From positions 192,001-256,000 of IMG/VR virus record IMGVR_UViG_3300037722_000745: a stretch of DNA of 64,000 bases, one strand, 5' to 3'. The notes under the pieces were generated by a model. It saw only the letters and a program-made list of their open reading frames with translations. It ran no database searches and was not told where the DNA came from. Positions 1-64,000 of the stretch are shown one piece after another. The DNA is from a virus. Its lineage: Duplodnaviria > Caudoviricetes. Made by a program: the position numbers and the translations under genes. Position 1 is the first letter of the stretch, and every line of letters begins with the position of its first letter.

Positions 1-592
1 CTTCATACGTCTCCAATGAGATCCTAAGATCCCGAACGTCCTGCTCTCTGACTTTCCGTAGAGAAGCGGTGCTCTTTCGGTCCTTCTCGACCAAACGCAT
101 GGCGGTGTTGATTTGGTCCAGCTTAGCCACATCGGACAGGACGTCCGCTACCACAGTACCCGATTGATCCAAGATGAAAATTGGATGGAACTGGTCAGAT
201 ACTTGAAGGACCTCCTTGTTGGTGCCCAACTTAACCGGACCGAAGGCGCTCTCTAGGAACTCCGGAGTACCTCTACCGGCCACTGTGTACTCGGAGCCAT
301 TGAACACGTACCGATTGACAGAGTCCCCCTTCTCCCAAAGCAGATCAAAATCCTTGGCCTGGATGTGCACCGAACAGAAGCACTGACACGACTTGTTACC
401 CTTCAACGCTCGTGGGCAATCCTGCTTGTGTCTAACACAGGGATCCGCAGGAGGACCTGTCAACGCCGCCTTGATGGCCCTAACCACCGCACTCTTACCG
501 ATATTGGACTTCCCAACGACGGTAGAAAAACCATCGATCTCCACGACCTGATGGTCGATGGACTGGAAGTCTTTGATCTCTACACGGACCAT
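1..592 (-). CDS. SbcC/Rad50-like (gp46-like) ABC ATPase, N-terminal part, runs off window
   Basis: Manual translation from ATG at 592 (ATGA overlap with recA stop): MVRVEIKDFQSIDHQVVEIDGFSTVVGKSNIGKSAVVRAI, an SMC/Rad50-type Walker A. Confidence 0.8.
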   Translation of the reverse strand, partial: MVRVEIKDFQSIDHQVVEIDGFSTVVGKSNIGKSAVVRAIKAALTGPPADPCVRHKQDCPRALKGNKSCQCFCSVHIQAKDFDLLWEKGDSVNRYVFNGSEYTVAGRGTPEFLESAFGPVKLGTNKEVLQVSDQFHPIFILDQSGTVVADVLSDVAKLDQINTAMRLVEKDRKSTASLRKVREQDVRDLRISLETYE

Positions 593-1887
593 CAGGCTTC
601 CGAAGCGGCCTCACCACTGGAAGAAGCCTCATCTTCTCCCTCACTGAGGGCCTCCGTCACTTCATCTTCGAGTCCTTCTAGGTCATCATCCACACTGTCG
701 CCCTCGAGATCATATCCCTCCAACAACTCATCTTCCTCTTCCAACTCAATGGGCCCATCCACTGCGGAGGCGTTCACGGCTTGGACCAACTTGTCCCTCA
801 GAGCCGTGTAGATCTTGTGGTTCTCCACTAGAAAGGCACGAAATTTTTCCTTGCCTTGAAAGCGGTGTTCCCCGATAGAGTAATAAGCCCCCTCTTTCTT
901 GATCAACTTCTGGGCCACCCCTGTTTCAATCAGAGAGAAATGGTCGTCTATACCAGCTCCGTAGCGGATGAACACCTGCGCCGAATGCCCTTGCTTGGCA
1001 TCGATCTTAGACTTGACGACCTTGACGTCCGTCACATTCCCGTAAGGGAAGCGGCGCTTCCTGCCCGTCATCGGATCCTTGCGCTCGATGAACTCGGACT
1101 TGATGCGCTGCATCCGCAGCCGCAGGTAGGCGTAGAACTTCAGCGCCTTGCCGCCACTCGTGGTTTCGTTGTCACGCCCCGAACCTCCGATAAGCGCTCG
1201 AGTCTGGTTGACGAACACTAAGGTCGTACCTGGATGCGTAGGGTCTGGCTTCTCCTTGTTGTTGGGGTCCTTCGGGAACTTGAGAAGCCACATGGCGAAC
1301 TTGGGCAGCGCTCTCGAAAATTGACGAGCGACACCGCCAATAGCCGCCTCATCATCGAAGCCCTTGTCCAGCTCCTTTTTGGGCACCATAGCCGCAACTG
1401 AGTCGACTCCTATGATGTCAAAGCCAGCTGCCACGCCAACGAACATCATCTTGAAACCCTCCTCCATAGAGTCAGGTTGGTAGACAAGGAGCTTGTCCTC
1501 CTCGTAAGAAAGACCCAACGCCTTAGCGTAGGAATGGTCCAACGCGTGTTCATAGTCGATGAACATCGCTGCACCGCCGGCCTTCTGAGCTTGCACCATG
1601 GCTGAGATCAGCATGGTTGTCTTACCACTCGACTCGGGCCCATAGACTTCGATGATGCGACGACGAGGGAAACCTGGACAGATAGGGTTCTTACCGTCTC
1701 TCGACAAACTACCCCCGATCAGCATGTCCGTAGAAAACGATCCCGTCGACACAAAGGGAATCGTTGTAGCAGTAGGCTCCAGAGGCTTCTGTTTTGTGGA
1801 TTTCTGGATCGCAGATCGTGCCTTGGCGACCATTGCAGCTCGCGCTTCAGCTACGGGATTAACCGGTTCCTTCTTACGTGGTGGCAT
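592..1887 (-). CDS. recA: Recombinase A
   Basis: RIIEVYGPESSGKTT, DYEHALD, DSVAAMVP, GGKALKFYA, KVVKSK motifs. Confidence 0.95.
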   Translation of the reverse strand: MPPRKKEPVNPVAEARAAMVAKARSAIQKSTKQKPLEPTATTIPFVSTGSFSTDMLIGGSLSRDGKNPICPGFPRRRIIEVYGPESSGKTTMLISAMVQAQKAGGAAMFIDYEHALDHSYAKALGLSYEEDKLLVYQPDSMEEGFKMMFVGVAAGFDIIGVDSVAAMVPKKELDKGFDDEAAIGGVARQFSRALPKFAMWLLKFPKDPNNKEKPDPTHPGTTLVFVNQTRALIGGSGRDNETTSGGKALKFYAYLRLRMQRIKSEFIERKDPMTGRKRRFPYGNVTDVKVVKSKIDAKQGHSAQVFIRYGAGIDDHFSLIETGVAQKLIKKEGAYYSIGEHRFQGKEKFRAFLVENHKIYTALRDKLVQAVNASAVDGPIELEEEDELLEGYDLEGDSVDDDLEGLEDEVTEALSEGEDEASSSGEAASEA

Positions 1888-2545
1888 GTCTCAACGCCTC
1901 ATGTCTGGGGAGAATTGAAAAGCGGAAGAACCGCTGGTTTTCCTTGAAAATAGCTCCTCTGTAGACGGTCTGACCCGACCTCTTGCCTTTCGTGAAGGTG
2001 TGGATCTTGGCGAAAGCTCGAAGCTCCGCAGGAGTCAAATCTGCTTCAGTCAGCTCCCCACGAAGGAACATCCAAAAACGAGCGGTGAACTTAGCGACGT
2101 GGTACCCATCAGCCTCGTCAGAACTCCACTTAGCGATCCCGGTCTCCGCCTTGGCTGCGGAAATCATGTCCGACTTGAACATCTTGCCTTTGCGGAGCTT
2201 GGGATCCTCTTTGACCATCATCTTGACCGTGCTCGGATCGAAGTACACCACGTCCTTGCGGCGGCTCCAGAGAGCTTCGTTGACCACCAGAAACAAGGCG
2301 TAGAGTCCTTCACTGAACAGTTCTCCATACGGCGGGGATTCGACCCCCACAGCCTCGATGAGCGGGTAGTGGTCCAACAACTCCACGAGCCACTGTCGGA
2401 GCAAAACGTAGCGCTCCACCCAAATCGTCTTGGAGGTCGTGGACCACCGCCCTCGAGCAACAACACGAGCGTGGTCCACGACCGACGAATTGTGAATCAG
2501 CCAGCCAAAACCTGTGAGAGAAGGATCCAGTCCTAGCGTGAACAC
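1874..2545 (-). CDS. RuvC-like Holliday junction resolvase
   Basis: TLGLDPSLTGFGW, VGVESPP, late SSDEADG acidic motif; start re-placed at GTG 2545 because the ORF-track extension runs through a CRISPR repeat. Confidence 0.8.
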   Translation of the reverse strand: MFTLGLDPSLTGFGWLIHNSSVVDHARVVARGRWSTTSKTIWVERYVLLRQWLVELLDHYPLIEAVGVESPPYGELFSEGLYALFLVVNEALWSRRKDVVYFDPSTVKMMVKEDPKLRKGKMFKSDMISAAKAETGIAKWSSDEADGYHVAKFTARFWMFLRGELTEADLTPAELRAFAKIHTFTKGKRSGQTVYRGAIFKENQRFFRFSILPRHEALRHATT

Positions 2546-2553
2546 AGTTGAGC

Positions 2554-2659
2554 GTCTCGCCGCAGCGAGCAATCAGGATCGATTCCCAGAGGGCGTCAGC
2601 GAGACGCAACTCGGGTCTTCTGGGTCTCGCCTCAGCGAGCAATCAGGATCGGTTGCCAA
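2554..2659 (-). CRISPR. Cas12j-family mini-array: 2 repeats, 1 spacer (34 nt)
   Basis: Repeats at 2554-2589 (2 mismatches to the 25.7-kb array repeat) and 2624-2659 (loop variant CTGAGG, degenerate 5' end). Confidence 0.9.
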
Positions 2660-2670
2660 CACTGTTTGGC

Positions 2671-3558
2671 TCACACCTGATCCAGCAGGTCGTGCAAGTT
2701 GTCCGCCGAGACGTCCTCTGCCGCAGATCCGCCAAGACCCAATTTGGCCTTGAGTTGGTCGGTGGTCACCTCCCGGAACGGAATCAGCTTGTCGTACAGG
2801 TTGATAGCCTGTCGGAGGACGGCTTGCCTGAGCTGGTCGTTCTTGAGCCAGACCGCAGGCCCGGTAAAACTCACGCTGATGTTCTGGTATTGAGGCTCTT
2901 TGCACTCCAGCTTGATGTCTTGAGAAGCCAGAGCCATGCCGTTTTCACGAAGACTGTCGTTGACCTTCCAGATGTCTTCGTAAATCCGGTTGCTGAAGCG
3001 CCACGGAAGTATGTCGAGCTTGCCCTTTTTGATCTGATCAGCGAGGGCTTCCTTGTTGATGATCTTGCCCTCGCTATCCGTCGGATAGATCAGCAACAAC
3101 GTGGTGAAGTAGGTCTTCACCTCAGGCAGCCTCTTCCAGACAGCGTCGGCCTCCGCCCCGTCTTTCCCCAACCGAGACAGCACAAACCCTAGCCCCTCCT
3201 GGTAGTGCGCCTTCATGACCTTGAAATGCGCCGTGCCGATATCGAGCTTCTCAATGCCAGTCAGCTCGTCAACGCTCTTGTCCAGGCTCTCCGCCTGCTT
3301 CTTAAGAGCGGTCGAGGCCACCTGCTTGATCTCCTCTCGGCTCAGCTTCTGATCTTTCTTCTTCGCTTCTTTGACAGCTTGGCGAACGGTATTCGCGTCT
3401 ACCGTGTGGAAATAGACAAACGCGCACCGAATCGTCTGGCCTTTTTTCGTCAGCTTAAGCCAATCGTTCGACTGTCCTCCGACGTTCTTCTCGTCGGGGG
3501 CAAGAGAAACTTCACCCTCAAAGTCATACTCTTCTGGAATATCGATATTATCACTCAT
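2671..3558 (-). CDS. Putative phage ssDNA-binding protein (gp32-like)
   Basis: About 295 aa, acidic C-terminal tail, sits in the recombination cluster; family assignment is inference. Confidence 0.5.
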   Translation of the reverse strand: MSDNIDIPEEYDFEGEVSLAPDEKNVGGQSNDWLKLTKKGQTIRCAFVYFHTVDANTVRQAVKEAKKKDQKLSREEIKQVASTALKKQAESLDKSVDELTGIEKLDIGTAHFKVMKAHYQEGLGFVLSRLGKDGAEADAVWKRLPEVKTYFTTLLLIYPTDSEGKIINKEALADQIKKGKLDILPWRFSNRIYEDIWKVNDSLRENGMALASQDIKLECKEPQYQNISVSFTGPAVWLKNDQLRQAVLRQAINLYDKLIPFREVTTDQLKAKLGLGGSAAEDVSADNLHDLLDQV

Positions 3559-3663
3559 CTTATGCCTCAATGTTTGGTCGCCCCAACCACTGAGTCCGTT
3601 AGACAAGGAGGTTGAGATACGACGTATCAGGTGACAGGCTCAGGCCGACATTGCCAGGTGGTT

Positions 3664-3699
3664 GTCCCACTCTTAATGGAGGTGGGCTTCCGTTGCGAC
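3664..3699 (-). repeat. Solitary full-length family-2 CRISPR repeat
   Basis: gtcccactcttaatggaggtgggcttccgttgcgac, near-identical to the 51755-52009 array repeats; intergenic. Confidence 0.92.
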
Positions 3700-3774
3700 T
3701 CGTTGAGGAAAGCCAAAGGGCGGGTCTCCCCAAGCCTGTCAAAGACCCGCTACACCAGCGCAACAAGAAAATAG

Positions 3775-4623
3775 TCAGATGTCGTCCAATATCGAGAGAT
3801 CTAGATCCTCCAATATGGCGGCGTTTGACTCACCCACTACCCCTTGTGGTGGAACACCCTCAAACTCGTCCGTAGACTCTAGAAAACGTCGAACATCAGC
3901 TTCGGTCAACTTCGCCCTTTCTCTCTCGGTACCAGAAGATTTAGGGGTCTCTTTCTCGTCCGCACCTTTCTCGTCCCCAACATCAGATTCCTCAGATCCT
4001 GGTTGTTCAGACGTAGTCTCAACAGGTTCGGGCAGCTCATCATCCAACATCGACGCAAGGTCATCCGCGTTGAAATCATCGTCCAAACCCAAACCACCAC
4101 CGGGATCTCTGGGAGAACGCTGGCTCCTAGGAACGCGCTCATCACCGTAGAAAGCACCGGTTGAGATTTCAGTCTGCATGAGACGCCGCTGGTCCTTAAT
4201 CGAGGTCATCGTAGAATGCAGCTCTCGATTTCTATAGGTCACAGCTTTGAGTACAGCGTCGAGCATGTGCATCTGATCTTTGAGTTCGTTGATCCGAAGT
4301 CTCTGATCACGTAGAAAGAAACCCGCAGTTGACTTGCGATCCTCGATATTGGAAAGCGCTCGAACACGGTCGTCATTCGCCAACAGGTTGTCGTACTCAA
4401 GGGCGTATACCGCCTCCAACCGCCGCAGCTCCCCGCCAACCTTCATCTTGTCGCGATTCAATTCGGAAAGGACGAAACCGACCTTGTTGAGATAGTTCCG
4501 ACAGGTTGCAATGATGTCCTGGAAGTAGTTGGGACCCAGGCTGCCAGGGTCATTCGCTAGCTCCAGCGTGTAGGTGTCCATCTCAGCGAAGATGGCGTCC
4601 GCCCGTTCCTCGGTCAGGTCCAT
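3775..4623 (-). CDS. Hypothetical coiled-coil protein with acidic tail
   Basis: 282-aa ORF co-oriented with neighbours. Confidence 0.7.
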   Translation of the reverse strand: MDLTEERADAIFAEMDTYTLELANDPGSLGPNYFQDIIATCRNYLNKVGFVLSELNRDKMKVGGELRRLEAVYALEYDNLLANDDRVRALSNIEDRKSTAGFFLRDQRLRINELKDQMHMLDAVLKAVTYRNRELHSTMTSIKDQRRLMQTEISTGAFYGDERVPRSQRSPRDPGGGLGLDDDFNADDLASMLDDELPEPVETTSEQPGSEESDVGDEKGADEKETPKSSGTERERAKLTEADVRRFLESTDEFEGVPPQGVVGESNAAILEDLDLSILDDI

Positions 4624-4681
4624 AGCTGTCGCCTACACCGCGGCCCGGGTGTGGTAAAGCTTCCATGCCACCTCTCTGGAT

Positions 4682-5305
4682 GTGGAGCTATCTGCCGAGA
4701 GGGTCGCAGCCCGTTACCAGCGTGCGAGCACCGACGTCGTACTGGACCGTTGGGTCGACCTATTCCTCACGGAGTTCGGGCAGGGGACGAAAATCACGGA
4801 GAAGTCCGTAGAAAGGCTCCTCCAGACCCAAGGCATATCAGCAGACGATCTAGAGCTGCTCGATGGCAACAAACAAGCCGGCGAACGTCTGCGTGCTCTT
4901 GGAGGTTGGGTTAGACGCGGCCTTTGGTACCTACTCGTTAGGCCGTTTCTGCTGATCAACAAACTCGTCCGGTCCTCAGCCTTCCGGAACGAGGTCAAAG
5001 CCGCCTTCCACCGGGAGCTGAACCGAGAAGCTCGTTCCACTCGGCACCTGATCAATGTCGCCGGGCGCCTTGCTCGGGGAGAGGCTGTCAGCCCTCATGA
5101 ACGCAAAGCCGCGTTGAAACAACTAGGCAGCCTCATGAGCAAAGCCATCCTCATCACGCTGATCAGTTCCAGCGGGGGTCCTCTCTCGAGTGGGGTGTGG
5201 GCCCCGCTTCGAGCGCTTATGGGGCCGCTGGAGGAGATCTACCTCATCCTGCTTAACCGTCCGCTCCAAGCTACCGTCAAGAAACTGCTAACGGTCCCGA
5301 TCTGA
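4682..5305 (+). CDS. Hypothetical protein
   Basis: 207-aa ORF with N-terminal AERVAARY motif. Confidence 0.65.
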   Translation: MELSAERVAARYQRASTDVVLDRWVDLFLTEFGQGTKITEKSVERLLQTQGISADDLELLDGNKQAGERLRALGGWVRRGLWYLLVRPFLLINKLVRSSAFRNEVKAAFHRELNREARSTRHLINVAGRLARGEAVSPHERKAALKQLGSLMSKAILITLISSSGGPLSSGVWAPLRALMGPLEEIYLILLNRPLQATVKKLLTVPI

Positions 5306-5860
5306 CTTCGCTAGCAAATCCTCCGTGGAAGGCCGCTGAGCTGTTGGGTCCACACCGCACACTGCAGCCAACGACCGAATCCAACGGCTAGCCCGATCTT
5401 GGTCGGAAACGGAGAGCGACTCGAACTTAGGTTCAGGTTGGACTCCCTCCACGTAGTCAAGGTATGCCAAACGAAATTCGTCCAACGTCACCAGAATCCC
5501 CAAATGCCTAAACAGAGCCGTATTGTACTCACGGAATGAACAGTGCGGTTTCAACAGGACTGCAGGATAGACCCAGTCGACCGCAGCCCCTTCCATTGGC
5601 CGAGGTGTCCCCTCGTACTCCGCCACCTGGAAAGTCACCACTTCCCGGCCAGCGAGACATGGATGGCAGAACACGCGATGCATCTTGAGGGCTTCTACAC
5701 CGATCTCCTCACGAGTCTCCCGGAGAGCCGCTTCCACGAAAGTCTCCCCAGGCTCCACGCTGCCGCCCGGCAAGCCGAAATCTAAGTGATCATCTTTGCG
5801 TGAGACCGACAAGACTTTCCCAGAATGGTAGAAAAGAATGGCTACGCCCCTGCTCGGCAT
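5288..5860 (-). CDS. Nudix hydrolase
   Basis: Nudix box GGSVEPGETFVEAALRETREEIG. Confidence 0.9.
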   Translation of the reverse strand: MPSRGVAILFYHSGKVLSVSRKDDHLDFGLPGGSVEPGETFVEAALRETREEIGVEALKMHRVFCHPCLAGREVVTFQVAEYEGTPRPMEGAAVDWVYPAVLLKPHCSFREYNTALFRHLGILVTLDEFRLAYLDYVEGVQPEPKFESLSVSDQDRASRWIRSLAAVCGVDPTAQRPSTEDLLAKSDRDR

Positions 5861-8031
5861 GAGACTAGATCCCTGAGAATAGAATTGCGATGTACAACCT
5901 TGTCATTTGACACGGCCTTGAATACTGCCTCAACCTCACCCAGGATCCAAACCTTTCGGCGGGCCCGTGTGATAGCTGTGTAGAACAAATTCCGTTGTAA
6001 CATACTTCTCTGAGTCTTCACCAGTGGCATGATCACAGTGTCGAACTCTTCCCCCTGACACCGGTGAACTGTCACTGCGTAAGCCAGCTTGAGCATGTGC
6101 TCAGCGTCTGTCTTAGGGATCTCCACCTCCATATCAGGGACCCCCCCAACGCCATGAATCCGCAAAATCAGGTTCTCCGCCGTGATCCCAACAAGCTTCC
6201 CGATATCTCCGTTGTAGACGTTCAAATTGTAGTTGTTCTTGATCACCATCAGGCGATCGCCAATCCTCGTCACAAACTCCGGCAAGGCCCATGTGGGCTG
6301 CCCCAGATCTGGATTGAGTTCGTCTCGCAGCCTGGCATTTAGGTAGTTGACTCCTACAACCCCCTCGTATTTCGGCGACACGACCTGAAAGTTCTCGTCA
6401 CGGCTTTTGAGTTTGGCAGCCAACTGAACGACGAAATCCACAATCAGATCCTCGTCCGACGTAGCCAAGAAACGGAATTCGGAATCCTCTTTCTCCGGTA
6501 TGTCCAAAGGGGACATACCACGTCGCACCCGATGAGCTGCCAGCACGATGTCACTCGTCTCAGCTTGACGAAACACGTGCTCCAATCGTATGTGTGGGAC
6601 CGCTTCACAGGCCAGCAGTTCTCGAAGCACGTTACCAGGACCAACCGAGGGCAGCTGCGCATCGTCTCCGACCATGATCACGATGGTAGTCGGTGGTGTG
6701 GCATCGAGAAGCCGGTAGAACAACTCCTGGTCGACCATCGAAAACTCGTCAATGATGAGTGCCTGTGTCTCCAGTAGACAGTCCCGATTGTGTCCCCAAG
6801 CGAACCCATCGTACCGCAGTGCTCGGTGAATGGTTTGCGCTCCAACTCCAGTCACCGAAGTGAGCCGCTTTGCCGCAATCCCAGTCGGGGCCATCAGCAT
6901 ATGTTGGACATTCAACTGCCTAAAGAGCTGCACAAAAGAACGAACCAACGTCGTCTTACCCGTCCCCGGGGCCCCGGTAACTACCAACACTCGAGTCATA
7001 AGGATCTGCTCGACCGCTCTTCGCTGCTCCTTCGACAACTCGATGTTGTTGAACATTTCGTAATTGGACAGGAAAGCACCGAGATCTACTTGCAGCTCAG
7101 AAGGTGCCAAGAGTTGAGATAGCTTCTCGGCCGCCCCACGTTCGTACAGATACGTGCTAGGGAAGTACACCCCGACGCCAGCGTCCACCTTGACTGATCC
7201 CGCATCAGCCAGTGATGCCAGAACTTTGGAGACTTCCGAATCCAGATCAGGGCACGAGAAAGGAGCGACGTGTGAATACGACGCCACTTTCAACATCAGC
7301 CCGCTCACAGCTCCACGCTGGACATAGAGATGTCCCTGCTGAATCTGTTCCCGGAGAGTCCACAGCACACCCCCAACAACTCGACGGGGGTCATCAGGAC
7401 CGATTCCTTTCGCCACCGCTATCTTGTCCGCTCGATAGAACGAGAACCCTTCGATCTCCATCAAACGGTAAGGGTTCTCTGCAAGGACCTCGACAGCCTT
7501 CGCCCCAAAGCACTGGTAGACACTCGCTACCATTGAAGCCCCCAGCTCATACTCCTGCAGGAAATCCGAAAGAGTAGCCACCCCTCGGAGATCCAACCAC
7601 TCCTTCGAAACCCTCCGCAGCTCCCTACGCTCATCCTCGCTAGCAGCAACCTCTACGAGCCGATCAACCTCCCCGAGAGCGTCATACGATTGGGTGCCGA
7701 ACTCCCTCACAACGCGACGAAGAAGCCCGAAGTCGCCTCCAAAGATCGAAACACAGTTTGTCAGGAAGTACCTGACGTCACTCGCATTGCGACCCCACGG
7801 ACGCCACAACGTAGATCTGAATTGCAAACCGTATTTAGGGTGCCTAACCCACCCCCCTTCAAACTCAAGGACCGCCCCTGACACGAGCGTGGACACGCCA
7901 AAAAAGTGGCCTGTTACCTTCGTCTCCCTGACATTAGAGCGATCCTCGCATTCGTACACCCTGACCACGAGGATGTGAAACGTCTCGCTGGTGTGGACTA
8001 CCCGCTCGACCCGTCCGCGGAGACAACTCAC
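5842..8031 (-). CDS. recD2: RecD2-like SF1B helicase
   Basis: HhH-type N-terminus, TGAPGTGKTT, IIDEFSMVD, VGDDAQLPSVGPG, LAYAVTVHRCQGEEF. Confidence 0.92.
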   Translation of the reverse strand: MSCLRGRVERVVHTSETFHILVVRVYECEDRSNVRETKVTGHFFGVSTLVSGAVLEFEGGWVRHPKYGLQFRSTLWRPWGRNASDVRYFLTNCVSIFGGDFGLLRRVVREFGTQSYDALGEVDRLVEVAASEDERRELRRVSKEWLDLRGVATLSDFLQEYELGASMVASVYQCFGAKAVEVLAENPYRLMEIEGFSFYRADKIAVAKGIGPDDPRRVVGGVLWTLREQIQQGHLYVQRGAVSGLMLKVASYSHVAPFSCPDLDSEVSKVLASLADAGSVKVDAGVGVYFPSTYLYERGAAEKLSQLLAPSELQVDLGAFLSNYEMFNNIELSKEQRRAVEQILMTRVLVVTGAPGTGKTTLVRSFVQLFRQLNVQHMLMAPTGIAAKRLTSVTGVGAQTIHRALRYDGFAWGHNRDCLLETQALIIDEFSMVDQELFYRLLDATPPTTIVIMVGDDAQLPSVGPGNVLRELLACEAVPHIRLEHVFRQAETSDIVLAAHRVRRGMSPLDIPEKEDSEFRFLATSDEDLIVDFVVQLAAKLKSRDENFQVVSPKYEGVVGVNYLNARLRDELNPDLGQPTWALPEFVTRIGDRLMVIKNNYNLNVYNGDIGKLVGITAENLILRIHGVGGVPDMEVEIPKTDAEHMLKLAYAVTVHRCQGEEFDTVIMPLVKTQRSMLQRNLFYTAITRARRKVWILGEVEAVFKAVSNDKVVHRNSILRDLVSCRAGA

Positions 8032-9959
8032 TGGGAGCCGACGAGCGTTAGGAACGAATCTTCAGACAAGCACGTAGTGCCGTTCTTGCGTGCCGCTTTG
8101 GCTTTTGTGCTGCTCGAATTAGGATCAGCCATGACCAAGTAGGTAAGCGTCCGAGTCACCGACTTCTTCACTTCGCCCCCAGCCTGCACGACTAAAGCCT
8201 CCAGATCCTTCCGAGATTGGCTAAGCGACCCCGTGAAGCAGACACTCTTGCCCGAAAGACTGCCATAGACCTTGGGCTCGATCTCAACGCCCGACTCTAG
8301 CAGTCGATCCACCAAGCCCCGATGGGCTTGGAGCCACCTCCAAAGGGCGCTTGCCTTAACCGGTCCTAAACCACCCACCGCGGAGAGCTGCTCAACATCA
8401 GCCCCACACAACCGATCCAAAGTATCGAATCCAGCACAAGTGGCCATCTTGATGGTGCTCTCGCCACACAATGGGATGGACAGCGATCCCAACAGCGTCT
8501 CCAAGGGCACCCTGCATCGGCCCCAGAGGGTCTCCAGGACTTTCTTTGCGGACCTGGCTCCCATCCGGTCAACCTGGGCAAGCTGCCCCTCTGTGAGCCC
8601 GTAGAGGTCCGCCACGTCCTTGATGAGCCCCAAGGACACCAAACGCTCGATGAGAGTCTCACCCCATTCTTTCAGACCCATACCCGAGACGTAACGCTTG
8701 ATCCGGCCTACGGCCTGCGCCGGACAATCCGACGTGTTAGGGCAAACTAGGTACTCCCCCTCCATCTGAGTCGGTTCCTTGCACGTAGGGCACAACGCCG
8801 GAGGTTCAGCGACGGTCCCAGTCCCCCTCAATACCGAAGCAACCCGAGGAATCACATCCTGCGCACGAGCGATCAGAACCGTAGCCCCCACATCTACCCC
8901 AAGCGTCCGAATGTAAGCCACGTTGTAGAGGCTCGCATTTGTAATCTCTGCGCCTACAAGACGCACAGGATTGAAAACTGCGACAGGCGTGATCCGCCCC
9001 GAACCACCTACCTGCCAATCTATTCGCTGCAGGATCGACTCTCGCGTCATCGGCGCGAATTTGAACGCCACCGCACCCTTAGGGCGGCCATCAACCTCGC
9101 CGAGGGACAACTGCGTAGCAAGGTCGTTGATCCGAACGACCAAACCATCGATCTCGTAGTCCAATTCCTCCCGCTTGAACTGTTGGTACTCCAACCACAG
9201 ATCCTGTGGGGTTCGAACACCCGGCACCATCGCTGTCACGTACCAATTAGGCACCAACAAGCCTTGGCTTTCGAGCCAGGCGAATTGCTCCCCCTCGGTC
9301 CCAAAGTCCGGCCCCTCCGCAACCTGGTAGAACATGATGGTTAGCAGCTCACAACCGGTTCCGTCATACCGCTTGGCAATTCCGCTGGCGGCATTCCGAG
9401 GATTTGCGTATCCCGGGAAATGCGTGGCATGGTCACTCTTTTTGAGTATCACTTCCCCGCGCAACGTGATCGTGGACCGGACGGAGAGCCGCCCTGGAAC
9501 TCCCTTCATCTTGGCCACGTTCACTGAGATGTCTTCGCCCGTAGTCCCGTCCCCTCGGGTCAAAGCTCGGGAGAAAACCCCCTTCACATACTCAACCGCA
9601 ATCGAAATCCCATCAAGCTTCTCGGTCACTAAGAGGGGTGCAGACTTAGCCTCTCCCGTCCCCATAATCCACGCCGTCAACTCCTCGAGAGTGTTGACCT
9701 TACTTAGGGACCCCATGGGAATGCTGTGTTCAGACTTCGTCCACGCCGACACTGGAGGGGCACCAATCGCTGTCACCGCAGGGTTATCCCCTTGAAGCGC
9801 CGACAACTCGTCTACCCACGCATCGTAGACTTCGTCTGAAACCGCGTTGGCACCGTTACCGCCGTTGTTGTAGTAATCGTGACGAGCCCGCTTGATCCGA
9901 TCTTCCAGATCTAGCCGGCGCAATACAGTGTTCGGATCGGGGTCGGTATCCATGGCCAT
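8028..9959 (-). CDS. ligA: NAD-dependent DNA ligase
   Basis: EKLDG, RGDGTTGED, RGEV, DGLVVR, AFKF, Zn finger, C-terminal BRCT. Confidence 0.95.
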   Translation of the reverse strand: MAMDTDPDPNTVLRRLDLEDRIKRARHDYYNNGGNGANAVSDEVYDAWVDELSALQGDNPAVTAIGAPPVSAWTKSEHSIPMGSLSKVNTLEELTAWIMGTGEAKSAPLLVTEKLDGISIAVEYVKGVFSRALTRGDGTTGEDISVNVAKMKGVPGRLSVRSTITLRGEVILKKSDHATHFPGYANPRNAASGIAKRYDGTGCELLTIMFYQVAEGPDFGTEGEQFAWLESQGLLVPNWYVTAMVPGVRTPQDLWLEYQQFKREELDYEIDGLVVRINDLATQLSLGEVDGRPKGAVAFKFAPMTRESILQRIDWQVGGSGRITPVAVFNPVRLVGAEITNASLYNVAYIRTLGVDVGATVLIARAQDVIPRVASVLRGTGTVAEPPALCPTCKEPTQMEGEYLVCPNTSDCPAQAVGRIKRYVSGMGLKEWGETLIERLVSLGLIKDVADLYGLTEGQLAQVDRMGARSAKKVLETLWGRCRVPLETLLGSLSIPLCGESTIKMATCAGFDTLDRLCGADVEQLSAVGGLGPVKASALWRWLQAHRGLVDRLLESGVEIEPKVYGSLSGKSVCFTGSLSQSRKDLEALVVQAGGEVKKSVTRTLTYLVMADPNSSSTKAKAARKNGTTCLSEDSFLTLVGSQ

Positions 9960-10288
9960 GGATTACACCAAGTCTCACCGTAAATCACATCACGGAAGTG
10001 AGCACCAGGGTGGACGCTACCACTGGCAGAGCGCACACCTATCTGCTGGCCGAGGCAGGGACGAGACACATCATCTTGCCGGTAGTTCCCCGCGTAGTAC
10101 TCCATGGGGGCGACGGCCTTGAACAATTCCTCGTGCCACTTCCTCGGTGCCTGCGAGTCCGGAATGGCGACTCTTGCGTCGTGGAATGCGGCGGCTGTAA
10201 CCCGTCGTGCAACACTCTCGAAGGCAGATGATTTTCGCTCCGTGAAGTCGTCAGCCCACTCCGGACACTGAAGCGCTGGGGAAGGCAT
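9911..10288 (-). CDS. Hypothetical protein, possible Fic-like N-terminal fragment
   Basis: AGNYRQ..V segment; no Fic catalytic motif seen. Confidence 0.3.
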   Translation of the reverse strand: MPSPALQCPEWADDFTERKSSAFESVARRVTAAAFHDARVAIPDSQAPRKWHEELFKAVAPMEYYAGNYRQDDVSRPCLGQQIGVRSASGSVHPGAHFRDVIYGETWCNPWPWIPTPIRTLYCAG

Positions 10289-10290
10289 TC

Positions 10291-10551
10291 TTATCCTTCG
10301 TCTTCAAAATCCTCATCCGACAGGTCACCGCGCCACGGATTCTGCCGCCAAGCATCGAGGTTCTCACCGGCCCGCTTTATCACCTCGGCAGGGTCATCCC
10401 CTTGTTCGCGGATCAGGGCTAGGGCGTCTTCCCATCCCTGTTCTGCCGCAGCATCGAAATCAAAGTGGTCCGTACTAGGGGCCCTCTCCGAAGAGCCAGG
10501 CGAGAAGTCCTGAGGGGGAATCTGGACGATAGCGAGCACCCGGTGATCCAT
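10291..10551 (-). CDS. Hypothetical protein
   Basis: 86-aa acidic ORF in operon. Confidence 0.55.
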   Translation of the reverse strand: MDHRVLAIVQIPPQDFSPGSSERAPSTDHFDFDAAAEQGWEDALALIREQGDDPAEVIKRAGENLDAWRQNPWRGDLSDEDFEDEG

Positions 10552-10630
10552 TGTCTCGCTCTTTAATAGGTGGCAAGCTACCCTTGAAAGCCTTTAATAG
10601 ACCGCAAACCCTTCGTTGTCAACGATCCAT

Positions 10631-10951
10631 TCAATGGGTTGTTTTCGTGGCTTTCAGCCGCGGGACATCCTCAGGATCAAGCTGCCCAGACTCTACAAGG
10701 CGAGCCAAGATCTCAACCGATTTCAAAGGGGTCACGATAAAACGGACTTCCTCCCCCTGATACTGCTCGAGGATGGTCTGAACGTCCAAAAAATCGAAAG
10801 ACCCATCGGCCTGCTGGATCCGTAGGACCATGCGACCATTCATCGGATCCAGCTCTACAACACCCTCGATAAGGGCTCCCAGATCCAAACCCTCAACGGA
10901 CGGGACAGACGCCATTTGCACACTCTTCAATCTCGACATCTCCACCGTCAT
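10631..10951 (-). CDS. Hypothetical protein
   Basis: 106-aa ORF overlapping the nrdJ end. Confidence 0.55.
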   Translation of the reverse strand: MTVEMSRLKSVQMASVPSVEGLDLGALIEGVVELDPMNGRMVLRIQQADGSFDFLDVQTILEQYQGEEVRFIVTPLKSVEILARLVESGQLDPEDVPRLKATKTTH

Positions 10952-13900
10952 TCACTAGCGGATGGTCGTGTTTGATCCCAGAGAACATCTCCTGAAACTG
11001 CGATTCCGAGATCTCTTCGTACGGAGCTTGAGCATAGCCGTGGGCTTTCGCCAACAAGCTCGTGGATTTAAACCGAGGCACGTACTTCGCCAGCAGCTCC
11101 GCCGTGCGCTCCCTTTCGGTCTCGGGATTGAACGAGAGCGTAGCGGAGACAGAATTGTCCGCCCACCACTCCTGGATCAACGCCTGCCGCTCGAATTGGT
11201 CGTCAATCGTCTCAGTCTGCACAGTCACCCGCGTGTGGACCGCCTTGGTCGGGAACGAGAACACAAGCGTGTGCCCGGTCTGGTCGTAAACATCGTACTC
11301 CCACGCAACCCCAGCCTCTTGTAGCGCTCTAGTCATAGGCTCATTGACGGCCAACCGAGCCCGACGGATGTAGTACGGGGCGAAAGGTGCGTGAATGCCA
11401 GGGCTGCTGGAGTTGAGCAGGCTGATCGTCCCAGAAGGCTTGGTCGTCGTGACCGCGTTCGGGCGGGCTACCCCCAGCTCATCGGCGTAGGAGTTGGCCT
11501 CCAGCCGGCACACCTCGAACCAACGAGCGAGCTGAGGTCCGACCCAGTCGAAATCACAGATGCCACCGAGTCCGACGCCCAAACGCATGTTCTTGCGACG
11601 CACCTCGTCCGACTCCTCATCCAGCAACGGAGTCAGACGCTGGCGCAGACAATAACGGGTGAGCAGGCGGAACACAGTGCCTGGATCGGTCGAACCGTCG
11701 AATTGCGCCGGAAATGCTTCTGCTAGGTTACAAGCTTCTCGATTGTGCAAGGGAATTTCGCCGCATTGTCGCACACTTACGCCTGAAAACCAGAATTTGT
11801 CTAGATTTTTGTGCTCCTTCGTTATTACAGACACAGTGTGGTTTTCGTCCACCGTGAGGTTGTAGACCGTGTGCTCTCCTTCCAGCTCCTCCACACGCGC
11901 AACCTTGTGGTTGTAATCGGACGCAGCTTCCAAGACCTCCGAGAACTTCTTGAAGCCGTGCTTGAGTGTCGGCCCGATACGGGAAGGCACCCCTTCCCCT
12001 TTGCAAGCCAAGGACCATTCCTTGCGATTCGGGTGGCGTCCTAGCCTGAAAGCCAGATCAGAACAAACACGAGCCTGCTCCACTTTGGTCGCGACCTGCT
12101 TGGACCCGTAGTGCGTGTCCATCGCCTGAAGCCGTTTCGCTTTGACCTTCGCGTCACTGTTGATATAGGCGTTGCCACAAGCTTCTGAGCAAAAGGATCG
12201 CTCACGATAGGAATGCTCCACCTCAAACGAGGCCGAACACCCTTCACAAGACTTGACCACAAAGACCTTGGAGTCTTTGATGAAAGCTTCGTACCCTTGT
12301 TCCAACATGGAGCAGAGCGTTTTGATGACACGTGGATCGGTGTCGACGTGCTCCAAGCCAAGCTCCGAAGCACATTGCTTGGCTAGCTCCACAACAGACT
12401 TCCAGGATCGATAGCCAGAGAAGGCTTGCGGGATACCCTGTGCCGAGGCGTACTCCAGCCAATCCTTCTTGCTGAATCGGCGTCCCAATTTACGAGTCAA
12501 CGTCAGACCATGATCCTTCAACTCACCACAGGTCAAACCTGACCAACGACCATTCGCCTCGCCAGAGTTGTCTTTCTCTCCGTGCAACTTGGCGTGATCA
12601 CGAAAAGTCATGATCTGGAGGTTATCAGGAGCGTTGTTCAGCTGATCGTAGTCCTTATGGTGGACTACAAGGCCGCCAGTGTTCGCGAACCCGTTCTCCG
12701 CACATACCGAATAGACCCGATCCCAGCCATCCGGGTCCTGGAAACAAGCAATCAAGCGATGCTCAAATATCTTGTCTCGATCCGGGTGACGCGTGTTGCA
12801 GTAAATACGATAATAGTCCTTACCTCCCTTCTTAACCTTCTCCAGAGCCTTCTTGAAACGCGGCAAACTGTCCCCAGGTTGGAGATCTTTCGCCTCTACT
12901 GGAGTACCATCACGTAGCAAGAAACCGTGGTTCGGCGTGGTGTCTAGGTGACTACCATCATCCAACCACACCCGGACAAGCTTTTGGTTGTAGCCTGTGA
13001 TCCGGGGGTTACGACCCATCTTGATCTCGATCTTGCCGGTCTCCTTGTTCAGGGAGTAAACCGGCACGTCCTCGCCCTCCTCCGCGAGCTGGCGGATCGA
13101 GACAGAATTGCGACCGTCTGCCACGGCGATCTTCGTGTCTCCAGAAAAACACGGATTGATGACGGTGGCCCCAGGATCGGTCTTGCGGATGAGCGCCAGG
13201 TTCAGCAGACCGGGCTCCCCGTAGAGGATGTTGTCCTCGACCATCCCATGCCAATCGAACTCGGCAATCTGCTTGTCTGTGTAAAACAGCAGCGAGTTGT
13301 TGCTGGTGTGCCGATGAGACTTCACAGCTTCGAAGTCCTTCTTCGCGTCCCGGAAAGGCCGATCCTCCGCGTCGCCCAAAACGATCAAGGCTGACCGGCG
13401 GACATTACCGGACTTCACACAGAACCCGATCAAGTTGGTGATATCGAGGCACTCAACGCTCGTCAAGCCGCGTCCCACCGCTCCACGCACGATGTCCCAC
13501 GAAAACCTCAGCAGCATCGACAGCGGGCCCGGACCGCACGCAACACCTCCAAACGTACGAATAGGCTCGCCCCGAGGGCGGATGTCCGAAAGGTCTACGA
13601 TGATATCCCGACCTTCGAAAGCCGCCTGGAGAACGAGACGCAAGGACTCTACCCACCCCTCACGTGAGTCAGGGATCTGGTGGACCGGGGTCTGACCGTT
13701 CAGGAACTCTTTGTCATTGGGCCCCACATCCTCAACGTTAGGATGATCATGGCGGCACCACACCGCCATGCGTGAGGAACCTGATCCTGCACTGACCTTT
13801 CCCAGCAAGCCGAGGGATCCCAATCCCACCCCGACGCCTCCGCCCAACATCAACTGGTTCATCACCCAACACCAGTCGTCGATCGAGCGGAGCGTGACTC

Positions 13901-15125
13901 CCCAGCAATTGCCAGTGAGGACACCGCCTTCCAACGTAAAGGAGCGTGTCTTCGGCTCGACTACGCAAAAGACCTCCTCCTCGCGACCCTCGTCTACAAC
14001 TCTGAACACTTGGTACTCAACAGGTTCCGGGCGCAGCGTGATCGTAACCAAAGGCGCAGATCGAGGACCGTAGTTCGTGTCTCCGGTCTCCACGGAGTAT
14101 CCCGTCACGCAGTAACCCAGCAAGGGTGCACGTTCGGTTGCCCATTGGATCGCCTGTGCGTTCTGAGATCCCAACCGAGGGCCCTGCTTACTTGGATCCT
14201 TACGGTCACTACCATCCATCGCTTTCCAACCTTCCAAGAACCCAGCTTGGTAGGTCAACGATGTGGCTCTATCCGGGAGGGCTTTCAGGTTGGCTTGTGA
14301 TCGCAGGAACACCACAGAGTCGCCCTGATATGAAGGAGGGGAGCATGTGTTGTGGTGCAAAGGACTCGACTCTAACACCGTCAGATACCGCGCTTTGGCC
14401 CCACAAAGCCGAACCTGGTATTGCCCCTCTCGGCCCGTAGACTGCGACCCGTCCCCGAACACGAGACCATGCACAAACCCTGCACGGTAGAAGCTCGACT
14501 CCACATCATGTTGGGTGGGCGTGACGACAACACGATCGCCAACGGAGAGGTCAGTCACTTCACCGCGGTTTGACGTGAACCACCGATGGTCCCGCGTCGC
14601 GCAGAATTCCATAACGTACTTGGAGGCCCCAGGGAGCTTGAACCCGTAGGTCAAAAGCTTCTGCTTACCGAAGGACCGAACCTCAGCCGGAGACCACCCA
14701 CCGTCCTTGGTCAACACCTCCACCTGCTGGCCTACCAAGTCCCGAAGAGACGCAAGCTCCCCGTTCGCCCAAAAGCGAGTCTCCCCTGCAAAGCAATTGT
14801 ACCTAGCGTCCGCTGGGATCCCTTCAACACCTCCGACCCATAGCCCACGCCCAGGGGGTAGCGCCTGACCCGTCCAAAAAAGATGAAAGAGCTTCTCTGC
14901 CTCGCGTTGGGATGGCTGCTGATGAGCCAGGGCCATATTACCTTCCACTACGCGACGAATCGTATCGGTCCACGTCTCACCATTGCGGCAGTACTTTGAC
15001 AGGTATGTTGACCGAGCTAAGAGCGTGCGGAATGGATCGCCCATCTGCCGGTACAGGGCCAAGAAAGATTCCTGGAGCTTGAAAGGCTGTGCTGTCTCCG
15101 TCGAAGTGTGGCGGACGATCTCCAT
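10893..15125 (-). CDS. nrdJ: Class II (adenosylcobalamin-dependent) ribonucleotide reductase with two inteins
   Basis: Spliced motifs YN/CW and NP/CGEIPL, TTTKPSGTISLL, C-terminal ECANGVCPVR. Confidence 0.92.
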   Translation of the reverse strand: MEIVRHTSTETAQPFKLQESFLALYRQMGDPFRTLLARSTYLSKYCRNGETWTDTIRRVVEGNMALAHQQPSQREAEKLFHLFWTGQALPPGRGLWVGGVEGIPADARYNCFAGETRFWANGELASLRDLVGQQVEVLTKDGGWSPAEVRSFGKQKLLTYGFKLPGASKYVMEFCATRDHRWFTSNRGEVTDLSVGDRVVVTPTQHDVESSFYRAGFVHGLVFGDGSQSTGREGQYQVRLCGAKARYLTVLESSPLHHNTCSPPSYQGDSVVFLRSQANLKALPDRATSLTYQAGFLEGWKAMDGSDRKDPSKQGPRLGSQNAQAIQWATERAPLLGYCVTGYSVETGDTNYGPRSAPLVTITLRPEPVEYQVFRVVDEGREEEVFCVVEPKTRSFTLEGGVLTGNCWGVTLRSIDDWCWVMNQLMLGGGVGVGLGSLGLLGKVSAGSGSSRMAVWCRHDHPNVEDVGPNDKEFLNGQTPVHQIPDSREGWVESLRLVLQAAFEGRDIIVDLSDIRPRGEPIRTFGGVACGPGPLSMLLRFSWDIVRGAVGRGLTSVECLDITNLIGFCVKSGNVRRSALIVLGDAEDRPFRDAKKDFEAVKSHRHTSNNSLLFYTDKQIAEFDWHGMVEDNILYGEPGLLNLALIRKTDPGATVINPCFSGDTKIAVADGRNSVSIRQLAEEGEDVPVYSLNKETGKIEIKMGRNPRITGYNQKLVRVWLDDGSHLDTTPNHGFLLRDGTPVEAKDLQPGDSLPRFKKALEKVKKGGKDYYRIYCNTRHPDRDKIFEHRLIACFQDPDGWDRVYSVCAENGFANTGGLVVHHKDYDQLNNAPDNLQIMTFRDHAKLHGEKDNSGEANGRWSGLTCGELKDHGLTLTRKLGRRFSKKDWLEYASAQGIPQAFSGYRSWKSVVELAKQCASELGLEHVDTDPRVIKTLCSMLEQGYEAFIKDSKVFVVKSCEGCSASFEVEHSYRERSFCSEACGNAYINSDAKVKAKRLQAMDTHYGSKQVATKVEQARVCSDLAFRLGRHPNRKEWSLACKGEGVPSRIGPTLKHGFKKFSEVLEAASDYNHKVARVEELEGEHTVYNLTVDENHTVSVITKEHKNLDKFWFSGVSVRQCGEIPLHNREACNLAEAFPAQFDGSTDPGTVFRLLTRYCLRQRLTPLLDEESDEVRRKNMRLGVGLGGICDFDWVGPQLARWFEVCRLEANSYADELGVARPNAVTTTKPSGTISLLNSSSPGIHAPFAPYYIRRARLAVNEPMTRALQEAGVAWEYDVYDQTGHTLVFSFPTKAVHTRVTVQTETIDDQFERQALIQEWWADNSVSATLSFNPETERERTAELLAKYVPRFKSTSLLAKAHGYAQAPYEEISESQFQEMFSGIKHDHPLVNDGGDVEIEECANGVCPVR
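11766..13151 (-). other. Intein 2 in NrdJ (462 aa, HNH-type, Gln-terminated)
   Basis: Starts CFSGDT in the NP/C active site, VYNLTVDENHT block, ends SVRQ followed by Cys; VHHKDYDQLNNAPDNL HNH motif. Confidence 0.9.
13908..14795 (-). other. Intein 1 in NrdJ (296 aa, LAGLIDADG-type)
   Basis: Starts CFAGET, ends LTGN followed by Cys; GLVFGDGS and GWKAMDGS blocks. Confidence 0.9.
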
Positions 15126-15144
15126 GTTTGAATCCTCGTCTTGT

Positions 15145-16101
15145 CTACTGGGCGATAGTTAGCATTGTCGTCTCCACAAGAGTCCTCTTGGACCGAGACG
15201 AACCCTTTACATCTACATCTATCTGGCACAACCGTCCCATATACCCCGCCAAGGATTTGAAGCTGTGCTTACGAGCCACAGGAGCCAACAAATTCTTGTA
15301 TGGCCAGAGCTTCGTTCCCGTGAGGACTGCAATCTCTTCAGGCTCTACACCTCTATCCTGCAAAGCTCGGATAGAGGCTGTCTTCTCAACTTGCCTCATC
15401 AACGATGACACCACGGGGACAAGACAGGTGTCCCCTTCCCCGGCGTACAAGTACGAGAAGAGGCGCATAGCCTTTTTGAGGTCCTTCGCCATTACGGCTT
15501 CCGCCACCGCATAAGGCGTGGCGTCAGGTGTCGGGCTGACCACCTCCGCCACATGCTTTTTTTGGATCGAACAATCCTGCCCTACATACAACGAGAGCTT
15601 CTTCAGCTCGTTCGACAACCGATAGAGGTCCGAACCAACGTATTGGTACAGCAAGGACGCCACGTCCTTCCCCAAGGAGACCTTAAGTCGCGTAGCCTCC
15701 CCTCTAATGAAGTCAAGATACTTACCGTCTTCCCACGGCTTGTACTTACGTCGCTCGACTTTCTTACCCCTCTTCGCCGCCTCAGCCCAAACGTCAGGCA
15801 ACTTCGCACTACGGACAACCGCGATCACCACAACAGACTTATCCGACGCATCACGCTCTGAAATAAACTGACGAAGAGCTTCCTCTCCCTTCACCTTCTG
15901 AGCGTTCTCAACAACGACCGTATGAGGCTCCTGGAAGCCCTCACACATGTCCACCAAGACCGTGTCCTTTAGCCCATCCTCGGCATCAACCTTGATGACG
16001 ATTCGATCCTTTTTGAGCACAGACTCGACGTCCCGATCTAGAAAGAAGTCATCCTCTCCAAACAAGACGATAAAGGGCCTGAATATTGACTTTGCCGCCA
16101 T
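15145..16101 (-). CDS. holA: DNA polymerase III delta subunit-like
   Basis: IVLFGEDDFFLD, VGSDLYRLSNELKKLSLY, DVDVKGS; adjacent to delta'. Confidence 0.75.
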   Translation of the reverse strand: MAAKSIFRPFIVLFGEDDFFLDRDVESVLKKDRIVIKVDAEDGLKDTVLVDMCEGFQEPHTVVVENAQKVKGEEALRQFISERDASDKSVVVIAVVRSAKLPDVWAEAAKRGKKVERRKYKPWEDGKYLDFIRGEATRLKVSLGKDVASLLYQYVGSDLYRLSNELKKLSLYVGQDCSIQKKHVAEVVSPTPDATPYAVAEAVMAKDLKKAMRLFSYLYAGEGDTCLVPVVSSLMRQVEKTASIRALQDRGVEPEEIAVLTGTKLWPYKNLLAPVARKHSFKSLAGYMGRLCQIDVDVKGSSRSKRTLVETTMLTIAQ

Positions 16102-16110
16102 CCGAGCACA

Positions 16111-17073
16111 CTACAGGAGGAAAGACTCCACGAGGCGAGTCTTGAAATGGAAGGAGAGGTTAAGCGGTGTGGAACGTCTCTGTTGGAGAAGCTCACGTGT
16201 CTTCTGAGAGACTGTAAACCAGGACCTGACGCTTGCCTTGAGTCCGAGATCTTTCAGCTCGTCAAGGCAGTCAGCGTTCAGTGCTCGCATGGGATCTACA
16301 CGAACCATAAGGACATCATGAGAGATCTGCTCCAGAAATTTCAGTGCTAGAGGTAAGTCCCGATCCATCGCGTCTACTGCCGAAAAAAGTGCGGACCAGT
16401 CCCTTTGAACAGCTAGCTGTAGCACTCGTAGGACTTGGTCCCTAAGGGCTATCTTCCCTGAGTTCCAATATCCAACCGCTCGACCAACTGAACCTTCTCC
16501 CAATCGCGCACAGATTAGAGCTTTAGCGGTCTCCTCACCCTCCCCCACGGATTCAACAACTACTGATGAAACGAAGTCGTCAGGTAGGGGTCCGTACCGC
16601 ACGAGACCGCAACGTGATCGAAGAGTGGGAAGAACACGTTCCCGCTCTTCCGCTATCAAAAAAAACCTTGCACTCTCTGGCGGCTCTTCCAACGTCTTCA
16701 AAAAGGCGTCCGCCGCCGGGACCGTGAAAAGATCCGCACCGTCCACAATGAAACATCGTACGCTACCGAGACCGGGCCTGACCTGAGCGTCCGCAATGAG
16801 CTTGCGTACGCGATCTACTCCGATGTCCTTTTCGTCAGCTGATACGACGATGAGATCCGGATGCTGACCTCGCATGAGGTCATAGCAAGAAGGGCACGGG
16901 CACCCTACCTCACGGCTCCCAACGCAGAACAACTCCTGGACAGCCTTCTGAACGGAAAACCGTCGACCAACACCAGAGGGCCCCACCAGAAGTAGAGGTG
17001 TCTCAAGACTCCCTTCTACGAACCTCCGAAGGAACTTCGTCCCCTCCTCTTGGTGTTTCACTTCCGCTAGCAT
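16111..17073 (-). CDS. holB: DNA polymerase III delta' subunit-like
   Basis: LLVGPSGVG, C-x-C-x2-C Zn motif, GQHPDL, DAFLKTLEEPP, LPTLRSRC. Confidence 0.85.
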   Translation of the reverse strand: MLAEVKHQEEGTKFLRRFVEGSLETPLLLVGPSGVGRRFSVQKAVQELFCVGSREVGCPCPSCYDLMRGQHPDLIVVSADEKDIGVDRVRKLIADAQVRPGLGSVRCFIVDGADLFTVPAADAFLKTLEEPPESARFFLIAEERERVLPTLRSRCGLVRYGPLPDDFVSSVVVESVGEGEETAKALICARLGEGSVGRAVGYWNSGKIALRDQVLRVLQLAVQRDWSALFSAVDAMDRDLPLALKFLEQISHDVLMVRVDPMRALNADCLDELKDLGLKASVRSWFTVSQKTRELLQQRRSTPLNLSFHFKTRLVESFLL

Positions 17074-17233
17074 CAGACTCGAGGAAACCAACGGATCGCT
17101 GGGGAGGATCCACTGGGACGAACTGAAGGACAGCATGGTAGTGCTGTCCGCAACGCTGACAGGCGTACCGATGGACCTCTACACCAGTAGATTCCAACCT
17201 GCCCTCACACTTCATGCAACGGGTTACGATCAT
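17003..17233 (-). CDS. Small Zn-ribbon protein
   Basis: CMKC...CQRC. Confidence 0.5.
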   Translation of the reverse strand: MIVTRCMKCEGRLESTGVEVHRYACQRCGQHYHAVLQFVPVDPPQRSVGFLESDASGSETPRGGDEVPSEVRRRES

Positions 17234-17436
17234 AGAGAGATTGGACCGCCAACAGAAACGACCTGTGTTCGGTGGCACTTGACACACTGATAGACTCGAG
17301 ATCCGCTTCCTGCCGAAGTGATCTCAATCGAGGTTATGGAGTCACAGTCTTCATTCTTGCACCGCATGTTCACTTCCACGGAAGGCTTAGAGTCCTTGCC
17401 AAGTCCGGGGTTCAAAGAAGTCGGGTCAATGGTCAT
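17230..17436 (-). CDS. Small Zn-ribbon protein
   Basis: CKNEDC...CVKC. Confidence 0.55.
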   Translation of the reverse strand: MTIDPTSLNPGLGKDSKPSVEVNMRCKNEDCDSITSIEITSAGSGSRVYQCVKCHRTQVVSVGGPISL

Positions 17437-17438
17437 CG

Positions 17439-18023
17439 TTAGAACCTCGTAGGGTAGTCAACAGGGAACAACTCTTGCAACACAAGCACAAGGCGATTGA
17501 AGAACATATCCTCCTGGGTGAGCGTACCCTCTCGCTTCTCCGAAGGGATGAGATGTGAGGCGTCCGGGATCCCCCGAGAAGGTTTGAAAGGGAGAGACGG
17601 GCTCTCTCCCGCAGATAACATCGTCAGCAATCCTTGGATCTTCTGGTACTCGTCATACCGCAACCTATCGAGGAAGGACCTCAACCCGGCCGAAGGCTTT
17701 TCTGGAGGAGGCTGCATCACCCGATTGGGTTGAGGGGATACCACTGCCGATGGAGGGTTGCCTGGTGGAATGACGGGCTGAAAAACCGTCGTGCTGTACC
17801 GAAAGAACGGAAAGATCTTTCTCCAATCGTCCCCTCGAACTACCACGGTGTAGGACCTTGGCCGGACAAACTCCACGAATGAAGTGTCTCGTAGCTTACC
17901 TGACCGGACCTGAGCCCGACCCTTCGCAGCGTCTACGATGGCTTGTGCCAAACGGGGCACATCCGACCTTCGAACATGGGTAGGCCGGCTCCCCCCTATT
18001 CGCTGAAGTCGCGAATCCATCAC
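17439..18023 (-). CDS. Hypothetical protein
   Basis: 194-aa ORF in operon. Confidence 0.6.
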   Translation of the reverse strand: MMDSRLQRIGGSRPTHVRRSDVPRLAQAIVDAAKGRAQVRSGKLRDTSFVEFVRPRSYTVVVRGDDWRKIFPFFRYSTTVFQPVIPPGNPPSAVVSPQPNRVMQPPPEKPSAGLRSFLDRLRYDEYQKIQGLLTMLSAGESPSLPFKPSRGIPDASHLIPSEKREGTLTQEDMFFNRLVLVLQELFPVDYPTRF

Positions 18024-18045
18024 CTAGTGACGGCTCACAAAGACC

Positions 18046-20144
<2,099 letters not shown>

Positions 20145-20213
20145 GCCCGGGTAGTGGGGTGAATCGGATTCCGCCCACCCGGCCGGCCCCCTCCGGCCCT
20201 ACGCTGTGGTCCG

Positions 20214-20558
20214 ATGGGCATTCTACGCGAACGCGTGGTCCGCGGCAGGACCCGCCAAGACCGCGAGCCGCGCGGCTTCCAGCTCACCTCAACCGAGGCC
20301 GCCAACGTCAAGGTTGCCCTGCTCCATTTGCGGGCCCAGCACGGGTGCTGGCGCGAGGTGGCCCGCGTCATGGGTTGCACGAAGAGGGCCCTGGAGAAGG
20401 CCGCAGAGACCCGGCGGCGACCGTCCCCGGGCTTGGCGCTCCACGTGGCCCGAGCGCTGGGCTTGCCCGTGGAGGCGATGCTCACCGGGGCGCGGTCGGA
20501 GCCAGGGAGCTGCCCGATGTGTGGGCGGGCGAGTAGCAGGGCTCAACTGTCTAGGTAG
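20214..20558 (+). CDS. XRE-family HTH protein
   Basis: WREVARVMGCTKRALEKAAE...PSPGLALHVARALGLPVEAML. Confidence 0.7.
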   Translation: MGILRERVVRGRTRQDREPRGFQLTSTEAANVKVALLHLRAQHGCWREVARVMGCTKRALEKAAETRRRPSPGLALHVARALGLPVEAMLTGARSEPGSCPMCGRASSRAQLSR

Positions 20559-20830
20559 CGATGGAAGTTGCTCGGATGAATGTAGAGCCTAGCCAGCCAT
20601 GACCTGAGCACGCTCGGCATGATTCTCGTGTCGTCGTCCTCTTCGATCGGCAACACGAGTTTGATCTCCTCGTACTGTCTGTCTGTGGAGATCTCTCACA
20701 ACGCACTCCTCGCCGTTGATCATGCGCGTTGCAGACGTGACGGTCACGCCGTGCTCACGGCACACTTTCTCGACGAACTCCCGGACCGTAATCGACGGCC
20801 CGAATGGGAATGCAGGCATGACGGCCTATT

Positions 20831-21178
20831 CTAGGCCGATAGTCTCAATTTGCTAGCCGTTGCGTGGATGATCCACGGCGGCGGAACATCGGGTGCCACG
20901 GTTGGCCCCAGCAAATCCACGGCGCCGCCCAATGGGCGAGCCTCCCTGAACTTCTCAAAATAGTGGCTGGGTGCTCTCGGGACGTCTTGCATTGGGTCCT
21001 TGCCCAGCTCGATATTGGCAGCCGCTTGGTTGACAAATGCGCGCTGCCAAGATGCAAGCACGGCGTCCAAAGAAGTTCCCTGTGCCGCGACATCAAACTC
21101 TAGACACTGAGCAACCCACGTGCCTTCTTCAAGAAGGATGACAATGCTCAAGTCCTCAAACTTCCAGCTCTTTTGCAT
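20831..21178 (-). CDS. HicB-like antitoxin
   Basis: EEGTWVAQCLEFDVAAQGTSLDAVL partial RNase H fold pattern. Confidence 0.6.
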   Translation of the reverse strand: MQKSWKFEDLSIVILLEEGTWVAQCLEFDVAAQGTSLDAVLASWQRAFVNQAAANIELGKDPMQDVPRAPSHYFEKFREARPLGGAVDLLGPTVAPDVPPPWIIHATASKLRLSA

Positions 21179-21597
21179 AGTCGCGCGGTTTTCTTGACAA
21201 GAGCGAGAGCGTTCGCCCTAGTGCGTCTGTAATAGTAGGGGCCACGGCGCTCAGCGGCAAGCGCCGCTAGCATGCCGAGACCGTATGCGCAAACCATGCA
21301 CAGCCGCAAAATAAGCGAAAAAGCGCGTGCCCCTGAACATTCTGCGAGTTCTAAGGCTAGCTTGTCGCTCGCTCCAAAAGCACCGATCTCGCCCACTGGG
21401 TTACGGGCTGTCCCGCCCTCGCGGCGGCTTCCGTGATAGCCGCCCGCTCTCCGTCGCTCAGCCTGATCGCGAAGACCGACTTCGCAGCGCCCTTCGGCAA
21501 CGGCGGCCTGCCGATCCTCGCCTTGGGCGGTGACCCAGAGTCAACATTTGTTTAGAGTGTTGTCTAAATTTAGCCCTCGTGGTAATCGACTCTTGGT

Positions 21598-22827
21598 ATG
21601 ACGCCTCCCGGGTTTTCTAATCCTTTCCGTCCTGGGGCAGGTCACCAGCCTCCTTACCTGGCTGGTCGGTCGCGGGAAACTAATGAATTCAAAATCTTAC
21701 TGGATCAGGACGTGATTCTGAACAGTCTGGTCCTGACGGGGCTTCGGGGGACCGGAAAGACAGTCCTGCTAGATACCTTCAAGCCTATCGCGATCTCCTC
21801 AAAGTGGGTGTGGGTGGGAGCGGACCTCTCTGAGTCGACTAGCATCAGTGAAGAACGGATTGTGAAGAGGCTTCTAGCTGACCTCGCGATCGTCACCGCT
21901 AGCATCCAGATCAGCGAACACCAGCGCAAGCAGATCGGCTTCGGTGCTGGCACGACAACGGTCCCAATCTGTCTCGACTATTCCGCGCTTGATGCGGTGT
22001 ACAAGGCCACTCCAGGATTGCCTGCCGATAAGCTGAAAGCCGTACTGCAGCTGGCGTGGTCAGCTCTCAAGCCGCTAGGACACCGAGGGATCGTCTTCGC
22101 CTACGATGAGGCGCAGAACCTCTCAGACCATGCTGCGAAAGAGGAGTTTCCACTGTCGCTCCTCCTCGACGTATTCCAGTCGCTTCAGAAGCATCAGCTC
22201 CCATTCCTGCTTACCCTGGTTGGGCTACCAACCTTGTTTCCGAAGTTGGTGGAGGCGCGCACTTTCGCCGAGCGCATGTTCCGGGTTGTCTTTCTCGACA
22301 GGCTTGGGCGCCAGGATTGTAGGGACGCCATCCTGAAACCAGTCCAAGACGCTCAATGCCCCATCCAACTCGACGACCCGTCCGCCGAACACATCATAGA
22401 CATTTCCGGCTGCTACCCGTACTTCATCCAGTTCATCTGCCGAGAAGTCTATGACGCGTTCCTGCAAGGGCAGACACGGGTACCTGTTGACGAGATAACG
22501 CGAAAGCTCGACAGCGACTTCTTCGCCGGTAGGTGGTCGCGCGTCACCGACAGACAACGCGAGCTTCTCAAAGTAGTAGCCTCTCTGGAAAGCTCCGACG
22601 GCGAATTCATGGTGCAGGAGATCGCAGAGAAATCGAAAGAGCTGACTAAACCATTCAGTCCAAGCCACATCAACCAGATGCTAGTCACTCTCGCGAACAA
22701 CGGCATGATCAACAAGAACAGGCACGGGAAGTACTCCTTCGCAGTGCCTCTTCTTGGCCGCTTCATTCTGCGGCAGGCAACCGCTGACAGAGAGGAGGAC
22801 CCTGGAGGGCAACAGCTGCTCTTCTAG
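21598..22827 (+). CDS. AAA_16-like P-loop ATPase with C-terminal winged helix
   Basis: PPYLAGR, GLRGTGKT, FAYDEAQ, GCYPYFIQ. Confidence 0.8.
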   Translation: MTPPGFSNPFRPGAGHQPPYLAGRSRETNEFKILLDQDVILNSLVLTGLRGTGKTVLLDTFKPIAISSKWVWVGADLSESTSISEERIVKRLLADLAIVTASIQISEHQRKQIGFGAGTTTVPICLDYSALDAVYKATPGLPADKLKAVLQLAWSALKPLGHRGIVFAYDEAQNLSDHAAKEEFPLSLLLDVFQSLQKHQLPFLLTLVGLPTLFPKLVEARTFAERMFRVVFLDRLGRQDCRDAILKPVQDAQCPIQLDDPSAEHIIDISGCYPYFIQFICREVYDAFLQGQTRVPVDEITRKLDSDFFAGRWSRVTDRQRELLKVVASLESSDGEFMVQEIAEKSKELTKPFSPSHINQMLVTLANNGMINKNRHGKYSFAVPLLGRFILRQATADREEDPGGQQLLF

Positions 22828-22852
22828 CCAGGAGCTACGGAATTGAAAGACT

Positions 22853-22949
22853 GGAGGGTGACCCGCGGTTGGACCGCTCAAGGGCTCTACATCCTGATCG
22901 GGCCCGGTGTTGCAGCTCCGGTGGGGTTCGAATCCCTCACCCTCCGCCA
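22853..22949 (+). tRNA. Allo-tRNA-like (8/4) tRNA with CUA (amber) anticodon
   Basis: 8-bp acceptor GGAGGGTG/CACCCTCC, 4-bp T stem, long variable arm, loop CTCTACA (CTA at 22887-22889), G73-CCA. Confidence 0.75.
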
Positions 22950-23257
22950 CCATGATGCGTCTTGCTGCTGGCGTCCGCAAGGATGCTCGCCCGGACCGCC
23001 TCCGCAGCCCCCGTGACGGGCCCCAGCCCCAGCACCGCGAAGAACCGGCGCTTGGTGCCCGTGGTGGCCTCGCTCCACGCGTAGGCCCGGCGCGCCTTGG
23101 GGTGCCCGTCCAGCTCGAACACCTCGACGTCTCCCTCCCAGGCTGTCTCCCCCGTGGGGGCGCGCTCGACTACATGCACAGTCTCGACGTGGCGCGCGGC
23201 GCAGCCGTGAAGGTGCTTGATGGCTTCGAGCAAGGCGTCGGTTCCGGCGGGGTCCAT
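22937..23257 (-). CDS. Hypothetical protein
   Basis: 106-aa ORF inside the TIR element. Confidence 0.6.
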   Translation of the reverse strand: MDPAGTDALLEAIKHLHGCAARHVETVHVVERAPTGETAWEGDVEVFELDGHPKARRAYAWSEATTGTKRRFFAVLGLGPVTGAAEAVRASILADASSKTHHGGGG

Positions 23258-23360
23258 GCCGGAAGCCTAACCCGCCCGGCGGCCGTGCCAAGATCGGGGC
23301 GCCGATCAAATCACCCCACTACCCACGCCCGCGGAAGAGACGCCTGAGAGCCCAGTTCCT

Positions 23361-23849
23361 TCACCTGCGCGGTCCAGCACTCCCCACGCCCGCGGAAGAG
23401 ACGTTGTCTTGCAGCCTCGCCTCGCAGGCTGCTCTGTACACAGCCACGTCTGCTTCCAGCCTATCGAAGCCTGCGTCCGCAACTTTCGCGAGCCATGGAT
23501 ACGTTCGTAGCAGGCGAAGAAACGCGAGCGCCGCACCCGACTCCTCTCCGCGCTTCCACCTTGCGATGGTGCGTGACGGAAGTTGAAACACGCGCTCAAT
23601 ATAGGCGTTGCTGAGCCCACAGGCATCAAGGTAGACCAGCATCGTTGGTATCGATGCCTTCTTTGAGCTATCCAGCGCTTCTTCAATCCTCGAATCGTTT
23701 ACGTCGGCGAAATCACCGCTTTCTCCGCACATTCGGCACCTCAGCTGCTGCATCTTCCACGAAACGGAAGGGCCATATGGGACAGCGATGTTCTCGCATC
23801 GATCGATCGGTTCGAGTTGGGTAGAACCGCATGCTGGGCACTGAGTCAT
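23361..23849 (-). CDS. MqsA-like Zn-ribbon/HTH antitoxin-type protein
   Basis: CPACG...CRMCGE, HTH with TIARWKRGE; C-terminus runs through the I-E-like repeat. Confidence 0.7.
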   Translation of the reverse strand: MTQCPACGSTQLEPIDRCENIAVPYGPSVSWKMQQLRCRMCGESGDFADVNDSRIEEALDSSKKASIPTMLVYLDACGLSNAYIERVFQLPSRTIARWKRGEESGAALAFLRLLRTYPWLAKVADAGFDRLEADVAVYRAACEARLQDNVSSAGVGSAGPRR

Positions 23850-23971
23850 AGCTTCTTCCCTCCTGCTCAGGCGTCGGGTAGAGCCGGTATTTGTAATTCC
23901 GCCGGAGGTCCACTCCGAGGCCCTACACCAGTCAAGCGCGAGCTTTGCCCTTTAGCCGTGGAATTGTGGCA

Positions 23972-25375
23972 TCAATCCGCGCCCTTGAGGTTCGAGACCG
24001 GGTAAAGCCGGTGTTCAACTCTCGCAATCCCCTCCGCCTCTAGAACGGCGAGAACCGCGTCGAGATCCTTGTAGACGTGCCCGCACTCATCAAGCGGCGT
24101 CTTCTTGTGATTGCCCACGATCCCCTCGATCTGGACGCCGCCGAAGGTTCGCTTGACGCTCGCCATCTCGTTGTCGATTCGAGCCTGCTTGTGCCCCAGC
24201 CGGCGCTTCGCTTCTGAGCGGCCTAAGATCCGACCCGAACCGTGGTTCACCGAGCAGGCGGACTTGTAGGCCCCATCTCCCGGGAACAGGATCGCAGCAC
24301 CTTCGTACATCGAGCCCGGAATGAGGCACGGGTGACCCGTAGTCTCCCACGCCGTCCCTACCAGGTCAGGATGCCCTGCCGGAAAGGCTCGGGTTGCTCC
24401 CTTCCGATGCACGAAGCCCCGCTTGTGGGTCCCGTCGGGCAGCACAAGGGTCTCTTCCTGCACCAGGTTGTGGCTGATCTCGTAGTAGACTTCGAGGTCA
24501 GCGTTGAACACTTCCTGCGTCGCCTCTTGAACCCCCACCACGATCTGATGACGGTTCGCGACCGCGAAGTTGGCCGCCGAGTTGTGGTAAGCCCAGTACT
24601 CTCGACCAAGAGGCTCATCTATTCGAAGCCAGGAATCCTCTCGACGGTTCTTCGGTAACCCCCGGAGAGCGGCCCCTTCGTAGAAGAAGTGGTTCGCCGT
24701 CTGCCAACCGTAGCCCCGCGACCCACAGTGGACCATCACCCAAACCGACCCGTCATCTCGATCGACTTGCATCTCGATGAAGTGGTTGCCGCCACCCACG
24801 CTACCGAGCTGGTCGGACACCTTCGAGTAGGCTTTCTCGATGTGACTTAGATCCAACGTCTCCGGGATCGGGATGTACCGCCGCTCACAGAGCGCCTCGT
24901 TGATCCCCAAAGACTTGGCCCCATATCGAAGCACCTCGTCGACCTGACGAGAGCCCAGCCGCCTCATGAGGGCAGGCCGCTCGGACCCTACGCCGGTCGC
25001 CACCCGCTTCTCGACTTCCTCGACCCACTGCTGACGCTTGTGCCGACTCCGAACCGCCTTGGCTCCAAGGTTCACTTTCATGCAAAGAGCCCCGCACGAG
25101 ATGTCGTAGCCCGAGCCGCCCTGGATGATCGTGTCTTCAGTCACGATGACCGAGCCGACCGGCACGCCGTATCCCCTGTGGCAATCCGGCATCAGGTACG
25201 CCCCAATGACCCCCTCGTAGGACGCCCCGTTCGCGATCTGCTGCCAGACCGACTCTTCCGACGCCGCATAAAGGTCATCCGACAAAAAGGCATGAGCCTC
25301 CACCCGCATCTGCCCAACGCGGGGCAGCACGTAGTGATTGTCGCTGACCTTCTGAGCCTGGTACTTGAAAGACAT
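23972..25375 (-). CDS. rtcB: RtcB RNA ligase
   Basis: MPDCHRGYGVPVG, GYDISCG, GSVGGGNHFIE, MVHCGSRG, SHN, HRKGATRA, NHGSGR. Confidence 0.95.
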   Translation of the reverse strand: MSFKYQAQKVSDNHYVLPRVGQMRVEAHAFLSDDLYAASEESVWQQIANGASYEGVIGAYLMPDCHRGYGVPVGSVIVTEDTIIQGGSGYDISCGALCMKVNLGAKAVRSRHKRQQWVEEVEKRVATGVGSERPALMRRLGSRQVDEVLRYGAKSLGINEALCERRYIPIPETLDLSHIEKAYSKVSDQLGSVGGGNHFIEMQVDRDDGSVWVMVHCGSRGYGWQTANHFFYEGAALRGLPKNRREDSWLRIDEPLGREYWAYHNSAANFAVANRHQIVVGVQEATQEVFNADLEVYYEISHNLVQEETLVLPDGTHKRGFVHRKGATRAFPAGHPDLVGTAWETTGHPCLIPGSMYEGAAILFPGDGAYKSACSVNHGSGRILGRSEAKRRLGHKQARIDNEMASVKRTFGGVQIEGIVGNHKKTPLDECGHVYKDLDAVLAVLEAEGIARVEHRLYPVSNLKGAD

Positions 25376-25379
25376 GAGA

Positions 25380-25598
25380 CTACTTCACGTAGGAGAAGGT
25401 GCCGTCCGAAGCCGCCTCCAACCCGAGCTGCTCGCCGGGAATTCGGCTTAGCACGCCCAAGGGCTTGCCGCCCTTCGTGATGATAAAGGTCCGACCTAGC
25501 TCCACCATACGCATCACCTCTCCCGGCCGACCGCGGAGTTCAGTCATCGTGATGGTCTCTAGATCGTTCAACTGGACGGCTTCCTGAATCCTCTGCAT
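25380..25598 (-). CDS. Phd/YefM-like antitoxin
   Basis: TITMTELRGRPGEVMRMVELGRTFIITKGGKPLGVL. Confidence 0.7.
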   Translation of the reverse strand: MQRIQEAVQLNDLETITMTELRGRPGEVMRMVELGRTFIITKGGKPLGVLSRIPGEQLGLEAASDGTFSYVK

Positions 25599-25704
25599 GG
25601 GGCTCCAATTAGGAATGGGGCGACAGCCGAAGCCGCCGCCCCATACCGTCTCAGATTGACAGGGTCGGGTGGCCGTCTTCGAGCCACACTGGTTACGTTA
25701 CCGC

Positions 25705-26179
25705 GTCTCGCCGCAGCGAGCAATCAGGATCGGTCCCCAGCGGCTGATTCCTGCCGGAGGCAGTCACGCCTACTCCGCGTCTCGCCGCAGCGAGCAATCA
25801 GGATCGGTCCCCAGCTGATCATCACGATTCAGCTGCCGGCATCCGCTTCAAGTCTCGCCGCAGCGAGCAATCAGGATCGGTCCCCAGGACGTCCTCGAGA
25901 TCAACGGCAACGAGTACGACGCGAGGTCTCGCCGCAGCGAGCAATCAGGATCGGTCCCCAGCTACGGCGTCCGACGTGATGAGCGTGGCCGCGAGAACGT
26001 CTCGCCGCAGCGAGCAATCAGGATCGGTCCCCAGCAGCGTGCGAGCTGCGGATCGGTGGCTGCAGCCTTGTGTCTCGCCGCAGCGAGCAATCAGGATCGG
26101 TCCCCAGCTGCAAAAACTGGACTTCGCGTTATATGCCGTCCTCGTCTCGCCGCAGCGAGCAATCAGGATCGGTCCCCAG
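25705..26179 (-). CRISPR. Type V (Cas12j) CRISPR array: 7 repeats, 6 spacers (36-38 nt)
   Basis: Identical 36-nt repeat CTGGGGACCGATCCTGATTGCTCGCTGCGGCGAGAC with 3' hairpin CTCGC/GCGAG, 128 bp downstream of cas12j. Confidence 0.98.
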
Positions 26180-26307
26180 GGCTCCAGTGGAAGCCCAGAC
26201 ATTCCAATCGGTTATAAGCCGCATTGCGAGCGGTCCCAAGTACCACAGATTCAGATGTCAAAGAACACGGGCGGAAAGTGCCCAGGGTGTGGGCTAAACG
26301 ACCGAAT

Positions 26308-28464
26308 TCACTCAGCCGCGAGAGACTCCAGGGGGGTAGACGCCACTGAGGCTCTCGCGGCTTTCCGGAGGGATACACCAGTGATGGCTACCATCGCGAT
26401 ATTATAGGCAGCCACATCGATGTCCGCGTTCCCACGGTACCCGCAACAAACACATATGAAAGCTTCACGATTGACTCGGTCTCGATTGGCCTTGTCACAG
26501 TGCCCGCACTCGGGGCACGTCCGTGATGTATTATACGGATCCACTTTGATCACCCGATAGCCTCGGTGCACAGCCAAGTCGCAGAACGCTCCGAAGAGAG
26601 CGTCCATGAGCCACCGCCCTTCCTGTTTGGCTGCGAAGAAACCACCCCACCCTGACTTACGGCTCCCCTTCCCGCCTCTACGGAAGCTGTGATGAAGGTC
26701 CTCGACCGCTACGATGACCTTTCCGCACTGAGCCCGCTTCTCGGCTGTCCTAATGACGTAGTTGACGCAGTGTCGCGACAACTCCTTCTTGCGGATGGAT
26801 AGCTGGTGGTACTTCGAGCTGTTCCTTTCAGCCTCCCATTTGGCTTCGTTCAGTGCCTTGCGGGTCTCGGATGTCAGTTGAGGCCGAAAATGCTGAGCCC
26901 AGTTCACGTCCCATCTCTTGCGAATCTCGGTCTTCCGCTTTTTCCCTTTACCCTTGAAGAAGGGGAACATGTAGAGCGTGTCGTCCACACCACGTTCCTT
27001 CGCCAAGTCAGATAGAATAGAGCTTCGACTGTTCACCTTGTCCCAGGGTACTTCATCCACCGATAGCCCGAGATGGCCACACACCTGCATCTTGGCTTGC
27101 TCTGGTCCGAAGGTATCCAACGCCAACACCTCCGCTTGTTGTTCGGCGGTCAGAGAGCGTACGGCTGCTAACCGCAAATTCTCTTGGTGCTTGTCATACG
27201 CCTTACGAAACCGGAAGAAGTCCTCTACAGTCTGCTCCGGTAACGTAAAAGCCTGCAACCGTTCTACGCACTTCCCTGGACGAATCCGTAGCGCATTCGC
27301 AGCGATCAAGTTGTTGACGCCTAGATCGACACCTACGAGGCTAAACGTCTCCGTGGTGTCATCTAGCATCTTCGACACATAGGATCCCTTCACAACCTTG
27401 GCCTTGACGACCGGCACGACCCCTTGCTTATAGATCAACGTGGCGGTGTAACGTACCGGCTTGCCCGGCTTCTTCACTACACTCAACGTGGGGTCATTCG
27501 TCACCAGATTCAGAAGACTCTCAATCGTCACCGGCACCGATCGGTCTAACAATTTGCGGTACTGTGTGTTGCGGAGAAGCCCTCGGAGATCGAGAAGTGC
27601 CCAGTCATCAGCTACCCTAACGACCGCCAACAACATGTTGTCGTCGATCGCCCCACCACGTGAGCGTGCCCAAGAAGCCCGTTTCCGACGGTGCTTCTTA
27701 ACGGAAAGATTTTCTCGATCCCATGGGGGTACATACCCCGGTTGACCTTCAGGTATCTCTAGCCGATCTACACCACAAGCGGCGATGGGTGTTGACGGAT
27801 CTCGGCTATAACCCGTCACCCCAGGAATGGACCCAGGCACATAGGGCTTCAACTTCATATGCTGGTACCCAAACACGCTACAGTTGATCCCCGGGCGGTG
27901 CCGCAGATGACCTGTCTCATCGAGGGCCGTTTCAGGTTCGTCGAGTGTTAGAAGAGGTAGGCCACGTTCTGCCCGATGCTCGTTCCGCTGTTCAATCTTT
28001 GCTACCTTTTTGCTGTTGCGATTCTCAACCTTCTTGAGAACCCCCTCGTAGGTGGCCCGAGCGTTTTGGAAAATCAGGTTGAGACCTTGGACATTGAAGT
28101 ACCCGTCCGTGTCCACCCGCGTAGCCTTAAGCCAGGCCCTAAGCCCTGCTTCAGACTTCCCAGGATCCGTAGCCTTGAACTCCTCGTAACTCTGAGCATA
28201 GACGTACTTCTGGATCACCACCGACGCTTTGTAGATCGGCCACTCCTCCAAAGGCCGACTCATCGCCACGATGTTACACTTCACCGGAGGTTTGAAATTA
28301 GGCTGTGTTGTGCCCCCCTTTCCTTCAAGAAAGGCCACAGCAGCGCCTTCGCCTTTCGACTTGAGGATCCTACCAGCCTGCCTCGAGTCATGTTTTTTGA
28401 ACCGCAGCCCAGGGAAGGACTTCTTACAGAGGGCGACGAGTGGGGTTTCCTTTTTGTCTGGCAC
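26308..28464 (-). CDS. cas12j: Cas12j (CasPhi) type V effector, 718 aa
   Basis: Split RuvC (VGVDLG, VAVEDL, NADIDVAAYNIA), Zn ribbon CPECGHC..C..C, and NVQGLNLIFQNAR and C-terminal LAAE segments recalled from CasPhi-1; adjacent array; no cas1/cas2 in the window. Confidence 0.93.
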   Translation of the reverse strand: MPDKKETPLVALCKKSFPGLRFKKHDSRQAGRILKSKGEGAAVAFLEGKGGTTQPNFKPPVKCNIVAMSRPLEEWPIYKASVVIQKYVYAQSYEEFKATDPGKSEAGLRAWLKATRVDTDGYFNVQGLNLIFQNARATYEGVLKKVENRNSKKVAKIEQRNEHRAERGLPLLTLDEPETALDETGHLRHRPGINCSVFGYQHMKLKPYVPGSIPGVTGYSRDPSTPIAACGVDRLEIPEGQPGYVPPWDRENLSVKKHRRKRASWARSRGGAIDDNMLLAVVRVADDWALLDLRGLLRNTQYRKLLDRSVPVTIESLLNLVTNDPTLSVVKKPGKPVRYTATLIYKQGVVPVVKAKVVKGSYVSKMLDDTTETFSLVGVDLGVNNLIAANALRIRPGKCVERLQAFTLPEQTVEDFFRFRKAYDKHQENLRLAAVRSLTAEQQAEVLALDTFGPEQAKMQVCGHLGLSVDEVPWDKVNSRSSILSDLAKERGVDDTLYMFPFFKGKGKKRKTEIRKRWDVNWAQHFRPQLTSETRKALNEAKWEAERNSSKYHQLSIRKKELSRHCVNYVIRTAEKRAQCGKVIVAVEDLHHSFRRGGKGSRKSGWGGFFAAKQEGRWLMDALFGAFCDLAVHRGYRVIKVDPYNTSRTCPECGHCDKANRDRVNREAFICVCCGYRGNADIDVAAYNIAMVAITGVSLRKAARASVASTPLESLAAE

Positions 28465-28482
28465 CCGGAGGCCCTACACCAA

Positions 28483-29100
28483 TCAGATGCGAGTCTTGCC
28501 CTTTGGCCGCGGAATCGTGGCGTCATGCAGCCGAAAGCCCAGCTTTGCCTGACCCAACCACGCAAGGACCTGAAGCGTCGGATGGGCCACCAGGTTGTGG
28601 AAGGCCCACGCATGCCTGGCAACCCTGAAGCGCTTGCCTTCGATCATCGCCGGCCGAAGATCCATCACAAGGTCGAGCGCTTGCTGTCCTTCAACCACGT
28701 ACAAGCCGCTGTCTCGCGTGTAGACTTTGACCCTCAAGTGTCTCTCCAACTCTGCACAATCCACCTGGAGAATCGCCTCCCGAAGGATGAGCTGGTCGAG
28801 CACTTTCACGTGAAACGACACTACTCTGCCCCGAGGAACTGCATCACGATCCGATGTGCATGCTCCGATTCCTGTTGAAACTGCCGCCGCCAGAAAGCGC
28901 TGTCGCGCTCGTGCATTTTCCGCCGCTGACACTCCGACAGCCAGAGATAGCCAAACAGAACGGTTCCGATCCCCATCAACGCACAGAAAGCCATACTGCT
29001 CACCTACACCGGATCGTCGGAATCCTTGAAGCCGGGTAGAAACTGCACCCCAGTCGTGAATTCGATCGCCGGCCGCCAAGTCATGCCACAGTGCTGACAC
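28483..29100 (-). CDS. Hypothetical protein(s), boundaries uncertain
   Basis: Overlapping ORFs in the track. Confidence 0.3.
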   Translation of the reverse strand: MSALWHDLAAGDRIHDWGAVSTRLQGFRRSGVGEQYGFLCVDGDRNRSVWLSLAVGVSAAENARARQRFLAAAVSTGIGACTSDRDAVPRGRVVSFHVKVLDQLILREAILQVDCAELERHLRVKVYTRDSGLYVVEGQQALDLVMDLRPAMIEGKRFRVARHAWAFHNLVAHPTLQVLAWLGQAKLGFRLHDATIPRPKGKTRI

Positions 29101-29213
29101 GAATGCGTATGATGGAATTTTGTAGCGAACTCGCCTTGGTCGATATGACGCTTACCGCACTCTGGACACCACAAGAGCAGCGGTATAACCAGGGGTTCAG
29201 ATTCAGGGGTCAC
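29004..29213 (-). CDS. Small Zn-ribbon protein
   Basis: CPECG...HSCQHCG. Confidence 0.55.
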   Translation of the reverse strand: MTPESEPLVIPLLLWCPECGKRHIDQGEFATKFHHTHSCQHCGMTWRPAIEFTTGVQFLPGFKDSDDPV

Positions 29214-29294
29214 TCAATCCTCTTCACCTTCGCGGGCTTTGTTACACCCAGCACTCTATACACCGAACACCGACCGTCGGTGTACTAACACAAC

Positions 29295-29720
29295 GTGGCA
29301 GTGTCGCGAGAAGAAAGCCGGCGGCGTTATAACCAATCCCCAAAAGGGCGAGCTAACGCCAGCCGCCACGCAAAGAGCCCCAAGGCAAAAGCGAGGCGCC
29401 AGAAATGGATGCGGACGCCCAAGGGCAAGGCAGTTCAACGTCAGTACAAGGAACGTCGCCGGGCCTGGATGCAGGCAGAAAAACTTCGCCGTGGTTGTAT
29501 TGACTGCGGCTACAACAAGCATCCCGCAGCACTCGACTTCGATCACATTGTCGGGGAGAAAAAATTCGCCCTATCGAAGGTGTCGCGAAGCCTAGAGGCC
29601 CTCAAAGATGAGATTGCCAAGTGTGTAGTTCGCTGCTCGAACTGCCACCGCATCCGAACTTTCGAGATCCGGCAGTCCGCAGTGGACAAACGCACCCTAC
29701 GCATGGAGAAGGACGCAGCT
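29295..29720 (+). CDS. HNH-like homing endonuclease, reading in-frame into the vWA gene
   Basis: GCIDCG..ALDFDH..CVVRCSNCHRIRT. Confidence 0.75.
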
Positions 29721-30708
29721 ATGTCAAGTACCGCCTACACACTCAGCAGAGATCTATTTCTAATCAAGCAGGTTCTGAGCCAGAACACCCCACCAACCGC
29801 TGCCGTCGAAACGGCAATCAATCATCTCGTTGTGATTGATTGCAGCGGCAGCATGTCCTGGGATCTGCCGAAGATCCGCGAGCAACTCAAACGCAAAGTT
29901 CCGAAACTACTGAAGGAGCAGGACACCATCTCGATCATCTGGTTCAGCGGCCGGCGGCAATTCGGGACGCTGTTGGAAGCCGAGCCCGTCGCAACGCTGG
30001 TCGACCTCCAGGATGTTGAGAGAGCCATCGATCGCTGGCTCAAGCCCGTGGGGCTCACCGGATTCAGGGAACCCCTCGAAGAGGCCGCCAAGGTCGTCGA
30101 GCGCGTGTCCAAGGCTCGCAAGGGTTCGGTCGCCTCTTTGTTCTTCATGTCCGACGGCTGTGACAACCAGTGGGACCGGGCCGAGATCCTCAAGGCCACC
30201 GAGACAGCCGCTGGAGGGTTCGCTTCCACAACTTTCGTCGAGTACGGCTACTACGCCGACCGGCCCCTGCTCACCGCCATGGCCGAGAAGTCGGGCCACG
30301 GACTTCTACATGGGCAAGGAACTGAAGGTCAACCTCAAAGGGTTGTCTTCGCTGCCGAGCCTCAACGATGTCCGCAAGCAACGCGACAAGGGTAAGTTCA
30401 ACGCAGGCGGCGAACTCATGAAGCCCGTGTTGGAATTGGTCGAGAGCTTCCTCGACAGCGATGCTTACAAGCAGGCCGCGGACAAGGACGCCGTCCTGAA
30501 GGCGTGGCTCGAAGGGCAGACCAAAGCCGCCAAAGCCAAGACCCGCGAGCACCTCTACAAGATGGCCGAAGTCTCGTTCGCCCTCATCGTCGGTCAGACG
30601 TGGTTCAGCGAGTTTAACTCTCTCGATGAGAACTCGCTTACCATCACGGTCGATGGTAAGGACATCCCATGCAAGGCCGAGATGCGTGAGATCGAGGTCA
30701 AGATCTAG
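29721..30708 (+). pseudogene. vWA-domain protein with internal deletion/frameshift
   Basis: MIDAS VIDCSGSM and FMSDG; frame change near 30295 joins a C-terminal domain (MGKELKVNL...EVKI). Confidence 0.65.
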
Positions 30709-30734
30709 AGCGGTCCAACTACGGAGCGGACACG

Positions 30735-31034
30735 TTAATCACCGAGACGAGACAACACCTCAGCAAGCATGTCCTTGATGACTGGGATGTGCCGGGTATT
30801 CGTAGCTAGCTCTCGCACATCATCTCGCAAAAACTGAACTTCCTTCTGGAGTATTCGTGTTTGCGCCCCTAGAGCGGTCACATCCAGCCCTGAAGCAACC
30901 AAATCTTGACGCAACAATTGCAGTTCAGAACAAACTGCCTTCAGCGCTTCTAGCGAAGGGTTCAGCGGATCGCGTTGTTCCAAACGACGAATCTCCATAC
31001 CGACCCGGTCCGTTTCGTCACCGCTGCCGCCCAT
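30735..31034 (-). CDS. Hypothetical coiled-coil protein
   Basis: 99-aa ORF. Confidence 0.5.
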   Translation of the reverse strand: MGGSGDETDRVGMEIRRLEQRDPLNPSLEALKAVCSELQLLRQDLVASGLDVTALGAQTRILQKEVQFLRDDVRELATNTRHIPVIKDMLAEVLSRLGD

Positions 31035-31071
31035 ACTTGGTGTGGGTCAACACAAAGAATATGGTAACGAG

Positions 31072-31099
31072 AGGCGTCACCCCTCAGGGTGACGCCTTT
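31072..31099. terminator. GC-rich hairpin, putative terminator
   Basis: AGGCGTCACCC-CTCA-GGGTGACGCCT followed by TT. Confidence 0.55.
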
Positions 31100-31412
31100 A
31101 TAAGAACAACCTGAATAGGAACTCGGTGTGAGGGGAGATGCCACCTGTTTTGTCCGGTAGCCCGCCAAAGCCTAACCGAAACCAACTAGACTTTCCGTGG
31201 CGCCGCCTAGGTAGAACACCCACTCTTGCGGGCTTGCCAGCTCGGTTCGCCACGGAATACCGCCTTGGCTGCCCCCTTCGGAGCGAGGAAGGCGCCCGCA
31301 AAGCCGCGGATGGGTCTACCGCATTTGGAGGGGGTTTGGCTTTTAGGTTTTCGCTAGTTGTTCAGTGTATGAGGAGGAGAAAGCCATGATCTGAGCGAAG
31401 CAGAAGGACATC

Positions 31413-31727
31413 ATGGATGTGATGCAACGAAGAACTCAGCCGAGGTGTGCCATGGGTCAGGCGCATATTAAACAGTACAAAACACTACTCGTGGAGTTAC
31501 TACTAGAGCGTGAGATAAACGGTGGTGAGCTAGGGCAAGAGGCTGAAAGTAGCTACACCGAGCGTCTGTGGGACATTTGGCGGGAACTCACCGATGAAGA
31601 ACAAGATGAAGTCGAAGAATGGGCTGCATCGTTGAACGAGCCGCTCGATGCTCCTGAGGATTTGGGATTGGTCGACACTGTGCCGGCAAGTGGACAAATG
31701 CCCAGACGACGTAAGGACGAGACCTAA
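31413..31727 (+). CDS. Hypothetical protein
   Basis: 104-aa acidic ORF with RBS. Confidence 0.55.
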   Translation: MDVMQRRTQPRCAMGQAHIKQYKTLLVELLLEREINGGELGQEAESSYTERLWDIWRELTDEEQDEVEEWAASLNEPLDAPEDLGLVDTVPASGQMPRRRKDET

Positions 31728-31850
31728 AACAACCGTAGTTGCAGAATTCACACGGTTTCTCAGAATCCACCCCTGAGGGAGGTGAAAGCCTCCCTCGTAA
31801 TTGAAACACCACTGAATAGGAATCCGGTGTCAGGTTGTGACGTGGATCGA

Positions 31851-32396
31851 CTAACCTATCGAGATCAGTCGATCCTCACCGCCGAGGTAAAAAGCCCACT
31901 CTGCAGGAGCCTTGGCGATCGGGATCGCCGGCACCGACAGAGGAAGCTCCTTGGGCCTGTACGGGCGTCTAAGCAACTTCATCTTGGCTTGCTCCGGCGT
32001 CCGCCCCGCCTTGCGGGAGTTGCAGGAGTAACAAGACGTCACGATGTTCTCCCACACCGTTCGACCACCCAACTTCCGCGGATTCACGTGGTCGTAGTTC
32101 AGCTCCCGACGAGGAGCCCGCTTTCCGCAGTACTGGCACGTGAAATTATCTCGAGTCAGAACGTTGGTCCGAGAGAACTTTACGCCCTTCTTGTTGAAAG
32201 GGATCTTCGTCGTAAGCCGGGCTACCGACGGAATCTCAAACGACACGCTTGGGGAAGTCGCCACGAACGGCTCTCCATCCCATGTCGTTTCAAGCGGCTC
32301 GATGTGAGAGTCGAGCAGCTTGCAGATCGCGTCTTGCCACGGAACAATCCGGTGCGCTTGCATCCATGGAGTTAGGATCAGAGTGTGGAATTGCAT
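31851..32396 (-). CDS. McrA-like HNH endonuclease
   Basis: RDNFTCQYCG, DHVNPRKLGG, WENIVTSCYSCNSRK. Confidence 0.9.
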   Translation of the reverse strand: MQFHTLILTPWMQAHRIVPWQDAICKLLDSHIEPLETTWDGEPFVATSPSVSFEIPSVARLTTKIPFNKKGVKFSRTNVLTRDNFTCQYCGKRAPRRELNYDHVNPRKLGGRTVWENIVTSCYSCNSRKAGRTPEQAKMKLLRRPYRPKELPLSVPAIPIAKAPAEWAFYLGGEDRLISIG

Positions 32397-32455
32397 TTGG
32401 TTCTATCGCCTGCGTCTCTTCTTCCGCATCGGCGCCTCCAGCTAGGGTTTTTAAG

Positions 32456-32538
32456 TGCGGGTCGAGGGAGTCGAACCCTCACGTCCTCGCGGACAGTGGA
32501 TTTTAAATCCACAGCGTTTACCATTTCGCCAGACCCGC
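32456..32538 (-). tRNA. tRNA-Leu(TAA)
   Basis: Class II cloverleaf, loop TT-TAA-AA. Confidence 0.9.
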
Positions 32539-32545
32539 GTTAACA

Positions 32546-32637
32546 TGGTGCTCGGGGCAAGGATCGAACTTGCACGCCTCTCGGCAGCAAGGTCTCATTG
32601 AGACCCGGCCGTGTCTCCCTGTTTCCACCACCCGAGC
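32546..32637 (-). tRNA. Leu-like tRNA with atypical, palindromic anticodon arm
   Basis: Acceptor GCTCGGG/CCCGAGC-ACCA; arm GGTCTC-AAT-GAGACC. Confidence 0.55.
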
Positions 32638-32975
32638 ATAACCTCAGTTCAGCGCGGACAAGCCACGCTGTTGGACAGCTGTAACAGCTCCCTTTCGAAC
32701 ATACTGTACGATTCCCTGCGGGCTAATACACAGATCCTCAATAGAAAACCTGACGGCTGCCTTACAACAACTGCGACCCCAACCCGCACTCAGTGCTCGA
32801 CGACCCGCTTGATCACAAGAGCAACGACCGCAATTGAGGCACACGTAAACCTGCTCTTCAGGAACGGCCATAGCATTCCCTCTCCCACACTACACCACGA
32901 AGCACCCTATGAAAGAATTACATCAACGGTGTTCATCTTATCCCCGTGCCTAAAAGGACCGTGCCTAAAAGGACC

Positions 32976-32994
32976 GTCTCGCCGCAGCGAGCAA
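32976..32994 (-). repeat. Solitary Cas12j-family repeat (3' 19 nt)
   Basis: gtctcgccgcagcgagcaa abutting a 15-bp tandem duplication (32944-32973). Confidence 0.85.
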
Positions 32995-33009
32995 AGCTCG
33001 GGAGCATCA

Positions 33010-33576
33010 ATGACCGAAGAACCCGCCGCCCCAAAGGCCACCAAGAAGCTCAATGCATACCGAGATCTGATCCTGGCTGCTGCGGCACTCGCAACCGCCG
33101 TTGGATCCTGGCTCAAGCCCGCTGACACCACCGCAACCGAGAACACTTACGAGTGGACCGCCGAGAAGATCGAGACTCTGTCCGAGAACGACGCGAAGCT
33201 ACACGCTGACGTGGTGGCCCTCCGCGGCTTCCTGGAAGGCTATATGGCCGGCCACGAGGTCGAAGTCGAAGACGAGGTCGAAGAGACCTCTAGACGCCCT
33301 ACCCGCACGCAGAACCGCCGCACATCTCGCCGTCCTTCATCAGACAGCTCTGGCAGCGACCCTGCACGACCTGCCGCAGCGGCGGCACCGAAGGAAACGA
33401 CGGCACCGGTGGTACCAGAGAATCCGCTAGCCGCCGACGACACCCCACCTGCACCACCACCGAAGCCCGCCCTACCTGAAATGAAAGCTCACCCAGAAGC
33501 CCTGAAGGCACCTAAGTTCTCCGACATGATGCAGCAGAGGGAAGCTCCACCTCCGCCACCTCCGACGGCAAAGTAG
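33010..33576 (+). CDS. Hypothetical Pro-rich protein with N-terminal hydrophobic segment
   Basis: GGAG RBS, ATG at 33010. Confidence 0.65.
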   Translation: MTEEPAAPKATKKLNAYRDLILAAAALATAVGSWLKPADTTATENTYEWTAEKIETLSENDAKLHADVVALRGFLEGYMAGHEVEVEDEVEETSRRPTRTQNRRTSRRPSSDSSGSDPARPAAAAAPKETTAPVVPENPLAADDTPPAPPPKPALPEMKAHPEALKAPKFSDMMQQREAPPPPPPTAK

Positions 33577-33647
33577 GCCCACCCGGACTCGAACCGGGAC
33601 CTACCCGTTTATGAGACGGGGACTCTGACCAATTGAGCTATGGGCCC
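33574..33647 (-). tRNA. tRNA-Ile2/Met(CAT)
   Basis: Cloverleaf, loop CT-CAT-AA. Confidence 0.85.
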
Positions 33648-33650
33648 GCG

Positions 33651-33726
33651 TGGTGGACCTGGTCGGAATTGAACCGACGACTTCTACCGTGTCGAGGTAG
33701 CACTCTGGCCGCTGAGTTACAGGTCC
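33651..33726 (-). tRNA. tRNA-Val(GAC)
   Basis: Cloverleaf, CCA encoded. Confidence 0.9.
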
Positions 33727-34211
33727 AAGATGAGTTGGTGGGTTCGTAGTGTTCGTCGTTCCAACGCCTCGCGATCGTTGTCGTTCCGAATCACGTAGTC
33801 CGCTACCTTTAGCTTTTCCGACAAAGGAAGTTGACTCCAACCGCTTCTGAGCCTCGACTTCCGACAGCTTGTTGCGCTTCATCATCCGACGTATCTGCAA
33901 CGATGGCTCCGCCGCGACGACAATGAGCTTGTCCATGTGCTTGTAGGTGCCCATCTCGACGTGGAGAGCCGCATCGTAGACGACATAGGGGGCCGGGCCT
34001 TGTTGCGCTACGCCAACCCGTGGATAAGCGGGTGCACGTACTCTTCACCGAAGCATCTAACCAGCTCACGAAAGCCGAACGTCCCTGGGGCCGCTGCGTC
34101 GAGGGCCAGTTCGTCGGCGTCGATGATCACCACGCCTTGCTTGGCGAGAACACGCCCTACGGTACTCTTACCTGAGGCAATACCTCCCGTCAGTCCAACA
34201 ACCCGCTTCAC
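33717..34211 (-). pseudogene. coaE: Dephospho-CoA kinase pseudogene
   Basis: VGLTGGIASGKSTV..DAD; PYVVYDAALHVE..MDKLIVV and QLPLSEKLKVADYVIRN lie in shifted frames; internal segment missing. Confidence 0.8.
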
Positions 34212-34468
34212 GGAGCCCCGAACGGTTCAACGTCGATCTTCACGTCGATCTCTCGGCTACAATTCATGCAGCGGTACCGACGAACACCGTCGTCTAGAGG
34301 TTCGAGGCTTGTAATGAAAGCTTCTGATCGGTCGCAGTATTCGCAGGGCGCCAGGATGATCGTGTGGTGAGCGATCTCCGACACCAAGTCCGACAACGTG
34401 GTCACGATGGACTTCAATGCCAACCACAACCGACGCTTGGGATACCCACACTCAGAAAGCTTGATCAC
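34208..34468 (-). CDS. Small Zn-binding hypothetical protein
   Basis: CEYC...CMNC. Confidence 0.5.
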   Translation of the reverse strand: MIKLSECGYPKRRLWLALKSIVTTLSDLVSEIAHHTIILAPCEYCDRSEAFITSLEPLDDGVRRYRCMNCSREIDVKIDVEPFGAP

Positions 34469-34704
34469 TTCACGAACTCCTCCCAGAGGCCCAGATGGGA
34501 CCTTCCGCGCTCGAACTTCGGGCAGCTTCCGTGAGCGTAGACGCTCAACTGCCGTTTACCCCCAGTATGCTTCAGGTGTTGGTAGTCGTGGATCACACAG
34601 GTCCCGAAGTTGTCGTTGTTGAAATGCCCGTGGACGCACGTGCCGCAGGTACCTCGGATCGAGTACCCGATGCGAAGCAGCTCCTCTCGTTTGTTAGCGT
34701 CCAT
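34465..34704 (-). CDS. Small Cys-rich protein (truncated paralog at about 34819-34950)
   Basis: MDANKREELLRIGY..CGTC vs MDENKKRKLQEVGY..CGFC. Confidence 0.6.
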   Translation of the reverse strand: MDANKREELLRIGYSIRGTCGTCVHGHFNNDNFGTCVIHDYQHLKHTGGKRQLSVYAHGSCPKFERGRSHLGLWEEFVK

Positions 34705-34717
34705 GATGAACTCCTAG

Positions 34718-34786
34718 CTCGGGTGCAGGGACTCGAACCCCGATAAGCGGCACCAAAAACCGCTGTACCGCGGAGCTGGGTCTATT
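34718..34786 (-). pseudogene. Degenerate tRNA-Gln(TTG), 5' acceptor strand lost
   Basis: Anticodon and T arms intact. Confidence 0.55.
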
Positions 34787-34953
34787 TGTGGAATTCCTAA
34801 CGGAGTCGGACCTGTAACTCAGTACGTGTGGTACAAGCAAGTACCCCACACCCCGCTCGGGCTCGGAAAGATCGAGTGCGTGCAGAAACCACAAGCCACT
34901 GCAACCCGGTACCCAACCTCTTGCAGCTTACGTTTCTTGTTCTCATCCATGGG

Positions 34954-35027
34954 TGGCTCGGGGAGAGGGACTCGAACCCCCATTCGTGGGACCAAAACCC
35001 ACCGTCCTACCCTTAGACGATCCCCGA
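34954..35027 (-). tRNA. tRNA-Gln(TTG)
   Basis: Cloverleaf, CCA. Confidence 0.9.
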
Positions 35028-35070
35028 AAATCCTAAACTTACAACACTCCTCTTGAGGATTCCAGTTTAG

Positions 35071-35143
35071 AGCAGGTGATGGGACTCGAACCCACGACAA
35101 CCAGCTTGGGAAGCTGACACTCTACCAACTGAGTTACACCTGC
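35071..35143 (-). tRNA. tRNA-Gly(CCC)
   Basis: Cloverleaf. Confidence 0.9.
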
Positions 35144-35343
35144 ATTTGGGCAAGAAGAAACAGGAGCGAGAAAAGCACACAGTCCCTGGGAAAGCCGAAT
35201 TGCACGCCAGCCCGTACCGGGCCTCAGGAAGCGCCTCAGATGGCCCCCTTTGGGATTGCAGGTACGTTCCAGTCAATCTCTTGACTAACTGACTAGGTCT
35301 CCTTGCCCGACGACGGAACCGAAGCCCCATCGCCCCCGACCCC

Positions 35344-35880
35344 TCACTCAACGAGCGCGGGATCCAAGCCTTCGATGTCGATCAAGGTCGCGTTCGCAAC
35401 CGCAATGGTAGCCCGAACCTTGCCGGCCTTCTTCGCGTACTCGGTCGCCCGCTCCACCGCCGCCGCCGGGGTGATGGTCGGGATCGCATGGACCTGACCC
35501 ACCTGCCTCACGTCGTCGTGGTAGCTGTACCGATCCTCCTTCGGACCGACACCTTTCCGGTACATCTTCTCGGCCCGCGCCAAACTTCCGACGAGCTTGA
35601 TCAGGAAGGCCAGCGTAGTCTCCCCGTCGGGGAACACCGAATCCTCATAGGGAACCTCAACCCTGACCGCCAAGTTGTACCGCATCTGAGCTGTCTGAAG
35701 GGTTGCGATAGCCGCCTCCGCCCTGAGGTAGGTCGCCACGACCTGTTGCGGATTCTCCTTTTCCGGTTCGTCAGGGAACCTCCTGAGGGACCCATCGTAC
35801 ATCCGAGAAGCCGTATCCCTCCGCAGCTCTTGCTGCTTGATGGCCTCCCGTAGTTGATACCCTGTCATCTTCATGTTCAT
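35344..35880 (-). CDS. Hypothetical protein
   Basis: ORF from MNMKMTGY. Confidence 0.6.
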   Translation of the reverse strand: MNMKMTGYQLREAIKQQELRRDTASRMYDGSLRRFPDEPEKENPQQVVATYLRAEAAIATLQTAQMRYNLAVRVEVPYEDSVFPDGETTLAFLIKLVGSLARAEKMYRKGVGPKEDRYSYHDDVRQVGQVHAIPTITPAAAVERATEYAKKAGKVRATIAVANATLIDIEGLDPALVE

Positions 35881-35883
35881 CTC

Positions 35884-35955
35884 CATCTGCTGGGGAATCG
35901 AACCCCTGAGCGCCTGCATGCCATGCAGGCGCTCTCCCAACTGAGCTACAGCCCC
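35884..35955 (-). pseudogene. tRNA-Ala(GGC) with replaced 3' acceptor strand
   Basis: 5' GGGGCTG, D, anticodon and T arms intact; 3' end runs into an ORF start. Confidence 0.65.
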
Positions 35956-35959
35956 TTAG

Positions 35960-36031
35960 CGCCCCCGGCAGGACTCGAACCTGCGTGACCCGCTTAGGAA
36001 ACGGGGGCCTCATCCGCTAGGCTACGGGGGC
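35960..36031 (-). tRNA. tRNA-Arg(CCT)
   Basis: Cloverleaf. Confidence 0.85.
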
Positions 36032-36396
36032 AGGTTTCACAAGCTCCCGGCGGCCCTCCAGGGTCTTGAATTGATCGACAAGCCGCTGTTGCTCGGCAGT
36101 GAGCGGCAGTAACGATGATCGTTTGACATCCGTCAACGTGATACTCCACTCCCGGTCCTGGCTCTTGTACCCGAGCGTTCGGGTAAAAGGGTTGTCCGCC
36201 AATTCAACAGTTTGCCGGTTTTTCTGTATGTAGCATCGCACATCATCCAACAGGTCAAACAGATTGGTGTACATCTCGGCCCATACACCAAAAAAGACCG
36301 GGTTGTGTGTCTCATTGATTACCAAAGGTGACGGGGGCCGATCATAAGGTGGGAAAGTTTGAAGGCCGTTCGAGGTGAGAAGCTGTGAACCGGTTT

Positions 36397-36468
36397 CCCG
36401 GGCGACGGGAGTCGAACCCGCTACATCCTGTTCCGTAGACAGACGCTCTTCCAATGAGCTACGCGTGT
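36397..36468 (-). pseudogene. Chimeric tRNA-Arg(ACG), mispaired acceptor stem
   Basis: ACACGCG vs CGCCCGG. Confidence 0.6.
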
Positions 36469-36496
36469 AAGCTATCTCTAGCGGAACGGCCTTCAG

Positions 36497-36544
36497 TGTC
36501 AGGACGTGGGATCGAACCACGCTGGCTTCCAAACAAGTCCTGAC
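36497..36544 (-). other. tRNA-like minihelix (acceptor plus T arm, no D arm) fused to a repeat
   Basis: GTCAGGA...CGTGG-TTCGATC-CCACG-TCCTGAC-A. Confidence 0.6.
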
Positions 36545-36563
36545 GTCTCGCCGCAGCGAGCAA
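36545..36563 (-). repeat. Solitary Cas12j-family repeat (3' 19 nt)
   Basis: gtctcgccgcagcgagcaa. Confidence 0.85.
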
Positions 36564-36592
36564 AGCAAATAGTTGTCTGGGGTGCAGACTAG

Positions 36593-36719
36593 CGGGGCTA
36601 TTGGGAGTCGAACCCAAGCTTGTAAGGACCAACAGCGTCTCGCTTGCACGAGAGAGGGTTGAACCTGGTTTGTTTCCTCGTTATTAGCAAGGTGACGGAC
36701 CGACCGTCTGTATAGCCCC
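36593..36719 (-). ncRNA. tRNA-like RNA with large variable-region insert (Y-RNA-like family, copy 1)
   Basis: Acceptor GGGGCTA/TAGCCCC, T arm, insert with GCAA hairpin and CTTACAAGC. Confidence 0.6.
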
Positions 36720-36773
36720 AGTTCGGCCGGCCCAGACCATTCTGGACCGACCTTGGCGAGAAGAAGAAGACTC

Positions 36774-37346
36774 TCAAGTCCTAGTTACACCACCGGGATG
36801 CAATTCGAAACCAATTTTCTCCCCCGTGGCGAGAAATTCTTGGGCGGCCCTCGCCAAAAGGGTGGAAGCAACCCCTATGAAGGGTAAATGCTCACCGCCC
36901 TCGCAGGTAGCAGCCCCCGCCACGCCCTCGGAATCGATGATGAAGTTCTCGTCCCAGACAACCCGTCCGAAGGCCCCATCAGCCGCCAGGGCCCCATGCA
37001 GACACGGAATCTTGGAGTCCCGGGCGAAGCCCTGGACGAGCTGTCGTGAGGCAGCATTGTCCAAGCAATCGATGATCAAGTCGGTGTTGATGAGCAACTC
37101 CCGAACGTTGACCTCGGTGAGCTTGTGCGGCACGACCGTCGGCTTAAGACCGAACATAAACAACAGGGTTTGCCCGAGCGCCTGAGCCTTGTTCTTACCC
37201 ACGCTCGGCTTGCCGTGGAATTGGGCCAGGGTGTTCTTCTGTTCCACCCGGTCGAAGTCGATGATCTTGAGGTCGGCCTCACCCCGGAGGAACAAGGCCA
37301 AGTGGGAGCCTAGAGCGCCGGCTCCAACGATGGTTACGTACTTCAT
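36774..37346 (-). CDS. ThiF/E1-like ubiquitin-activating enzyme
   Basis: IVGAGALGS, IIDFDRVEQKN..AQ, KNKAQAL, IIDCLDN. Confidence 0.88.
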   Translation of the reverse strand: MKYVTIVGAGALGSHLALFLRGEADLKIIDFDRVEQKNTLAQFHGKPSVGKNKAQALGQTLLFMFGLKPTVVPHKLTEVNVRELLINTDLIIDCLDNAASRQLVQGFARDSKIPCLHGALAADGAFGRVVWDENFIIDSEGVAGAATCEGGEHLPFIGVASTLLARAAQEFLATGEKIGFELHPGGVTRT

Positions 37347-37365
37347 AGCGACCTCCTTGCGCTCT

Positions 37366-37800
37366 TTATCGCTTTGGCAAAAAGCGCCTAGATTCATTCA
37401 TGGCGTTTTCGTACTGACGCCATTGCACCAGCTCTTTGAGGTACTCAGCGATGCGTTCCTTGTTCGCTGGATGGTCAAGTTGTATGCCATCCTTAGTAAT
37501 CAACTCGACTACCTCATCCAGAGAGTGGTTCTCTGCTAACTTAGACACAGAACCGAAGGGGACCTTCGGCCTCAGTTGGATCAAGTTGTACGGACGAGCC
37601 TCGTTTGCCGAGAATCGGTCCACCACGAAATCCGTCAGGTCCACCTCCTGTGCGTCGATGCCGGGGATACCGCCCCGCAAGGCTTCAGAGACCCACCCTC
37701 GTACATCCCCGTCCGTTGAATCGAACGCCACCGGGTCCGGCAGGTCACCATTCTGACCGCCGTAGGTGACGTTCACCTTGGCTTCGTGTTCTGCGATCAT
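37366..37800 (-). CDS. Ubiquitin-like (beta-grasp) protein with C-terminal extension
   Basis: VNVTYGGQNGDLPDPV...LRPKVPFG followed by about 60 aa; located between JAB and E1 genes. Confidence 0.6.
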   Translation of the reverse strand: MIAEHEAKVNVTYGGQNGDLPDPVAFDSTDGDVRGWVSEALRGGIPGIDAQEVDLTDFVVDRFSANEARPYNLIQLRPKVPFGSVSKLAENHSLDEVVELITKDGIQLDHPANKERIAEYLKELVQWRQYENAMNESRRFLPKR

Positions 37801-38459
37801 GTTATACCTCCTTGTGATCCAATCTTAGGCAGCCCCGACTCTCGCCGAAGCTGTTCCATCCAGGGGGGCTTGTACAGTGCAGGTCCCTTGCGGTAATCCA
37901 AGCGTCCCGGACCGACCCAACATAATTCGCAGAATCGATCCGCCGTAGTGATCCACCAGACAAGACGCTTACCCAAAGCCGCTTCAACCGCGTGGAAGGT
38001 CGTCACATCCTCATAGGACGGGCCGGGCTCTCCAAACCCCGGGTGACTGTGAGCGAAACCCAGGACGCGCTCCCGGTGCTCCCAGATGACATCCCACAGC
38101 TCGCGGCTGTCGGGAAGGCTCCCCACGGTTCGACCCGCGGGATTGTGCCAGTAGATCGGGTTGCAATCCAGATCCACCAAAACTCCAGCTTCGACGCTCA
38201 TGTGATTCCCCGTGTTCTCCATTGTGCGGACCACTGAATGCACTGACCCAAACGGATCCACATAGCGACCCGGGTAGTCAGGATGTGTAGGGAGTTTGCC
38301 CTCCGAACAGTCGTATTGAGGATCCTCCGACCACCCGCAGTTAGAACAACCCCAAGGGCCGTAAATGACCCCAACCCCCACGTCGACCGAATCCTGCCTA
38401 CAGGGCTCGCTGCATTCCGGACATTTTAACTCTTGATGGTCCACTCGGTCTTCTCCCAT
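37797..38459 (-). CDS. JAB/MPN metalloprotease (with N-terminal Zn-ribbon segment)
   Basis: JAMM motif AHSHPG...PSYED. Confidence 0.85.
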   Translation of the reverse strand: MGEDRVDHQELKCPECSEPCRQDSVDVGVGVIYGPWGCSNCGWSEDPQYDCSEGKLPTHPDYPGRYVDPFGSVHSVVRTMENTGNHMSVEAGVLVDLDCNPIYWHNPAGRTVGSLPDSRELWDVIWEHRERVLGFAHSHPGFGEPGPSYEDVTTFHAVEAALGKRLVWWITTADRFCELCWVGPGRLDYRKGPALYKPPWMEQLRRESGLPKIGSQGGIT

Positions 38460-38912
38460 TCAGCCACGCAGTCGAGGCAGAAACTGTCTTTGCCAGCCTC
38501 CTTCGAGTAGTCTGACGCTGCGAGCCACCGATGTGCCGACGGCCACGAGTTTGGCTCACCTGCGCCGCATAGTGCCAACCCGTGCCAAAGAAGGTGGACA
38601 ACCCTCACAGCGACTGGACCTTCCAGTCGTCGAGATTACAGCCCTCGGGACCGTGTTCAATGATCTGCCTCACATGTCCGGGGCCAAACGGTACCTTGTG
38701 GTTGAAGGCAGCACCGCCCTCGAACTGGTCGTACTCATCTTGATCGGTCCATCGCCGCGACGTGCAGGTGAACTGCGTCGCCGCCCCGCCGCTGAGATCT
38801 TGGATCGTCAGCTTCAGTACCTTGGGGGTCCAGCCCTTGGTTCGCGGGGTGATCGCCCAATGGTACGTCGTACCCATGAACTCTAGTTTGCGTCCCTTGT
38901 GCAGTGCCATCG

Positions 38913-39863
38913 CTAACCCACATGCCGAAACACTACAAGACGACCTTCCCGCTCCGCCTGGCGAATGACCGGCGGCAGAGATTCTAAACTCAACCAAGCA
39001 TCCCCGCGGGTGCCGCCCGCAAAATCCGTGTCGTCGTAGTGTGCCGTCAGACAGATGCCCGCGTCGATGATCTGTAGAGTCCGAGCGTCGCATGTGCACT
39101 CGTAACGCCGCCCACCCATCCGGAACCGCACGACCATCTCGTTGCGTCGCGGGGCCTGCCGGTGATCGAGATACTCAGCCTCACCAACCGCGAGAGCCGC
39201 CCGAGCCGCGGTCCCGAAATCCTCTTGGGCCAACGCCCGCCGGCCAGCACCATCACCGAGCTGCTCCGCGATCTCCCGACGACGGGTTTCCCGCTGCCGT
39301 TCCTCTTCCTCACGCTGAAGGCGTTCCGCCAGCTCCCGCCGACGCCGCTCCGCCTCCAACCGCCGCCACCGCTCAAGCGTGAAGGCGACATCCAAAGCCG
39401 GCGACACCTCTCGGATATCAGCTAGCGTATCCTTGCCGTCCAGAAAGGCCGTCTGCACCTCGAACTCGGGCCCCAGAGGCATTTCTTGCTGGATGTAGAC
39501 CAACGGGCCGTCCTCGGACACGCGGCCCGCAGAGACCCGTACGAAGCGATCTAGGCCCGGTTCGATGAGATGGACCCGCTCCGTCTCGCTCTTAAAGGAG
39601 GCGAGCTTCCTTTGCGAAGCCGACACGAGCCGATCGCCGACCAGGTAGCCTACCTCTCGGTACTTGAGCTGCTCCGGCTCGGGATCACACACCTCCTGGA
39701 CCCGAGCCGTCCGACCGCCCACCGAGAACCGAACCCAGCCATGCTCCGCCGGCAGCCGACCCTCGATCACCCACCGACGTGGGCCCGACCGGAGGGACCT
39801 ACCCCCAATCCAAGGCGCGACAAGCGTCTCGCCTTCAGTCGCAAGTAAGTCTCTCCAACCCAT
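38913..39863 (-). CDS. Putative E2-like (UBC-fold) protein containing an in-frame CRISPR repeat
   Basis: C-terminal IIDAGICL (candidate catalytic Cys); operon with JAB, Ubl and E1. Confidence 0.6.
   Translation of the reverse strand: MGWRDLLATEGETLVAPWIGGRSLRSGPRRWVIEGRLPAEHGWVRFSVGGRTARVQEVCDPEPEQLKYREVGYLVGDRLVSASQRKLASFKSETERVHLIEPGLDRFVRVSAGRVSEDGPLVYIQQEMPLGPEFEVQTAFLDGKDTLADIREVSPALDVAFTLERWRRLEAERRRRELAERLQREEEERQRETRRREIAEQLGDGAGRRALAQEDFGTAARAALAVGEAEYLDHRQAPRRNEMVVRFRMGGRRYECTCDARTLQIIDAGICLTAHYDDTDFAGGTRGDAWLSLESLPPVIRQAEREGRLVVFRHVG
39583..39618 (-). repeat. Solitary family-2 repeat inside a CDS
   Basis: gtctcgctcttaaaggaggcgagcttcctttgcgaa encodes SQRKLASFKSET. Confidence 0.88.
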
Positions 39864-40018
39864 GGCCCAGCCACCTATTACACCGATTAGGCTGCCAGCA
39901 AACAACCAAAACGAAGGGATTCGCCCCATCAAAGTGGAATTACTACCACTGTCACGGCGTCCAAATTTTGGTTTGGGATGTCACATGAGGGTTAATTAAA
40001 CACCCTGATTTCAACGAC

Positions 40019-40300
40019 GTGTTGGGTTTGGCCTACTTCCTGCAAGCCTGGCGGAGCCCTCCTGGGGCCAAAATGGAGATGAAAATGAAAGACACAGAAC
40101 GCCTGCTGCCCTGGAACCAACACGGCGACATTCACCACACGTTCACGAACAAAGGGTCTGGAATTGTCTACCCGCACGACGAAGGCTTCCACTGGGAAGT
40201 TTTTGGTGGTGGAGACAGCTCCTGGCACGACCAGGCGGAATCTCTACACTCAGCTAAAGCCCACGTAGAAGGCACCTTTGTGGGTCGCGGCCTGATTTAG
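40019..40300 (+). CDS. Hypothetical protein
   Basis: ORF track; probable start MKMKDTE. Confidence 0.45.
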   Translation: MLGLAYFLQAWRSPPGAKMEMKMKDTERLLPWNQHGDIHHTFTNKGSGIVYPHDEGFHWEVFGGGDSSWHDQAESLHSAKAHVEGTFVGRGLI

Positions 40301-40329
40301 ATCGACAAGCGGGGCGTCGTCTAATTTCA

Positions 40330-40713
40330 CTACCAGACGACGCCCCCACCTCGTTTTTCAAGCCGGCCCGCAGAGACCCGTACAAAGCGATCTAGGCCCG
40401 GTTCGATGAGATGGACCCGCTCCGCAGCACGGAGAACCTCCCCGTCCGCTTGTCCAGCCTGAACCGAGGACGGTACGAGGCGATCTCCAACGAGATAGCC
40501 AACCTGCCTGTGCCACAGGCTTTCTAACTCAGGTTCGGCCAGAGCCTTGACCTGAGCCTTACGTCCCTCCAACGCAAACTCAATCCAGCCATGCTCTACA
40601 GGAAGGCTCCCCTCGATGACCCAGCGACGGGAGCCCGACCGGAGGGACCGGCCCCCAACCCAAGGTGCGACAATCGTCTCACCTTCTTTCTGAAGTAGGG
40701 TCCTCCAAGTCAT
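40330..40713 (-). pseudogene. Truncated paralog of the E2-like gene (N-terminal 127 aa)
   Basis: APWVGGRSLRSG, EHGW, YLVGDRLV and ERVHLIEPGLDRFVRVSAGR shared with the E2-like gene. Confidence 0.8.
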
Positions 40714-41642
40714 GACTCTCCAACCCTAATCTTCCAGGACTCCAAACTCTCACCACGTCTTCTACGTCGGGCCAACTTCAGTCTTGCTTCGGGGGTACTA
40801 AGAGCCTTCGTTATAGCCTCGCTATGTTTGGCTTTAACTTCGGGGATACTGAGTGTCTGGGCTATAGCCCTACCGCGTTTCTCTTTCTCCCCAGGTTGAG
40901 CCCATTGGCCTTTCATCCTACGACTCATAGCGGCCAGCCGTTCCAAAGTCATTGATGCTTGAACACCAATCTTATGGCGCTTCTTCACCTCAGGTAGGGC
41001 CAGTCTCTTAGCTGCCTCAATGCTTAGCTTCTTTCGCACCTCACTTGTATACCCGGCTTTTTGAAGCTTGATGCGTTGCCCCCTTTCCTCGGCCGAGTAC
41101 CCAGCCCAAGATGCCTTAAGACCCGCACTACGTTTCTCCTTCTCACCGGGTCTGGAGTAAACCTCCAACATCTTAGCTCTACGACGAGCTTTAGAATCAG
41201 GTTGACTGCAGGCCAAGATCAACGCTTCACGGTGCCTAGCCTTTACGTCGGGCCGTGCCATAGCTAACTTTACCCCAGCACTGTTCTTAGCTCGAACCTC
41301 CGGCCTATTCTGAGCCTCTTTCCCAGACACCGACATTTTCCGTCGAGTCTCTGCCGAAGGCTTCCCGTTTGACCCACCTGTCTTCAGATTGTACCCAAGC
41401 GGAGACAGAGAGGTGGCCACCCATTTAATTTCCAGCGCATCCAATTCCTCTTTCGAGGATGCCTCACCAACGACCTCAAACACGAATTTGTCTCGGCCAT
41501 ACTTGGCGATAGCCGCCCGCAAAGCGTGGCAATGGCTGTCAGTCCTGAAATGATGTGACCACCTCTCCGAAGGGTTGATGGTTTGACCGTGGTAACATTT
41601 TCCGCTGACCAAACAACGAATCCTGTAAACCAAACCGTACAC
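40710..41642 (-). CDS. GIY-YIG homing endonuclease with NUMOD3-like repeats
   Basis: GLVYRIRCLVSGKCYHGQT, GYNLKTGG, SAETRRKMS. Confidence 0.88.
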   Translation of the reverse strand: MYGLVYRIRCLVSGKCYHGQTINPSERWSHHFRTDSHCHALRAAIAKYGRDKFVFEVVGEASSKEELDALEIKWVATSLSPLGYNLKTGGSNGKPSAETRRKMSVSGKEAQNRPEVRAKNSAGVKLAMARPDVKARHREALILACSQPDSKARRRAKMLEVYSRPGEKEKRSAGLKASWAGYSAEERGQRIKLQKAGYTSEVRKKLSIEAAKRLALPEVKKRHKIGVQASMTLERLAAMSRRMKGQWAQPGEKEKRGRAIAQTLSIPEVKAKHSEAITKALSTPEARLKLARRRRRGESLESWKIRVGES

Positions 41643-41652
41643 AACCGCAGTT

Positions 41653-43590
41653 TTAGCAAAAGGCTGCTGGCTTCTGCAACAGATCCGTCTTGAGAATGGT
41701 TTCCACGAGGGTTACTCGCGGAGCGGCCTTTACCACTGCCCTACCTACCGGCGTGGCAGCGATCATGGCTCGGATGGTAGGCGGGATCGCGTAGGGATCC
41801 GCGAAGATCCCCTCGTCGATCATGAAGCACGGGATGCCGAGTTGGGCTGCCGTGTCCGTGACCGCGTGGTACATGGGGGAGCTGCGGACCTTCAAGAAGC
41901 CAAATGCAATCGGGTTGAGGCCCGAAGCTTGGACCGCCTTATGGAACGGGCCAGCCTCCTCATCTCCGACGAAGATAAACAACACATCCTCGTCCGGCTG
42001 AGGCTTATGTTGATTGAGAGCCCGAACCCCCGCTCCGTAGTCAGTCCCTCCTCCTGCATGGATCCCGCGGAACGCCTGTTCGACGCCCGCTGCGGATTCA
42101 TGCTTAAGGGCAATCTCTCGCCCCGTAGTGTTGAAGACCGAGATGTGCACCTGGTCCTTGGGGAAGCCCTGTAGGAACTTCGCCAAGTAGCGCTTGGCTT
42201 CGGTGATCGCGTTCTGCATGGATCCCGAGATGTCCACCATGAAGTAGATCCGCAAACCCTTCACGACTTCCTCGACCGCCGCCTTGAGGGCGTTGTCGGC
42301 CGCCTCGTTCAGCTTCTCTTGGGTCGCCTTCGACCGCACTCGGGTCGCGATGTTCGCTGCCCGCATGTCGTCGGCTTCCTTAGTGGCACACTCCCACCGC
42401 TCTCGAATCTCCTGGACCTCAAGAAGTCCAAGCTCTTCGAGCGTTGGGGTTGCGATCAAAAGGTCCTTGTTGGAAAGAGACCCTGCCTCGATGGCTGCCG
42501 CCACAATCGCCCGCGTCAGCCCCATACCCTTCGGCAGGAGCCCCACGATGCGCTTGAAGTTAGGCTTGGTCGCAACGATAGTCTCGCAGACCTGCTCCTC
42601 CGAAAGGCCCTCCCAGGACTCCGCAGCCTTGACAGCCTGGCCGATGGCGACGGTACGGTGACCCTCGTCGGCCTGCTGCTGCCCCCACCGCAGCGTCTCG
42701 AAGAACTTTGGTGAGGTCGGCTTGTACCGGCAGGCGATGGCGAGTTCGATCACCTTCGTCCGGAAGCCCGCCTTGACGAGGCCCTCCAACATCTGAGGGT
42801 TCTCTTCACGGTACCGGAGCCACTTCTCCGCCGCCTTGGGCCAACGACCCATGAACGGCCGACGAGCGGACTTGCCAAAGCCCAGCTCCCGGTTGATCTC
42901 GGCCACCTGCGGCAGCCGTAGGATGTCGTGGATCCGCATTAGAAGCTTGGGATCGAATGTCTTGATCTCGTTCTTCTGTTGTGCCCCGTCACCTTGAGAG
43001 CGGGACCGGGTGAGCAGCAGCATGGCCTCACCGACATCCCGGTAATCCTCGTCGAAGAACAGGACCTTGCCGTTCTCAACAACCGGGTCACCCTTGCGGT
43101 ATTGCACGAGCATGAACGCCGCGAGAATGACCTTCAGGTCCCGGTGCTCCTGCCCGAATGCGTAGCTGGCCCACTTGGCGGCGAACTCGTTGTCGAGCTT
43201 CCAGACCTCGGCGACCTGCTTGTACATCCAGATCACGACCTCCGGGTAGAGGCCGGGCGGCTGGTAGCGACCAACAGCGCGGTTGCCGTCCTTAACGATG
43301 ACATCGCCCTGAAGCACTGGGGCGAGCGTCGCGGGGTTCCGACCCGTGGTCATCTTCCCGAGCTTGACCTTGGTGCCCTTCCGACGGCCCACGCCCTTGC
43401 GAAGCTCGTAGACGATCTTGTCGCCCTCTTCCTCTGCGTGGGTCACCGGCAGCCACTTCGTGCCCACCACGGAGCCAGGATCTGGAATCACTACGCCTGG
43501 TCGGTTGTGCATTGCGTGATCAGAATACGAGAGGACCGTCTGGAGGATTCTCTCAGCCGGCCCGAGTGCGTTCTGTTCGTGATTTGGCAC
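41653..43590 (-). CDS. vWA-domain protein, possibly TROVE/Ro60-like
   Basis: C-terminal MIDAS MVDISGSM, GGTDY and FVGDEE; helical N-terminal region; TROVE assignment is inference. Confidence 0.65.
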   Translation of the reverse strand: MPNHEQNALGPAERILQTVLSYSDHAMHNRPGVVIPDPGSVVGTKWLPVTHAEEEGDKIVYELRKGVGRRKGTKVKLGKMTTGRNPATLAPVLQGDVIVKDGNRAVGRYQPPGLYPEVVIWMYKQVAEVWKLDNEFAAKWASYAFGQEHRDLKVILAAFMLVQYRKGDPVVENGKVLFFDEDYRDVGEAMLLLTRSRSQGDGAQQKNEIKTFDPKLLMRIHDILRLPQVAEINRELGFGKSARRPFMGRWPKAAEKWLRYREENPQMLEGLVKAGFRTKVIELAIACRYKPTSPKFFETLRWGQQQADEGHRTVAIGQAVKAAESWEGLSEEQVCETIVATKPNFKRIVGLLPKGMGLTRAIVAAAIEAGSLSNKDLLIATPTLEELGLLEVQEIRERWECATKEADDMRAANIATRVRSKATQEKLNEAADNALKAAVEEVVKGLRIYFMVDISGSMQNAITEAKRYLAKFLQGFPKDQVHISVFNTTGREIALKHESAAGVEQAFRGIHAGGGTDYGAGVRALNQHKPQPDEDVLFIFVGDEEAGPFHKAVQASGLNPIAFGFLKVRSSPMYHAVTDTAAQLGIPCFMIDEGIFADPYAIPPTIRAMIAATPVGRAVVKAAPRVTLVETILKTDLLQKPAAFC

Positions 43591-43635
43591 GATCCACCTC
43601 TCTCGCAACCCTCCGCATGGGAGGGGAATTGCCGC

Positions 43636-43654
43636 GTCTCGCCTCAGCGAGCAA
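43636..43654 (-). repeat. Solitary Cas12j-family repeat (3' 19 nt, CTGAGG loop variant)
   Basis: gtctcgcctcagcgagcaa, 45 nt upstream of the vWA start. Confidence 0.85.
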
Positions 43655-43781
43655 ATTACCGCTAAGGAGGATGACGGCGCCCGTGGTGTCTACTACACCG
43701 AAAAGCCAGAACTCGACCGAGTTAAAGAGAGCGGGTTTTTGCTGGACCCTGGATTCCCCCGGAAGGGCAGGTCGAGTTTAG

Positions 43782-43853
43782 TCGGGGTGACAGGGATCGA
43801 ACCTGCGACCTCTCGCCCCCAAAGCGAGCGCTCTACCACTGAGCAACACCCCG
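43782..43853 (-). tRNA. tRNA-Pro(TGG)
   Basis: Cloverleaf. Confidence 0.9.
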
Positions 43854-43905
43854 AGAAATCTGTTATACGCTGGCTAGACTACGACAACCACGTGCTCCGA
43901 GAGAT

Positions 43906-44136
43906 TTGACCGTGGATCACACCTACGACCGCCGCCCGAAGACCGCCACTGATCGCGAGTTCCAAGAGATGGCCGAGATCTACCTCAAGAAGCTCGGCTA
44001 CTCGCCTAAGCAGGTCCGCAGCTGGACTCGCAACATGGCCCAGGCCATCGAGAAGGCGTTGAAGTCCTCGCGTGAAACTCGCGAAGTTGAATACCATATC
44101 GGTCTCGAAGAGGAAGGCGAGGAACGTCTTCGCTAA
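43906..44136 (+). CDS. Hypothetical protein
   Basis: 76-aa ORF. Confidence 0.5.
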   Translation: MTVDHTYDRRPKTATDREFQEMAEIYLKKLGYSPKQVRSWTRNMAQAIEKALKSSRETREVEYHIGLEEEGEERLR

Positions 44137-44336
44137 CCATCAGACTTCACCCCGGTTCTTCGTTTTCCATACGTTCTGTATCTGTGACACAAGGCGCACA
44201 CCACGTCGCATTTGGCAGCCTCTTCCTTGGTTCGTTTGAGAGAGCCCGTCCTGCTTGCCGAGCCGAGATCGAACGCCTTAGTTCTTGGATCGCGATGATC
44301 GAAGTCCATCGCCCAATACGGATGCGAATACCACGG
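44133..44336 (-). pseudogene. HNH endonuclease fragment fused to a tRNA-Pro(CGG) 5' half
   Basis: MDFDHRDP..KCDVVCALCHRYRT, homologous to 29295-29720. Confidence 0.6.
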
Positions 44337-44377
44337 GTGTTCCCGAAACAGGCGTCCTACCAGTGGACTACACCCCG
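44337..44377 (-). pseudogene. tRNA-Pro(CGG) 5' half
   Basis: CGGGGTGTAGTCCACTGGTAGGACGCCTGTTTCGGGAACA. Confidence 0.65.
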
Positions 44378-44378
44378 G

Positions 44379-44450
44379 TACGCGCAGAAGGATTTGAACC
44401 TTCATTTCTCGCTCATCAGACGAGGGTCCTAACCGTTGGACGATGCGCGC
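44379..44450 (-). tRNA. tRNA-Ile(GAT)
   Basis: Cloverleaf. Confidence 0.88.
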
Positions 44451-44617
44451 GTGGTCTGAAATTATGCTGCAAGCCGGCACAGGTGTTCGTACTACGACCT
44501 ACGCACGGCTCAAGCTCGGAAAGCCAGTTTGAAGAGTATAGCGAGTTTTACCCAAGTTTAGCGTGATCCAGATAAACTCAGGTAAACTCGCTATACTTCC
44601 GCCCCCAAGACGACGAT

Positions 44618-44824
44618 TCAGTCCTTGTCGTCGTCGGAGTCGTCGTTCTTCTTCTTCTTCTTGATGTTCTTCAAAAACTCGGGCGGAAGCTCACCGGCTA
44701 CCCGGATACCAAGGCCCACGAGATCCCGGGCCAGCACCTTGCGGGACGGGCTCTCGGTCTGGGAGTAGGCCAGTAGCTTGCGAAGTTCCGCTTCAAGTTC
44801 ATCGGCCGATGCGATCTTGTTCAT
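44618..44824 (-). CDS. Hypothetical protein
   Basis: 68-aa ORF with RBS. Confidence 0.55.
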   Translation of the reverse strand: MNKIASADELEAELRKLLAYSQTESPSRKVLARDLVGLGIRVAGELPPEFLKNIKKKKKNDDSDDDKD

Positions 44825-45243
44825 GCCTTCACCGGCTCACAAAACGTTCAGCGGACTACTTCCCCTTGGGGGACCAACCTACCCGAAATAACCGATAGGG
44901 CCTCATAGGACTCGATCAATGCCTGTCTGGTAGGGATGGTATAACCTAGCCACACAGACAGGTCTCTTTGGCCCAAACCACCCACGATGCTGAGCAAGTA
45001 AATCACAGCGAGGAAATCGTTCATAGGACCTCTATCCCGCCCGAGTTGTCAGCCCCGCCGCTTGTTCTTGTTGCGGGGCTTCTGTGCCCCACGCTTGACC
45101 CAGCGGCCGGCATTCTCGTTCCGATGGGGCGGGCAGAACGAGCATGACAGATCGACGACCCGCTTGACGCGCTTGTATGTCCGACTGTCGTTCTCTTCCT
45201 TGAGCTGCTGTGCTGCCTTCATGTTGAGCCTCGCTAGGATGGG

Positions 45244-45326
45244 TGCAAGCGGAGGGAGTCGAACCCTCACGGGCTTTCGCCCACAACGACCTCAACGTTG
45301 CGCGTCTGCCATTCCGCCACGCTTGC
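45244..45326 (-). tRNA. tRNA-Leu(GAG)
   Basis: Class II cloverleaf. Confidence 0.9.
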
Positions 45327-45368
45327 AGTAGTATGTCATGGGTTTCTCCCATTCCGTTACTCGTGGCT

Positions 45369-45443
45369 TGGAAGCGGGAGGTGGAGTCGAACCACCGACC
45401 TCGAGCTTATGAGGCTCGCGAGCTGCCACTGCTCCATCCCGCT
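45369..45443 (-). tRNA. tRNA-Met(CAT)
   Basis: Cloverleaf, CCA. Confidence 0.85.
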
Positions 45444-45706
45444 ACGAAAATTCTACGAACTCCGGATCCACCTCGTCGTTGGGGATCGTCGTCAAGAGGG
45501 TCGCGATCGACTTCCGTTGAAGGTCGTTGGTAATATCCTCCAATGTTGGCACCGTACCCCCATCAGCACCAATGAAGATCCTACCGCGACCCCGCTTTCC
45601 GAGTTCCAACCTCCTGCGTTCGCTCGGTTCCACCCAGAAGGTGATGCCCGCGAGGTTGGCTGTGTATGTGATGCGGACTCGTGTCATGCTGAAAAGACTA
45701 CACCAG

Positions 45707-45778
45707 CTCGGGCGCAGGGACTCGAACCCCCGATTAGATGAACCAGAATCACCCGTCCTACCATTAGACGACGCCAGA
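45707..45778 (-). tRNA. tRNA-Gln(CTG)
   Basis: Cloverleaf, one acceptor mismatch. Confidence 0.8.
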
Positions 45779-45786
45779 AAAACGTT

Positions 45787-46044
45787 TCACGCTCCTGAAG
45801 CTCTGCGCTGGACCCGTTTCGACCACGCCTTGAAGCCTCCAACCCTAGCTCCCAGAAGGCTTTTAGCAATGTCGTGGCGACTCGCGCCTACCGCCATCAC
45901 ATGGCGAGGGTAGCCCCTCTGCACCATCACGTAAAAGGGCCTGCGTAGCTGCTGGTAGAAGGCCAGCCGGATCGCTGTCCGCAGATCCTCAGACCGTTCC
46001 TTGCCGTTCGCTCGGCGGATGTACGGCTGGAACTTGCTCCGCAT
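45787..46044 (-). CDS. Hypothetical basic protein (intact paralog of the repeat-interrupted ORF at 46539-46646)
   Basis: MRSKFQPYIRRANGK. Confidence 0.6.
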   Translation of the reverse strand: MRSKFQPYIRRANGKERSEDLRTAIRLAFYQQLRRPFYVMVQRGYPRHVMAVGASRHDIAKSLLGARVGGFKAWSKRVQRRASGA

Positions 46045-46538
46045 GCTAGTTCAACCGTCGCAGCAACAGCGGCACAGGAGCATCGAAGTCCCAGACATGC
46101 TGTGCGTGGCACTTACCGCAGTCGTACTGGACGAACCCCTCCGGGGTGTGCTTGAACGTGGTCGCCTCGTCAGTCACCAGCTCGTTGTTGCACTGCGGGC
46201 AATAGACCCGAGTAAACGTCTGCTGCTTGGGCTTCAACAGGTTTCGCAACCACTGGAACACGTCTGTTATCCTTTGCTCGGGCGGAGGGAGTCGAACCCC
46301 CACGGGCTCGAACGGTGAGGTCCTAAAGGAGGACTATGCTGAGCGCCTGATGGCTCTCTGCGGGACCCCAAAGCTGTTGAGTCCCATCCTGGCTTTCCCA
46401 ATGGCCTCCACCACCTGTTGTATCATGCGCAACCCAGATCCAGCCTGCTTCTTTAAGTCAATGGCCATAGGGTGGAGCTTGAAGGCAGCCCAAGCGAAGT
46501 TGCACAGCTCCTCTTACTGTTACCGCCAAACACCAACT

Positions 46539-46646
46539 TCAATGTTTCCCGCATCGAAGAGCCTTTCGATCCTGTCCCACTCTTGATGGAGGTGGGCTTC
46601 CCTTACCATTTACCCTACGGATGTAGGGCCTGTATTTGTTTCGCAC
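46539..46646 (-). pseudogene. Paralog of 45787-46044 interrupted by a family-2 repeat
   Basis: MRNKYRPYIRRVNGK, then repeat-encoded GSPPPSRVG, then early stop. Confidence 0.65.
46574..46601 (-). repeat. Solitary family-2 repeat (3' 28 nt)
   Basis: 28/28 match to the array repeat. Confidence 0.92.
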
Positions 46647-46649
46647 TAG

Positions 46650-46720
46650 CTCGGGGTGAGAGATTCGAACTCCCGTAAACAGTACCAGAAACTGCTGTCC
46701 TACCATTAGACGAACCCCGA
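46650..46720 (-). tRNA. tRNA-Gln(CTG)
   Basis: Cloverleaf. Confidence 0.88.
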
Positions 46721-46732
46721 AAAACTACCGCC

Positions 46733-46963
46733 TCACGCGCTGCCCGTATAAGCCACGCTGAAAACCATCCCCGACATCACGAGCACTTCCTGGCCGTGAG
46801 TCAAGCTCCCGTTCATCTCGTGGTACTTCTCCCGTAGCTTGCAATGAAACACCACCGTCGGGTTGTACTCCGACTTGAGTTCCGCCAGCTCAACCACATC
46901 CTCGTAGCTCAGAACCTCTGCGTCGGTCTGGAAGTCCTGTCCATTGACTTTGAAACTGGTCAC
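46733..46963 (-). CDS. Multiubiquitin-type Ubl domain protein
   Basis: FKVNG..VLSYEDVVELA..TVVF..GSLTHGQEV..GMVFSV pattern. Confidence 0.65.
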   Translation of the reverse strand: MTSFKVNGQDFQTDAEVLSYEDVVELAELKSEYNPTVVFHCKLREKYHEMNGSLTHGQEVLVMSGMVFSVAYTGSA

Positions 46964-47241
46964 GGTTCCTCCGCGATTCGGGCCAGAACATGCCCATGGC
47001 ACGGATCCGGGACACACCAGCAGCCCAGCACCTTACCACGGAGTTCCTGCTTCACTAGGCGGAGCAACGAAGGCTTACCGCGGATCCAAGTCTCGTACTT
47101 CTCGATAGCTTCCTCACGAGTCGCGACCTTGAACTGTGCCCGAGTGTTCTCTTTGTGGCTGTAAGGATTACCGTAGATCGACGGACGTCCGACGTAGACA
47201 TCGTAGCGATCTCGACGACAATGCACGACCCGAGTGCTCAT
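46960..47241 (-). CDS. DUF4326-family protein
   Basis: DVYVGRPSIYGNPY, ELRGKVLGCWCVPDPCHGHVL. Confidence 0.85.
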   Translation of the reverse strand: MSTRVVHCRRDRYDVYVGRPSIYGNPYSHKENTRAQFKVATREEAIEKYETWIRGKPSLLRLVKQELRGKVLGCWCVPDPCHGHVLARIAEEP

Positions 47242-47327
47242 CCGGCTCCCACTTGAGATATGGACTCAATGGTCTGGGGGACCATTCGGTAGCGTCGTGT
47301 CTTAGGCATGAGATCCACTACACCACT

Positions 47328-47418
47328 TGGCGGAAGGTGAGGGGATCGAACCCTCGCACGCCTCATCAGCGCGACCTCAGATTAGCAATCTGGTGTCTTA
47401 CCACTCGACCAACCTTCC
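47328..47418 (-). tRNA. tRNA-Ser(GCT)
   Basis: Class II cloverleaf, CCA. Confidence 0.9.
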
Positions 47419-47422
47419 AAGG

Positions 47423-47506
47423 CGGAGGATGAGGGACTCGAACCCCCACACGCTTTCACGTACCTCCGATTTCAAATCGGGTGCCTTGCCATTCAGCCAA
47501 TCCTCC
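47423..47506 (-). tRNA. tRNA-Ser(TGA)
   Basis: Class II cloverleaf. Confidence 0.9.
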
Positions 47507-47512
47507 AAAGAG

Positions 47513-47595
47513 CGGAAAGAGAGGGAGTCGAACCCTTGCCGTTGCCGACAACCGGTTTTCGAAGCCGGCGGCCCACCACTGAGCCTTCACCTTCC
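47513..47595 (-). tRNA. tRNA-Ser(CGA) with allo-tRNA-like 8/4 fold
   Basis: 8-bp acceptor (one T-T), 6-bp D stem GGCTCA/TGGGCC with 4-nt loop, 4-bp T stem, G73. Confidence 0.7.
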
Positions 47596-47712
47596 AAGTG
47601 ATGCGATAGCCGCCACGAGTCCCCGTCGGCCACTGCAAACCGGCAGCCCCTGACAGAATCCTCGTTGACGACTTACCCGGGTTTACCCTCGCTCGAATCC
47701 ACACGAGGCGGG

Positions 47713-47786
47713 TGGTGGCGACGAGGGGACTTGAACCCCAGCCGACAGCCTTATGAGAGCCGCGTCCTAACCCGTAGGGCGTCGCC
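47713..47786 (-). tRNA. tRNA-Met/Ile2(CAT)
   Basis: Acceptor GGCGACG/CGTCGCC-ACCA. Confidence 0.8.
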
Positions 47787-48153
47787 GTGGTGGGGCCGAA
47801 GCCCCAAGCACATCACCACCTCCACTGGATGCTGTGCCGATGTGCCCGATCATCAAAGTCATCGTACCTGCCGTGCCAGATCAGTCGGAGTTCCCTGGCT
47901 CGGTGTCCCTTCCAAAAGAACCGCCGGTCATCTCGGGGGCTCCGAGCCGCCCAATTGGAACCTTGGCCTTCCCGATTGGGGCTGTGCCGTCCGTTCTTAC
48001 GTCGATGATTCCGTCGCATGTCGCCTCCAGGTTCAAAGACCTAAAGGCGGCTCTCCTCTCGTGATCAGCATCTTGCTGCTCCTTGTTGGTTTTGACGGTG
48101 GAACGTCGCCAAAAACTCTCTTATAGGGCACCCTGCCTAAGGAGCCCCACCCC

Positions 48154-48489
48154 ATGGATCCCAACCGCATCATCCACAGATACCTAACAGCAGCATCCTC
48201 GGTCATGACGTGGCCAAAGTTAAAAGGCCACCTCATCAAGCTCACTAAACCCGTTTCTGTGAGCAAGGGTAAGCCAGGAAGGAAGAAGGTGAAATTCGAC
48301 AAAGGTGTTACCTTTGTGATGACTGGGGGAGTTGTGAAAGGCACCCTTTTGGAGTCCCACCTCTTTGAAGCCACCCTTGAAGGCGACCATTATTGGATCC
48401 AATCAAACATACATCCCTTTGGGATGTACCCGCATAAATTCATGACAAAAGGCGGTAAGGAACTAGGTCCTGAGTTCTTCGCTCAGTGA
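48154..48489 (+). CDS. Hypothetical protein flanked by 32/33-bp direct repeats
   Basis: 111-aa ORF; repeats at 48051-48083 and 48492-48523. Confidence 0.6.
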   Translation: MDPNRIIHRYLTAASSVMTWPKLKGHLIKLTKPVSVSKGKPGRKKVKFDKGVTFVMTGGVVKGTLLESHLFEATLEGDHYWIQSNIHPFGMYPHKFMTKGGKELGPEFFAQ

Positions 48490-48529
48490 TCCTCTCCTCT
48501 CGTGATCAGATCTTGCTGCTCCTACCTAG

Positions 48530-48603
48530 CGCCTCTGGAAGGATTCGAACCTTCAAGCTTCGGTTTCGTAGACCGACGATCTGTCCAATTGATCTACAGA
48601 GGC
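48530..48603 (-). tRNA. tRNA-Arg(ACG)
   Basis: Cloverleaf. Confidence 0.9.
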
Positions 48604-48618
48604 ATTCGTTTTTAGAGG

Positions 48619-48694
48619 CACCCCCGGGAGGACTCGAACCTCCGCATGACCCGGCTTCGGAGGCCGGCGCTCTGTCCAACTGAGCTACGAGGGC
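48619..48694 (-). tRNA. tRNA-Arg(CCG)
   Basis: Cloverleaf. Confidence 0.9.
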
Positions 48695-48798
48695 TTGTGG
48701 TGATTTGCCATTCGCGTGCGGGATCAACCACCAACCCGTAGACGCACTCGTAGGTCGTTCCTACGCGCAATCACCACGCTACGGTGCCGAAACACCGG

Positions 48799-48871
48799 CA
48801 CTCCCGACAGGACTCGAACCTGCATGATCCTGGTTAGAAGCCAGGCGCCTATCCAGTTAGACTACGGGAGC
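48799..48871 (-). tRNA. tRNA-Arg(TCT)
   Basis: Cloverleaf. Confidence 0.9.
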
Positions 48872-48875
48872 ATTG

Positions 48876-48911
48876 GTCTCACTCTAGAGGGAGGTGAGCT
48901 TCCCTCGCAAC
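48876..48911 (-). repeat. Solitary family-2 repeat variant
   Basis: gtctcactctagagggaggtgagcttccctcgcaac, 29/36 to the array-type repeat with compensatory stem CTCAC/GTGAG; 4 nt upstream of tRNA-Arg(TCT). Confidence 0.8.
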
Positions 48912-48944
48912 TACAACACACCGAAGGCACGCCGGCAGAGCCTT

Positions 48945-49022
48945 TGGAGGCGCAGGCGGGACTCGAACCCACGAAAATACCTGTTTTGCAGACAGGCCCC
49001 TTAGCCGCTTGGGTACTGCGCC
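48945..49022 (-). tRNA. tRNA-Cys(GCA)
   Basis: Cloverleaf, U73-CCA. Confidence 0.9.
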
Positions 49023-49067
49023 GAAACCTTCACCTACTAGAAGACGAGAACGCCGAAGCGTTACAAG

Positions 49068-49138
49068 TGCGCGTGGAGGGGATCGAACCCTCATCTGCTG
49101 GGTGGAAGCCAGCTATCCTACCATTGAACGACACACGC
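49068..49138 (-). tRNA. tRNA-Gly(TCC)
   Basis: Cloverleaf. Confidence 0.85.
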
Positions 49139-49214
49139 TTATGCCCCGTAGTTGGCGGCCTCCCAAGGCAAAAGTCAGAACTCACAAGGCGGCGGAAGCT
49201 GTACTTCTCTCAGC

Positions 49215-49442
49215 TTAGGAGGTCTTTGTGTGTCTTTTGTACTGACCGGAATTGGCTCCGTATTCACGTTTGATCCAATTAGCAGGTCCTATTTTCAAGG
49301 CACCCTTGACTTGGCCCGAGTTCGCACCGAACTCTTTCTTGATCCACGCCAAGGCTTTAGCGTCTTGTTCCTTCGTATGCGCTGCTGTTCGAAGAGCTAG
49401 CTCGACAAGCTTCGTAGCAATTTCGACCCTACTGGGATTCAC
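49215..49442 (-). CDS. Hypothetical protein with internal repeat
   Basis: WIKKEFGANSGQVK / WIKREYGANSGQYK. Confidence 0.55.
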   Translation of the reverse strand: MNPSRVEIATKLVELALRTAAHTKEQDAKALAWIKKEFGANSGQVKGALKIGPANWIKREYGANSGQYKRHTKTS

Positions 49443-50051
49443 GCCTTGGCTGTAGGCAAGAATTTAACGAAGCTCAGACTGTAACTCTTGAGGGGTCGAA
49501 ATTTTGCGCATAACACCATAGAAAAGCCATAAATGGCTTAGCAGCTTACCTTGAAGGCTGGCACCCAGGACATCGAACTCGAAGCTTATGGGGAGCAACC
49601 CCACATGGAAAGAGTGTTCGGGATCCTCTGCGCATGCTCGGGCCAATCCTTGAACTTGTCGCCGTAGTTCTCTCGACACAACCGAGTGATCGCGATGTGA
49701 GAACTGAGACACACAGACATGATCTTACGCGTCTCCCTGGCACTCAATCCAGAAGCCGTAGGCCCAGACCTCCACAGAGCCGACAACTCCTCCTCACTAA
49801 GAGGAGCTTCCAGACTCCCTCCCAAATCGGACAAGGAAGCGTCAATATCCGCTGTAGAGGCCATCTCTCGGGTTTTTGATTGTGTTTCTGATGGGCGGAA
49901 TATACACCGCAGGCAGCATGCCCCCGAGCGCCCAAAGCGGAAGCCGGAGAACTCGAATCCCAAACGACCCCGAGAGGCCGTTCCCACCGCTTTCCAAGCG
50001 GGTCCAGTCCCTAACTGGTTCAGCTTCCAAGGGGAGCCTGTTGAGGGAATC

Positions 50052-50158
50052 GTCTCGCCGCAGCGAGCAATGAGTGCATGACTACACCAAGCCAACAAGC
50101 GCTGATGGAAGCAGGCCAGTTGCGTGACTACGTAGTGGACCTGTCGGGAGTTGAACCC
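50052..50158 (-). repeat. 107-bp duplication (copy A) ending in a 20-nt Cas12j-family half repeat
   Basis: 2 mismatches versus 51439-51545. Confidence 0.9.
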
Positions 50159-50212
50159 CGATCCCGGTTACCACCGTACCAAGGTGGTGCTCTGCCACTG
50201 AGCTATACGGGC
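50136..50212 (-). pseudogene. Chimeric tRNA: Thr(GGT) 5' part plus Ala(TGC) 3' end
   Basis: GCCCGTA does not pair with CAGGTCC; T arm and 3' end match 51520-51545. Confidence 0.7.
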
Positions 50213-50547
50213 GTTGAACCGAAAGACAACCCTCTCTCTAGCTTGCCTCCTAGACTCCATATCGCGTAAGGCATGCCTCAGAATTTGAAGGTTGACGATC
50301 GCATCGTAAAGCTCCCGCTCCTTCGCTCCGCTGTCTATAAGCCTCTCTAGTTTATCGATCTCTCGTCGGATCCGATTCCGATCTTGCAAACGCTTAGGGA
50401 GCCGCAAGCCTGTGGTCCGATCCTGACGCTCAACCTTCCTAAGTTGCTGCTCGATATAGTCCACCTCTTTTGGGGTCAAGGATCGAGGCAGTAGTCCAGG
50501 CCGAGGGAAAGTCACCTCAAAAGGACGGTCCGGTTTGGGTACCGGCA

Positions 50548-51054
50548 TCAGATCTGACCTAACACCTTTCGAACCAACCGCATGAACGTCAGTCCAGCGA
50601 GTTCAGGATCTGTGCTGAATGCGGTCTCCGTGATAGACCGTTTGAAGTCAGCTCCGCTCAAGGGTTTGTGAGGCACATACCCGAACGAAAGTAACGGAAG
50701 ACCGCCCCGGATTGACAACATCAACGTGAAGGTCTCCAAAGCGGGTCGAGTGGAGAAGTAGTAGTACAGCTTCATCCGCTGCTGGGTAGCATTCATGTAG
50801 AAACGATCGCCATGGAACTTCCGCCTGAATGCTGAAAGGGCCTTGGGTAAGAGGATCTCGATAGACAACTTGGCCGCATCAAAGACCTCTTGCGCAGACG
50901 TTGGCACCCCGACTTCAGGAGGACCCCAACGAGCTTGCCGGGCCATCCTCTCGGACCACGGAACGACCCATGACGGGATTTCCGGCTGCCAGTCCCCAAG
51001 GGCTACCTGGTAACCCCACCTGGCCGCCACGCGCTTTGCAAGAGTACCCATCAC
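50548..51054 (-). CDS. Hypothetical protein
   Basis: 168-aa ORF with N-terminal AKRVAARW. Confidence 0.6.
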   Translation of the reverse strand: MMGTLAKRVAARWGYQVALGDWQPEIPSWVVPWSERMARQARWGPPEVGVPTSAQEVFDAAKLSIEILLPKALSAFRRKFHGDRFYMNATQQRMKLYYYFSTRPALETFTLMLSIRGGLPLLSFGYVPHKPLSGADFKRSITETAFSTDPELAGLTFMRLVRKVLGQI

Positions 51055-51084
51055 CTCGTGCAGTGTGATGGGTAGATTAGTGAG

Positions 51085-51158
51085 GCTACCTGACGGGACT
51101 CGAACCCGCTCTCACCGGACCCACAATCCGGCCGCCATCCTATCGGCGCTCAGGCAGC
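51085..51158 (-). tRNA. tRNA-His(GTG)
   Basis: G-1:C73, loop TT-GTG-GG. Confidence 0.8.
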
Positions 51159-51258
51159 AGAAGTATCACAACGGTCCCGGGCCGGGTGCGACGAGCTAGC
51201 CACACGCGCCGAGTAGCTAGCTCGGACGCGCTGCGTTCTGTGCCCCGTTGTGACACGG

Positions 51259-51341
51259 TGCGAACGAGAGGAGTCGAACCTCCACGACCTCGCGATCAGC
51301 TGGGTTTGAGCCAGCCGCGTCTGCCATTCCGCCACGTTCGC
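51259..51341 (-). tRNA. tRNA-Leu(CAA)
   Basis: Class II cloverleaf. Confidence 0.9.
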
Positions 51342-51355
51342 GTGAGCACTACTCA

Positions 51356-51391
51356 GTCTCGCTCTTAGGGGAGGCGAGCTTCCTTTGATCC
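51356..51391 (-). repeat. Solitary family-2 repeat variant
   Basis: gtctcgctcttaggggaggcgagcttcctttgatcc; stem CTCGC/GCGAG. Confidence 0.78.
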
Positions 51392-51438
51392 CATACAGGA
51401 AATCCTTCTTGCAAGCTACGGTGCTGGAGACAGGAGTC

Positions 51439-51545
51439 GTCTCGCCGCAGCGAGCAATGAGTGTATGACTACACCAAGCCAACAAGCGCTGATGGAAGCA
51501 GGCCAGTTGCGTGACTACGTGGTGGACCTGTCGGGAGTTGAACCC
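51439..51545 (-). repeat. 107-bp duplication (copy B) ending in a 20-nt Cas12j-family half repeat
   Basis: See copy A. Confidence 0.9.
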
Positions 51546-51591
51546 GCAAACTCTCCTTGCAAGGGAGAGCCCTGACCCGTCAGACAAGCCC
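51520..51591 (-). tRNA. tRNA-Ala(TGC)
   Basis: G3:U70, CCA, atypical D arm. Confidence 0.75.
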
Positions 51592-51596
51592 ATTTA

Positions 51597-51676
51597 GGTC
51601 CGAGGCGAATTGTCGACTCCGCGTCTCCAGCTTCCGTACGCAATAGCTGGCGCTCTAACACTGAGCTACTCGAACC
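51597..51676 (-). other. tRNA-like element with 12-nt anticodon loop and degenerate T loop
   Basis: Acceptor GGTTCGAG/CTCGGACC; stem CCAGCT/AGCTGG around ATTGCGTACGGA. Confidence 0.5.
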
Positions 51677-51678
51677 AG

Positions 51679-51750
51679 CGGAGCCGAGGGGACTCGAACC
51701 CCCCTCACTGGCGTGACAAGCCAGCCGCCTCACCCGATGCGTACGGCTCC
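51679..51750 (-). tRNA. tRNA-Asp(GTC)
   Basis: Cloverleaf, G73. Confidence 0.85.
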
Positions 51751-51754
51751 GTAA

Positions 51755-52009
51755 GTCCCACTCTTGATGGAGGTGGGCTTCCGTTGTGACCGTGCGGATT
51801 TCGGAGATGACGCTGAAGCCGTCATCGGTCCCACTCTTGATGGAGGTGGGCTTCCGTTGTGACTTCGCTCCGATCGCAATCCCGCAGGATCGCGACCAGC
51901 CGTCCCACTCTTGATGGAGGTGGGCTTCCGTTGCTGCCAGGCAGGACGGCTCGAAGTGGCTAAGATGATGTTGGTCCCACTCTTGATGGAGGTGGGCTTC
52001 CGTTGCTGC
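51755..52009 (-). CRISPR. Second CRISPR array (family 2): 4 repeats, 3 spacers (36-38 nt), no adjacent cas gene
   Basis: 36-nt repeat GTCAC/GCAGC-AACGGAAGCCCACCTCCATCAAGAGTGGGAC; leader-like region 52010-52160. Confidence 0.95.
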
Positions 52010-52356
52010 AGTGCGCTCAAAAAGACCTAAAATTTCCAAAGAGCTGAGAGCCGGATTGCGAGAGCCTCTGCAAACTCCCGCTAAATCCGACTCCATGGAG
52101 AGTACTACACTGTTCACAGAGAGCGCAAGACCCTAAATTCATTGTCTTGCGAGCGATCCCCGGGCTCCAGGCGTCACCGAGGCTCTCGCGTTCCGATGCC
52201 GTCCAACAAGGAAACTCCACGTCCCGGCGAAGAGTTGAGAGCATGGGCAGTACCGTGCCCACAAGGGCCAGTCCTCTCGCTCAACCCCGCGAAGTCGAGC
52301 TGTTTCAGGAATGTGACACGGGTTTTGGTTGATGCTGGCCAAACATGACTACCCAG

Positions 52357-52432
52357 TGGAGCCGGCGGGGATCGAACCCGCCGCAAAGCCGCATTGCAAG
52401 TGCAGCTCGCCCCCGCCAACCGATACGGCTGA
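52357..52432 (-). pseudogene. Degenerate tRNA-Ala(TGC)
   Basis: T arm and anticodon intact, 5' end eroded. Confidence 0.55.
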
Positions 52433-52440
52433 GGGGTATC

Positions 52441-52833
52441 TCACCGAAGAGATGACGGCTCATAAAGTGTCAATAGCTCCTTTGCCCAATCTACGAGGTC
52501 CGACACCCTCGCGCCGGTAGGTTGCGGACTTCGCCACAACTCCAGGTTGCACGGTCTGTTGTCGTCCCTAACCCCGTTCTTGTGGTGTACCGTCTCACCC
52601 GGCAAGAGATAGCGGCCAAGGACTTCCTCCATCACAAGGATGTGCTCAAACACGTACGGACCGCTTGTAGCCCTAGGGTGCAGCGGAACTCGCCGCATCA
52701 CGTATCGAATCGGATCGCCGCACCCAAGGCAGGGTACCTTTGGGAGAGATCGCCGCCGACACATCGGGCATTTCCGATGTCTGCTACTTGGTGTGAAAAG
52801 TCTGCAACACGAGCTACAAGTTTTGACAGCCAT
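52441..52833 (-). CDS. HNH homing endonuclease
   Basis: YVFEHILVMEEVLGRYL..VHHKNGVRDDNRPCNLELW. Confidence 0.85.
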   Translation of the reverse strand: MAVKTCSSCCRLFTPSSRHRKCPMCRRRSLPKVPCLGCGDPIRYVMRRVPLHPRATSGPYVFEHILVMEEVLGRYLLPGETVHHKNGVRDDNRPCNLELWRSPQPTGARVSDLVDWAKELLTLYEPSSLR

Positions 52834-52896
52834 TAGTCACCGAGACAGTCTCGGCGTGCAGGGTACACCACGTGCAGGTTGCCATCTTCGTACCCT

Positions 52897-53295
52897 TGGA
52901 CTCGGTGGGAATCGAACCCACGTCCTAGAAAGCTATCGAACAGCGTCTACGTGCGTAGCGTGACTTCGGACTCGGTTAAGGTCGTGCCCATGCCTCACGC
53001 CGGCTTCCACCTGGGGCGTGACTGGTTTTCCAGTCTTGCCTCCACCACCGATCTAGCGACCTAAGGTCTTGCGACCCGTTTCCCACAGCCAATCGGACTC
53101 TGTGGTGCAGCCCTGCGTTTACTTACGCCGCTCGAAATCGAAGCAGGGAATCTACCCCGAGCGACGGCTCAGGCAGCCTGAGCAAAGCCGTTATAGTTGG
53201 CTTTTCTTGTTTGGTCGGCTTGATAACCCGGCCTGCTGACCAACCGGGGCACGCTGCTGCTCGAATTACCTCCCAGTCGAAACCTTTACGAGCCC
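52897..53295 (-). ncRNA. ssrA: tmRNA
   Basis: GGGCTCG/CGAGTCC-A with G3:U70, GGTTTCGAC 5' motif, T arm; tag frame ends ANYNGFAQAA-stop. Confidence 0.92.
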
Positions 53296-53322
53296 TAAAT
53301 CTGTCATCGCATACACCAAAAG

Positions 53323-53399
53323 TCTGGAGCCCCTTCCCGGAATCGAACCGAGTTATCTGGTTTACAAGACCAGCGCATCACCAACTATGCTTAAGGGGC
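53323..53399 (-). tRNA. tRNA-Thr(TGT)
   Basis: Cloverleaf, CCA. Confidence 0.9.
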
Positions 53400-53625
53400 T
53401 TAGCTACGCCAGCAGAAAACGCTAGAGTTCTCACACCGGTCCGCACTCTAGCAGCGGCCCTACATACCCCGGGCCGCCAGCCTAGCTTGGCAGCCCACCA
53501 GGGGCCTGGTGTCAGGCGGGACGCCGTCCGAATACCTCAGAGCTTTTGACCGGGCTAGAGAGCCCAAGATGAGGGTCATCGTTCAGCATCGACCGGTGGA
53601 GAAAATGGTAGCGACGGAGGGAGTC

Positions 53626-53647
53626 GTCTCGCCTCAGCGAGCAATCA
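53626..53647 (-). repeat. Solitary Cas12j-family repeat (3' 22 nt) fused to a tRNA 3' end
   Basis: gtctcgcctcagcgagcaatca; followed on the minus strand by GACTCCCTCCGTCGCTACCA. Confidence 0.88.
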
Positions 53648-53683
53648 AGTTGGCGGCCACCGCCAAAAGCCCCGTAAAGTTTA

Positions 53684-53828
53684 GCCCGCGTTCGAGATGA
53701 GCGACCTGGTTAGCGATTGCTTGTTTTCCGAACAAGTGCGTTTGCCAGTTACGCCACAAAGGCCGGACGGCCTTCGACGGGACTCGAACCCGCATATGCA
53801 TGTAAGATCGTTCTGGCGGAACGCGAGC
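53684..53828 (-). ncRNA. Circularly permuted tRNA-like RNA (YrlA-like Y RNA candidate)
   Basis: Terminal helix GCTCGCGTTC/GAACGCGGGC enclosing T arm, loop-closed acceptor stem, D arm and anticodon-like arm. Confidence 0.7.
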
Positions 53829-53961
53829 TGGTGGGGAGTCTTGGAGTCGAACCAAGTTTGCTTGTAAGCGCCGCTGGCGGCTCCCTTGCGGGAGCGAGAG
53901 GCAGTGCTGGAGTATCGCTTTCGATTTACCGTCGAAATAGAGGCCAACCCTCCTACTCCCC
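53829..53961 (-). ncRNA. Tyr-like tRNA with about 60-nt variable-region insert (Y-RNA-like family, copy 2)
   Basis: GGGGAGT/ACTCCCC-ACCA, loop CG-GTA-AA, insert with GCAA hairpin, CGCCAG and CTTACAAGC. Confidence 0.65.
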
Positions 53962-54068
53962 AGATGCCGGTGCTCACCACACCACCGTCGTCAACGCAAG
54001 GGACCGGCGCCCCTGTGAAGCTCTCTGGCGATGATGCAGTACCCTCTCTAATACACCAAAGAAGGCGG

Positions 54069-54140
54069 AGCAGGTAGAGGGAATCGAACCCTCGCCTCCA
54101 GCTTGGCAAGCTGGCATCCTACCGACTGGACGATACCTGC
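54069..54140 (-). tRNA. tRNA-Gly(GCC)
   Basis: Cloverleaf. Confidence 0.9.
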
Positions 54141-54141
54141 A

Positions 54142-54216
54142 TGGTCGGGGTGGCGGGAGTCGAACCCGCGACCTTCTGTCCCCCAGACAGACGCCCTTCC
54201 ACTGAGCTACACCCCG
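54142..54216 (-). tRNA. tRNA-Pro(GGG)
   Basis: Cloverleaf, CCA. Confidence 0.9.
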
Positions 54217-54236
54217 TTGTTTGGTTGCGGGAGCCG

Positions 54237-54264
54237 GTCTCGCTCTTTCAGGTGGCGAGCTACC
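54237..54264 (-). repeat. Degenerate solitary family-2 repeat between duplicated tRNA-fMet 3' ends
   Basis: 24/28 to the 54941 variant; 14-bp direct repeat at 54224-54237 and 54281-54294. Confidence 0.72.
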
Positions 54265-54281
54265 ACGGTTTTTCAAACCAG

Positions 54282-54353
54282 TTGCGGGAGCCGGAATCGA
54301 ACCGACGAGGCTTGGGTTATGAGCCCGAGTTGAGGGCCAACACTCTTCCCGCG
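54282..54353 (-). tRNA. Initiator tRNA-fMet(CAT)
   Basis: C1xA72 mismatch, GGG/CCC anticodon stem. Confidence 0.85.
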
Positions 54354-54354
54354 G

Positions 54355-54427
54355 TGGCCAGAGAGGGAATCGAACCCCCGACGCCTTCATCTTCAGCGAA
54401 GCGCTCTACCAACTGAGCTATCTGGCC
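54355..54427 (-). tRNA. tRNA-Phe(GAA)
   Basis: Cloverleaf. Confidence 0.9.
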
Positions 54428-54431
54428 GTTG

Positions 54432-54472
54432 TGGTGGGTCCTCTCGGGATCGAACCGAGTTCTCCGATTTTT
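54432..54472 (-). pseudogene. tRNA 3' half (from the anticodon loop to CCA) fused to a repeat
   Basis: AAAAATCGG-AGAA-CTCGG-TTCGATC-CCGAG-AGGACCC-ACCA. Confidence 0.75.
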
Positions 54473-54508
54473 GTCTCACTCTTGTAGGGGGTGAGCTTCC
54501 CTTACTCC
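54473..54508 (-). repeat. Solitary family-2 repeat variant
   Basis: gtctcactcttgtagggggtgagcttccctt; stem CTCAC/GTGAG. Confidence 0.78.
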
Positions 54509-54535
54509 CCACTGGCCTACTAGCCAACCACTCAG

Positions 54536-54607
54536 TGCTCCTACGGGGAATCGAACCCCGGCCGCCGGGGTGAAAACCCAGCATCCTGACCACTAGACGA
54601 TAGGAGC
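54536..54607 (-). tRNA. tRNA-Glu(TTC)
   Basis: Cloverleaf. Confidence 0.88.
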
Positions 54608-54609
54608 GT

Positions 54610-54685
54610 TGGCGTCCCTACAGAGATTTGAACTCTGGTTTCCAGATTGAGAATCTGGCGTCCTGGCCGACTAGACGATAGGGAC
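54610..54685 (-). tRNA. tRNA-Glu(CTC)
   Basis: Cloverleaf, CCA. Confidence 0.9.
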
Positions 54686-54686
54686 G

Positions 54687-54762
54687 TGGAGCCCGCGATC
54701 GGGATCGAACCGACTACCTCCTGCGTACGAAGCAGGCGCCCTACCTTCAGGGCCTCACGGGC
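54687..54762 (-). tRNA. tRNA-Thr(CGT)
   Basis: Cloverleaf, CCA. Confidence 0.88.
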
Positions 54763-54826
54763 AAAGCGTGGCGAGCCTTCGGGGCCTCTTACACAGATCG
54801 CCGTACAGACGATGCGACCACACTAG

Positions 54827-54895
54827 CAGGCCGGCAGGGAATCGAACCCTGTCCTACGGATTTGGAGTCCGTTTGGCTTCCTTAGCCCCCGACCT
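54827..54895 (-). tRNA. tRNA-Trp(CCA)
   Basis: Compact cloverleaf. Confidence 0.8.
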
Positions 54896-54940
54896 AGATT
54901 TATCTCGCTCTTCCGCCAGCCAAGGCATACACGCATTGCT

Positions 54941-54976
54941 GTCTCGCTCTTGAAGGAGGCGAGCTTCCTTTGCGAG
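54941..54976 (-). repeat. Solitary family-2 repeat variant
   Basis: gtctcgctcttgaaggaggcgagcttcctttgcgag, nearly identical to the copy inside the E2-like gene. Confidence 0.85.
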
Positions 54977-55008
54977 AGTCCTGCCACACCGTCTGATTAA
55001 ACGCCTCT

Positions 55009-55084
55009 TGGCTCCAGGGGAGGGACTCGAACCCCCATCTTTCCGGTTAACAGCCGGACGCATTACCATTAGTGCTACCCTGGA
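55009..55084 (-). tRNA. tRNA-Asn(GTT)
   Basis: Cloverleaf, CCA. Confidence 0.9.
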
Positions 55085-55310
55085 ATATGACAGGTGGGGA
55101 CCCCGAAGCCTTAGGAGCCGCAAGGCCCCCACCATCGGCGAGATGATCCCCGCTACAGAGCCGCTCCCCGAAGGTCGCGGGTACCGCGTGCGAGGCTACA
55201 TTCGCCGCACCGAATTCCTATTCAGTTGTCATAGAGCTGTAGGTGCTTCCACGGGACCTGTGTCCCGAAGTGCTTTCGCCCCCTCCATTGGAGGCGCTCT
55301 TTCGCACCAG

Positions 55311-55382
55311 TGGGTGGCATGGGAATCGAACCCACCTGTGCCTGATTAAGAGTCAGGTGCATCGCCTTGATGCTAACCACCC
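55311..55382 (-). tRNA. tRNA-Lys(CTT)
   Basis: Cloverleaf. Confidence 0.88.
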
Positions 55383-55588
55383 GCTGTCTTCGCCTGGATG
55401 AGAGCCAACAGCTCGTCGAGCAACTCATCGTCCGCGTAGAGAAGTCGGACTAGGATCTGTTTCTGTGTCACCTTGCCTTTCGCGTCCTTCGTGTGGCGGA
55501 CCACGCAGCCGTTGTCGAAGTAGACCACCTGCTCGGTGAGTCGATCTTCATCCGCGTTGTCCAGTCGTCGTTCGTTCAGAACCCTCAT
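55373..55588 (-). CDS. Hypothetical protein
   Basis: 71-aa ORF between tRNAs. Confidence 0.5.
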   Translation of the reverse strand: MRVLNERRLDNADEDRLTEQVVYFDNGCVVRHTKDAKGKVTQKQILVRLLYADDELLDELLALIQAKTAGG

Positions 55589-55595
55589 GCGTCGT

Positions 55596-55672
55596 TGGTG
55601 GGGCCGACAGGAATCGAACCTGCAACCGTCGAGTTAAAAGCTCGCTGCTCTGCCTGGTTGAGCTACGGCCCC
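55596..55672 (-). tRNA. tRNA-Lys(TTT)
   Basis: Cloverleaf, CCA. Confidence 0.9.
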
Positions 55673-55747
55673 AGAAGGGTCTTCGGAGTCGTAGCTACGT
55701 TTGAGTCGAGAAGTCATCGTTCGCTTACATTCATCGTTCGCTGACTT

Positions 55748-55829
55748 TGGTGGGAGTGGAGGGAATCGAACCCCCTGCGCCTTTCGACAACCGGTTTACA
55801 GCCAGTCTCCCGTCCATCGGGTCACTCCC
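55748..55829 (-). tRNA. tRNA-Tyr(GTA)
   Basis: Class II cloverleaf, CCA. Confidence 0.88.
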
Positions 55830-55917
55830 ATGAGTTGGTTGGAGAGTGAGCCTCGATAGCTTTCGTGGATGGGCTTTGTACGTGGGCTGATCATGTGAAA
55901 TCCTTGGTCCAGAAACG

Positions 55918-55948
55918 AAAAAAGCCACCTGGGTTTTCCCTAGGCGGC
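55918..55948 (-). terminator. Intrinsic terminator or attenuator hairpin upstream of the tRNA cluster
   Basis: GCCGCCTAGG-GAAAAC-CCAGGTGGC-TTTTTT. Confidence 0.6.
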
Positions 55949-56331
55949 CTTCGTCATGCACAGAGTGTGAGTCAACGAGAGTCCGCCTAAGTATCCGCCT
56001 CCGGGTTCTGATTGCGGCGCGTAAACGCGGAGGCTTCGACATGGGTCGTAGGCTTAATGGCGCCTGCATAACCGAGTCTCCCAAAGCCCAGTCCCAGGAC
56101 ACGCCACGACCCCGACAAGGCTTTGCCTTGCTCGAAGCGTGCTGGTGTTGAAGTCCGGGACATCATGTCGATCACTCTGGTTTGGACTGTCGTTCTTTGG
56201 GGCCGTTGTCGGTGGGTTATGAACCCAACACGAGCTGACCGTTCTACCTTCCTACGGTCTACAAGAGGAAAGTGCAACCGTCCTCGCGTCGAATTCGGAT
56301 CTTTTTCTCCGAACCTCGAGAACTCAACCAC

Positions 56332-56941
56332 TTACGGTGTGATGCCTACTTGAAGGTATGTGAGGGTACCGAGAAAATCTGGGTTGCCTTCACCAAACCC
56401 AGAGCGAAGCGTGTTGAGTCGGTCTGCCAACCACCCAAAAGTGGGATCTGCATCCCACGTGCCCGGGTAAGATACCCCCTTGAAGTCCGTGAAGCGGATG
56501 TACTCCCCGCTAGCAACCGGAGCTGTCGAGTCCCACGCCAGACGGATCTGCAAACGCGTCCCCTCCGCGATGGCATCCCCTGAGCCCGCCAACGAGTTGA
56601 CCGCCGTACTACCTCCGGTGCTGTTGAAGATAGCACACTCGGGCCGGTTGGAGTCGTCCATGTCGATCCGGATCTTGCCTCCATTGCCGACCAACTCCAT
56701 CACCGTGCTCCCCGCCCCCAACGCTGGGGCGACAACCTCAACCTCGATAATTCCTCGGATCCCAGGATGATCGATCGCAGTAGCGCCTACTCGCCTAGTT
56801 GTCACCAACAACCCCGGAAGCGACCTGAAGGTGGTCCCTGGAGGGGTGTTCAGGCTGTTAGACCCAGAACTAACGAGTGCTGGATCCATCACTAGGCCCG
56901 TCGGGTAGAGAATGTGGGAGTGGTCGGGGATGTTTGGCATA
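56332..56941 (-). CDS. Hypothetical beta-rich protein (possibly structural)
   Basis: ORF from MPNIPDH. Confidence 0.55.
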
Positions 56942-57018
56942 ATCGGCTGAGCCTCGTAATTAGGAGCAAGACGGTATACCAAGCCATCCTCAAAAGTTCT
57001 TTTGCTATCGCGTAGGCA

Positions 57019-57636
57019 ATGGGACCAATATCCGCCGACGTGCAACGGATGCTGCGCCAAGCCTCCGAGAAGACCGCCACGCAGCCTTTCGTCTGCGAAG
57101 TTTTCGAAGATCCTCAGTGGAATAGCTTCGTCGAGCTGTGGGCACCTAGGATCTACACCTTCATCCGTGAAGCCCTAGGCAGTTATGCCACCGAGCCTCG
57201 TCCAACCATCATCCCCCTAGACGCCGGATTTCACATAGCCGGAGCCAACGCGAGCTTCAACATCGTGACCGGCCAGATCCAGCTCACCCCCGCCATGGCC
57301 GGCAACCCCGGAGTCATTCTAGAGAAACTCACCCACGAGATGGTTCATGGGTCGCTAGCGGCATTCCCAGAAGGTGACCCCTTCTATGAAGAGGGTATGG
57401 CTGCGGACTACGGCACCTGGATCTTAGCTCACGCTCCCGTCTGGGAGCCATACCGTGACATGATGATCAAAGCCGCCGCCGACAACATCCGCAACCGTCG
57501 AGATCGAGCCATGGCGACGGACTCCGACTACGATCGTAAAAGGTGGGCCGGAGGCGTCTACGCAATGACAGCGTTCGGGCCCCACCTCATCACCCGGCTG
57601 AGACAGAAGAAAGAGTGTGGTGATCTGACATGGTGA
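57019..57636 (+). CDS. Putative zincin-like metallopeptidase
   Basis: LTHEMVH (HExxH) followed by YEEG. Confidence 0.65.
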   Translation: MGPISADVQRMLRQASEKTATQPFVCEVFEDPQWNSFVELWAPRIYTFIREALGSYATEPRPTIIPLDAGFHIAGANASFNIVTGQIQLTPAMAGNPGVILEKLTHEMVHGSLAAFPEGDPFYEEGMAADYGTWILAHAPVWEPYRDMMIKAAADNIRNRRDRAMATDSDYDRKRWAGGVYAMTAFGPHLITRLRQKKECGDLTW

Positions 57637-57834
57637 TCTGTCACTTGCGGCCTCTATTAGCCTTGAGGCGCTCGAGCTTCGCAATCGACCGACGTAGCCA
57701 TCGCGGTGGAGTGTTCCCACTCTTGGCAATAGCTTTGAGGGTCTCCTCATACTCTCTCCGACTGTTGCAGCCGTAGGAACGATCCCGATTGTCCATGTGT
57801 AGGCCGTTAAATTTCGATAAGATACCCTTGCTCA

Positions 57835-58188
57835 TCACAACACCTTCCCGATCCAGGATTGCTTGTACGCCCAGTAGTCACACAAGGCTCTGTAGCCGTC
57901 CTCCGTGCAAGGATCGGACAGCGATCCAACCTCCTCCTTGTCGATAAACCGCAACACCCAGTACATCATCGCAGCCACCGGATCACCACGTTCTTCGTAC
58001 GCTCGGGTCCGTTCAACACAGAACTGATACCACCAGCGTGGGTTCGGTGACGGGACAAACGGCTCACGAGGCTCAACCTCTGGCTCAGATTTGGTTGTAC
58101 GCCATCGATCCTCGTCCCGAGAGCGACGCCTCTTGCGCTTCCTCTTCGCGACCTTGCGCTGCTGCCAGCGCTCTGCCCAAGTGCTCAT
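57835..58188 (-). CDS. Hypothetical protein
   Basis: 117-aa ORF. Confidence 0.5.
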   Translation of the reverse strand: MSTWAERWQQRKVAKRKRKRRRSRDEDRWRTTKSEPEVEPREPFVPSPNPRWWYQFCVERTRAYEERGDPVAAMMYWVLRFIDKEEVGSLSDPCTEDGYRALCDYWAYKQSWIGKVL

Positions 58189-58715
58189 TCGCCCTCCAAC
58201 ATCGCCGCCAACTCCAAACTGTCCCGAAACACGGGCTCACCTCCATCTGGAAGCTCCTCCAGAGTCGACAACAAAGCCCTCCACTGGCCTTTGGGTGGTT
58301 CGAAGGCTAAAAGCCCCTTCTCAACCACCCACCCTCGAATCTCGGGTAACGTAACCTTTGCCAAAAGATACGCAAGCTTCCTAAGATCGACAACATGCCC
58401 GAGCAAAACACCCTGATGTTCATAGTCAACATCACCAAGAGGAATCAACTTCGATGGTGCTTCCCCAGCCCACTCTTTCAAATCCTCAACCACGAACACC
58501 TTTGGCTCAGAAGGTGGACCCGTCAACAAGTCCTCCAGGCGCGATTTTGGGTACCCTTTCCCCTGCTTAGGACCCGCCGCCTTCACCCCAAACAGGATAT
58601 AGCTGTCTGTCGCCACTGACCACGTAATCCGTTCAATCTTAATAGAGAACGGGGCCGCGTGCCAAGGTTTGGACCCGGACGCAAATCGCATGAGCTGTGA
58701 GAGCAAAACACTCAT
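58185..58715 (-). CDS. Hypothetical protein
   Basis: 176-aa ORF. Confidence 0.5.
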   Translation of the reverse strand: MSVLLSQLMRFASGSKPWHAAPFSIKIERITWSVATDSYILFGVKAAGPKQGKGYPKSRLEDLLTGPPSEPKVFVVEDLKEWAGEAPSKLIPLGDVDYEHQGVLLGHVVDLRKLAYLLAKVTLPEIRGWVVEKGLLAFEPPKGQWRALLSTLEELPDGGEPVFRDSLELAAMLEGE

Positions 58716-58953
58716 CTGGTTTCTGTACCTGATCCAGAATTCCTCTGGGAAGATCTACACCGGCATCTCACCAGACCCTGAAAAGAGGGTGCAAGTCCAC
58801 AACACCGGGAAAGGTGCCAAAGCAACTCGTGCCGGTCGACCATGGAGGTTGGTCTATACAGAGTGCTGCGGCTCCAAAGGTCAAGCGTTGCGACGAGAAC
58901 TAGCCGTCAAGAGGTTGTCTCGAGATCAGAAACTAGAACTGATCGAGACCTAA
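58669..58953 (+). CDS. Small GIY-YIG nuclease (UPF0213-like)
   Basis: WFLYLIQ..KIYTGIS..RVQVHNTGKGAKAT..RPWRLVY. Confidence 0.85.
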   Translation: MDPDANRMSCESKTLIWFLYLIQNSSGKIYTGISPDPEKRVQVHNTGKGAKATRAGRPWRLVYTECCGSKGQALRRELAVKRLSRDQKLELIET

Positions 58954-59624
58954 TCTGCCTGAGGAAGCTTCCCCACAAGCTCGCGAATACGCTCGGCCTC
59001 CTCAGCTTCCCGTAGCTTCGCCTTCAATTTAGTTGAACGCGCCAAGTGCGATGGCATTGGCTTGTCGGCTTCCATGCCCCATGCATCCCAACCAGGTGGA
59101 CACCCTCTAGCAAACAACTCAATGCGTGAGGTATCCCCAAAAAGCTCCTCAATACGCTCCCGAACCTCTGGCGGCTTGCTAGAGTGCCCCGGTGGTCGTG
59201 GGGCGAACACATACTGGCTCTGGCTCTCGGTCCTCAATGGCAGCGTGCGACCCCGCTTCTGTGTTGAGCCTATGAGCACGATCTCGCCTAGCTGTTTCAC
59301 AAAACTCGGCCGCACCCCCTGACCTTCGATGACCTTGCCGTCCTTCGTCGTCTTGATCCAGAAATAGGCGATACCGCGGTAGTAGAAGCCCCACTGCCGG
59401 ATGAGGTCGATCGCCTCTGCGAGCTTCGGCCCGGTCGCCCACATGAACAAGACTCCCTTACCATCGATGAGCTGGCGGACTGGCAAAGCTTCAAGTTCCT
59501 CGAAGGACATCATGTTGTAATGTTTGCCAGCCGCCTGGTCCTTATCCGGGTCGCCATAGTATTCCCATGGCACGTCAATGTGTATAACCCGATAGACCGA
59601 CGGGAGAGTATCTAAGGGCCTCAT
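58950..59624 (-). CDS. MT-A70-family adenine methyltransferase
   Basis: IHIDVPW, LFMWAT, HSSKPPEV, RIELFAR. Confidence 0.85.
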   Translation of the reverse strand: MRPLDTLPSVYRVIHIDVPWEYYGDPDKDQAAGKHYNMMSFEELEALPVRQLIDGKGVLFMWATGPKLAEAIDLIRQWGFYYRGIAYFWIKTTKDGKVIEGQGVRPSFVKQLGEIVLIGSTQKRGRTLPLRTESQSQYVFAPRPPGHSSKPPEVRERIEELFGDTSRIELFARGCPPGWDAWGMEADKPMPSHLARSTKLKAKLREAEEAERIRELVGKLPQAD

Positions 59625-59777
59625 CGGAACACCCGGTAACCTCGACCCTCAAGAAAACCTACAGCGAATTCTTCAAAGTCGGCGTCGGTTAAATCACCTA
59701 AAGCTATGTTGATTCGATTACACACCACACGAACGTTGTCCTGCGTGTAACCTAGAGTCGAGTCAATACCCACGTAA

Positions 59778-59905
59778 CTACGACCTGCATGCAGGGCTGC
59801 GACGCAGGGTCGTCCCCGATCCGCAGTAGGGATCGAGCGTCACCCCACCGCGGGGCGTGACGAGTTTGACGAGCCGCTCCATCAGCGCCAACGGCTTCAT
59901 GGTCG
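59778..59905 (-). pseudogene. Duplicated C-terminal fragment of the DNA methyltransferase
   Basis: PTMKPLALMERLVKLVTPRGGVTLDPYCGSGTT vs HPTMKSLSLMEWLVKLVTPRGGTTLDPYCGTGTT. Confidence 0.7.
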
Positions 59906-59973
59906 GGACTCCCAACAAGGGCCCGCAGAAACGACCTTGTAGCGGCCCGCCAGCGTCACAAGGGAGGGCGGGT

Positions 59974-62900
59974 TCATTCCTCCGGGACCAGTTCTTCGAG
60001 ACGAGATGAGATGTCCGCGAGGTCGTCATCAAATGCTTTGTCTCCCGACTTCGTGCGGAGTGCCTTCAGGCGAGCTTCGGCCAGGGCATGGAAGTCTGGA
60101 TCCTTCTCGATTCCGACGTACTGACAGCCCGCCTGAATAGCCGCTACACAGGTTGTCCCTGTTCCGCAGTACGGATCGAGCGTTGTCCCACCTCGGGGCG
60201 TAACGAGCTTGACCAACCATTCCATGAGGGAGAGAGATTTCATCGTGGGGTGAGGGTTCTTCGCTCCCTTCATCCAACCTTCACGCTCTTGCTTGCTGAC
60301 CTTCGCTGTGTAGAAGAATGGAGCCTCAGGCTCGAACTGACCGAAGTAGCGTGAAGCCCCTCCTCCCTCACCCACTACCGATGATGGTTTTGACCCATCA
60401 GCAGTTGTGACTGCCCCGTGGTAGCCCATACCCTTTTGACATTCACCGGAGAACCATCCCGGGGCTCTAAAACCGCTCTGCTTGTCCAACGCCTTGACCG
60501 GACACCCCTCGACACACTCGTAGACGGGGATCTCCTCCATCCCATCAGCATCACCTTGCGGCTCTGACGTGTAAGAGTGTCCGGCCCCATCACCGAACGG
60601 CTTCATCCCGTCATCGAAGCGGTTGATGACGGGGGCCTTGACCCGCTTCGAACCTACGACCTCACACTCGGTCGAATGAATCATCAGAGTGTTAGCTGGC
60701 CAACGCCCATGATTGTGGACCTCCGTCTCCACACCCCCGACCATCCCCTTCACCATCGTGTTGCGAGCTTTGCCCGGCGAACTGCTGTTGGTCCGCGTCG
60801 TGTGGCCGATCCGCGTCGCATCGATATTCAGCCCGCCCGTACCGTGCTTCAGAACGTTCTGAGCAACAGTAGCCTCCGAAAGAGGCTTACGGAACACTAA
60901 TATCGGTTCCCACGAGGGTTTAAGAGCCGTGCCAAGGCCATCAAATTGTGAAGCGGCTTCGGAGTCCACCCCTGCCTTCAACACCGCTTTCTTCACATTT
61001 AAACTCTTGGGAAAACCAGAGTTACCTGTGATGAACACCCTACCATTGCGTCGAGCTACGAACGCCCCAGTCTCCACGCGAACACACCACACCTCCCCGT
61101 CATAGTCTTTCAGATGGGTCGCATGGAGATGTCTGGACTGTAATTCCGTAGTCCGATTGTCGTGCAACGAAACACAACGCTTCTTCGCGTTGTCCCGACC
61201 TTGCCACCCGATCATGTGGGCCAGGACCTGAAACCACTCACGGTCAACACCGTCTTTTTGGTAGAATTGCTTCTGGCCTACAGATCCATCCCCGTCCATA
61301 GCTGCGGATAGAAACGCCCTCTTCTCATCAAGGGTCATCCGCCACAACAGGTCGTAAGTTGGATGTTTGCCGGGCAAGATCTCTCGAACACTCAGAGCCG
61401 GTTCGCCCGAGAAGAACCACGTGTATTCTGTGTACTCCCGGCCCTTGTATGTGCGTACCCTCTCGTACTTTTTGAAGTCGGGAGCGAACTTCTGAGTCAA
61501 CCGATCAATCTCAACCACATGGTCGGGATTGACACTGCTCTGGTAAATGCGAACACCCGTCCAGGAGTTATCGAATCCGCCCTCAGTCCAGATCCACGCC
61601 AAGAAAGCAGCGTAGTCTTCCCCGCCAATCCCCGCCCCATCGTGGTACCCAGCCAATGGTAGCTTGATTGCTTGCCACCGATTGATCTCAGCAGCCTCCA
61701 TCGGAACCCACTCTTCCTCGAACCACTTGCGACGGGTTTTTGCTACCTGTCTACGGATAGCGTGTCGCTTGAATACGCGATGGTTAGGGGTCAGTAGCTG
61801 ATCGGTGTTGTCGTTACGAAAGCACACCATCGACCCCTGGTAAGGGGCTCGGAACACTTCTAAGACAGGACGTAATCCAATCCCCTCTGTGGCCGGGTCC
61901 CACGTGGCTACCGACAAACCTTCTTTGAGTTGGTCCGGTCCCACCCACCCGTGCTCAGTGAGAATCTCACTATCCTCACTGAGACACCCGTAAACCCACT
62001 GGAACACCTGGACGCTGAACTGCGCTGCTACGGTATCTCGACACTCAAAACCCGCGAATCGCAGTCCCATCGAGATTAAGTCGAACGTGCGGGTGGAGCC
62101 AAAGCTCAAGAGGTGCCCGCCGGGCTTGAGGGCGCGGTAGCATTCCCTCCATACGGCAACGGGCGGGATTTCCCAGGTATGACCCATAAAATCTTTATGT
62201 GTCTTGTGTGGTGAATGGAAACGATCCAACAGAACCCTTGGCACCGCAACGTTCAACGTAATTGCCCCGCCTGCGGGCAACCCTACCTTGCAAGTCAGAA
62301 AGCGCTTGAGAAGCGTCGTCAGACTACCTGCTCCAGACGCTGTTCCTATACACTCCGAGGAAGTCAGAAGAAGTCGAGCGTCGGCTTGGTCTGCGGGGTC
62401 TGCAAAAACGAGTTCACCAGAAACCCGAGCCACATCAAGGGTAAGCACGGCGCAAACTTCTGTAGCCCTATCTGTCACTATAAAGGGCGCTCCCTCGGGC
62501 TCTCCAAACGGATTGTGTACAAGCCGTACAACCATACGAAACAAGGCCGGGCCAACCGAAGTAAAGCAGCCGCACACCTCTACGCATCCGGTAAAGGTTT
62601 GGCTTTCCCGAAGACAGAACTGGCGGTCCTTGAGCGCCTCAAAACCCAAGGAATCAACGTTGTCCACCAGAAGGTTGTCGAACTTCCCGACAGGGCCTAT
62701 GCGGTTGACTTCTTTTTCCCCACTAGAGCCGACGGGGGTTTGATCATCGAATTGGATAACCCCGGACGACATGATCGGGGGTTGATGCACGCTGACTTTG
62801 AACGAGACAAGATCTTGAGCGAATTGGGGTTCGAGGTCGTCCGCTTGTGGGACAACGGACGACCGGAGAATGCTATTCGCGCAGTGCTGGACACCCTTCT

Positions 62901-63081
62901 TCAATGGCCCGAGAGACGGAGCGCCTCCAAGGTACCGGATGATGTCCTCTGCGGTAGGTTCTCTAGAAGATAGACCATACGGGGGGTCAGTGACGATCGA
63001 GTCAACGCTGGAGTCAGGGAGCGTCTTCAGGACTTCGAGGCAGTCGCCCAGGTGGACCTGGTTAGGTTTCAGAGCTGGCAT
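59974..63081 (-). CDS. Beta-class N4/N6 DNA methyltransferase with an intein and an antisense endonuclease insert
   Basis: GDCLEVL, TDPPYGL, HPTMK, LDPYCGTGTT, GIEKD. Confidence 0.88.
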   Translation of the reverse strand: MPALKPNQVHLGDCLEVLKTLPDSSVDSIVTDPPYGLSSREPTAEDIIRYLGGAPSLGPLKKGVQHCANSILRSSVVPQADDLEPQFAQDLVSFKVSVHQPPIMSSGVIQFDDQTPVGSSGEKEVNRIGPVGKFDNLLVDNVDSLGFEALKDRQFCLRESQTFTGCVEVCGCFTSVGPALFRMVVRLVHNPFGEPEGAPFIVTDRATEVCAVLTLDVARVSGELVFADPADQADARLLLTSSECIGTASGAGSLTTLLKRFLTCKVGLPAGGAITLNVAVPRVLLDRFHSPHKTHKDFMGHTWEIPPVAVWRECYRALKPGGHLLSFGSTRTFDLISMGLRFAGFECRDTVAAQFSVQVFQWVYGCLSEDSEILTEHGWVGPDQLKEGLSVATWDPATEGIGLRPVLEVFRAPYQGSMVCFRNDNTDQLLTPNHRVFKRHAIRRQVAKTRRKWFEEEWVPMEAAEINRWQAIKLPLAGYHDGAGIGGEDYAAFLAWIWTEGGFDNSWTGVRIYQSSVNPDHVVEIDRLTQKFAPDFKKYERVRTYKGREYTEYTWFFSGEPALSVREILPGKHPTYDLLWRMTLDEKRAFLSAAMDGDGSVGQKQFYQKDGVDREWFQVLAHMIGWQGRDNAKKRCVSLHDNRTTELQSRHLHATHLKDYDGEVWCVRVETGAFVARRNGRVFITGNSGFPKSLNVKKAVLKAGVDSEAASQFDGLGTALKPSWEPILVFRKPLSEATVAQNVLKHGTGGLNIDATRIGHTTRTNSSSPGKARNTMVKGMVGGVETEVHNHGRWPANTLMIHSTECEVVGSKRVKAPVINRFDDGMKPFGDGAGHSYTSEPQGDADGMEEIPVYECVEGCPVKALDKQSGFRAPGWFSGECQKGMGYHGAVTTADGSKPSSVVGEGGGASRYFGQFEPEAPFFYTAKVSKQEREGWMKGAKNPHPTMKSLSLMEWLVKLVTPRGGTTLDPYCGTGTTCVAAIQAGCQYVGIEKDPDFHALAEARLKALRTKSGDKAFDDDLADISSRLEELVPEE
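61021..61986 (-). other. Intein in the DNA methyltransferase (322 aa, LAGLIDADG-type)
   Basis: Starts CLSEDSE, ends FITGN followed by Ser; AMDGDGS block. Confidence 0.88.
62215..62973 (+). CDS. Zn-ribbon plus DUF559/Vsr-like endonuclease, antisense within the MTase
   Basis: CPACG, CSRRC, CGVC, CSPIC; YAVDFF..LIIELDNPGRH..DFERDKIL..GFEVVRLW. Confidence 0.8.
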   Translation: METIQQNPWHRNVQRNCPACGQPYLASQKALEKRRQTTCSRRCSYTLRGSQKKSSVGLVCGVCKNEFTRNPSHIKGKHGANFCSPICHYKGRSLGLSKRIVYKPYNHTKQGRANRSKAAAHLYASGKGLAFPKTELAVLERLKTQGINVVHQKVVELPDRAYAVDFFFPTRADGGLIIELDNPGRHDRGLMHADFERDKILSELGFEVVRLWDNGRPENAIRAVLDTLLQWPERRSASKVPDDVLCGRFSRR

Positions 63082-63108
63082 AGATCCTCCGGTAAGGCTC
63101 TATGCCAT

Positions 63109-63876
63109 TTAGACGCCTACCTGAAGGTAATCAAAGTTGTTCTGGAGTACCTTGAGGATCTTTGCCTTGTACCCGACGTGCCATAGAGAGGGTGTTAACG
63201 GTTTGCCGGTCGAGCTGTAAGGATGCTTCAACAAGGACTCCACCCCATTGGCCACATCTCCAACGATTTCCTTGTCAGAGTACCCGTCGATCAATGAGAG
63301 CTTCACATAGAGTGGCGCATCAGGATGGATAGCTCTCAACTTGCTCTGCAGCTTAGGGAGTTGTCGTTTGAGTTGCTGCTCTACAGTGTCCTCGTCGAAC
63401 ACCGAAAGCTCGTGACGACCCTCTTCCCCATCACTGAAGAAGATGTCACTGACCTCCCGCTTCTTCTTTAGGGCATTCAGCCCCTGTCGCCGGAGACCCG
63501 TATAGACATACTGCTCGGCATCACGCAAAGAAGACCCTTCACGTATCCCTTGAGATCCAGAACTGAGGAATCGAACCATGAAGTCCATCATCACCTCCTC
63601 GACAAAGTCCGGATGGCGAAATCGGCTCATCATCGAACGATAGGAGATCTTACCGAACTTCCTCGCGCGGTTCTTGTAGTCGTCAGGGATCCCCTGCACC
63701 CCTCTCTTGAGGAACTCGGCGTACATCGCTTCCCCAAAAGCATCCGTGGTTGTCACCGCCAGACGAGTGAAGAAATCCCCGAGGCGGACCTGTAAGGGTA
63801 AAGAAGCCCAAAGCTGCCGTCGGAGATCACCAGAGGCTTGGACTAGCTTCGCTATGCGATCCATCACCAGAGCCAC
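63109..63876 (-). CDS. Sigma-70/ECF-like protein
   Basis: Region-2-like VEEVMMDFMVRF..YVYTGLRRQGLNALKK and region-4-like LSLIDGYSDKEI. Confidence 0.5.
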   Translation of the reverse strand: MALVMDRIAKLVQASGDLRRQLWASLPLQVRLGDFFTRLAVTTTDAFGEAMYAEFLKRGVQGIPDDYKNRARKFGKISYRSMMSRFRHPDFVEEVMMDFMVRFLSSGSQGIREGSSLRDAEQYVYTGLRRQGLNALKKKREVSDIFFSDGEEGRHELSVFDEDTVEQQLKRQLPKLQSKLRAIHPDAPLYVKLSLIDGYSDKEIVGDVANGVESLLKHPYSSTGKPLTPSLWHVGYKAKILKVLQNNFDYLQVGV

Positions 63877-64000
63877 GACACAAAAACTAACTGAAATTCG
63901 GAGCCTCCGCCTTCAGAACGTCCACCACAGTACGGCGTACTCTAGGAGGTAACTCAGAGTCCCGAAGGGCTTGCATGAGCTTTGCACCCCCACCTAGGAA

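Follow-up and report, generated by a model that had tools for sequence, protein, structure and literature searches.

In the tRNA operon of a huge phage, three solitary units carrying the repeat of the phage's own CasPhi (Cas12j) CRISPR array were found fused, with zero spacing, to 19-20-base tRNA tails. These fusions are tentatively read here as solo crRNA units within the operon that owe their origin to T-loop recombination and are aimed at intact alleles in related phages, a reading that is plausible if short of probable; the three fusions could equally have originated as recombination scars between tRNA genes. The window (the whole stretch of 64,000 nucleotides that was analysed) comes from a 323-kb contig of this phage, which has a GC content of 56% and an estimated completeness of 68%. 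The phage carries 43 tRNAs, a near-complete set, together with a tmRNA.

The contig encodes a type V-J (Cas12j/CasPhi) locus with an effector gene and an adjacent array. The effector matches the CasPhi-2 structure (E-value 2.3e-159, residues 9-703), and a TNB domain is its Pfam match. Its RuvC triad D380/E588/D681 is intact, and 11 aligned homologues show no variation in the catalytic columns. The array lies on the same strand as the cas gene, in the orientation relative to it that was observed in five other CasPhi loci; the 3' hairpin of the repeat ends in GAC, an architecture repeated in these five loci, and the ATTGC-hairpin-GAC core of the handle is conserved across all six. The features of the locus and its surroundings are:

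26308-28464, minus strand: Cas12j/CasPhi effector gene, CasPhi-2-like, 718 aa, matching PDB 7lys (CasPhi-2)
about 25670-26180, minus strand: CasPhi CRISPR array of 7 repeats of 36 nt, ending ATTGCTCGCTGCGGCGAGAC, adjoining cas12j
2554-2643, minus strand: CasPhi mini-array of two repeats
23972-25375: RtcB ligase gene, adjoining the CasPhi array

The solo units share the 20-mer ATTGCTCGCTG(C/A)GGCGAGAC, which occurs on the minus strand, i.e. the strand encoding the tRNAs, at positions 50052-50071, 51439-51458 and 53626-53645. Compared with the 3'-terminal 20 nt of the seven repeats in the array (at 25705-26163), these 20-mers show either identity or one changed loop base, and the 20-23 nt identical to the 3' part of the array repeat make them candidate handles, as judged by sequence. 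The earlier note had described three Cas12j half-repeats; they are genuine CasPhi handles, but for 50052 and 51439 the term half-repeat falls short, since both units contain a variant repeat of ~45 nt, shared with a fourth copy (genome position 11450). The units and the tRNA tails abutting them are:

50052-50096, minus strand: solo unit 1, variant CasPhi repeat whose 3' 20 nt are those of the array repeat
50033-50051, minus strand: tail 1, tRNA nt 57-75, GATTCCCTCAACAGGCTCC (GATT, CCCTC, AACAGGC, U73, CC)
51439-51483, minus strand: solo unit 2, variant repeat as in unit 1
51420-51438, minus strand: tail 2, tRNA nt 57-75, GACTCCTGTCTCCAGCACC (GACT, CCTGT, CTCCAGC, A73, CC)
53626-53648, minus strand: solo unit 3, 23 nt in common with the array repeat, loop variant TGAG
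53606-53625, minus strand: tail 3, tRNA nt 57-76 with CCA, GACTCCCTCCGTCGCTACCA (GACT, CCCTC, CGTCGCT, A73, CCA), followed by TTTT

In a second CasPhi phage the array is made wholly of half-repeats, thus truncated repeats do serve as units, which counts for a guide function. No promoter-like site was seen beside the solo units, which counts against guides; read-through of the tRNA operon is therefore assumed for their transcription.

The tails are genuine tRNA 3' fragments starting at nt 57, with the T loop (57-60), T stem, acceptor strand, discriminator and CC(A) in register, as had been claimed before. All three fit the pattern R57-A58-N-Y60-C61-Y62, followed by 3+7 nt, the discriminator and CC, which (as a regular expression) is matched at 7.7e-4 of the genome positions. 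Their types are Gly/Tyr-like (tail 1), Thr-like (tail 2) and Met-like (tail 3). In-register identity to the phage's own tRNA tails reaches 16/19 for tail 1 (with tRNA-Gly(GCC)) and 14/19 for each of the other two; at least 14/19 has a null probability of 7e-4, and comparisons among genuine tails give scores of 11-18. Tail 2 preceded by TTC (a 19-mer, TTC plus 16 nt) has exact counterparts in tRNA-Thr(UGU) on two unrelated phage contigs, and tail 3, from TTC through CCA, in tRNA-Met(CAU) genes of 13 bacterial species, the matching tRNAs being annotated or called by ARAGORN; TTC plus the first 15 nt of tail 1 is common to a tRNA-like gene in ~50 viral contigs. Overall, the tails are closer to phage tRNAs, own paralogues included, than to bacterial ones. 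Between tail 3 and the 5' part of the tRNA-Met that the phage encodes at 47713-47786, 11/12 positions pair. The tail sequences show no decay, tails 2 and 3 being identical to real tRNA genes, and this also speaks for guides.

A solo unit acting as a guide would consist of the handle part of the repeat that CasPhi keeps and of tRNA nt 57 to 75/76 replacing the spacer, the 5' part of the source tRNA being presumably lost from the genome. Transcription of the operon would lead to CasPhi loaded with a 19-20-nt guide, and in unit 1, where tRNA-Ser(GGA) starts 4 nt downstream of the tail, the 3' end of the guide would be set by the RNase P cut at this next tRNA. The match in an intact tRNA gene would lie directly after T54-T55-C56, a valid Cas12j PAM. 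The units probably arose and were re-assorted through recombination at the conserved T loop (between C and GAYTCC) and not via Cas1-Cas2 spacer acquisition. As the carrier has no intact copy, the likely targets would be related or competing tRNA-rich phages that keep the intact allele, and not the host. We infer that the units are transcribed and loaded into CasPhi, that genomes carrying the targets exist and that targeting has been selected for.

The proposal that the universal T-loop TTC would be the PAM agrees with published data, as the PAM of Cas12j3 is 5'-TTN, tested with TTC (PMC8298400), and that of Cas12j2 is TBN/TTN (PMC12841931). Cas12j2 uses 20-nt guides (PMC12841931), which equals the tail length of 19-20 nt and favours a guide function. 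Activation of Cas12j3 was reported for a hybrid of >12 nt (PMC8298400); among the phage's own TTC-flanked sites, tail 1 has its longest PAM-proximal match, of 9 nt, in tRNA-Gly(GCC), and tail 3 has one of 11 nt in tRNA-Leu(GAG), both below this length, so that the lack of self-targets is a further argument for guides. The statement that matching intact tRNA genes are missing from the window holds for the full 323-kb contig, from which a cognate intact tRNA for any tail is absent. Two points count against guides here: the contig is 68% complete and its missing part could hold the cognate tRNAs, and no close relative of the phage was retrieved.

The database search expected by the earlier note, with tails found at tRNA 3' ends after TTC, gave exact matches for tails 2 and 3 but not for tail 1, which has no exact match in IMG/VR or in GenBank phages. 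A GTTC in front of the matches is trivially true for any tRNA-derived fragment and thus does not demonstrate targeting. The exact, TTC-flanked matches of tails 2 and 3 lie only in implausible genomes, namely unrelated AT-rich phages or low-GC gut bacteria, and no plausible target genome was found. The claim that the guides are aimed at tRNA genes finds partial support: it has the handles, register, PAM, intact nuclease and absence of self-targets on its side, and the empty target search among the points against it.

Host tRNA genes are unlikely targets. The earlier note had named the host among the possible targets; in this version the guides would cut host tRNA genes and so destroy the chromosome, with the phage supplying its own 43 tRNAs. 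The near-complete tRNA set with a tmRNA would suit such a strategy, and the sequence of tail 3 is identical to that of bacterial tRNA-Met genes. We regard it as very unlikely, because 185,579 species genomes contain no tail 2 with discriminator A73, the bacterial matches of tail 3 are confined to gut Bacilli, Mycoplasmatota and Muribaculaceae with 23-31% GC (vs 56% in the phage), and the acceptor strand of tail 1 implies a tRNA starting with GCCTGTT, whose nearest matches are phage genes. Such a start would be unusual for a bacterial tRNA-Gly. The related idea of tRNA genes as integration sites is unsupported, since no tyrosine integrase was found in the 323 kb by a search whose controls did respond.

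A 113-nt module, present in two copies that form the direct repeat family D6 (97% identical), bears on the origin of the units:

51433-51545, minus strand: module copy A, comprising the tRNA-Ala(UGC) 3' end from the T loop, 62 nt, the variant repeat and the first 6 nt of the tail
50046-50158, minus strand: module copy B, joined to the 5' part of tRNA-Thr(GGU) (50137-50213)

Both ends of the module fall in T loops, the starting one in that of tRNA-Ala. tRNA-Ala(UGC) pairs 11/12 with its 3' end in copy A (G3:U70 included), and the stems of the chimeric tRNA-Thr(GGU) at copy B pair just 6/12; at least one copy is of recombinational origin. Moreover, a 1391-bp contig from 4 independent sequencing runs has both ends inside module copies. 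Because units 1 and 2 belong to a single duplicated module, the fusions do not count as three independent events, and since the module is bounded by T loops and its copying broke tRNA-Thr(GGU), the nt-57 register may be a by-product of T-loop homology, which weighs against guides. The "perfect register" of the earlier note is thus real, but largely explained by this homology, as the module bounds and the mis-paired tRNA-Thr chimera indicate.

About 20 further solo repeat hairpins, co-oriented with their neighbours, precede tRNA 5' ends by 4-45 nt or a Shine-Dalgarno sequence and start codon by 14-45 nt, which points to a general RNA-level role. Most of them are followed by a leader of 4-45 nt or a 5' UTR and by nothing spacer-like, an argument against guides, and hairpin pairing is kept through double changes (CTCGC/GCGAG, CTCAC/GTGAG, CCCAC/GTGGG), an argument for them. 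A matching layout occurs in another CasPhi phage, with one solo hairpin in the tRNA array and one 17 nt upstream of a start codon. Other orphan tRNA pieces beside solo hairpins, and an endonuclease gene, are:

54219-54264, minus strand: second-family solo hairpin, then tRNA-fMet nt 62-76
54431-54514, minus strand: second-family solo hairpin, then the 3' half of a tRNA-Lys-like gene
36498-36564, minus strand: solo CasPhi hairpin, an exact 16-mer match, directly adjoined by a mini tRNA-like element of acceptor stem and T arm
52441-52833: HNH endonuclease gene inside the tRNA array

These pieces break at nt 62, about nt 36 and nt 1, and no 5' half for the tRNA-Lys-like piece was found in the contig. 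The fMet fragment, the only one with a duplicate in the contig, repeats 13 nt from the tail of the neighbouring tRNA-fMet gene (54281-54353), and in that gene, too, a TTC comes directly before them. This independent fragment starts right after a TTC of its cognate tRNA, a trinucleotide found at only 2 places in tRNA-fMet, which again counts for guides. Two tRNA-like genes in the tRNA array have extra arms of 40-50 nt with repeat-like hairpins.

Much of this material also fits an explanation without targeting, which remains a serious contender though itself below an even chance: the repeat hairpins would punctuate polycistronic transcripts, as CasPhi binding or cleavage sites or as 5' stabilisers before tRNAs and mRNAs, and ectopic recombination at T loops together with endonuclease-induced repair would account for the orphan tRNA 3' ends that follow some of them, so that the tail "guides" would be incidental and without a selected target. 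The ~20 co-oriented hairpins and their recurrence in another CasPhi phage, the T-loop-bounded module with the chimeric tRNA-Thr, the orphan pieces broken elsewhere, the HNH gene within the tRNA array and the empty target search all argue for it. It leaves unexplained why three CasPhi-type hairpins are followed, with zero spacing, by sequence starting exactly after the PAM position and why the fMet fragment starts after TTC; the tails without decay also speak against it, and any transcript of handle and tail would still load CasPhi, so that "incidental" guides would exist anyway. A split or intron-containing tRNA gene, in which the repeat insert would be removed from the RNA and the tail joined to the upstream 5' part, is already disfavoured and the least likely of the alternatives. 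The RtcB gene adjoining the array and the two tRNA-like genes with extra arms would suit it, but adjacent 5' parts pair at most 9/12 with the tails, within the non-cognate range (tRNA-Thr 5' part and tail 1, 9/12, reached by 19% of non-cognate combinations; tRNA-Ala 5' part and tail 2, 7/12), tRNA-Ala is already complete without the tail, and cognate 5' halves are absent from the contig. Hardly more likely are RNA anti-CRISPR-like decoys that would tie up CasPhi made by competing phages. Viral solitary repeat units have been described as a class (PMC11656645), and solo hairpins are many here, but units copying the own array repeat would poison the phage's own effector, and the tRNA tails would be left unexplained.

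A variant of the targeting explanation, unlikely though ahead of host cutting, is that the units are natural CRISPR homing cassettes, a phage "gene drive". The repeat cassette would separate the PAM (T54-T55-C56) precisely from the remainder of the tRNA gene and so make the carrier allele immune. The crRNA of repeat and flanking tail would cut the uninterrupted allele of a co-infecting relative, and recombinational repair from the carrier would copy the cassette into the cut allele; T-loop homology could move it among tRNA genes, as the two module copies seem to suggest. The fMet unit would suit this scheme, since its guide would match the uninserted allele fully and the carrier allele over only 13 nt.

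Among known systems, engineered polycistronic tRNA-gRNA (PTG) arrays are a laboratory design with a tRNA-flanked guide whose ends are set by RNase P and RNase Z. Similarly, 4 nt separate the end of unit 1 from tRNA-Ser, and gaps of 4-45 nt lie between other solo hairpins and the tRNAs after them; here, however, the arrangement is natural and the guide itself tRNA-derived. The orphan 3' segments in native orientation and spacing, the 13-nt direct duplication of the tRNA-fMet tail and the chimeric tRNA resemble what remains of tRNA genes after integration or recombination at their 3' ends (att duplications, pseudo-tRNAs in phage tRNA clusters), but the junction partner is a CRISPR repeat handle and not an element end. 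They do not look like att-site remnants, as no tyrosine integrase was found in the 323 kb and only the fMet fragment is duplicated. The delocalized crRNAs of CRISPR-associated transposons (CASTs; types V-K and I-F3) have an atypical repeat and a spacer at or beside a tRNA gene (PMC11656645), and share with the present units a guide outside the array, a partly matching repeat and a tRNA-gene match. Nevertheless, the CAST effector is non-cutting and recruits a Tn7-like transposase for homing, whereas here the RuvC triad is intact and what stands in for the spacer is the 3' end of the tRNA itself, still in its native array setting. The units thus do not appear to be of the CAST kind; TniQ had no match in the contig either, weak evidence as the control genomes in that search were silent too. 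Viral mini-arrays, whose spacers usually target related viruses (PMC11656645), SRUs and Racr likewise comprise one or few virus-borne repeats outside a full locus. Mini-arrays and SRUs copy host repeats and borrow or inhibit host Cas proteins, while here the phage's own CasPhi array is copied, as a single repeat without a downstream repeat and with a tRNA tail as the guide.

If the units are real guides, they would be the first natural case of their kind, with the universal T-loop TTC as a built-in PAM; to our knowledge, no nuclease-active phage CRISPR system aimed at tRNA genes has previously been found in nature. New guides gained via recombination instead of Cas1-Cas2 would explain how acquisition-less CasPhi phages retarget, and engineered tRNA-gRNA arrays would have a counterpart in nature. 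Should the tails be scars after all, at least two huge phages still have CasPhi-type hairpins scattered before tRNAs and mRNAs, a sequence pattern which suggests that the RNA-processing activity of CasPhi may have been recruited for the maturation of phage transcripts.

The phage genome (a linear record of 323,174 bp with 56% GC and an estimated completeness of 68%) contains a tRNA operon of 42 tRNA genes and a tmRNA gene (32455-55829, all on the minus strand); Rfam thresholds were passed by 36 tRNA matches and the tmRNA. Unless marked as genome positions, coordinates are those of the window, which spans 192001-256000 of the record. The phage also encodes its own type V-J effector:

26308-28464, minus strand, Cas12j/CasPhi gene (718 aa; nearly full-length match to CasPhi-2, E-value 2.3e-159)

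In an alignment with ten homologues, the RuvC residues D380, E588 and D681 are invariant. Directly downstream of this gene lies the CasPhi array, consisting of 7 copies of a 36-nt repeat ending ATTGCTCGCTGCGGCGAGAC. In five other CasPhi loci the array is located on the cas strand and the repeat 3' end has the same core (ATTGC/ATGGC, hairpin, GAC), which fixes the reading direction: the handle (the 3' 20 nt of the repeat) comes first and the spacer follows GAC. An RtcB RNA ligase gene (23972-25375, minus strand) and a small PhdYeFM-antitoxin-like ORF (25381-25599, minus strand) are found immediately downstream of the array, and the order cas-antitoxin-RtcB recurs in three independent Logan contigs. 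The ribonucleotide reductase gene (10893-15125, minus strand) carries an intein with an HNH domain.

Outside the array, the 20-nt handle is present, with at most one loop change, at 50052-50071, 51439-51458 and 53626-53645 on the tRNA-coding strand. Each of these solo repeats (units 1, 2 and 3) passes directly after GAC into the 3' end of a tRNA (tails 1, 2 and 3):

50052, minus strand, unit 1 with tail 1, GATT-CCCTC-AACAGGC-T-CC
51439, minus strand, unit 2 with tail 2, GACT-CCTGT-CTCCAGC-A-CC
53626, minus strand, unit 3 with tail 3, GACT-CCCTC-CGTCGCT-A-CCA

The pattern of tRNA nucleotides 57-75 occurs at a frequency of 7.7e-4 among genome positions and in 3/3 tails. Aligned in register with the tRNA tails of the phage itself, tail 1 is identical at 16/19 positions and tails 2 and 3 at 14/19 each, where the null probability of at least 14 is 7e-4 and genuine tails share 11-18 positions with each other. 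Two unrelated phage contigs have tRNA-Thr(UGU) genes with an exact match to tail 2 and the TTC before it, and 13 bacterial species have tRNA-Met(CAU) genes that match tail 3 exactly, from TTC through CCA. For tail 1, a tRNA-like gene present in about 50 AT-rich viral contigs matches TTC and the next 15 nt. Based on pattern frequency, identity statistics and these outside matches, the handle-tail junctions are real, far beyond chance. The observation of the earlier note, that three Cas12j repeats are fused to tRNA 3' ends at nucleotide 57, was confirmed together with the tail sequences as written there; its interpretation of them as guides was supported only in part.

Units 1 and 2 belong to two copies of one 113-nt module, which are 97% identical. 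Copy A (51433-51545) starts in the T loop of tRNA-Ala(UGC) and forms the natural 3' end of that tRNA, with 11/12 stem positions paired, including G3:U70. In copy B (50046-50158) the Ala tail is joined to another tRNA:

50137-50213, minus strand, tRNA-Thr(GGU) recognized by ARAGORN and Rfam (33 bits), combining the 5' part of tRNA-Thr with the 3' end of tRNA-Ala

This chimera is the sole Thr(GGU) gene in the contig and, since its acceptor and T stems pair at only 6/12 positions, it is probably non-functional. Both module ends fall in T loops, and therefore the module was copied between tRNA genes via T-loop homology. A 1391-bp contig (obtained in four independent runs) terminates inside both module copies, which is how a real repeat would break an assembly. 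The variant repeat (~45 nt) has a fourth copy at genome position 11450, with a non-tRNA flank. Two ideas about tail 1 were rejected. Were it the tail displaced from the neighbouring tRNA-Thr(GGU), the two should pair, but the 9/12 positions that do so lie within the non-cognate range (P = 0.19). Folding of unit 1 suggested that tail 1 pairs with GCTTGTTGG of the module; this was dismissed as a coincidence, because the z-score is only -0.86 and unit 2 joins the same module to a non-complementary tail.

A genome scan identified 39 GAC-ending 5-bp hairpins of the CasPhi-repeat type. After subtraction of two arrays (7 and 4 repeats), a 2-repeat mini-array and a few probable chance matches, about 20 solos remain, which form two families: CasPhi (4-nt loop) and a second one (11-nt loop). 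Stem changes are paired between copies (CTCGC/GCGAG, CTCAC/GTGAG, CCCAC/GTGGG), so the hairpin itself is maintained. All solos at 32-56 kb are placed between tRNA genes, on the tRNA strand and 4-45 nt upstream of a tRNA 5' end, and others precede a Shine-Dalgarno sequence and start codon by 14-45 nt. One of the genes downstream of a solo hairpin starts near 43608. The second family comprises:

51755-52005, minus strand, array of 4 repeats within the tRNA operon, with tRNA-Asp 4 nt downstream
3664, 39583, 46574, 48876, 51356, 54237, 54473 and 54941, minus strand, solos (diverged copies)

Read on the minus strand (a provisional orientation), its repeat ends ...GGAAGCCCACCTCCATCAAGAGTGGGAC, and the diverged solos have the stem of the CasPhi repeat, CTCGC/GCGAG. 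The 18 nt after solo 39583 (39565-39610 region) recur exactly at 40406-40423 (minus strand), there preceded by GCTGC. The 18 nt after solo 54941 (54923-54940) resemble the 5' half of the variant CasPhi repeat when this is reverse-complemented, with identity at 15-16/18 positions (50066-50083 in unit 1, 51453-51470 in unit 2). In a third CRISPR family, the repeat starts with GTTTCAATTACGAGGGAGGC and its reverse complement ends with ATTGAAAC, as in type I/III repeats; this family comprises about 40 repeats in four arrays, with two loop variants, and a solo at window position 31806:

genome 35-256, 61368-61883, 64632-65525 and 120248-121200, outside the window, third-family arrays

The contig yielded no second effector to go with the other repeat families, and the 323 kb gave no Pfam match to Cas7 or Cas5d. 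Besides CasPhi, the TNB domain occurs only in a TnpB-like ORF of 282 aa with OrfB_IS605 and TNB domains (genome 292778-293626, minus strand), which is probably truncated.

Other solo hairpins also adjoin tRNA pieces, whose breakpoints differ from nucleotide 57. One is followed by nucleotides 62-76 of tRNA-fMet, of which 13 nt duplicate the tail of the adjacent intact gene, there also preceded by TTC. In this region (54219-54353, minus strand) the tRNA-fMet gene, with C1:A72 and no encoded CCA, is followed by a 44-nt hairpin-bearing insert and then by its last 13 nt again, now with CCA, as if an insertion had duplicated a 13-nt target. Another hairpin precedes the 3' half of a tRNA-Lys-like gene, and yet another a mini tRNA-like element starting at nucleotide 1. 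Behind a solo CasPhi hairpin at 32943-32995 (minus strand), GGTCCTTTTAGGCAC occurs twice in tandem, and a start codon comes next. Two tRNA-like genes missed by ARAGORN (36594-36719 and 53826-53962, minus strand) fold into cloverleafs in which the acceptor stem of 7-8 bp is perfect and an extra arm of 40-50 nt has a repeat-like hairpin at its tip (z-scores -3.1 and -2.6, respectively); the former has the anticodon loop CUAAUAA.

Cas12j3 recognizes a 5'-TTN PAM (assayed with TTC) and is activated by hybrids longer than 12 nt (PMC8298400), and Cas12j2 uses a TBN/TTN PAM and 20-nt guides (PMC12841931). The proposal that the T-loop TTC would fit the PAM agrees with both, and since TTC and the tail length fit these data, a crRNA composed of handle and tail would be able to target the tRNA gene in its intact form. 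The array spacers and tail 1 have no matches in GenBank phages, so that protospacers gave no PAM for this phage's own CasPhi. Only 4 nt separate tail 1 from tRNA-Ser, and cutting by RNase P would therefore leave a guide of 23 nt.

The earlier note had seen no matching intact tRNA in the window, and none for any tail exists in the whole 323-kb contig. The best own TTC-flanked sites give PAM-proximal matches of 9 nt (tail 1, tRNA-Gly(GCC) at 54067-54140) and 11 nt (tail 3, tRNA-Leu(GAG) at 45240-45327); tail 2 has no such site in the contig. The expected database hits, exact and TTC-flanked in tRNA genes, were obtained for tails 2 and 3, as they would be for any fragment derived from a tRNA, and tail 1 has no exact match in IMG/VR or GenBank phages. 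None of 185,579 species genomes contains tail 2 with A73, the bacterial genomes matching tail 3 have 23-31% GC (phage 56%), and no plausible target genome was found. Since the tails are closer to phage tRNAs, including this phage's paralogues, than to bacterial ones, the targets, if any, would probably be related phages and not the host; among the competitor phages, prophages or host suggested before, related phages are thus favoured.

Searches for close relatives by exact repeat or repeat-plus-tail patterns in IMG/VR, by CasPhi protein in IMG/VR and GenBank phages, and by megablast of the region found none, and 15 single matches of the repeat pattern in JGI metagenomes were chance-like. The phage itself is carried in sequencing runs SRR12682375, SRR33174183 and SRR12683306. 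A 529-kb CasPhi phage (G001; L027 1501-1519, L037) likewise has an exact solo handle among its tRNA genes, with no recognisable tRNA tail after the repeat, and another in a 5' UTR, 17 nt before the start codon. In a further CasPhi phage (G004), the array upstream of cas (L061 ~1500-1750) contains half-repeats only (5 units of 19-22 nt, spacers of 26-40 nt).

Our tentative reading is that these are solo crRNA units, which may have been created and re-assorted by T-loop recombination and would be aimed at intact tRNA alleles of related phages. Possible too, and ranked only slightly below it, is that the units are recombination scars, i.e. hairpins with an RNA-level (processing) role, the tails being left over from T-loop recombination while the tRNA array rearranges. 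Scars would account for the duplicated module, for the tRNA-Thr chimera and for the numerous hairpins that no spacer-like sequence follows, and an HNH_3 endonuclease gene (52441-52833, minus strand) lies within this array; however, they leave unexplained why three CasPhi hairpins abut their tails without spacing right after the PAM position, why TTC precedes the fMet fragment and why the tails are undecayed. A split-tRNA or intron reading fails the pairing test, and the contig contains no 5' halves (the search for cognate ones returned only chance 7-mers). An att-site origin, in line with the earlier note's remark on tRNA genes as common integration sites, has no support, as no integrase was found in the contig. 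CAST-like homing guides also fit poorly: the search for a transposon context gave no TniQ (although its controls were silent too), and the RuvC triad predicts an active nuclease.

The known systems that come closest are CAST crRNAs of the delocalized, tRNA-directed kind and, in viruses, mini-arrays or solitary repeats (PMC11656645). Unlike in these, the effector here is the phage's own CasPhi, predicted to be nuclease-active, the guide would be a native tRNA tail and the PAM the universal T loop. Judging from the sequence, any transcribed RNA with handle and tail would load CasPhi, so that de facto guides would exist whether the units are aimed at related phages or are scars of recombination.

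What the first reader, a model, noticed from the sequence alone, without database searches (positions are those of the whole stretch)
50052..51545. The same 107-bp handle cassette is joined to two different tRNA-derived spacers
Seen: [tRNA-Ala 3' end + about 60 nt + half repeat] is duplicated with 2 mismatches. Each copy is followed by a different tRNA tail, and copy A creates a Thr/Ala chimeric tRNA. Inference: the handle plus its upstream flank moves as a unit and is re-targeted, so it behaves like a tiny mobile guide cassette rather than a one-off scar.
Basis: partly seen in the sequence, partly recalled or inferred. Interest (0 to 1): 0.66.

Follow-up and report, generated by a model that had tools for sequence, protein, structure and literature searches.

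The report
Duplicated CasPhi handle patch in tRNA array
In a huge phage that carries its own CasPhi (Cas12j) nuclease, a 113-base piece (end of a tRNA-Ala gene, a trailer, and the RNA handle that CasPhi grips) was copied once into the T-loop of a neighbouring tRNA-Thr gene and killed it; this looks like a single repair scar, not a jumping guide cassette, though lone CasPhi handles inside tRNA operons are worth an RNA experiment.

Summary
Window 50046-50158 and 51433-51545 are 113-nt direct repeats with 3 mismatches. On the minus strand each reads tRNA 3' end, about 62-66 nt trailer, then the last 19-25 nt of the repeat of the phage's own CasPhi-2-like array. Different tRNA 3' tails follow, each starting at T-loop position 57.

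Copy B is native: tRNA-Ala pairs 7/7 with it and keeps CCA. Copy A is derived: tRNA-Thr(GGU) pairs 3/7 and has CTA instead of CCA.

The "mobile, re-targeted guide cassette" reading is poorly supported.
- The 323-kb contig holds only these two full copies, plus one 45-nt partial copy.
- Both ends of the copied tract lie in T-arm sequence.
- The tails look like remains of resident tRNA genes. Relatives without handles have Thr(GGU)-Ile(UAU)-Ser(GGA) at that place.
- No tRNA gene with either tail was found in IMG/VR or GTDB genomes.

Best reading: a one-off break repair or gene conversion that carried the handle as a passenger.

One thing remains interesting. Lone CasPhi handles are enriched in this tRNA operon, and the only lone handle of an unrelated CasPhi phage also lies in its tRNA array.

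The parts
51433..51545 (-). Copy B of the 113-nt repeat (donor): 3' end of tRNA-Ala with CCA, trailer, CasPhi handle, first 6 nt of tail B
   Evidence: tRNA-Ala acceptor pairs 7/7 with this tail, including G3:U70
50046..50158 (-). Copy A of the 113-nt repeat (derived), pasted into the T-loop of tRNA-Thr(GGU); CCA has become CTA
50052..50070 (-). CasPhi crRNA handle core of copy A (TTGCTCGCTGCGGCGAGAC)
   Evidence: 19/19 identical to the 3' end of the array repeat; covers positions -19 to -1, including the C-1, A-2, G-17 and U-18 contacts described for CasPhi3
51439..51457 (-). CasPhi crRNA handle core of copy B
50029..50051 (-). Tail A: tRNA 3' end from T-loop position 57 (GATTCCCTC AACAGGC T CC) plus 4 nt, directly before tRNA-Ser(GGA)
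   Evidence: ends GGCTCC like the Thr tRNAs; first 10 nt equal the L005 tRNA-Ile(UAU) tail
51420..51438 (-). Tail B: tRNA 3' end from position 57 (GACTCCTGT CTCCAGC A CC); best match is tRNA-Leu(CAG) of relatives
   Evidence: 16/19 to L005 Leu(CAG); acceptor 6/7 to L006/L007 Leu(CAG)
50137..50213 (-). tRNA-Thr(GGU) pseudogene: native 5' 50-57 nt plus the Ala-type tail
   Evidence: its 5' acceptor strand GCCCGTA is identical to L007 Thr(GGU), whose own tail is TGCGGGC
51520..51591 (-). tRNA-Ala(UGC), intact acceptor stem and CCA, unusually small D-loop
   Evidence: not reported by Rfam at the gathering score
49937..50028 (-). tRNA-Ser(GGA), whose RNase P site would set the 3' end of any RNA made from handle A
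   Evidence: the RNase P processing is inferred
51356..51392 (-). Solitary long-loop repeat (family C variant), 14 nt before tRNA-Leu(CAA)
50548..51054 (-). Conserved ORF (168 aa, no known family) between the two copies; used to find syntenic relatives
25701..26179 (-). CasPhi CRISPR array, 7 repeats of CTGGGGACCGATCCTGATTGCTCGCTGCGGCGAGAC
26308..28464 (-). casPhi (cas12j) gene, 718 aa, RuvC residues conserved
   Evidence: (E 2e-159 to CasPhi-2, PDB 7lys)
53606..53644 (-). Third, independent handle-to-tail fusion at position 57 (loop variant TGAG, different upstream flank; tail GACTCCCTCCGTCGCTACCA)
   Evidence: 17/18 to tRNA-Leu(CAA) of relative L005, preceded there by TTC

Best explanation
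Setting (shown): the window lies in a 323-kb contig of an uncultured huge phage. The phage encodes an intact CasPhi-2-like nuclease with a 7-repeat array, and an operon of 42 tRNA genes plus a tmRNA gene on the minus strand.

Copy B (shown): it is the native arrangement, an intact tRNA-Ala, its trailer, and a lone CasPhi half-repeat (the crRNA handle) fused to the remnant of a former tRNA gene.

Copy A (inferred): it arose once. A break or replication stall in the T-loop of tRNA-Thr(GGU) was repaired off the nearest look-alike, the T-arm of tRNA-Ala. Synthesis ran through the Ala tail, the trailer and the handle. It stopped when it reached the T-loop remnant (CGAYTCC) of tail B, which annealed to the other broken end. 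This is synthesis-dependent annealing or a microhomology-mediated template switch.

Consequences: the handle was a passenger. tRNA-Thr(GGU) was destroyed. The 'new spacer' is simply the resident tRNA tail left at the recipient site.

Fate of the RNA (inferred, not shown): the handle is complete and sits inside the tRNA operon, so the transcript is probably bound and cut by CasPhi and trimmed at the next tRNA by RNase P.
For: - Only two full copies exist in the contig; the third copy shares 45 nt.
- Donor and recipient can be told apart. Ala pairs 7/7 and keeps CCA; Thr pairs 3/7 and has CTA.
- The native 5' acceptor strand of Thr equals that of relative L007, whose tail is different.
- Left junction...CCGGGATCG|GGGTTCAAC, inside the T-arm. 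Right end: the CGA of a T-loop, and the only nearby mismatch is T-loop position 59.
- Relatives L005, L006 and L007 have tRNA arrays in the same gene order. None has a hairpin of either repeat family, and in L006 and L007 tRNA-Ile(UAU) abuts Ser(GGA).
- Tail A ends GGCTCC like all Thr tRNAs here. Tail B is closest to Leu(CAG). This phage lacks Ile(UAU) and Leu(CAG).
- No intact tRNA gene with TTC plus either tail occurs in 2.9 million viral contigs or 185,579 species genomes.
- The trailer has no significant fold, no tRNA similarity and no promoter match.
- The handle is genuine: 19/19 to the array repeat next to a CasPhi gene.
Against: - The tract ends within 2 nt of where a crRNA spacer would begin, which is also what a guide cassette would show.
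- At least two handle-to-tail fusions with different handle variants and flanks (copy B and window 53626) share the same junction at position 57, right after the universal TTC, a valid T-rich CasPhi PAM. Repair of copy A does not explain how the first such junction arose.
- Tail A differs at about 4 of 12 stem positions from the tail expected for this Thr gene, so which resident gene it comes from is not settled.
- No break-making enzyme was shown to cut T-loops.
- No close relative was available to show the empty site.
Confidence: 0.6

Rival explanations
1. Functional anti-tRNA-gene guides. The handle-plus-tail units are working CasPhi crRNAs, co-transcribed with the tRNAs. CasPhi cuts them on the 5' side and RNase P, or the next repeat, trims the 3' side. 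Their guides are tRNA 3' ends that start right after the T-loop TTC (the PAM), aimed at tRNA genes of rival phages or the host. The duplication made a second guide without Cas1-Cas2.
For: - Three fusions all start at position 57, after an inferred TTC.
- The handle core covers every contact described for CasPhi3.
- Handle A is followed by 23 nt and then a tRNA 5' end, which would give a crRNA-sized product.
- Relative G005 has a five-unit mini-array built of half repeats only, and a lone half repeat just behind a TTGACT-17-TATCCA promoter-like site.
- The complete 529-kb CasPhi phage G003 has a single lone half repeat, and it lies inside its tRNA array on the tRNA strand.
- 13 of 20 lone handles of this contig lie in the 7% that is the tRNA region, all on the tRNA strand.
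- The tail at window 53626 matches tRNA-Leu(CAA) of relative L005 at 17/18, with TTC in front.
- No Cas1 was found in the contig.
Against: - No exact target for tail A or tail B in IMG/VR or GTDB genomes.
- The tails sit where resident tRNA genes are expected, which descent explains without any targeting.
- Similarity to relatives' tRNAs is also expected from common descent.
- The enrichment is partly due to the tRNA region holding much of the non-coding DNA.
- A long-loop lone repeat at window 39583 is followed by a 62-nt copy of the phage's own sequence that has TGC in front. That would be a lethal self-target if such units were active guides.
- There is no RNA evidence.
Confidence: 0.2
2. 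Mobile guide cassette. The tRNA-Ala end, the linker and the handle form a small element that transposes or is copied as a unit to new sites and so acquires new guides.
For: - Two copies with the same ends, and a partial third copy at contig 11450-11494.
- The tract ends at the handle/spacer border.
Against: - Two copies do not make a family, and the third shares only 45 nt and no tRNA end.
- There are no terminal inverted repeats, no defined target duplication and no transposase nearby. ORF126 and ORF168 have no family, and there is no rve in the contig.
- The ends lie in generic tRNA homology.
- Neither the handle core nor a related cassette was found in IMG/VR.
Confidence: 0.08
3. Scar of self-targeting. 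A CasPhi guide matching a tRNA tail cut the phage's own tRNA gene. Survivors repaired the break off the guide locus, which replaced the TTC PAM by the end of the repeat (GAC). This would explain the junctions at position 57.
For: - The junctions lie exactly at the border between the inferred PAM and the protospacer.
- Two long-loop lone repeats are followed by copies of nearby sequence that start right after TTC (window 54237) or TGC (window 39583) in the source.
- The RuvC residues of CasPhi are intact.
Against: - It is purely inferential.
- The duplicated lengths (13 and 62 nt) do not fit a fixed cut site.
- It is not known whether the long-loop repeat is read by this CasPhi.
- Copy A itself is explained without it.
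Confidence: 0.08
4. Assembly artefact. The 113-nt repeat is a collapsed or mis-joined repeat in a metagenome assembly.
For: The contig is a metagenome assembly rated 68% complete, and no reads were available.
Against: - The copies differ at 3 positions, and each is embedded in unique sequence.
- The repeat is shorter than a read pair.
- Gene order on both outer flanks follows relatives (Ala upstream; Ser(GGA)-Gly-Cys-Arg downstream).
- Swapping the flanks would give a circular contradiction.
Confidence: 0.04

Closest known systems
CasPhi / Cas12j (type V-J) crRNA of huge phages (CasPhi-2, PDB 7lys; CasPhi3 structure preprint 10.1101/2021.06.27.449965)
   Same: - The effector is 718 aa with E 2e-159 to CasPhi-2.
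- The repeat ends in ATTGC-stem-loop-stem-GAC, like the repeats of four other CasPhi phages.
- The 19-nt core kept in the cassette covers the handle positions that the protein contacts.
   Different: - Here the handle stands alone, without the 5' half of the repeat.
- It lies 24 kb from the array, inside a tRNA operon.
- It is followed by a tRNA remnant instead of a 36-38-nt spacer and a next repeat.
Viral solitary repeat units, mini-arrays and RNA anti-CRISPRs (Racr; Camara-Wilpert et al. 2023, PMC10651486; review PMC11656645)
   Same: A lone CRISPR repeat-like unit in a virus genome, outside any array.
   Different: - Described units mimic the host's repeats, are usually not linked to cas genes and often sit behind a promoter.
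- These match the phage's own CasPhi array, have no promoter match and are embedded among tRNAs.
- The Racr paper does not mention tRNA at all.
Delocalized crRNAs of CRISPR-associated transposons (types V-K and I-F3), as summarised in PMC11656645
   Same: A guide encoded outside the array, with only a partial match to the repeat and a spacer-like part related to a tRNA gene; the effector is of type V in the V-K case.
   Different: - No Tn7-like genes: no rve, and only a sub-threshold TniQ-like frame far away.
- The nuclease looks active.
- The 'spacer' is a resident gene remnant with no known target.
Engineered polycistronic tRNA-guide RNA arrays (my own knowledge: Xie et al. 2015; the use of tRNA processing for guide release is also the subject of PMC13370227, listed)
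   Same: A guide-like unit flanked by tRNAs, so that RNase P and RNase Z would release it from one long transcript.
   Different: That is a laboratory design for Cas9 or Cas12. A natural counterpart is only inferred here and has not been shown.
Ectopic gene conversion and rearrangement within tRNA gene arrays (general knowledge of recombination between repeated genes)
   Same: The exchange ends lie in the conserved T-arm. One gene's 3' end is overwritten by another's, giving a chimeric pseudo-tRNA.
   Different: The converted tract carries a CRISPR handle and about 60 nt of trailer, not just tRNA sequence.

Membership tests
CasPhi (Cas12j) crRNA handle | Sequence identity to the 3' part of the repeat of an array next to a cas12j gene in the same genome | tested here: met
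   19/19 nt to the 7-repeat array at window 25701-26179, which adjoins a 718-aa CasPhi-2 homologue
CasPhi (Cas12j) crRNA handle | Contains the hairpin and the flanking bases that the protein contacts (C-1, A-2, G-17, U-18 in CasPhi3) | tested here: met
   The core UUGCUCGCUGCGGCGAGAC has C-1, A-2, G-17 and U-18. This is a comparison with the text of 10.1101/2021.06.27.449965, not a structural test
CasPhi (Cas12j) crRNA handle | Followed by a guide whose target carries a T-rich PAM | tested here: inconclusive
   The tails start after the inferred T-loop TTC, but no target was found in IMG/VR or GTDB. One near match exists, for the 53626 tail only
CasPhi (Cas12j) crRNA handle | Transcribed, processed and loaded into the nuclease | not testable with these tools
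   No RNA data. Co-orientation with the tRNA operon is the only hint
Viral solitary repeat unit / Racr | Lone repeat outside an array in a virus genome | tested here: met
Viral solitary repeat unit / Racr | Mimics the host's CRISPR repeat and acts against the host's Cas proteins | tested here: not met
   It matches the phage's own CasPhi array. The host is unknown
Viral solitary repeat unit / Racr | Own promoter directly upstream | tested here: not met
   No sigma-70-like site in window 49000-52500. This is a consensus scan only
CAST delocalized crRNA | Linked Tn7-like transposition genes (tnsB, tnsC, tniQ) | tested here: not met
   No rve. The only TniQ-like frame scores 16 bits, below the cut-off, and lies 120 kb away. 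The contig is 68% complete
CAST delocalized crRNA | Nuclease-deficient effector | tested here: not met
   The RuvC D, E and D columns are invariant in the alignment and align to those of CasPhi-2
Small mobile element (MITE-like cassette) | Several copies with the same ends at unrelated sites | tested here: not met
   Two full copies, both at tRNA T-arms, and one 45-nt partial copy
Small mobile element (MITE-like cassette) | Terminal inverted repeats or a defined target-site duplication | tested here: not met
   None seen at the ends. At most 1-3 nt (CG/CGA) are shared at the junctions

The most novel reading that the evidence does not exclude
Guide birth without adaptation genes. In CasPhi phages, which lack Cas1-Cas2, recombination places a bare 19-nt handle directly in front of PAM-adjacent sequence. 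In tRNA genes that is the T-loop TTC. The tRNA operon then transcribes the unit, and CasPhi together with RNase P matures it. The result would be guides against the tRNA genes of rival phages or the host. The 113-nt duplication would be one such birth caught in the act.
Probability: 0.15. Interest if true: 0.8.

Novelty: new variant of a known kind. Interest (0 to 1): 0.4.

Why it matters
The duplication itself is ordinary: a repair scar that cost the phage one tRNA.

The setting is what matters. A virus-borne type V nuclease has its complete RNA handle scattered through the virus's own tRNA operon. The handle is fused to tRNA remnants at one fixed T-loop position, and the same placement occurs in an unrelated CasPhi phage.

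If those units are loaded into CasPhi, this would be a natural version of the tRNA-guide arrays that engineers build. It would also show how systems without Cas1-Cas2 could gain guides.

If they are not loaded, the locus still shows how CRISPR repeats spread and decay inside repeated gene arrays. It also warns against reading spacer-like matches next to lone repeats as targeting.

Tried and rejected
- Further copies: blastn-short of the cassette against the whole contig gave two full copies and one 45-nt copy. The exact handle core has no hit in IMG/VR.
- Close relatives: single-protein scans with ORF168 and CasPhi found nothing. GenBank phages gave nothing useful.
The other contigs that encode identical ORF168 (5 contigs) or CasPhi (3 contigs) could therefore not be fetched to look for an empty site.
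- Targets: TTC plus tail A or tail B had no exact match in viral contigs or GTDB genomes. Array spacers and tails had no significant match in the loci in hand, apart from the 53626 tail.
- Positive control that failed: a true array spacer of relative G004 begins GATTCC like a T-loop. Its 18-nt matches in four viral contigs lie in coding sequence, not in tRNAs, so this is chance.
- Trailer as tRNA remnant: local alignment to 102 tRNAs scored no better than shuffles.
- Linker complement: the 7-nt complement to tail A's acceptor strand in the linker occurs at chance frequency.
- Trailer as structured RNA or promoter: z-scores of -0.1, +0.3 and -1.3, and no promoter match.
- Second effector for the long-loop repeats: no paralogue of CasPhi among the ORFs. 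The only other TNB-domain frame is a 314-aa TnpB-like one. The 813-aa and 724-aa ORFs near arrays have no PDB or Pfam match.
- CAST-like homing: no rve, and TniQ only below the cut-off.
- Integrase attR reading of the tails: considered but not tested. It is not favoured because three different tails are each fused to a handle.
Full report
**What the window is.** The window is bases 192001-256000 of a single 323,174-bp virus contig with 56% G+C. IMG/VR classes it as linear and 68% complete. ARAGORN finds 42 tRNA genes and a tmRNA gene, all on the minus strand between window 32455 and 55829. Rfam confirms most of them.

The contig holds three kinds of CRISPR-like repeat:
- Four plus-strand arrays whose repeats end ...GTAATTGAAAC, all outside the window.
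- A 7-repeat minus-strand array at window 25701-26179, with repeat CTGGGGACCGATCCTGATTGCTCGCTGCGGCGAGAC (family B).
- A 4-repeat minus-strand array at window 51755-52009, with repeat ...CAACGGAAGCCCACCTCCATCAAGAGTGGGAC (family C).

Directly upstream of the family B array lies a 718-aa protein with a Cas12f1-like TNB domain. It gives E 2e-159 over its full length to CasPhi-2 (PDB 7lys). Its RuvC residues are conserved in an alignment with ten homologues. Family B is therefore the crRNA repeat of the phage's own CasPhi, read on the minus strand.

**The observation.** Window 50046-50158 and 51433-51545 are 113-nt direct repeats with three mismatches. On the minus strand each copy holds three parts:
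- The last 22-26 nt of a tRNA.
- A trailer of about 62-66 nt.
- cactcaTTGCTCGCTGCGGCGAGAC.

The last 19 nt equal the 3' end of the family B repeat. According to the CasPhi3 structure preprint, the protein holds the handle through C-1, U-18 and a G-17:A-2 pair. The conserved 19-nt core has exactly these bases, so it is a complete handle and not a random fragment.

Different tRNA 3' tails follow GAC, both beginning at T-loop position 57:
- Copy A: GATTCCCTC AACAGGC T CC, then 4 nt and tRNA-Ser(GGA).
- Copy B: GACTCCTGT CTCCAGC A CC, then 32 nt, a lone family C repeat, 14 nt and tRNA-Leu(CAA).

**Which copy is the original.**
- tRNA-Ala(UGC) at 51520-51591 pairs at 7 of 7 acceptor positions with the tail inside copy B, including the G3:U70 pair typical of alanine tRNAs, and it keeps CCA.
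- tRNA-Thr(GGU) at 50137-50213 pairs at only 3 of 7 positions with the same tail. Its CCA has become CTA, and it scores 33 bits in Rfam against 50-70 for most neighbours.
- The native 5' acceptor strand of this Thr gene, GCCCGTA, is identical to that of the Thr(GGU) gene of relative L007, whose own tail is TGCGGGC.

So copy B is the donor. Copy A overwrote or split a once normal tRNA-Thr(GGU).

**Where the tract begins and ends.** On the left, the Thr gene reads ...CCGGGATCG and then GGGTTCAACTCC..., the T-arm of tRNA-Ala. On the right, identity runs through GAC and GA. It breaks at T-loop position 59 (T in copy A, C in copy B), resumes for TCC, and then ends.

Both ends therefore lie in T-arm or T-loop sequence, the one stretch that all tRNA genes share. 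This is what repair of a break in a T-loop would give. The broken end copies from the nearest look-alike T-arm, runs on through the Ala tail, the trailer and the handle, and stops where the T-loop remnant of tail B can anneal to the other broken end. A double template switch at microhomology would give the same picture. An HNH endonuclease gene lies in the array at window 52441-52833. Whether it makes such breaks was not tested.

**Are the tails imported spacers or local remains?** Three related phage contigs were found through the conserved ORF between the copies. They carry tRNA arrays in the same gene order: tmRNA, Ala, ORF168, Val, Leu(CAG), Leu(GAG), His, Leu(CAA), Leu(UAA), Thr(GGU), Ile(UAU), Ser(GGA), then Gly, Cys and Arg. 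They contain no hairpin of either repeat family. In L006 and L007, Ile(UAU) abuts Ser(GGA) with gaps of 2 and 8 nt. The phage studied here lacks Ile(UAU), Leu(CAG) and Leu(UAG).

- Tail A sits 4 nt before Ser(GGA). Its first 10 nt equal the Ile(UAU) tail of L005. Its end, GGCTCC, is that of every Thr tRNA here and in the relatives, and it pairs at 5 of 7 positions with the Thr 5' strand. It is either the displaced tail of Thr itself or the tail of the next gene. I could not decide between the two.
- Tail B is closest to Leu(CAG) of the relatives (16/19 to L005; acceptor 6/7 to L006 and L007) and lies upstream of Leu(CAA), as Leu(CAG) does there.

Either way the tails are resident remains. In line with that, TTC plus tail A or tail B has no exact match in 2.9 million viral contigs or in 185,579 species genomes.

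**Is the cassette a recurrent unit?** No.
- A sensitive search of the contig finds only the two copies, plus a 45-nt piece (26 nt of trailer and the handle) at contig 11450-11494. That piece lies just past the stop codon of a plus-strand gene and is followed by the antisense of that gene's 3' end.
- Other lone family B handles, at window 32976, 36545, 43636 and 53626, share only the 19-22-nt core.
- The trailer is not significantly structured, does not resemble tRNA, and has no promoter match.
- The two ORFs between the copies belong to no known family.
- No transposase of the rve type is in the contig.

**What remains unexplained and interesting.**
1. The unit at window 53626 has a different handle variant (loop TGAG) and unrelated upstream sequence. 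It is nevertheless fused to a tRNA tail at the same position 57. At least two independent fusions therefore share a junction that lies right after the universal T-loop TTC, which fits the T-rich PAM of CasPhi. A second fusion landing on the same one of about 76 positions has a chance of roughly 1 in 76.
2. Two lone family C repeats are followed by exact copies of nearby upstream sequence:
   - 13 nt of the tRNA-Met tail at window 54237.
   - 62 nt with one mismatch at window 39583.

   In the source, these copies start right after TTC and TGC.
3. Counting strict family members, 13 of 20 lone handles lie in the tRNA region, which is 7.2% of the contig, all on the tRNA strand (binomial tail 7e-11 against a uniform spread). 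The caveat is that this region holds much of the non-coding DNA.
4. The family C hairpin shows compensatory changes at two of its five pairs and no one-sided change. It is therefore kept as a hairpin.
5. Four other CasPhi phages were found:
   - The complete 529-kb G003 has one lone half repeat, and it lies inside its tRNA array on the tRNA strand.
   - G005 has a five-unit mini-array built only of half repeats, and a lone half repeat just behind TTGACT-17-TATCCA.
   - G004 and G006 have none.

Half repeats therefore seem to serve as stand-alone units in this group of phages.

**Weighing.** For the duplication itself, a single ectopic repair event explains every feature and needs no new mechanism. 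I give it 0.6.

The idea that the handle-tail units are working guides against tRNA genes stays open at about 0.2. Its PAM phase and the comparative data speak for it. Against it are the lack of any target, the local origin of the tails, and the would-be lethal 62-nt self-match at window 39583.

**Comparison with what is known.**
- Lone repeats and mini-arrays in viruses are known. They are read as RNA anti-CRISPRs or as weapons against related viruses (PMC10651486, PMC11656645). Those mimic host repeats; these match the phage's own CasPhi array.
- Delocalized crRNAs of CRISPR-associated transposons combine a partial repeat with a guide to a site near a tRNA gene. Here there are no transposition genes, and the nuclease looks active.
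- I found no paper in the searched library that describes Cas12j handles inside tRNA arrays or fused to tRNA ends.

Earlier notes of this scan flag the same handles on this same genome. I used them as leads only. One tool, the look-up of encoding contigs, was closed, so near-identical contigs could not be compared.

Noticed in passing
window 39521-39619 and 40347-40408: A lone long-loop repeat (family C, stem variant CTCGC/GCGAG) is followed by a 62-nt copy, with 1 mismatch, of sequence lying 825 nt upstream. In the source that sequence is preceded by TGC. It is either an insertion with a long flanking duplication or a would-be self-target.
   Followed up: partly
window 54224-54294: tRNA-Met(CAU) is followed by 7 nt, a family C variant repeat, and then a second copy of the last 13 nt of the tRNA. 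Only this second copy has CCA. In the tRNA the copied part starts right after TTC.
   Followed up: partly
L014:1001-1019 (G003, a complete 529-kb CasPhi phage): The only lone CasPhi half repeat of this unrelated phage lies inside its tRNA array, on the tRNA strand, between tRNA-Gln and tRNA-Asn.
   Followed up: partly
L012:2652-2874 and L015:1001-1021 (G005): There is a mini-array of five half repeats (20-21 nt, spacing 46-59) just upstream of casPhi. A lone half repeat also sits directly behind a TTGACT-17-TATCCA promoter-like site.
   Followed up: no
window 23972-25375: An RtcB RNA ligase gene (E 7e-87) lies directly downstream of the CasPhi array.
   Followed up: no
window 51520-51591 and 52356-52432: Both tRNA-Ala(UGC) calls are odd and are missed by Rfam at the gathering score. 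The first has a 3-nt D-loop. Its tail is nearly the same as that of tRNA-Val(GAC) at window 33651-33726.
   Followed up: no
window 36497-36545 and 54430-54473: Lone handles are followed by tRNA-like half molecules, each with a T-arm and an acceptor 3' strand. At 36545 the piece can form an acceptor/T-arm minihelix.
   Followed up: no
window 32946-32975: The handle at window 32976 is followed by two tandem copies of GGTCCTTTTAGGCAC.
   Followed up: no
contig 1-258, 61334-61811, 64596-65525, 120213-121203 (L001, L002, L004): Four plus-strand arrays have repeats ending GTAATTGAAAC and share a leader of about 55 nt. No Cas1 and no matching effector were found in the contig. The contig begins inside one of these arrays.
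   Followed up: partly
contig 121287-121694 (L004:2287-2694), minus strand: A 216-aa frame next to one of those arrays gives a weak TniQ-like match (16 bits, E 0.002, below the cut-off).
   Followed up: no
contig 292895-293092 (L008): This is the second TNB-domain hit of the contig (88 bits), in a 314-aa frame. It is probably a TnpB-like gene or a fragment of one.
   Followed up: no
contig 322996-323174: The contig ends in tandem repeats with a 52-nt period.
   Followed up: no

What the first reader, a model, noticed from the sequence alone, without database searches (positions are those of the whole stretch)
51755..52160. Second, cas-less CRISPR array inside the tRNA cluster
Seen: a different 36-nt repeat with a 3' hairpin-GAC like Cas12j repeats but an 11-nt loop. 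There are two 5'-end variants (GCAGC leader-proximal, GTCAC distal), and a leader sharing TTGCGAG motifs with the Cas12j leader. The cognate effector is unknown: another phage type V protein, the same Cas12j, or a hijacked host system.
Basis: partly seen in the sequence, partly recalled or inferred. Interest (0 to 1): 0.62.

Follow-up and report, generated by a model that had tools for sequence, protein, structure and literature searches.

The report
Orphan Cas12m-type CRISPR array in phage
A huge phage that has its own Cas12j nuclease also carries a second small CRISPR array and about ten scattered single copies of its repeat; the repeat belongs to a different known system (Cas12m, type V-M), whose protein gene sits beside such arrays in two related phages but is missing from this incomplete genome record.

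Summary
Four 36-nt repeats (51755-52009, minus strand) are separated by three unique 36-38-nt spacers. They have a leader, and the last repeat ends 4 nt before tRNA-Asp.

The repeat is not a Cas12j repeat. It aligns column for column with published Cas12m (type V-M) repeats. In two related huge phages the same repeat type lies next to a Cas12m-like gene:
- L086 protein P0013: PADLOC Cas12u1 E=1e-44; PDB Cas12m E=4e-24.
- G015: profile E=7e-176.

The leader of this array is homologous to the L086 array leader (z=8.6). Its likeness to the Cas12j leader is weak (z=2.8).

The 323-kb record is 68% complete. It encodes only Cas12j and a broken IS607 TnpB, and no Cas12m. No matching array was found by pattern in 185,579 prokaryote genomes.

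New here: the repeat also occurs as at least 10 solitary units with compensatory stem changes. Eight of the 12 loci lie in the tRNA cluster, two of them 4 nt upstream of a tRNA. The Cas12m-bearing relative G015 has the same scatter.

Best reading: an orphan V-M array plus dispersed V-M handles, served by a Cas12m-like DNA binder encoded in the missing third of the genome or supplied in trans. A decoy (RNA anti-CRISPR) role for the solitary units is a live rival. No spacer target was found.

The parts
51755..52009 (-). V-M-type CRISPR array. Four 36-nt repeats (51974-52009, 51902-51937, 51828-51863, 51755-51790) and three spacers (51938-51973, 51864-51901, 51791-51827).
   Evidence: Covariance model scores are 56-57 bits. 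Alignment to Cas12m repeats.
52010..52160 (-). Leader of the array.
   Evidence: Homologous to the leader of the Cas12m-linked array of the related phage L088/L086 (z=8.6, 0 of 1000 shuffles). Only marginally like the Cas12j leader (z=2.8). No sigma-70 consensus promoter found.
51678..51750 (-). tRNA-Asp, beginning 4 nt after the last repeat.
48876..48911 (-). Solitary V-M-type unit (stem CTCAC/GTGAG), 4 nt upstream of tRNA-Arg(tct).
   Evidence: 51.9 bits.
51356..51391 (-). Solitary unit (stem CTCGC/GCGAG), 14 nt upstream of tRNA-Leu(caa).
   Evidence: 48.8 bits.
46574..46609 (-). Solitary unit (stem CCCAC/GTGGG), 39 nt downstream of tRNA-Gln.
   Evidence: 54.3 bits.
54473..54508 (-). Solitary unit (stem CTCAC/GTGAG, loop CCCCTACAAGA), 45 nt upstream of tRNA-Phe. 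It is followed by a piece that looks like a tRNA 3' half.
   Evidence: 50 bits.
54941..54976 (-). Solitary unit (stem CTCGC/GCGAG), 45 nt upstream of tRNA-Trp.
   Evidence: 56 bits.
54237..54266 (-). Diverged solitary unit (CTCGC-CACCTGAAAGA-GCGAG-AC) between tRNA-Met and tRNA-Pro.
   Evidence: (16.6 bits, weak).
39583..39618 (-). Solitary unit lying inside ORF 38913-39932. It takes the place of about 49 nt that are present in the paralogous ORF 40330-40713.
   Evidence: (54.6 bits).
3664..3699 (-). Solitary unit (one loop change, 5' GTCGC) in the gap between ORFs 3775-4623 and 2671-3606.
   Evidence: 58 bits.
26308..28464 (-). cas12j, the only intact type V effector gene in the record. It is the rival candidate for processing this array.
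   Evidence: Pfam TNB domain. Eleven homologues of 33-50% identity. PADLOC type V hits.
25705..26179 (-). Cas12j array: seven 36-nt repeats ending ATTG-CTCGC-TGCG-GCGAG-AC. Listed for contrast.

Best explanation
The array is a type V-M (Cas12m-type) CRISPR array that has lost contact with its effector gene, at least within this record.

Inferred mechanism. The array is transcribed on the minus strand, from its own leader or as part of the tRNA operon. The precursor is cut within each repeat. Each product carries the 3' part of the repeat as a 5' handle, followed by spacer: a G.A-closed 5-bp stem, an 11-nt loop and a terminal AC. A Cas12m-like protein binds that handle and uses the spacer to bind matching DNA. 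In characterised Cas12m enzymes this binding blocks transcription or replication without cutting (PMC10442227, PMC11013384).

Shown: the identity of the repeat class, and its linkage to Cas12m-like genes in two related huge phages.

Inferred: that this phage has access to such a protein. Most simply, the gene lies in the roughly one third of the genome that the record lacks. Otherwise the protein comes from a host or a co-infecting phage.

The same handle is also scattered as at least 10 solitary units whose stems change by compensating pairs, so the RNA hairpin is under selection. I read these as extra binding or processing sites for the same protein in the phage's own transcripts, above all the tRNA precursor. 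Where a tRNA starts 4 nt after the unit, RNase P cleavage (inferred, not shown) would release a handle with no guide.
For: (1) Repeat class.
- Alignment A5 puts the units in register with the MsCas12m, TfCas12m and ApCas12m repeats from Table S5 of PMC11013384.
- 21-24 of 37 positions are identical, against global scores of 14-15.5 for Cas12j-type repeats.
- The layout matches the Cas12m2 handle described in PMC10442227: a 36-nt repeat, a G(-23).A(-2) pair, a 6-bp stem and an 8-nt loop.

(2) Linkage to an effector, in two related phages.
- In L086/L088 (tblastx 50-70% amino-acid identity, syntenic with 110.6-119.7 kb of this genome), an array of at least 8 units of this type is followed by a T5orf172 gene and a 794-aa ORF.
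- That ORF (P0013) hits PADLOC Cas12u1 at 1e-44 and PDB Cas12m 23vw at 4e-24. It has 2361 homologues.
- In G015 a Cas12m-like gene (profile E=7e-176) is followed by two leaders and arrays of the same repeat type.

(3) Leader homology with the L088 array: z=8.6.

(4) Selection on the hairpin.
- 97% of cells are paired.
- 7 cells (own units) or 16 cells (with relatives) show compensatory changes.
- 0 of 500 shuffles reach the observed covariation score, and slid controls collapse.

(5) Solitary units go with the effector. G015, which has the gene, also has solitary and back-to-back units with a covarying stem (CTGTG/CACAG) at seven places.

(6) Specificity of the model. Own units score 44.7-58 bits.
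Against: - No Cas12m-like gene is in the 323 kb: tblastn best E=0.12, and the family profile hits only the zinc-ribbon end of a TnpB.
- At the place where the relative L086 has its locus (after the stretch syntenic to 119.7 kb), this phage has none.
- No spacer target was found in the genome itself, in 31 relatives, in INPHARED, or by two exact 22-mers in IMG/VR. Activity is therefore unproven.
- There are no RNA data.
- P0013 has R at the first RuvC position, and the family is mostly N/K/D. How pre-crRNA is cut is unsettled even for studied Cas12m.
- The G...AC closing elements are shared with Cas12j handles, so cross-use by Cas12j is not excluded.
Confidence: 0.68

Rival explanations
1. Decoy or hijack reading. 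The phage has no Cas12m of its own.
- The solitary units, made in bulk from the tRNA operon, act as guide-less handle mimics (RNA anti-CRISPRs, Racr-like). They soak up the Cas12m of a host or of a rival phage.
- The four-repeat array re-arms that foreign protein against competitors.
For: - No effector gene is in the record.
- Two units sit 4 nt before a tRNA, so RNase P would leave a handle without a guide.
- In L090 two units stand back to back with no spacer, directly after a near-consensus -35/-10 pair.
- The complete 437-kb phage G005 lacks cas12m yet has a V-M-like solitary unit after a TTGACA box.
- The Racr paper reports that viral solitary repeat units often follow a promoter and that tested ones act as competitive inhibitors (PMC10651486).
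Against: - G015 has both the effector gene and scattered units, so the units do not need a foreign target.
- No prokaryote genome among 185,579 species showed this repeat type by pattern, though exact patterns can miss diverged repeats.
- The host is unknown.
- The record is only 68% complete.
Confidence: 0.2
2. The phage's own Cas12j processes and uses this second repeat as an alternative handle.
For: - Cas12j is the only intact type V effector in the record.
- Both arrays have 36-nt repeats and a 72-74-nt period.
- Both handles end stem-AC with a G before the stem. In Cas12j3 these positions make the G(-17).A(-2) pair and the C(-1) contact (PMC8298400).
- Three or four solitary units use exactly the Cas12j stem CTCGC/GCGAG.
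- There is a weak shared leader block.
Against: - All five Cas12j-linked repeats seen have a 4-nt loop and ATTG or ATGG before the stem. This repeat has an 11-nt conserved loop and GAAG.
With the wider model only G034 shows one 30-bit V-M-like unit.
- The repeat type travels with Cas12m-like genes, and G015 has no Cas12j in its record.
Confidence: 0.08
3. Relic. The array and units are decaying leftovers of a lost Cas12m locus, or a selfish hairpin mini-element, with no present function.
For: - The array is short.
- There is no effector and no target.
- Units occur inside ORFs (window 39583; L089 kinase gene).
- A degenerate copy with a partial second copy lies at genome 297913.
Against: - The four array repeats are identical over 31 of 36 nt.
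- Stems change only by compensating pairs, while the loop CTCC...AAGA and the 5' GGAAG stay fixed in units that otherwise differ at up to 9 positions.
- All units are co-oriented with local genes.
- 8 of 12 loci fall in the 23-kb tRNA cluster, which is 7% of the record.
Confidence: 0.04

Closest known systems
Type V-M CRISPR-Cas12m systems (MmCas12m2, GoCas12m, MsCas12m; Wu 2022, Omura 2023 PMC10442227, Bigelyte 2024 PMC11013384)
   Same: - Repeat of 36-37 nt starting GTNRCAA, with a G before a 5-6-bp stem, a large loop and a 3' AC.
- No tracrRNA is needed in the studied systems.
- No adaptation genes nearby.
- The effectors in the relatives hit Cas12m/Cas12u1 models and have non-canonical RuvC triads.
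   Different: - Here the array stands without the gene, in a phage tRNA cluster.
- The linked proteins in the relatives are larger (about 670-794 aa against about 577-614 aa for solved Cas12m) and are phage-borne.
- The loop motif CTCC...AAGA is specific to this phage group.
- The handle is dispersed as many solitary units.
Cas12j (CasPhi, type V-J) arrays of huge phages (structure: Carabias 2021 PMC8298400)
   Same: - Phage-borne, with no cas1/cas2.
- 36-nt repeat and the same period.
- 3' hairpin followed by AC, with a G.A closing pair.
   Different: - 4-nt loop against 11 nt.
- ATTG against GAAG before the stem.
- 13 nt against 20 nt upstream of the stem.
- Different effector family in relatives.
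Viral solitary repeat units and RNA anti-CRISPRs (Faure 2019, as cited in PMC10651486; Camara-Wilpert 2023 PMC10651486)
   Same: - Single repeat copies in virus genomes, away from cas genes.
- Some directly follow a promoter (L090, G005).
- Able in principle to bind a Cas protein without giving it a guide.
   Different: - Ten or more copies in one genome, with compensatory stem variants.
- Many lie inside a tRNA operon and some inside ORFs.
- They co-occur with the cognate effector in G015.
- No host system is identified.
cr-like regulatory RNAs and mini-arrays in CRISPR-cas loci (Shmakov 2023, bioRxiv 10.1101/2023.03.03.530964)
   Same: Stand-alone repeats conserved beside the arrays. In L086 a pair of units lies in the 3' end of the cas12m-like ORF.
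   Different: The known cases sit inside cas loci and have spacers partly matching cas promoters. Here the units are genome-wide, and no matching target was found for 11 of 12 pseudo-spacers.
Engineered polycistronic tRNA-guide RNA arrays (Xie et al. 2015; recalled from memory, not checked here)
   Same: Guide-RNA handles and tRNAs lie on one transcript, so that RNase P and RNase Z would cut them apart.
   Different: This is a natural arrangement. Whether tRNA processing matters for these RNAs is untested.

Membership tests
CRISPR array (generic) | Three or more near-identical direct repeats of 23-50 nt, separated by unique spacers of similar length. | tested here: met
   Four repeats of 36 nt and spacers of 36, 38 and 37 nt. 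All spacers are unique in the genome.
CRISPR array (generic) | A conserved leader on the transcription-proximal side. | tested here: met
   The 150 nt upstream of the first repeat are homologous to the leader of the L088 array (z=8.6).
Type V-M (Cas12m) repeat | Repeat sequence and fold: 5' GTNRCAA, a G.A-closed 5-6-bp stem, an 8-11-nt loop, a 3' AC, 36-37 nt in all. | tested here: met
   Alignment A5 with the Ms, Tf and Ap Cas12m repeats gives 21-24 of 37 identical.
Type V-M (Cas12m) system | A cas12m gene next to the array. | tested here: not met
   None in the 323-kb record. Met in the relatives L086 and G015. The record is 68% complete.
Type V-M (Cas12m) system | Effector-dependent cutting within the repeat, and PAM-dependent DNA binding without cleavage. 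| not testable with these tools
   Needs biochemistry or small-RNA sequencing.
Type V-J (Cas12j) repeat | ATTG (or ATGG), a 5-bp stem, a 4-nt loop and AC, as in all Cas12j-linked arrays examined. | tested here: not met
   The loop is 11 nt and GAAG precedes the stem, against five Cas12j repeats.
Solitary repeat unit / Racr | A single repeat copy outside any array, matching a CRISPR repeat class. | tested here: met
   At least 10 units score 44.7-58 bits outside the array.
Solitary repeat unit / Racr | Own promoter directly upstream, and expression as a small RNA. | tested here: inconclusive
   No sigma-70 consensus in the one stretch scanned (51200-52500, which holds the array and the unit at 51356); the flanks of the other window units were not scanned. 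Most window units lie inside the tRNA operon. A promoter-like pair precedes the L090 tandem and a TTGACA box precedes the G005 unit.
Solitary repeat unit / Racr | Matches the CRISPR subtype of the host and inhibits it. | not testable with these tools
   The host is unknown. Two pattern scans of 185,579 species found no such array.

The most novel reading that the evidence does not exclude
In this group of huge phages the Cas12m handle has become a general RNA tag. Dozens of nucleotides of conserved hairpin are planted in tRNA precursors, 5' leaders and even reading frames. A phage or foreign Cas12m-like protein would then be titrated by them, or would cut and mark the phage's own transcripts. 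In this phage, which may lack the protein altogether, the tRNA-linked copies would be released by RNase P as guide-less decoys. That would be a natural tRNA-driven RNA anti-CRISPR factory aimed at a DNA-binding (non-cutting) effector.
Probability: 0.25. Interest if true: 0.8.

Novelty: new variant of a known kind. Interest (0 to 1): 0.55.

Why it matters
It answers the open point of the finding: the repeat class is type V-M, and the effector class is Cas12m-like.

It also shows three further things:
- Relatives of one phage group carry different type V systems. This phage has Cas12j; G015 and L086 have Cas12m-like genes.
- One genome can hold the array of one system and the effector of another.
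- A Cas12m handle can spread through a phage genome under selection for its fold.

Two consequences are testable. If the solitary units bind a Cas12m-like protein, they are either a phage gene-control layer or a new RNA anti-CRISPR class against a binding-only effector. The large phage-borne Cas12m-like proteins (about 670-794 aa, varied RuvC triads) are also a pool of programmable DNA binders.

Tried and rejected
- Rfam at permissive threshold over 43000-57000 found no CRISPR-DR or other family on the array.
- Three pattern scans of IMG/VR for the repeat found nothing, or only non-hairpin look-alikes.
- The Cas12j protein alone found no relatives in IMG/VR. An alignment of homologues found four.
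- Genome-collection scans gave nothing with the strict pattern. The two-unit pattern returned only lysine-rich coding repeats.
- TnpB as effector was rejected. The only other RuvC gene is an IS607-type tnpB with an in-frame TAG, next to a serine recombinase and 4-6 kb from any unit.
- The 358-aa TnpB/Cas12f-like gene in L090 lies 6.4 kb from the units and looks ordinary.
- A CsrA-site or anti-Shine-Dalgarno reading of the GGA and CCUCC motifs was considered and dropped. The motifs are explained by homology to Cas12m repeats, and no supporting covariation was seen.
- Spacer targets were sought in the genome itself, in 31 relatives, in INPHARED and by two exact 22-mers in IMG/VR, all without result.
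- Pseudo-spacers after the solitary units matched nothing. The one exception is the unit at 39583, where the match is a paralogous gene segment and not a target.
The contigs of the closest Cas12j homologues, and the other contigs that carry this same Cas12j, could therefore not be read.

Full report
**What is there**

The window is bases 192001-256000 of a 323,174-bp IMG/VR phage record that CheckV rates 68% complete. Between 32.4 and 55.9 kb of the window lie 42 tRNA genes and a tmRNA gene, all on the minus strand.

Inside this cluster a 36-nt sequence occurs four times, at 51755, 51828, 51902 and 51974. Shuffles of the window gave no matches.

Read on the minus strand the repeat is GTCACAACGGAAG, a stem CCCAC, a loop CTCCATCAAGA, the stem partner GTGGG, then AC. 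The two copies nearest the leader begin GCAGC instead of GTCAC.

The three spacers are 36, 38 and 37 nt and occur nowhere else in the genome. The last repeat ends 4 nt before tRNA-Asp.

**The Cas12j system, for contrast**

ORF 26308-28464 (minus) has the Cas12f1-like TNB domain. It has eleven homologues of 33-50% identity and 700-790 aa.

Its array has seven repeats at 25705-26179 that end ATTG-CTCGC-TGCG-GCGAG-AC. Four orthologous Cas12j loci in other huge phages have repeats of the same build: ATTG or ATGG, a 5-bp stem, a 4-nt loop and AC. The second repeat, with GAAG and an 11-nt loop, does not fit that build.

**The repeat is a dispersed family**

A structure-only search asked for any 5-bp stem, a loop C-Y-Y-C...AGA and a final AC. 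It returned exactly 12 sites in the genome. All 12 carry GGAAG before the stem, although that was not required.

A covariance model built from them scores 13 sites at 44.7-58 bits and one at 28 bits. Background is 20 bits or less.

Stems come in three forms: CCCAC/GTGGG, CTCGC/GCGAG and CTCAC/GTGAG.
- 97% of cells pair.
- Seven cells change on both sides.
- No shuffle of 500 reaches the observed covariation score.
- Sliding the partners destroys the pairing.

All units point the same way as the local genes. Eight of the 12 loci lie in the tRNA cluster, which is about 7% of the record. Two of them are 4 nt upstream of a tRNA: 48876 before tRNA-Arg, and the last array repeat before tRNA-Asp. One unit (39583) lies inside an ORF, where it replaces about 49 nt of a paralogous gene.

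**Where else the repeat occurs**

It is absent from IMG/VR by pattern. Among 185,579 prokaryote species, the strict pattern found nothing. The two-unit pattern returned only coding repeats without hairpins.

One metagenome scan found four contigs. Two of them (L086 and L087/L088) come from a phage related to this one, with 50-70% amino-acid identity and synteny to 110.6-119.7 kb. That phage has a leader and an array of at least eight units with spacers of 15-53 nt. A T5orf172 gene and a 794-aa ORF follow.

Our leader and that leader are homologous (z=8.6, 0 of 1000 shuffles). Our leader and the Cas12j leader share only a short block (z=2.8, 16 of 1000).

**The effector class**

The 794-aa protein (P0013) has no Pfam hit. 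It matches:
- solved Cas12m structures: 23vw E=4e-24, UnCas12m4a 6e-8, Cas12m2 5e-3;
- PADLOC Cas12u1, the former name of Cas12m, at 1e-44.

A full HMMER search found 2361 relatives, 132 of them below 1e-30.

A profile of 39 family members hit one of 35 related huge-phage records. That record is G015, at E=7e-176. The G015 gene is followed by two near-identical leaders and arrays of a 36-nt repeat of the same type, GTAACAAAGGATG-CTACG-...-TGTAG-AC.

In the aligned family the first RuvC position is mostly N, the second mostly K and the third D. P0013 has R-E-D, and G015 has D at the first position. Omura et al. describe such non-canonical triads as typical of Cas12m clades.

**Comparison with published Cas12m repeats**

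Table S5 of Bigelyte et al. gives crRNAs for the Ms, Tf and Ap Cas12m enzymes. Aligned with the units, they agree column for column: GTNRCAA at the 5' end, G before the stem, a 5-bp stem, a long loop ending AA(A/G)A, and AC.
- 21-24 of 37 positions are identical, against global scores of 14-15.5 for Cas12j-type repeats.
- Over all 20 sequences the stem shows 16 compensatory cells, and 0 of 500 shuffles reach the score.

The Cas12m2 structure paper describes a 36-nt repeat whose G(-23) pairs with A(-2) around a 6-bp stem and an 8-nt loop. That is the same plan.

**What the record lacks**

tblastn with P0013 and the family profile find no Cas12m-like gene in the 323 kb.

The only other RuvC gene is an IS607-type tnpB with an internal TAG, next to a serine recombinase.

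Complete relatives with terminal repeats measure 436-448 kb. About a third of this genome may therefore be missing.

Effectors are sporadic in this group. None of 31 relatives has Cas12j, and only G015 has the Cas12m-like gene.

**The solitary units**

A wider model finds solitary and back-to-back units at seven places in G015, outside its CRISPR locus. They have a covarying stem, CTGTG/CACAG. Dispersal therefore goes together with possession of the effector.

On the other hand, the complete phage G005 has no such gene but has one V-M-like unit after a TTGACA box. L090 has two units with no spacer, right after a near-consensus promoter. That arrangement is the hallmark described for viral solitary repeat units that act as RNA anti-CRISPRs.

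**Verdict**

The array is real. Its class is type V-M and not V-J. Its cognate effector class is a phage-borne Cas12m-like protein.

Whether this phage owns that protein cannot be settled from an incomplete record. No spacer target was found, and no expression data exist. Cross-use by Cas12j remains possible but is the weaker reading. The decoy reading for the solitary units deserves a direct test.

Noticed in passing
window 51597-51675 (-): Rfam finds a further tRNA (33.7 bits) between tRNA-Asp and tRNA-Ala that ARAGORN did not list.
   Followed up: no
genome 292779-294580 (L013:8779-10580, -): IS607-type element. A MerR-HTH serine recombinase is followed by a tnpB whose frame is broken by an in-frame TAG. 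It is the only RuvC gene in the record besides cas12j.
   Followed up: partly
window 50052, 51439; genome 11450: Solitary Cas12j handles share their own 5' extension (GGTGTAGTCAYRCACTC), which differs from the 5' half of the array repeat. Further Cas12j-type solitary handles lie at window 2554/2624 (a mini-array), 32976, 36545, 43636 and 53626.
   Followed up: partly
window 39583-39618 and 40330-40713: A V-M-type unit lies inside ORF 38913-39932. The 61 nt after it are 98% identical to the end of the paralogous ORF 40330-40713, and the unit replaces about 49 nt of that paralogue. The unit therefore entered a coding sequence.
   Followed up: partly
genome 297884-297975 (L013:13885-13976, +): A degenerate unit is followed 12 nt later by a partial copy (CAAGAGTGGGAC). 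It is preceded by a 27-nt block (GTACTACAC-GTTCACAGAGAGCGCAAG) that otherwise occurs only in the array leader (window 52103-52129), where it has the opposite orientation relative to the repeats.
   Followed up: partly
L086:7377-7454 (-): Two V-M-type units 15 nt apart lie within the last 100 nt of the Cas12m-like ORF of the related phage. This could allow the protein to act on its own messenger.
   Followed up: no
L089:7433-7468 (-); L090:3485-3552 (-): In an AT-rich phage group one unit lies in frame inside a DnaJ-kinase ORF. Elsewhere two units stand back to back without a spacer, directly after a TTGACT...TAATAT promoter-like pair.
   Followed up: partly
window 54428-54472 (-): The 45 nt between the unit at 54473 and tRNA-Phe look like a tRNA 3' half (T arm, acceptor strand, CCA).
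   Followed up: no
L060:591-738 and 1238-1385; 1482-1894: In G015 the array leader is duplicated (148 nt, 97% identical), and the main array contains an exact 200-nt internal duplication.
   Followed up: no
G034:35771-35806 (-); G005:147348-147383 (+): Single V-M-like units (about 30 bits) occur in a Cas12j-bearing contig and in a complete 437-kb phage. Neither has a Cas12m-like gene.
   Followed up: partly
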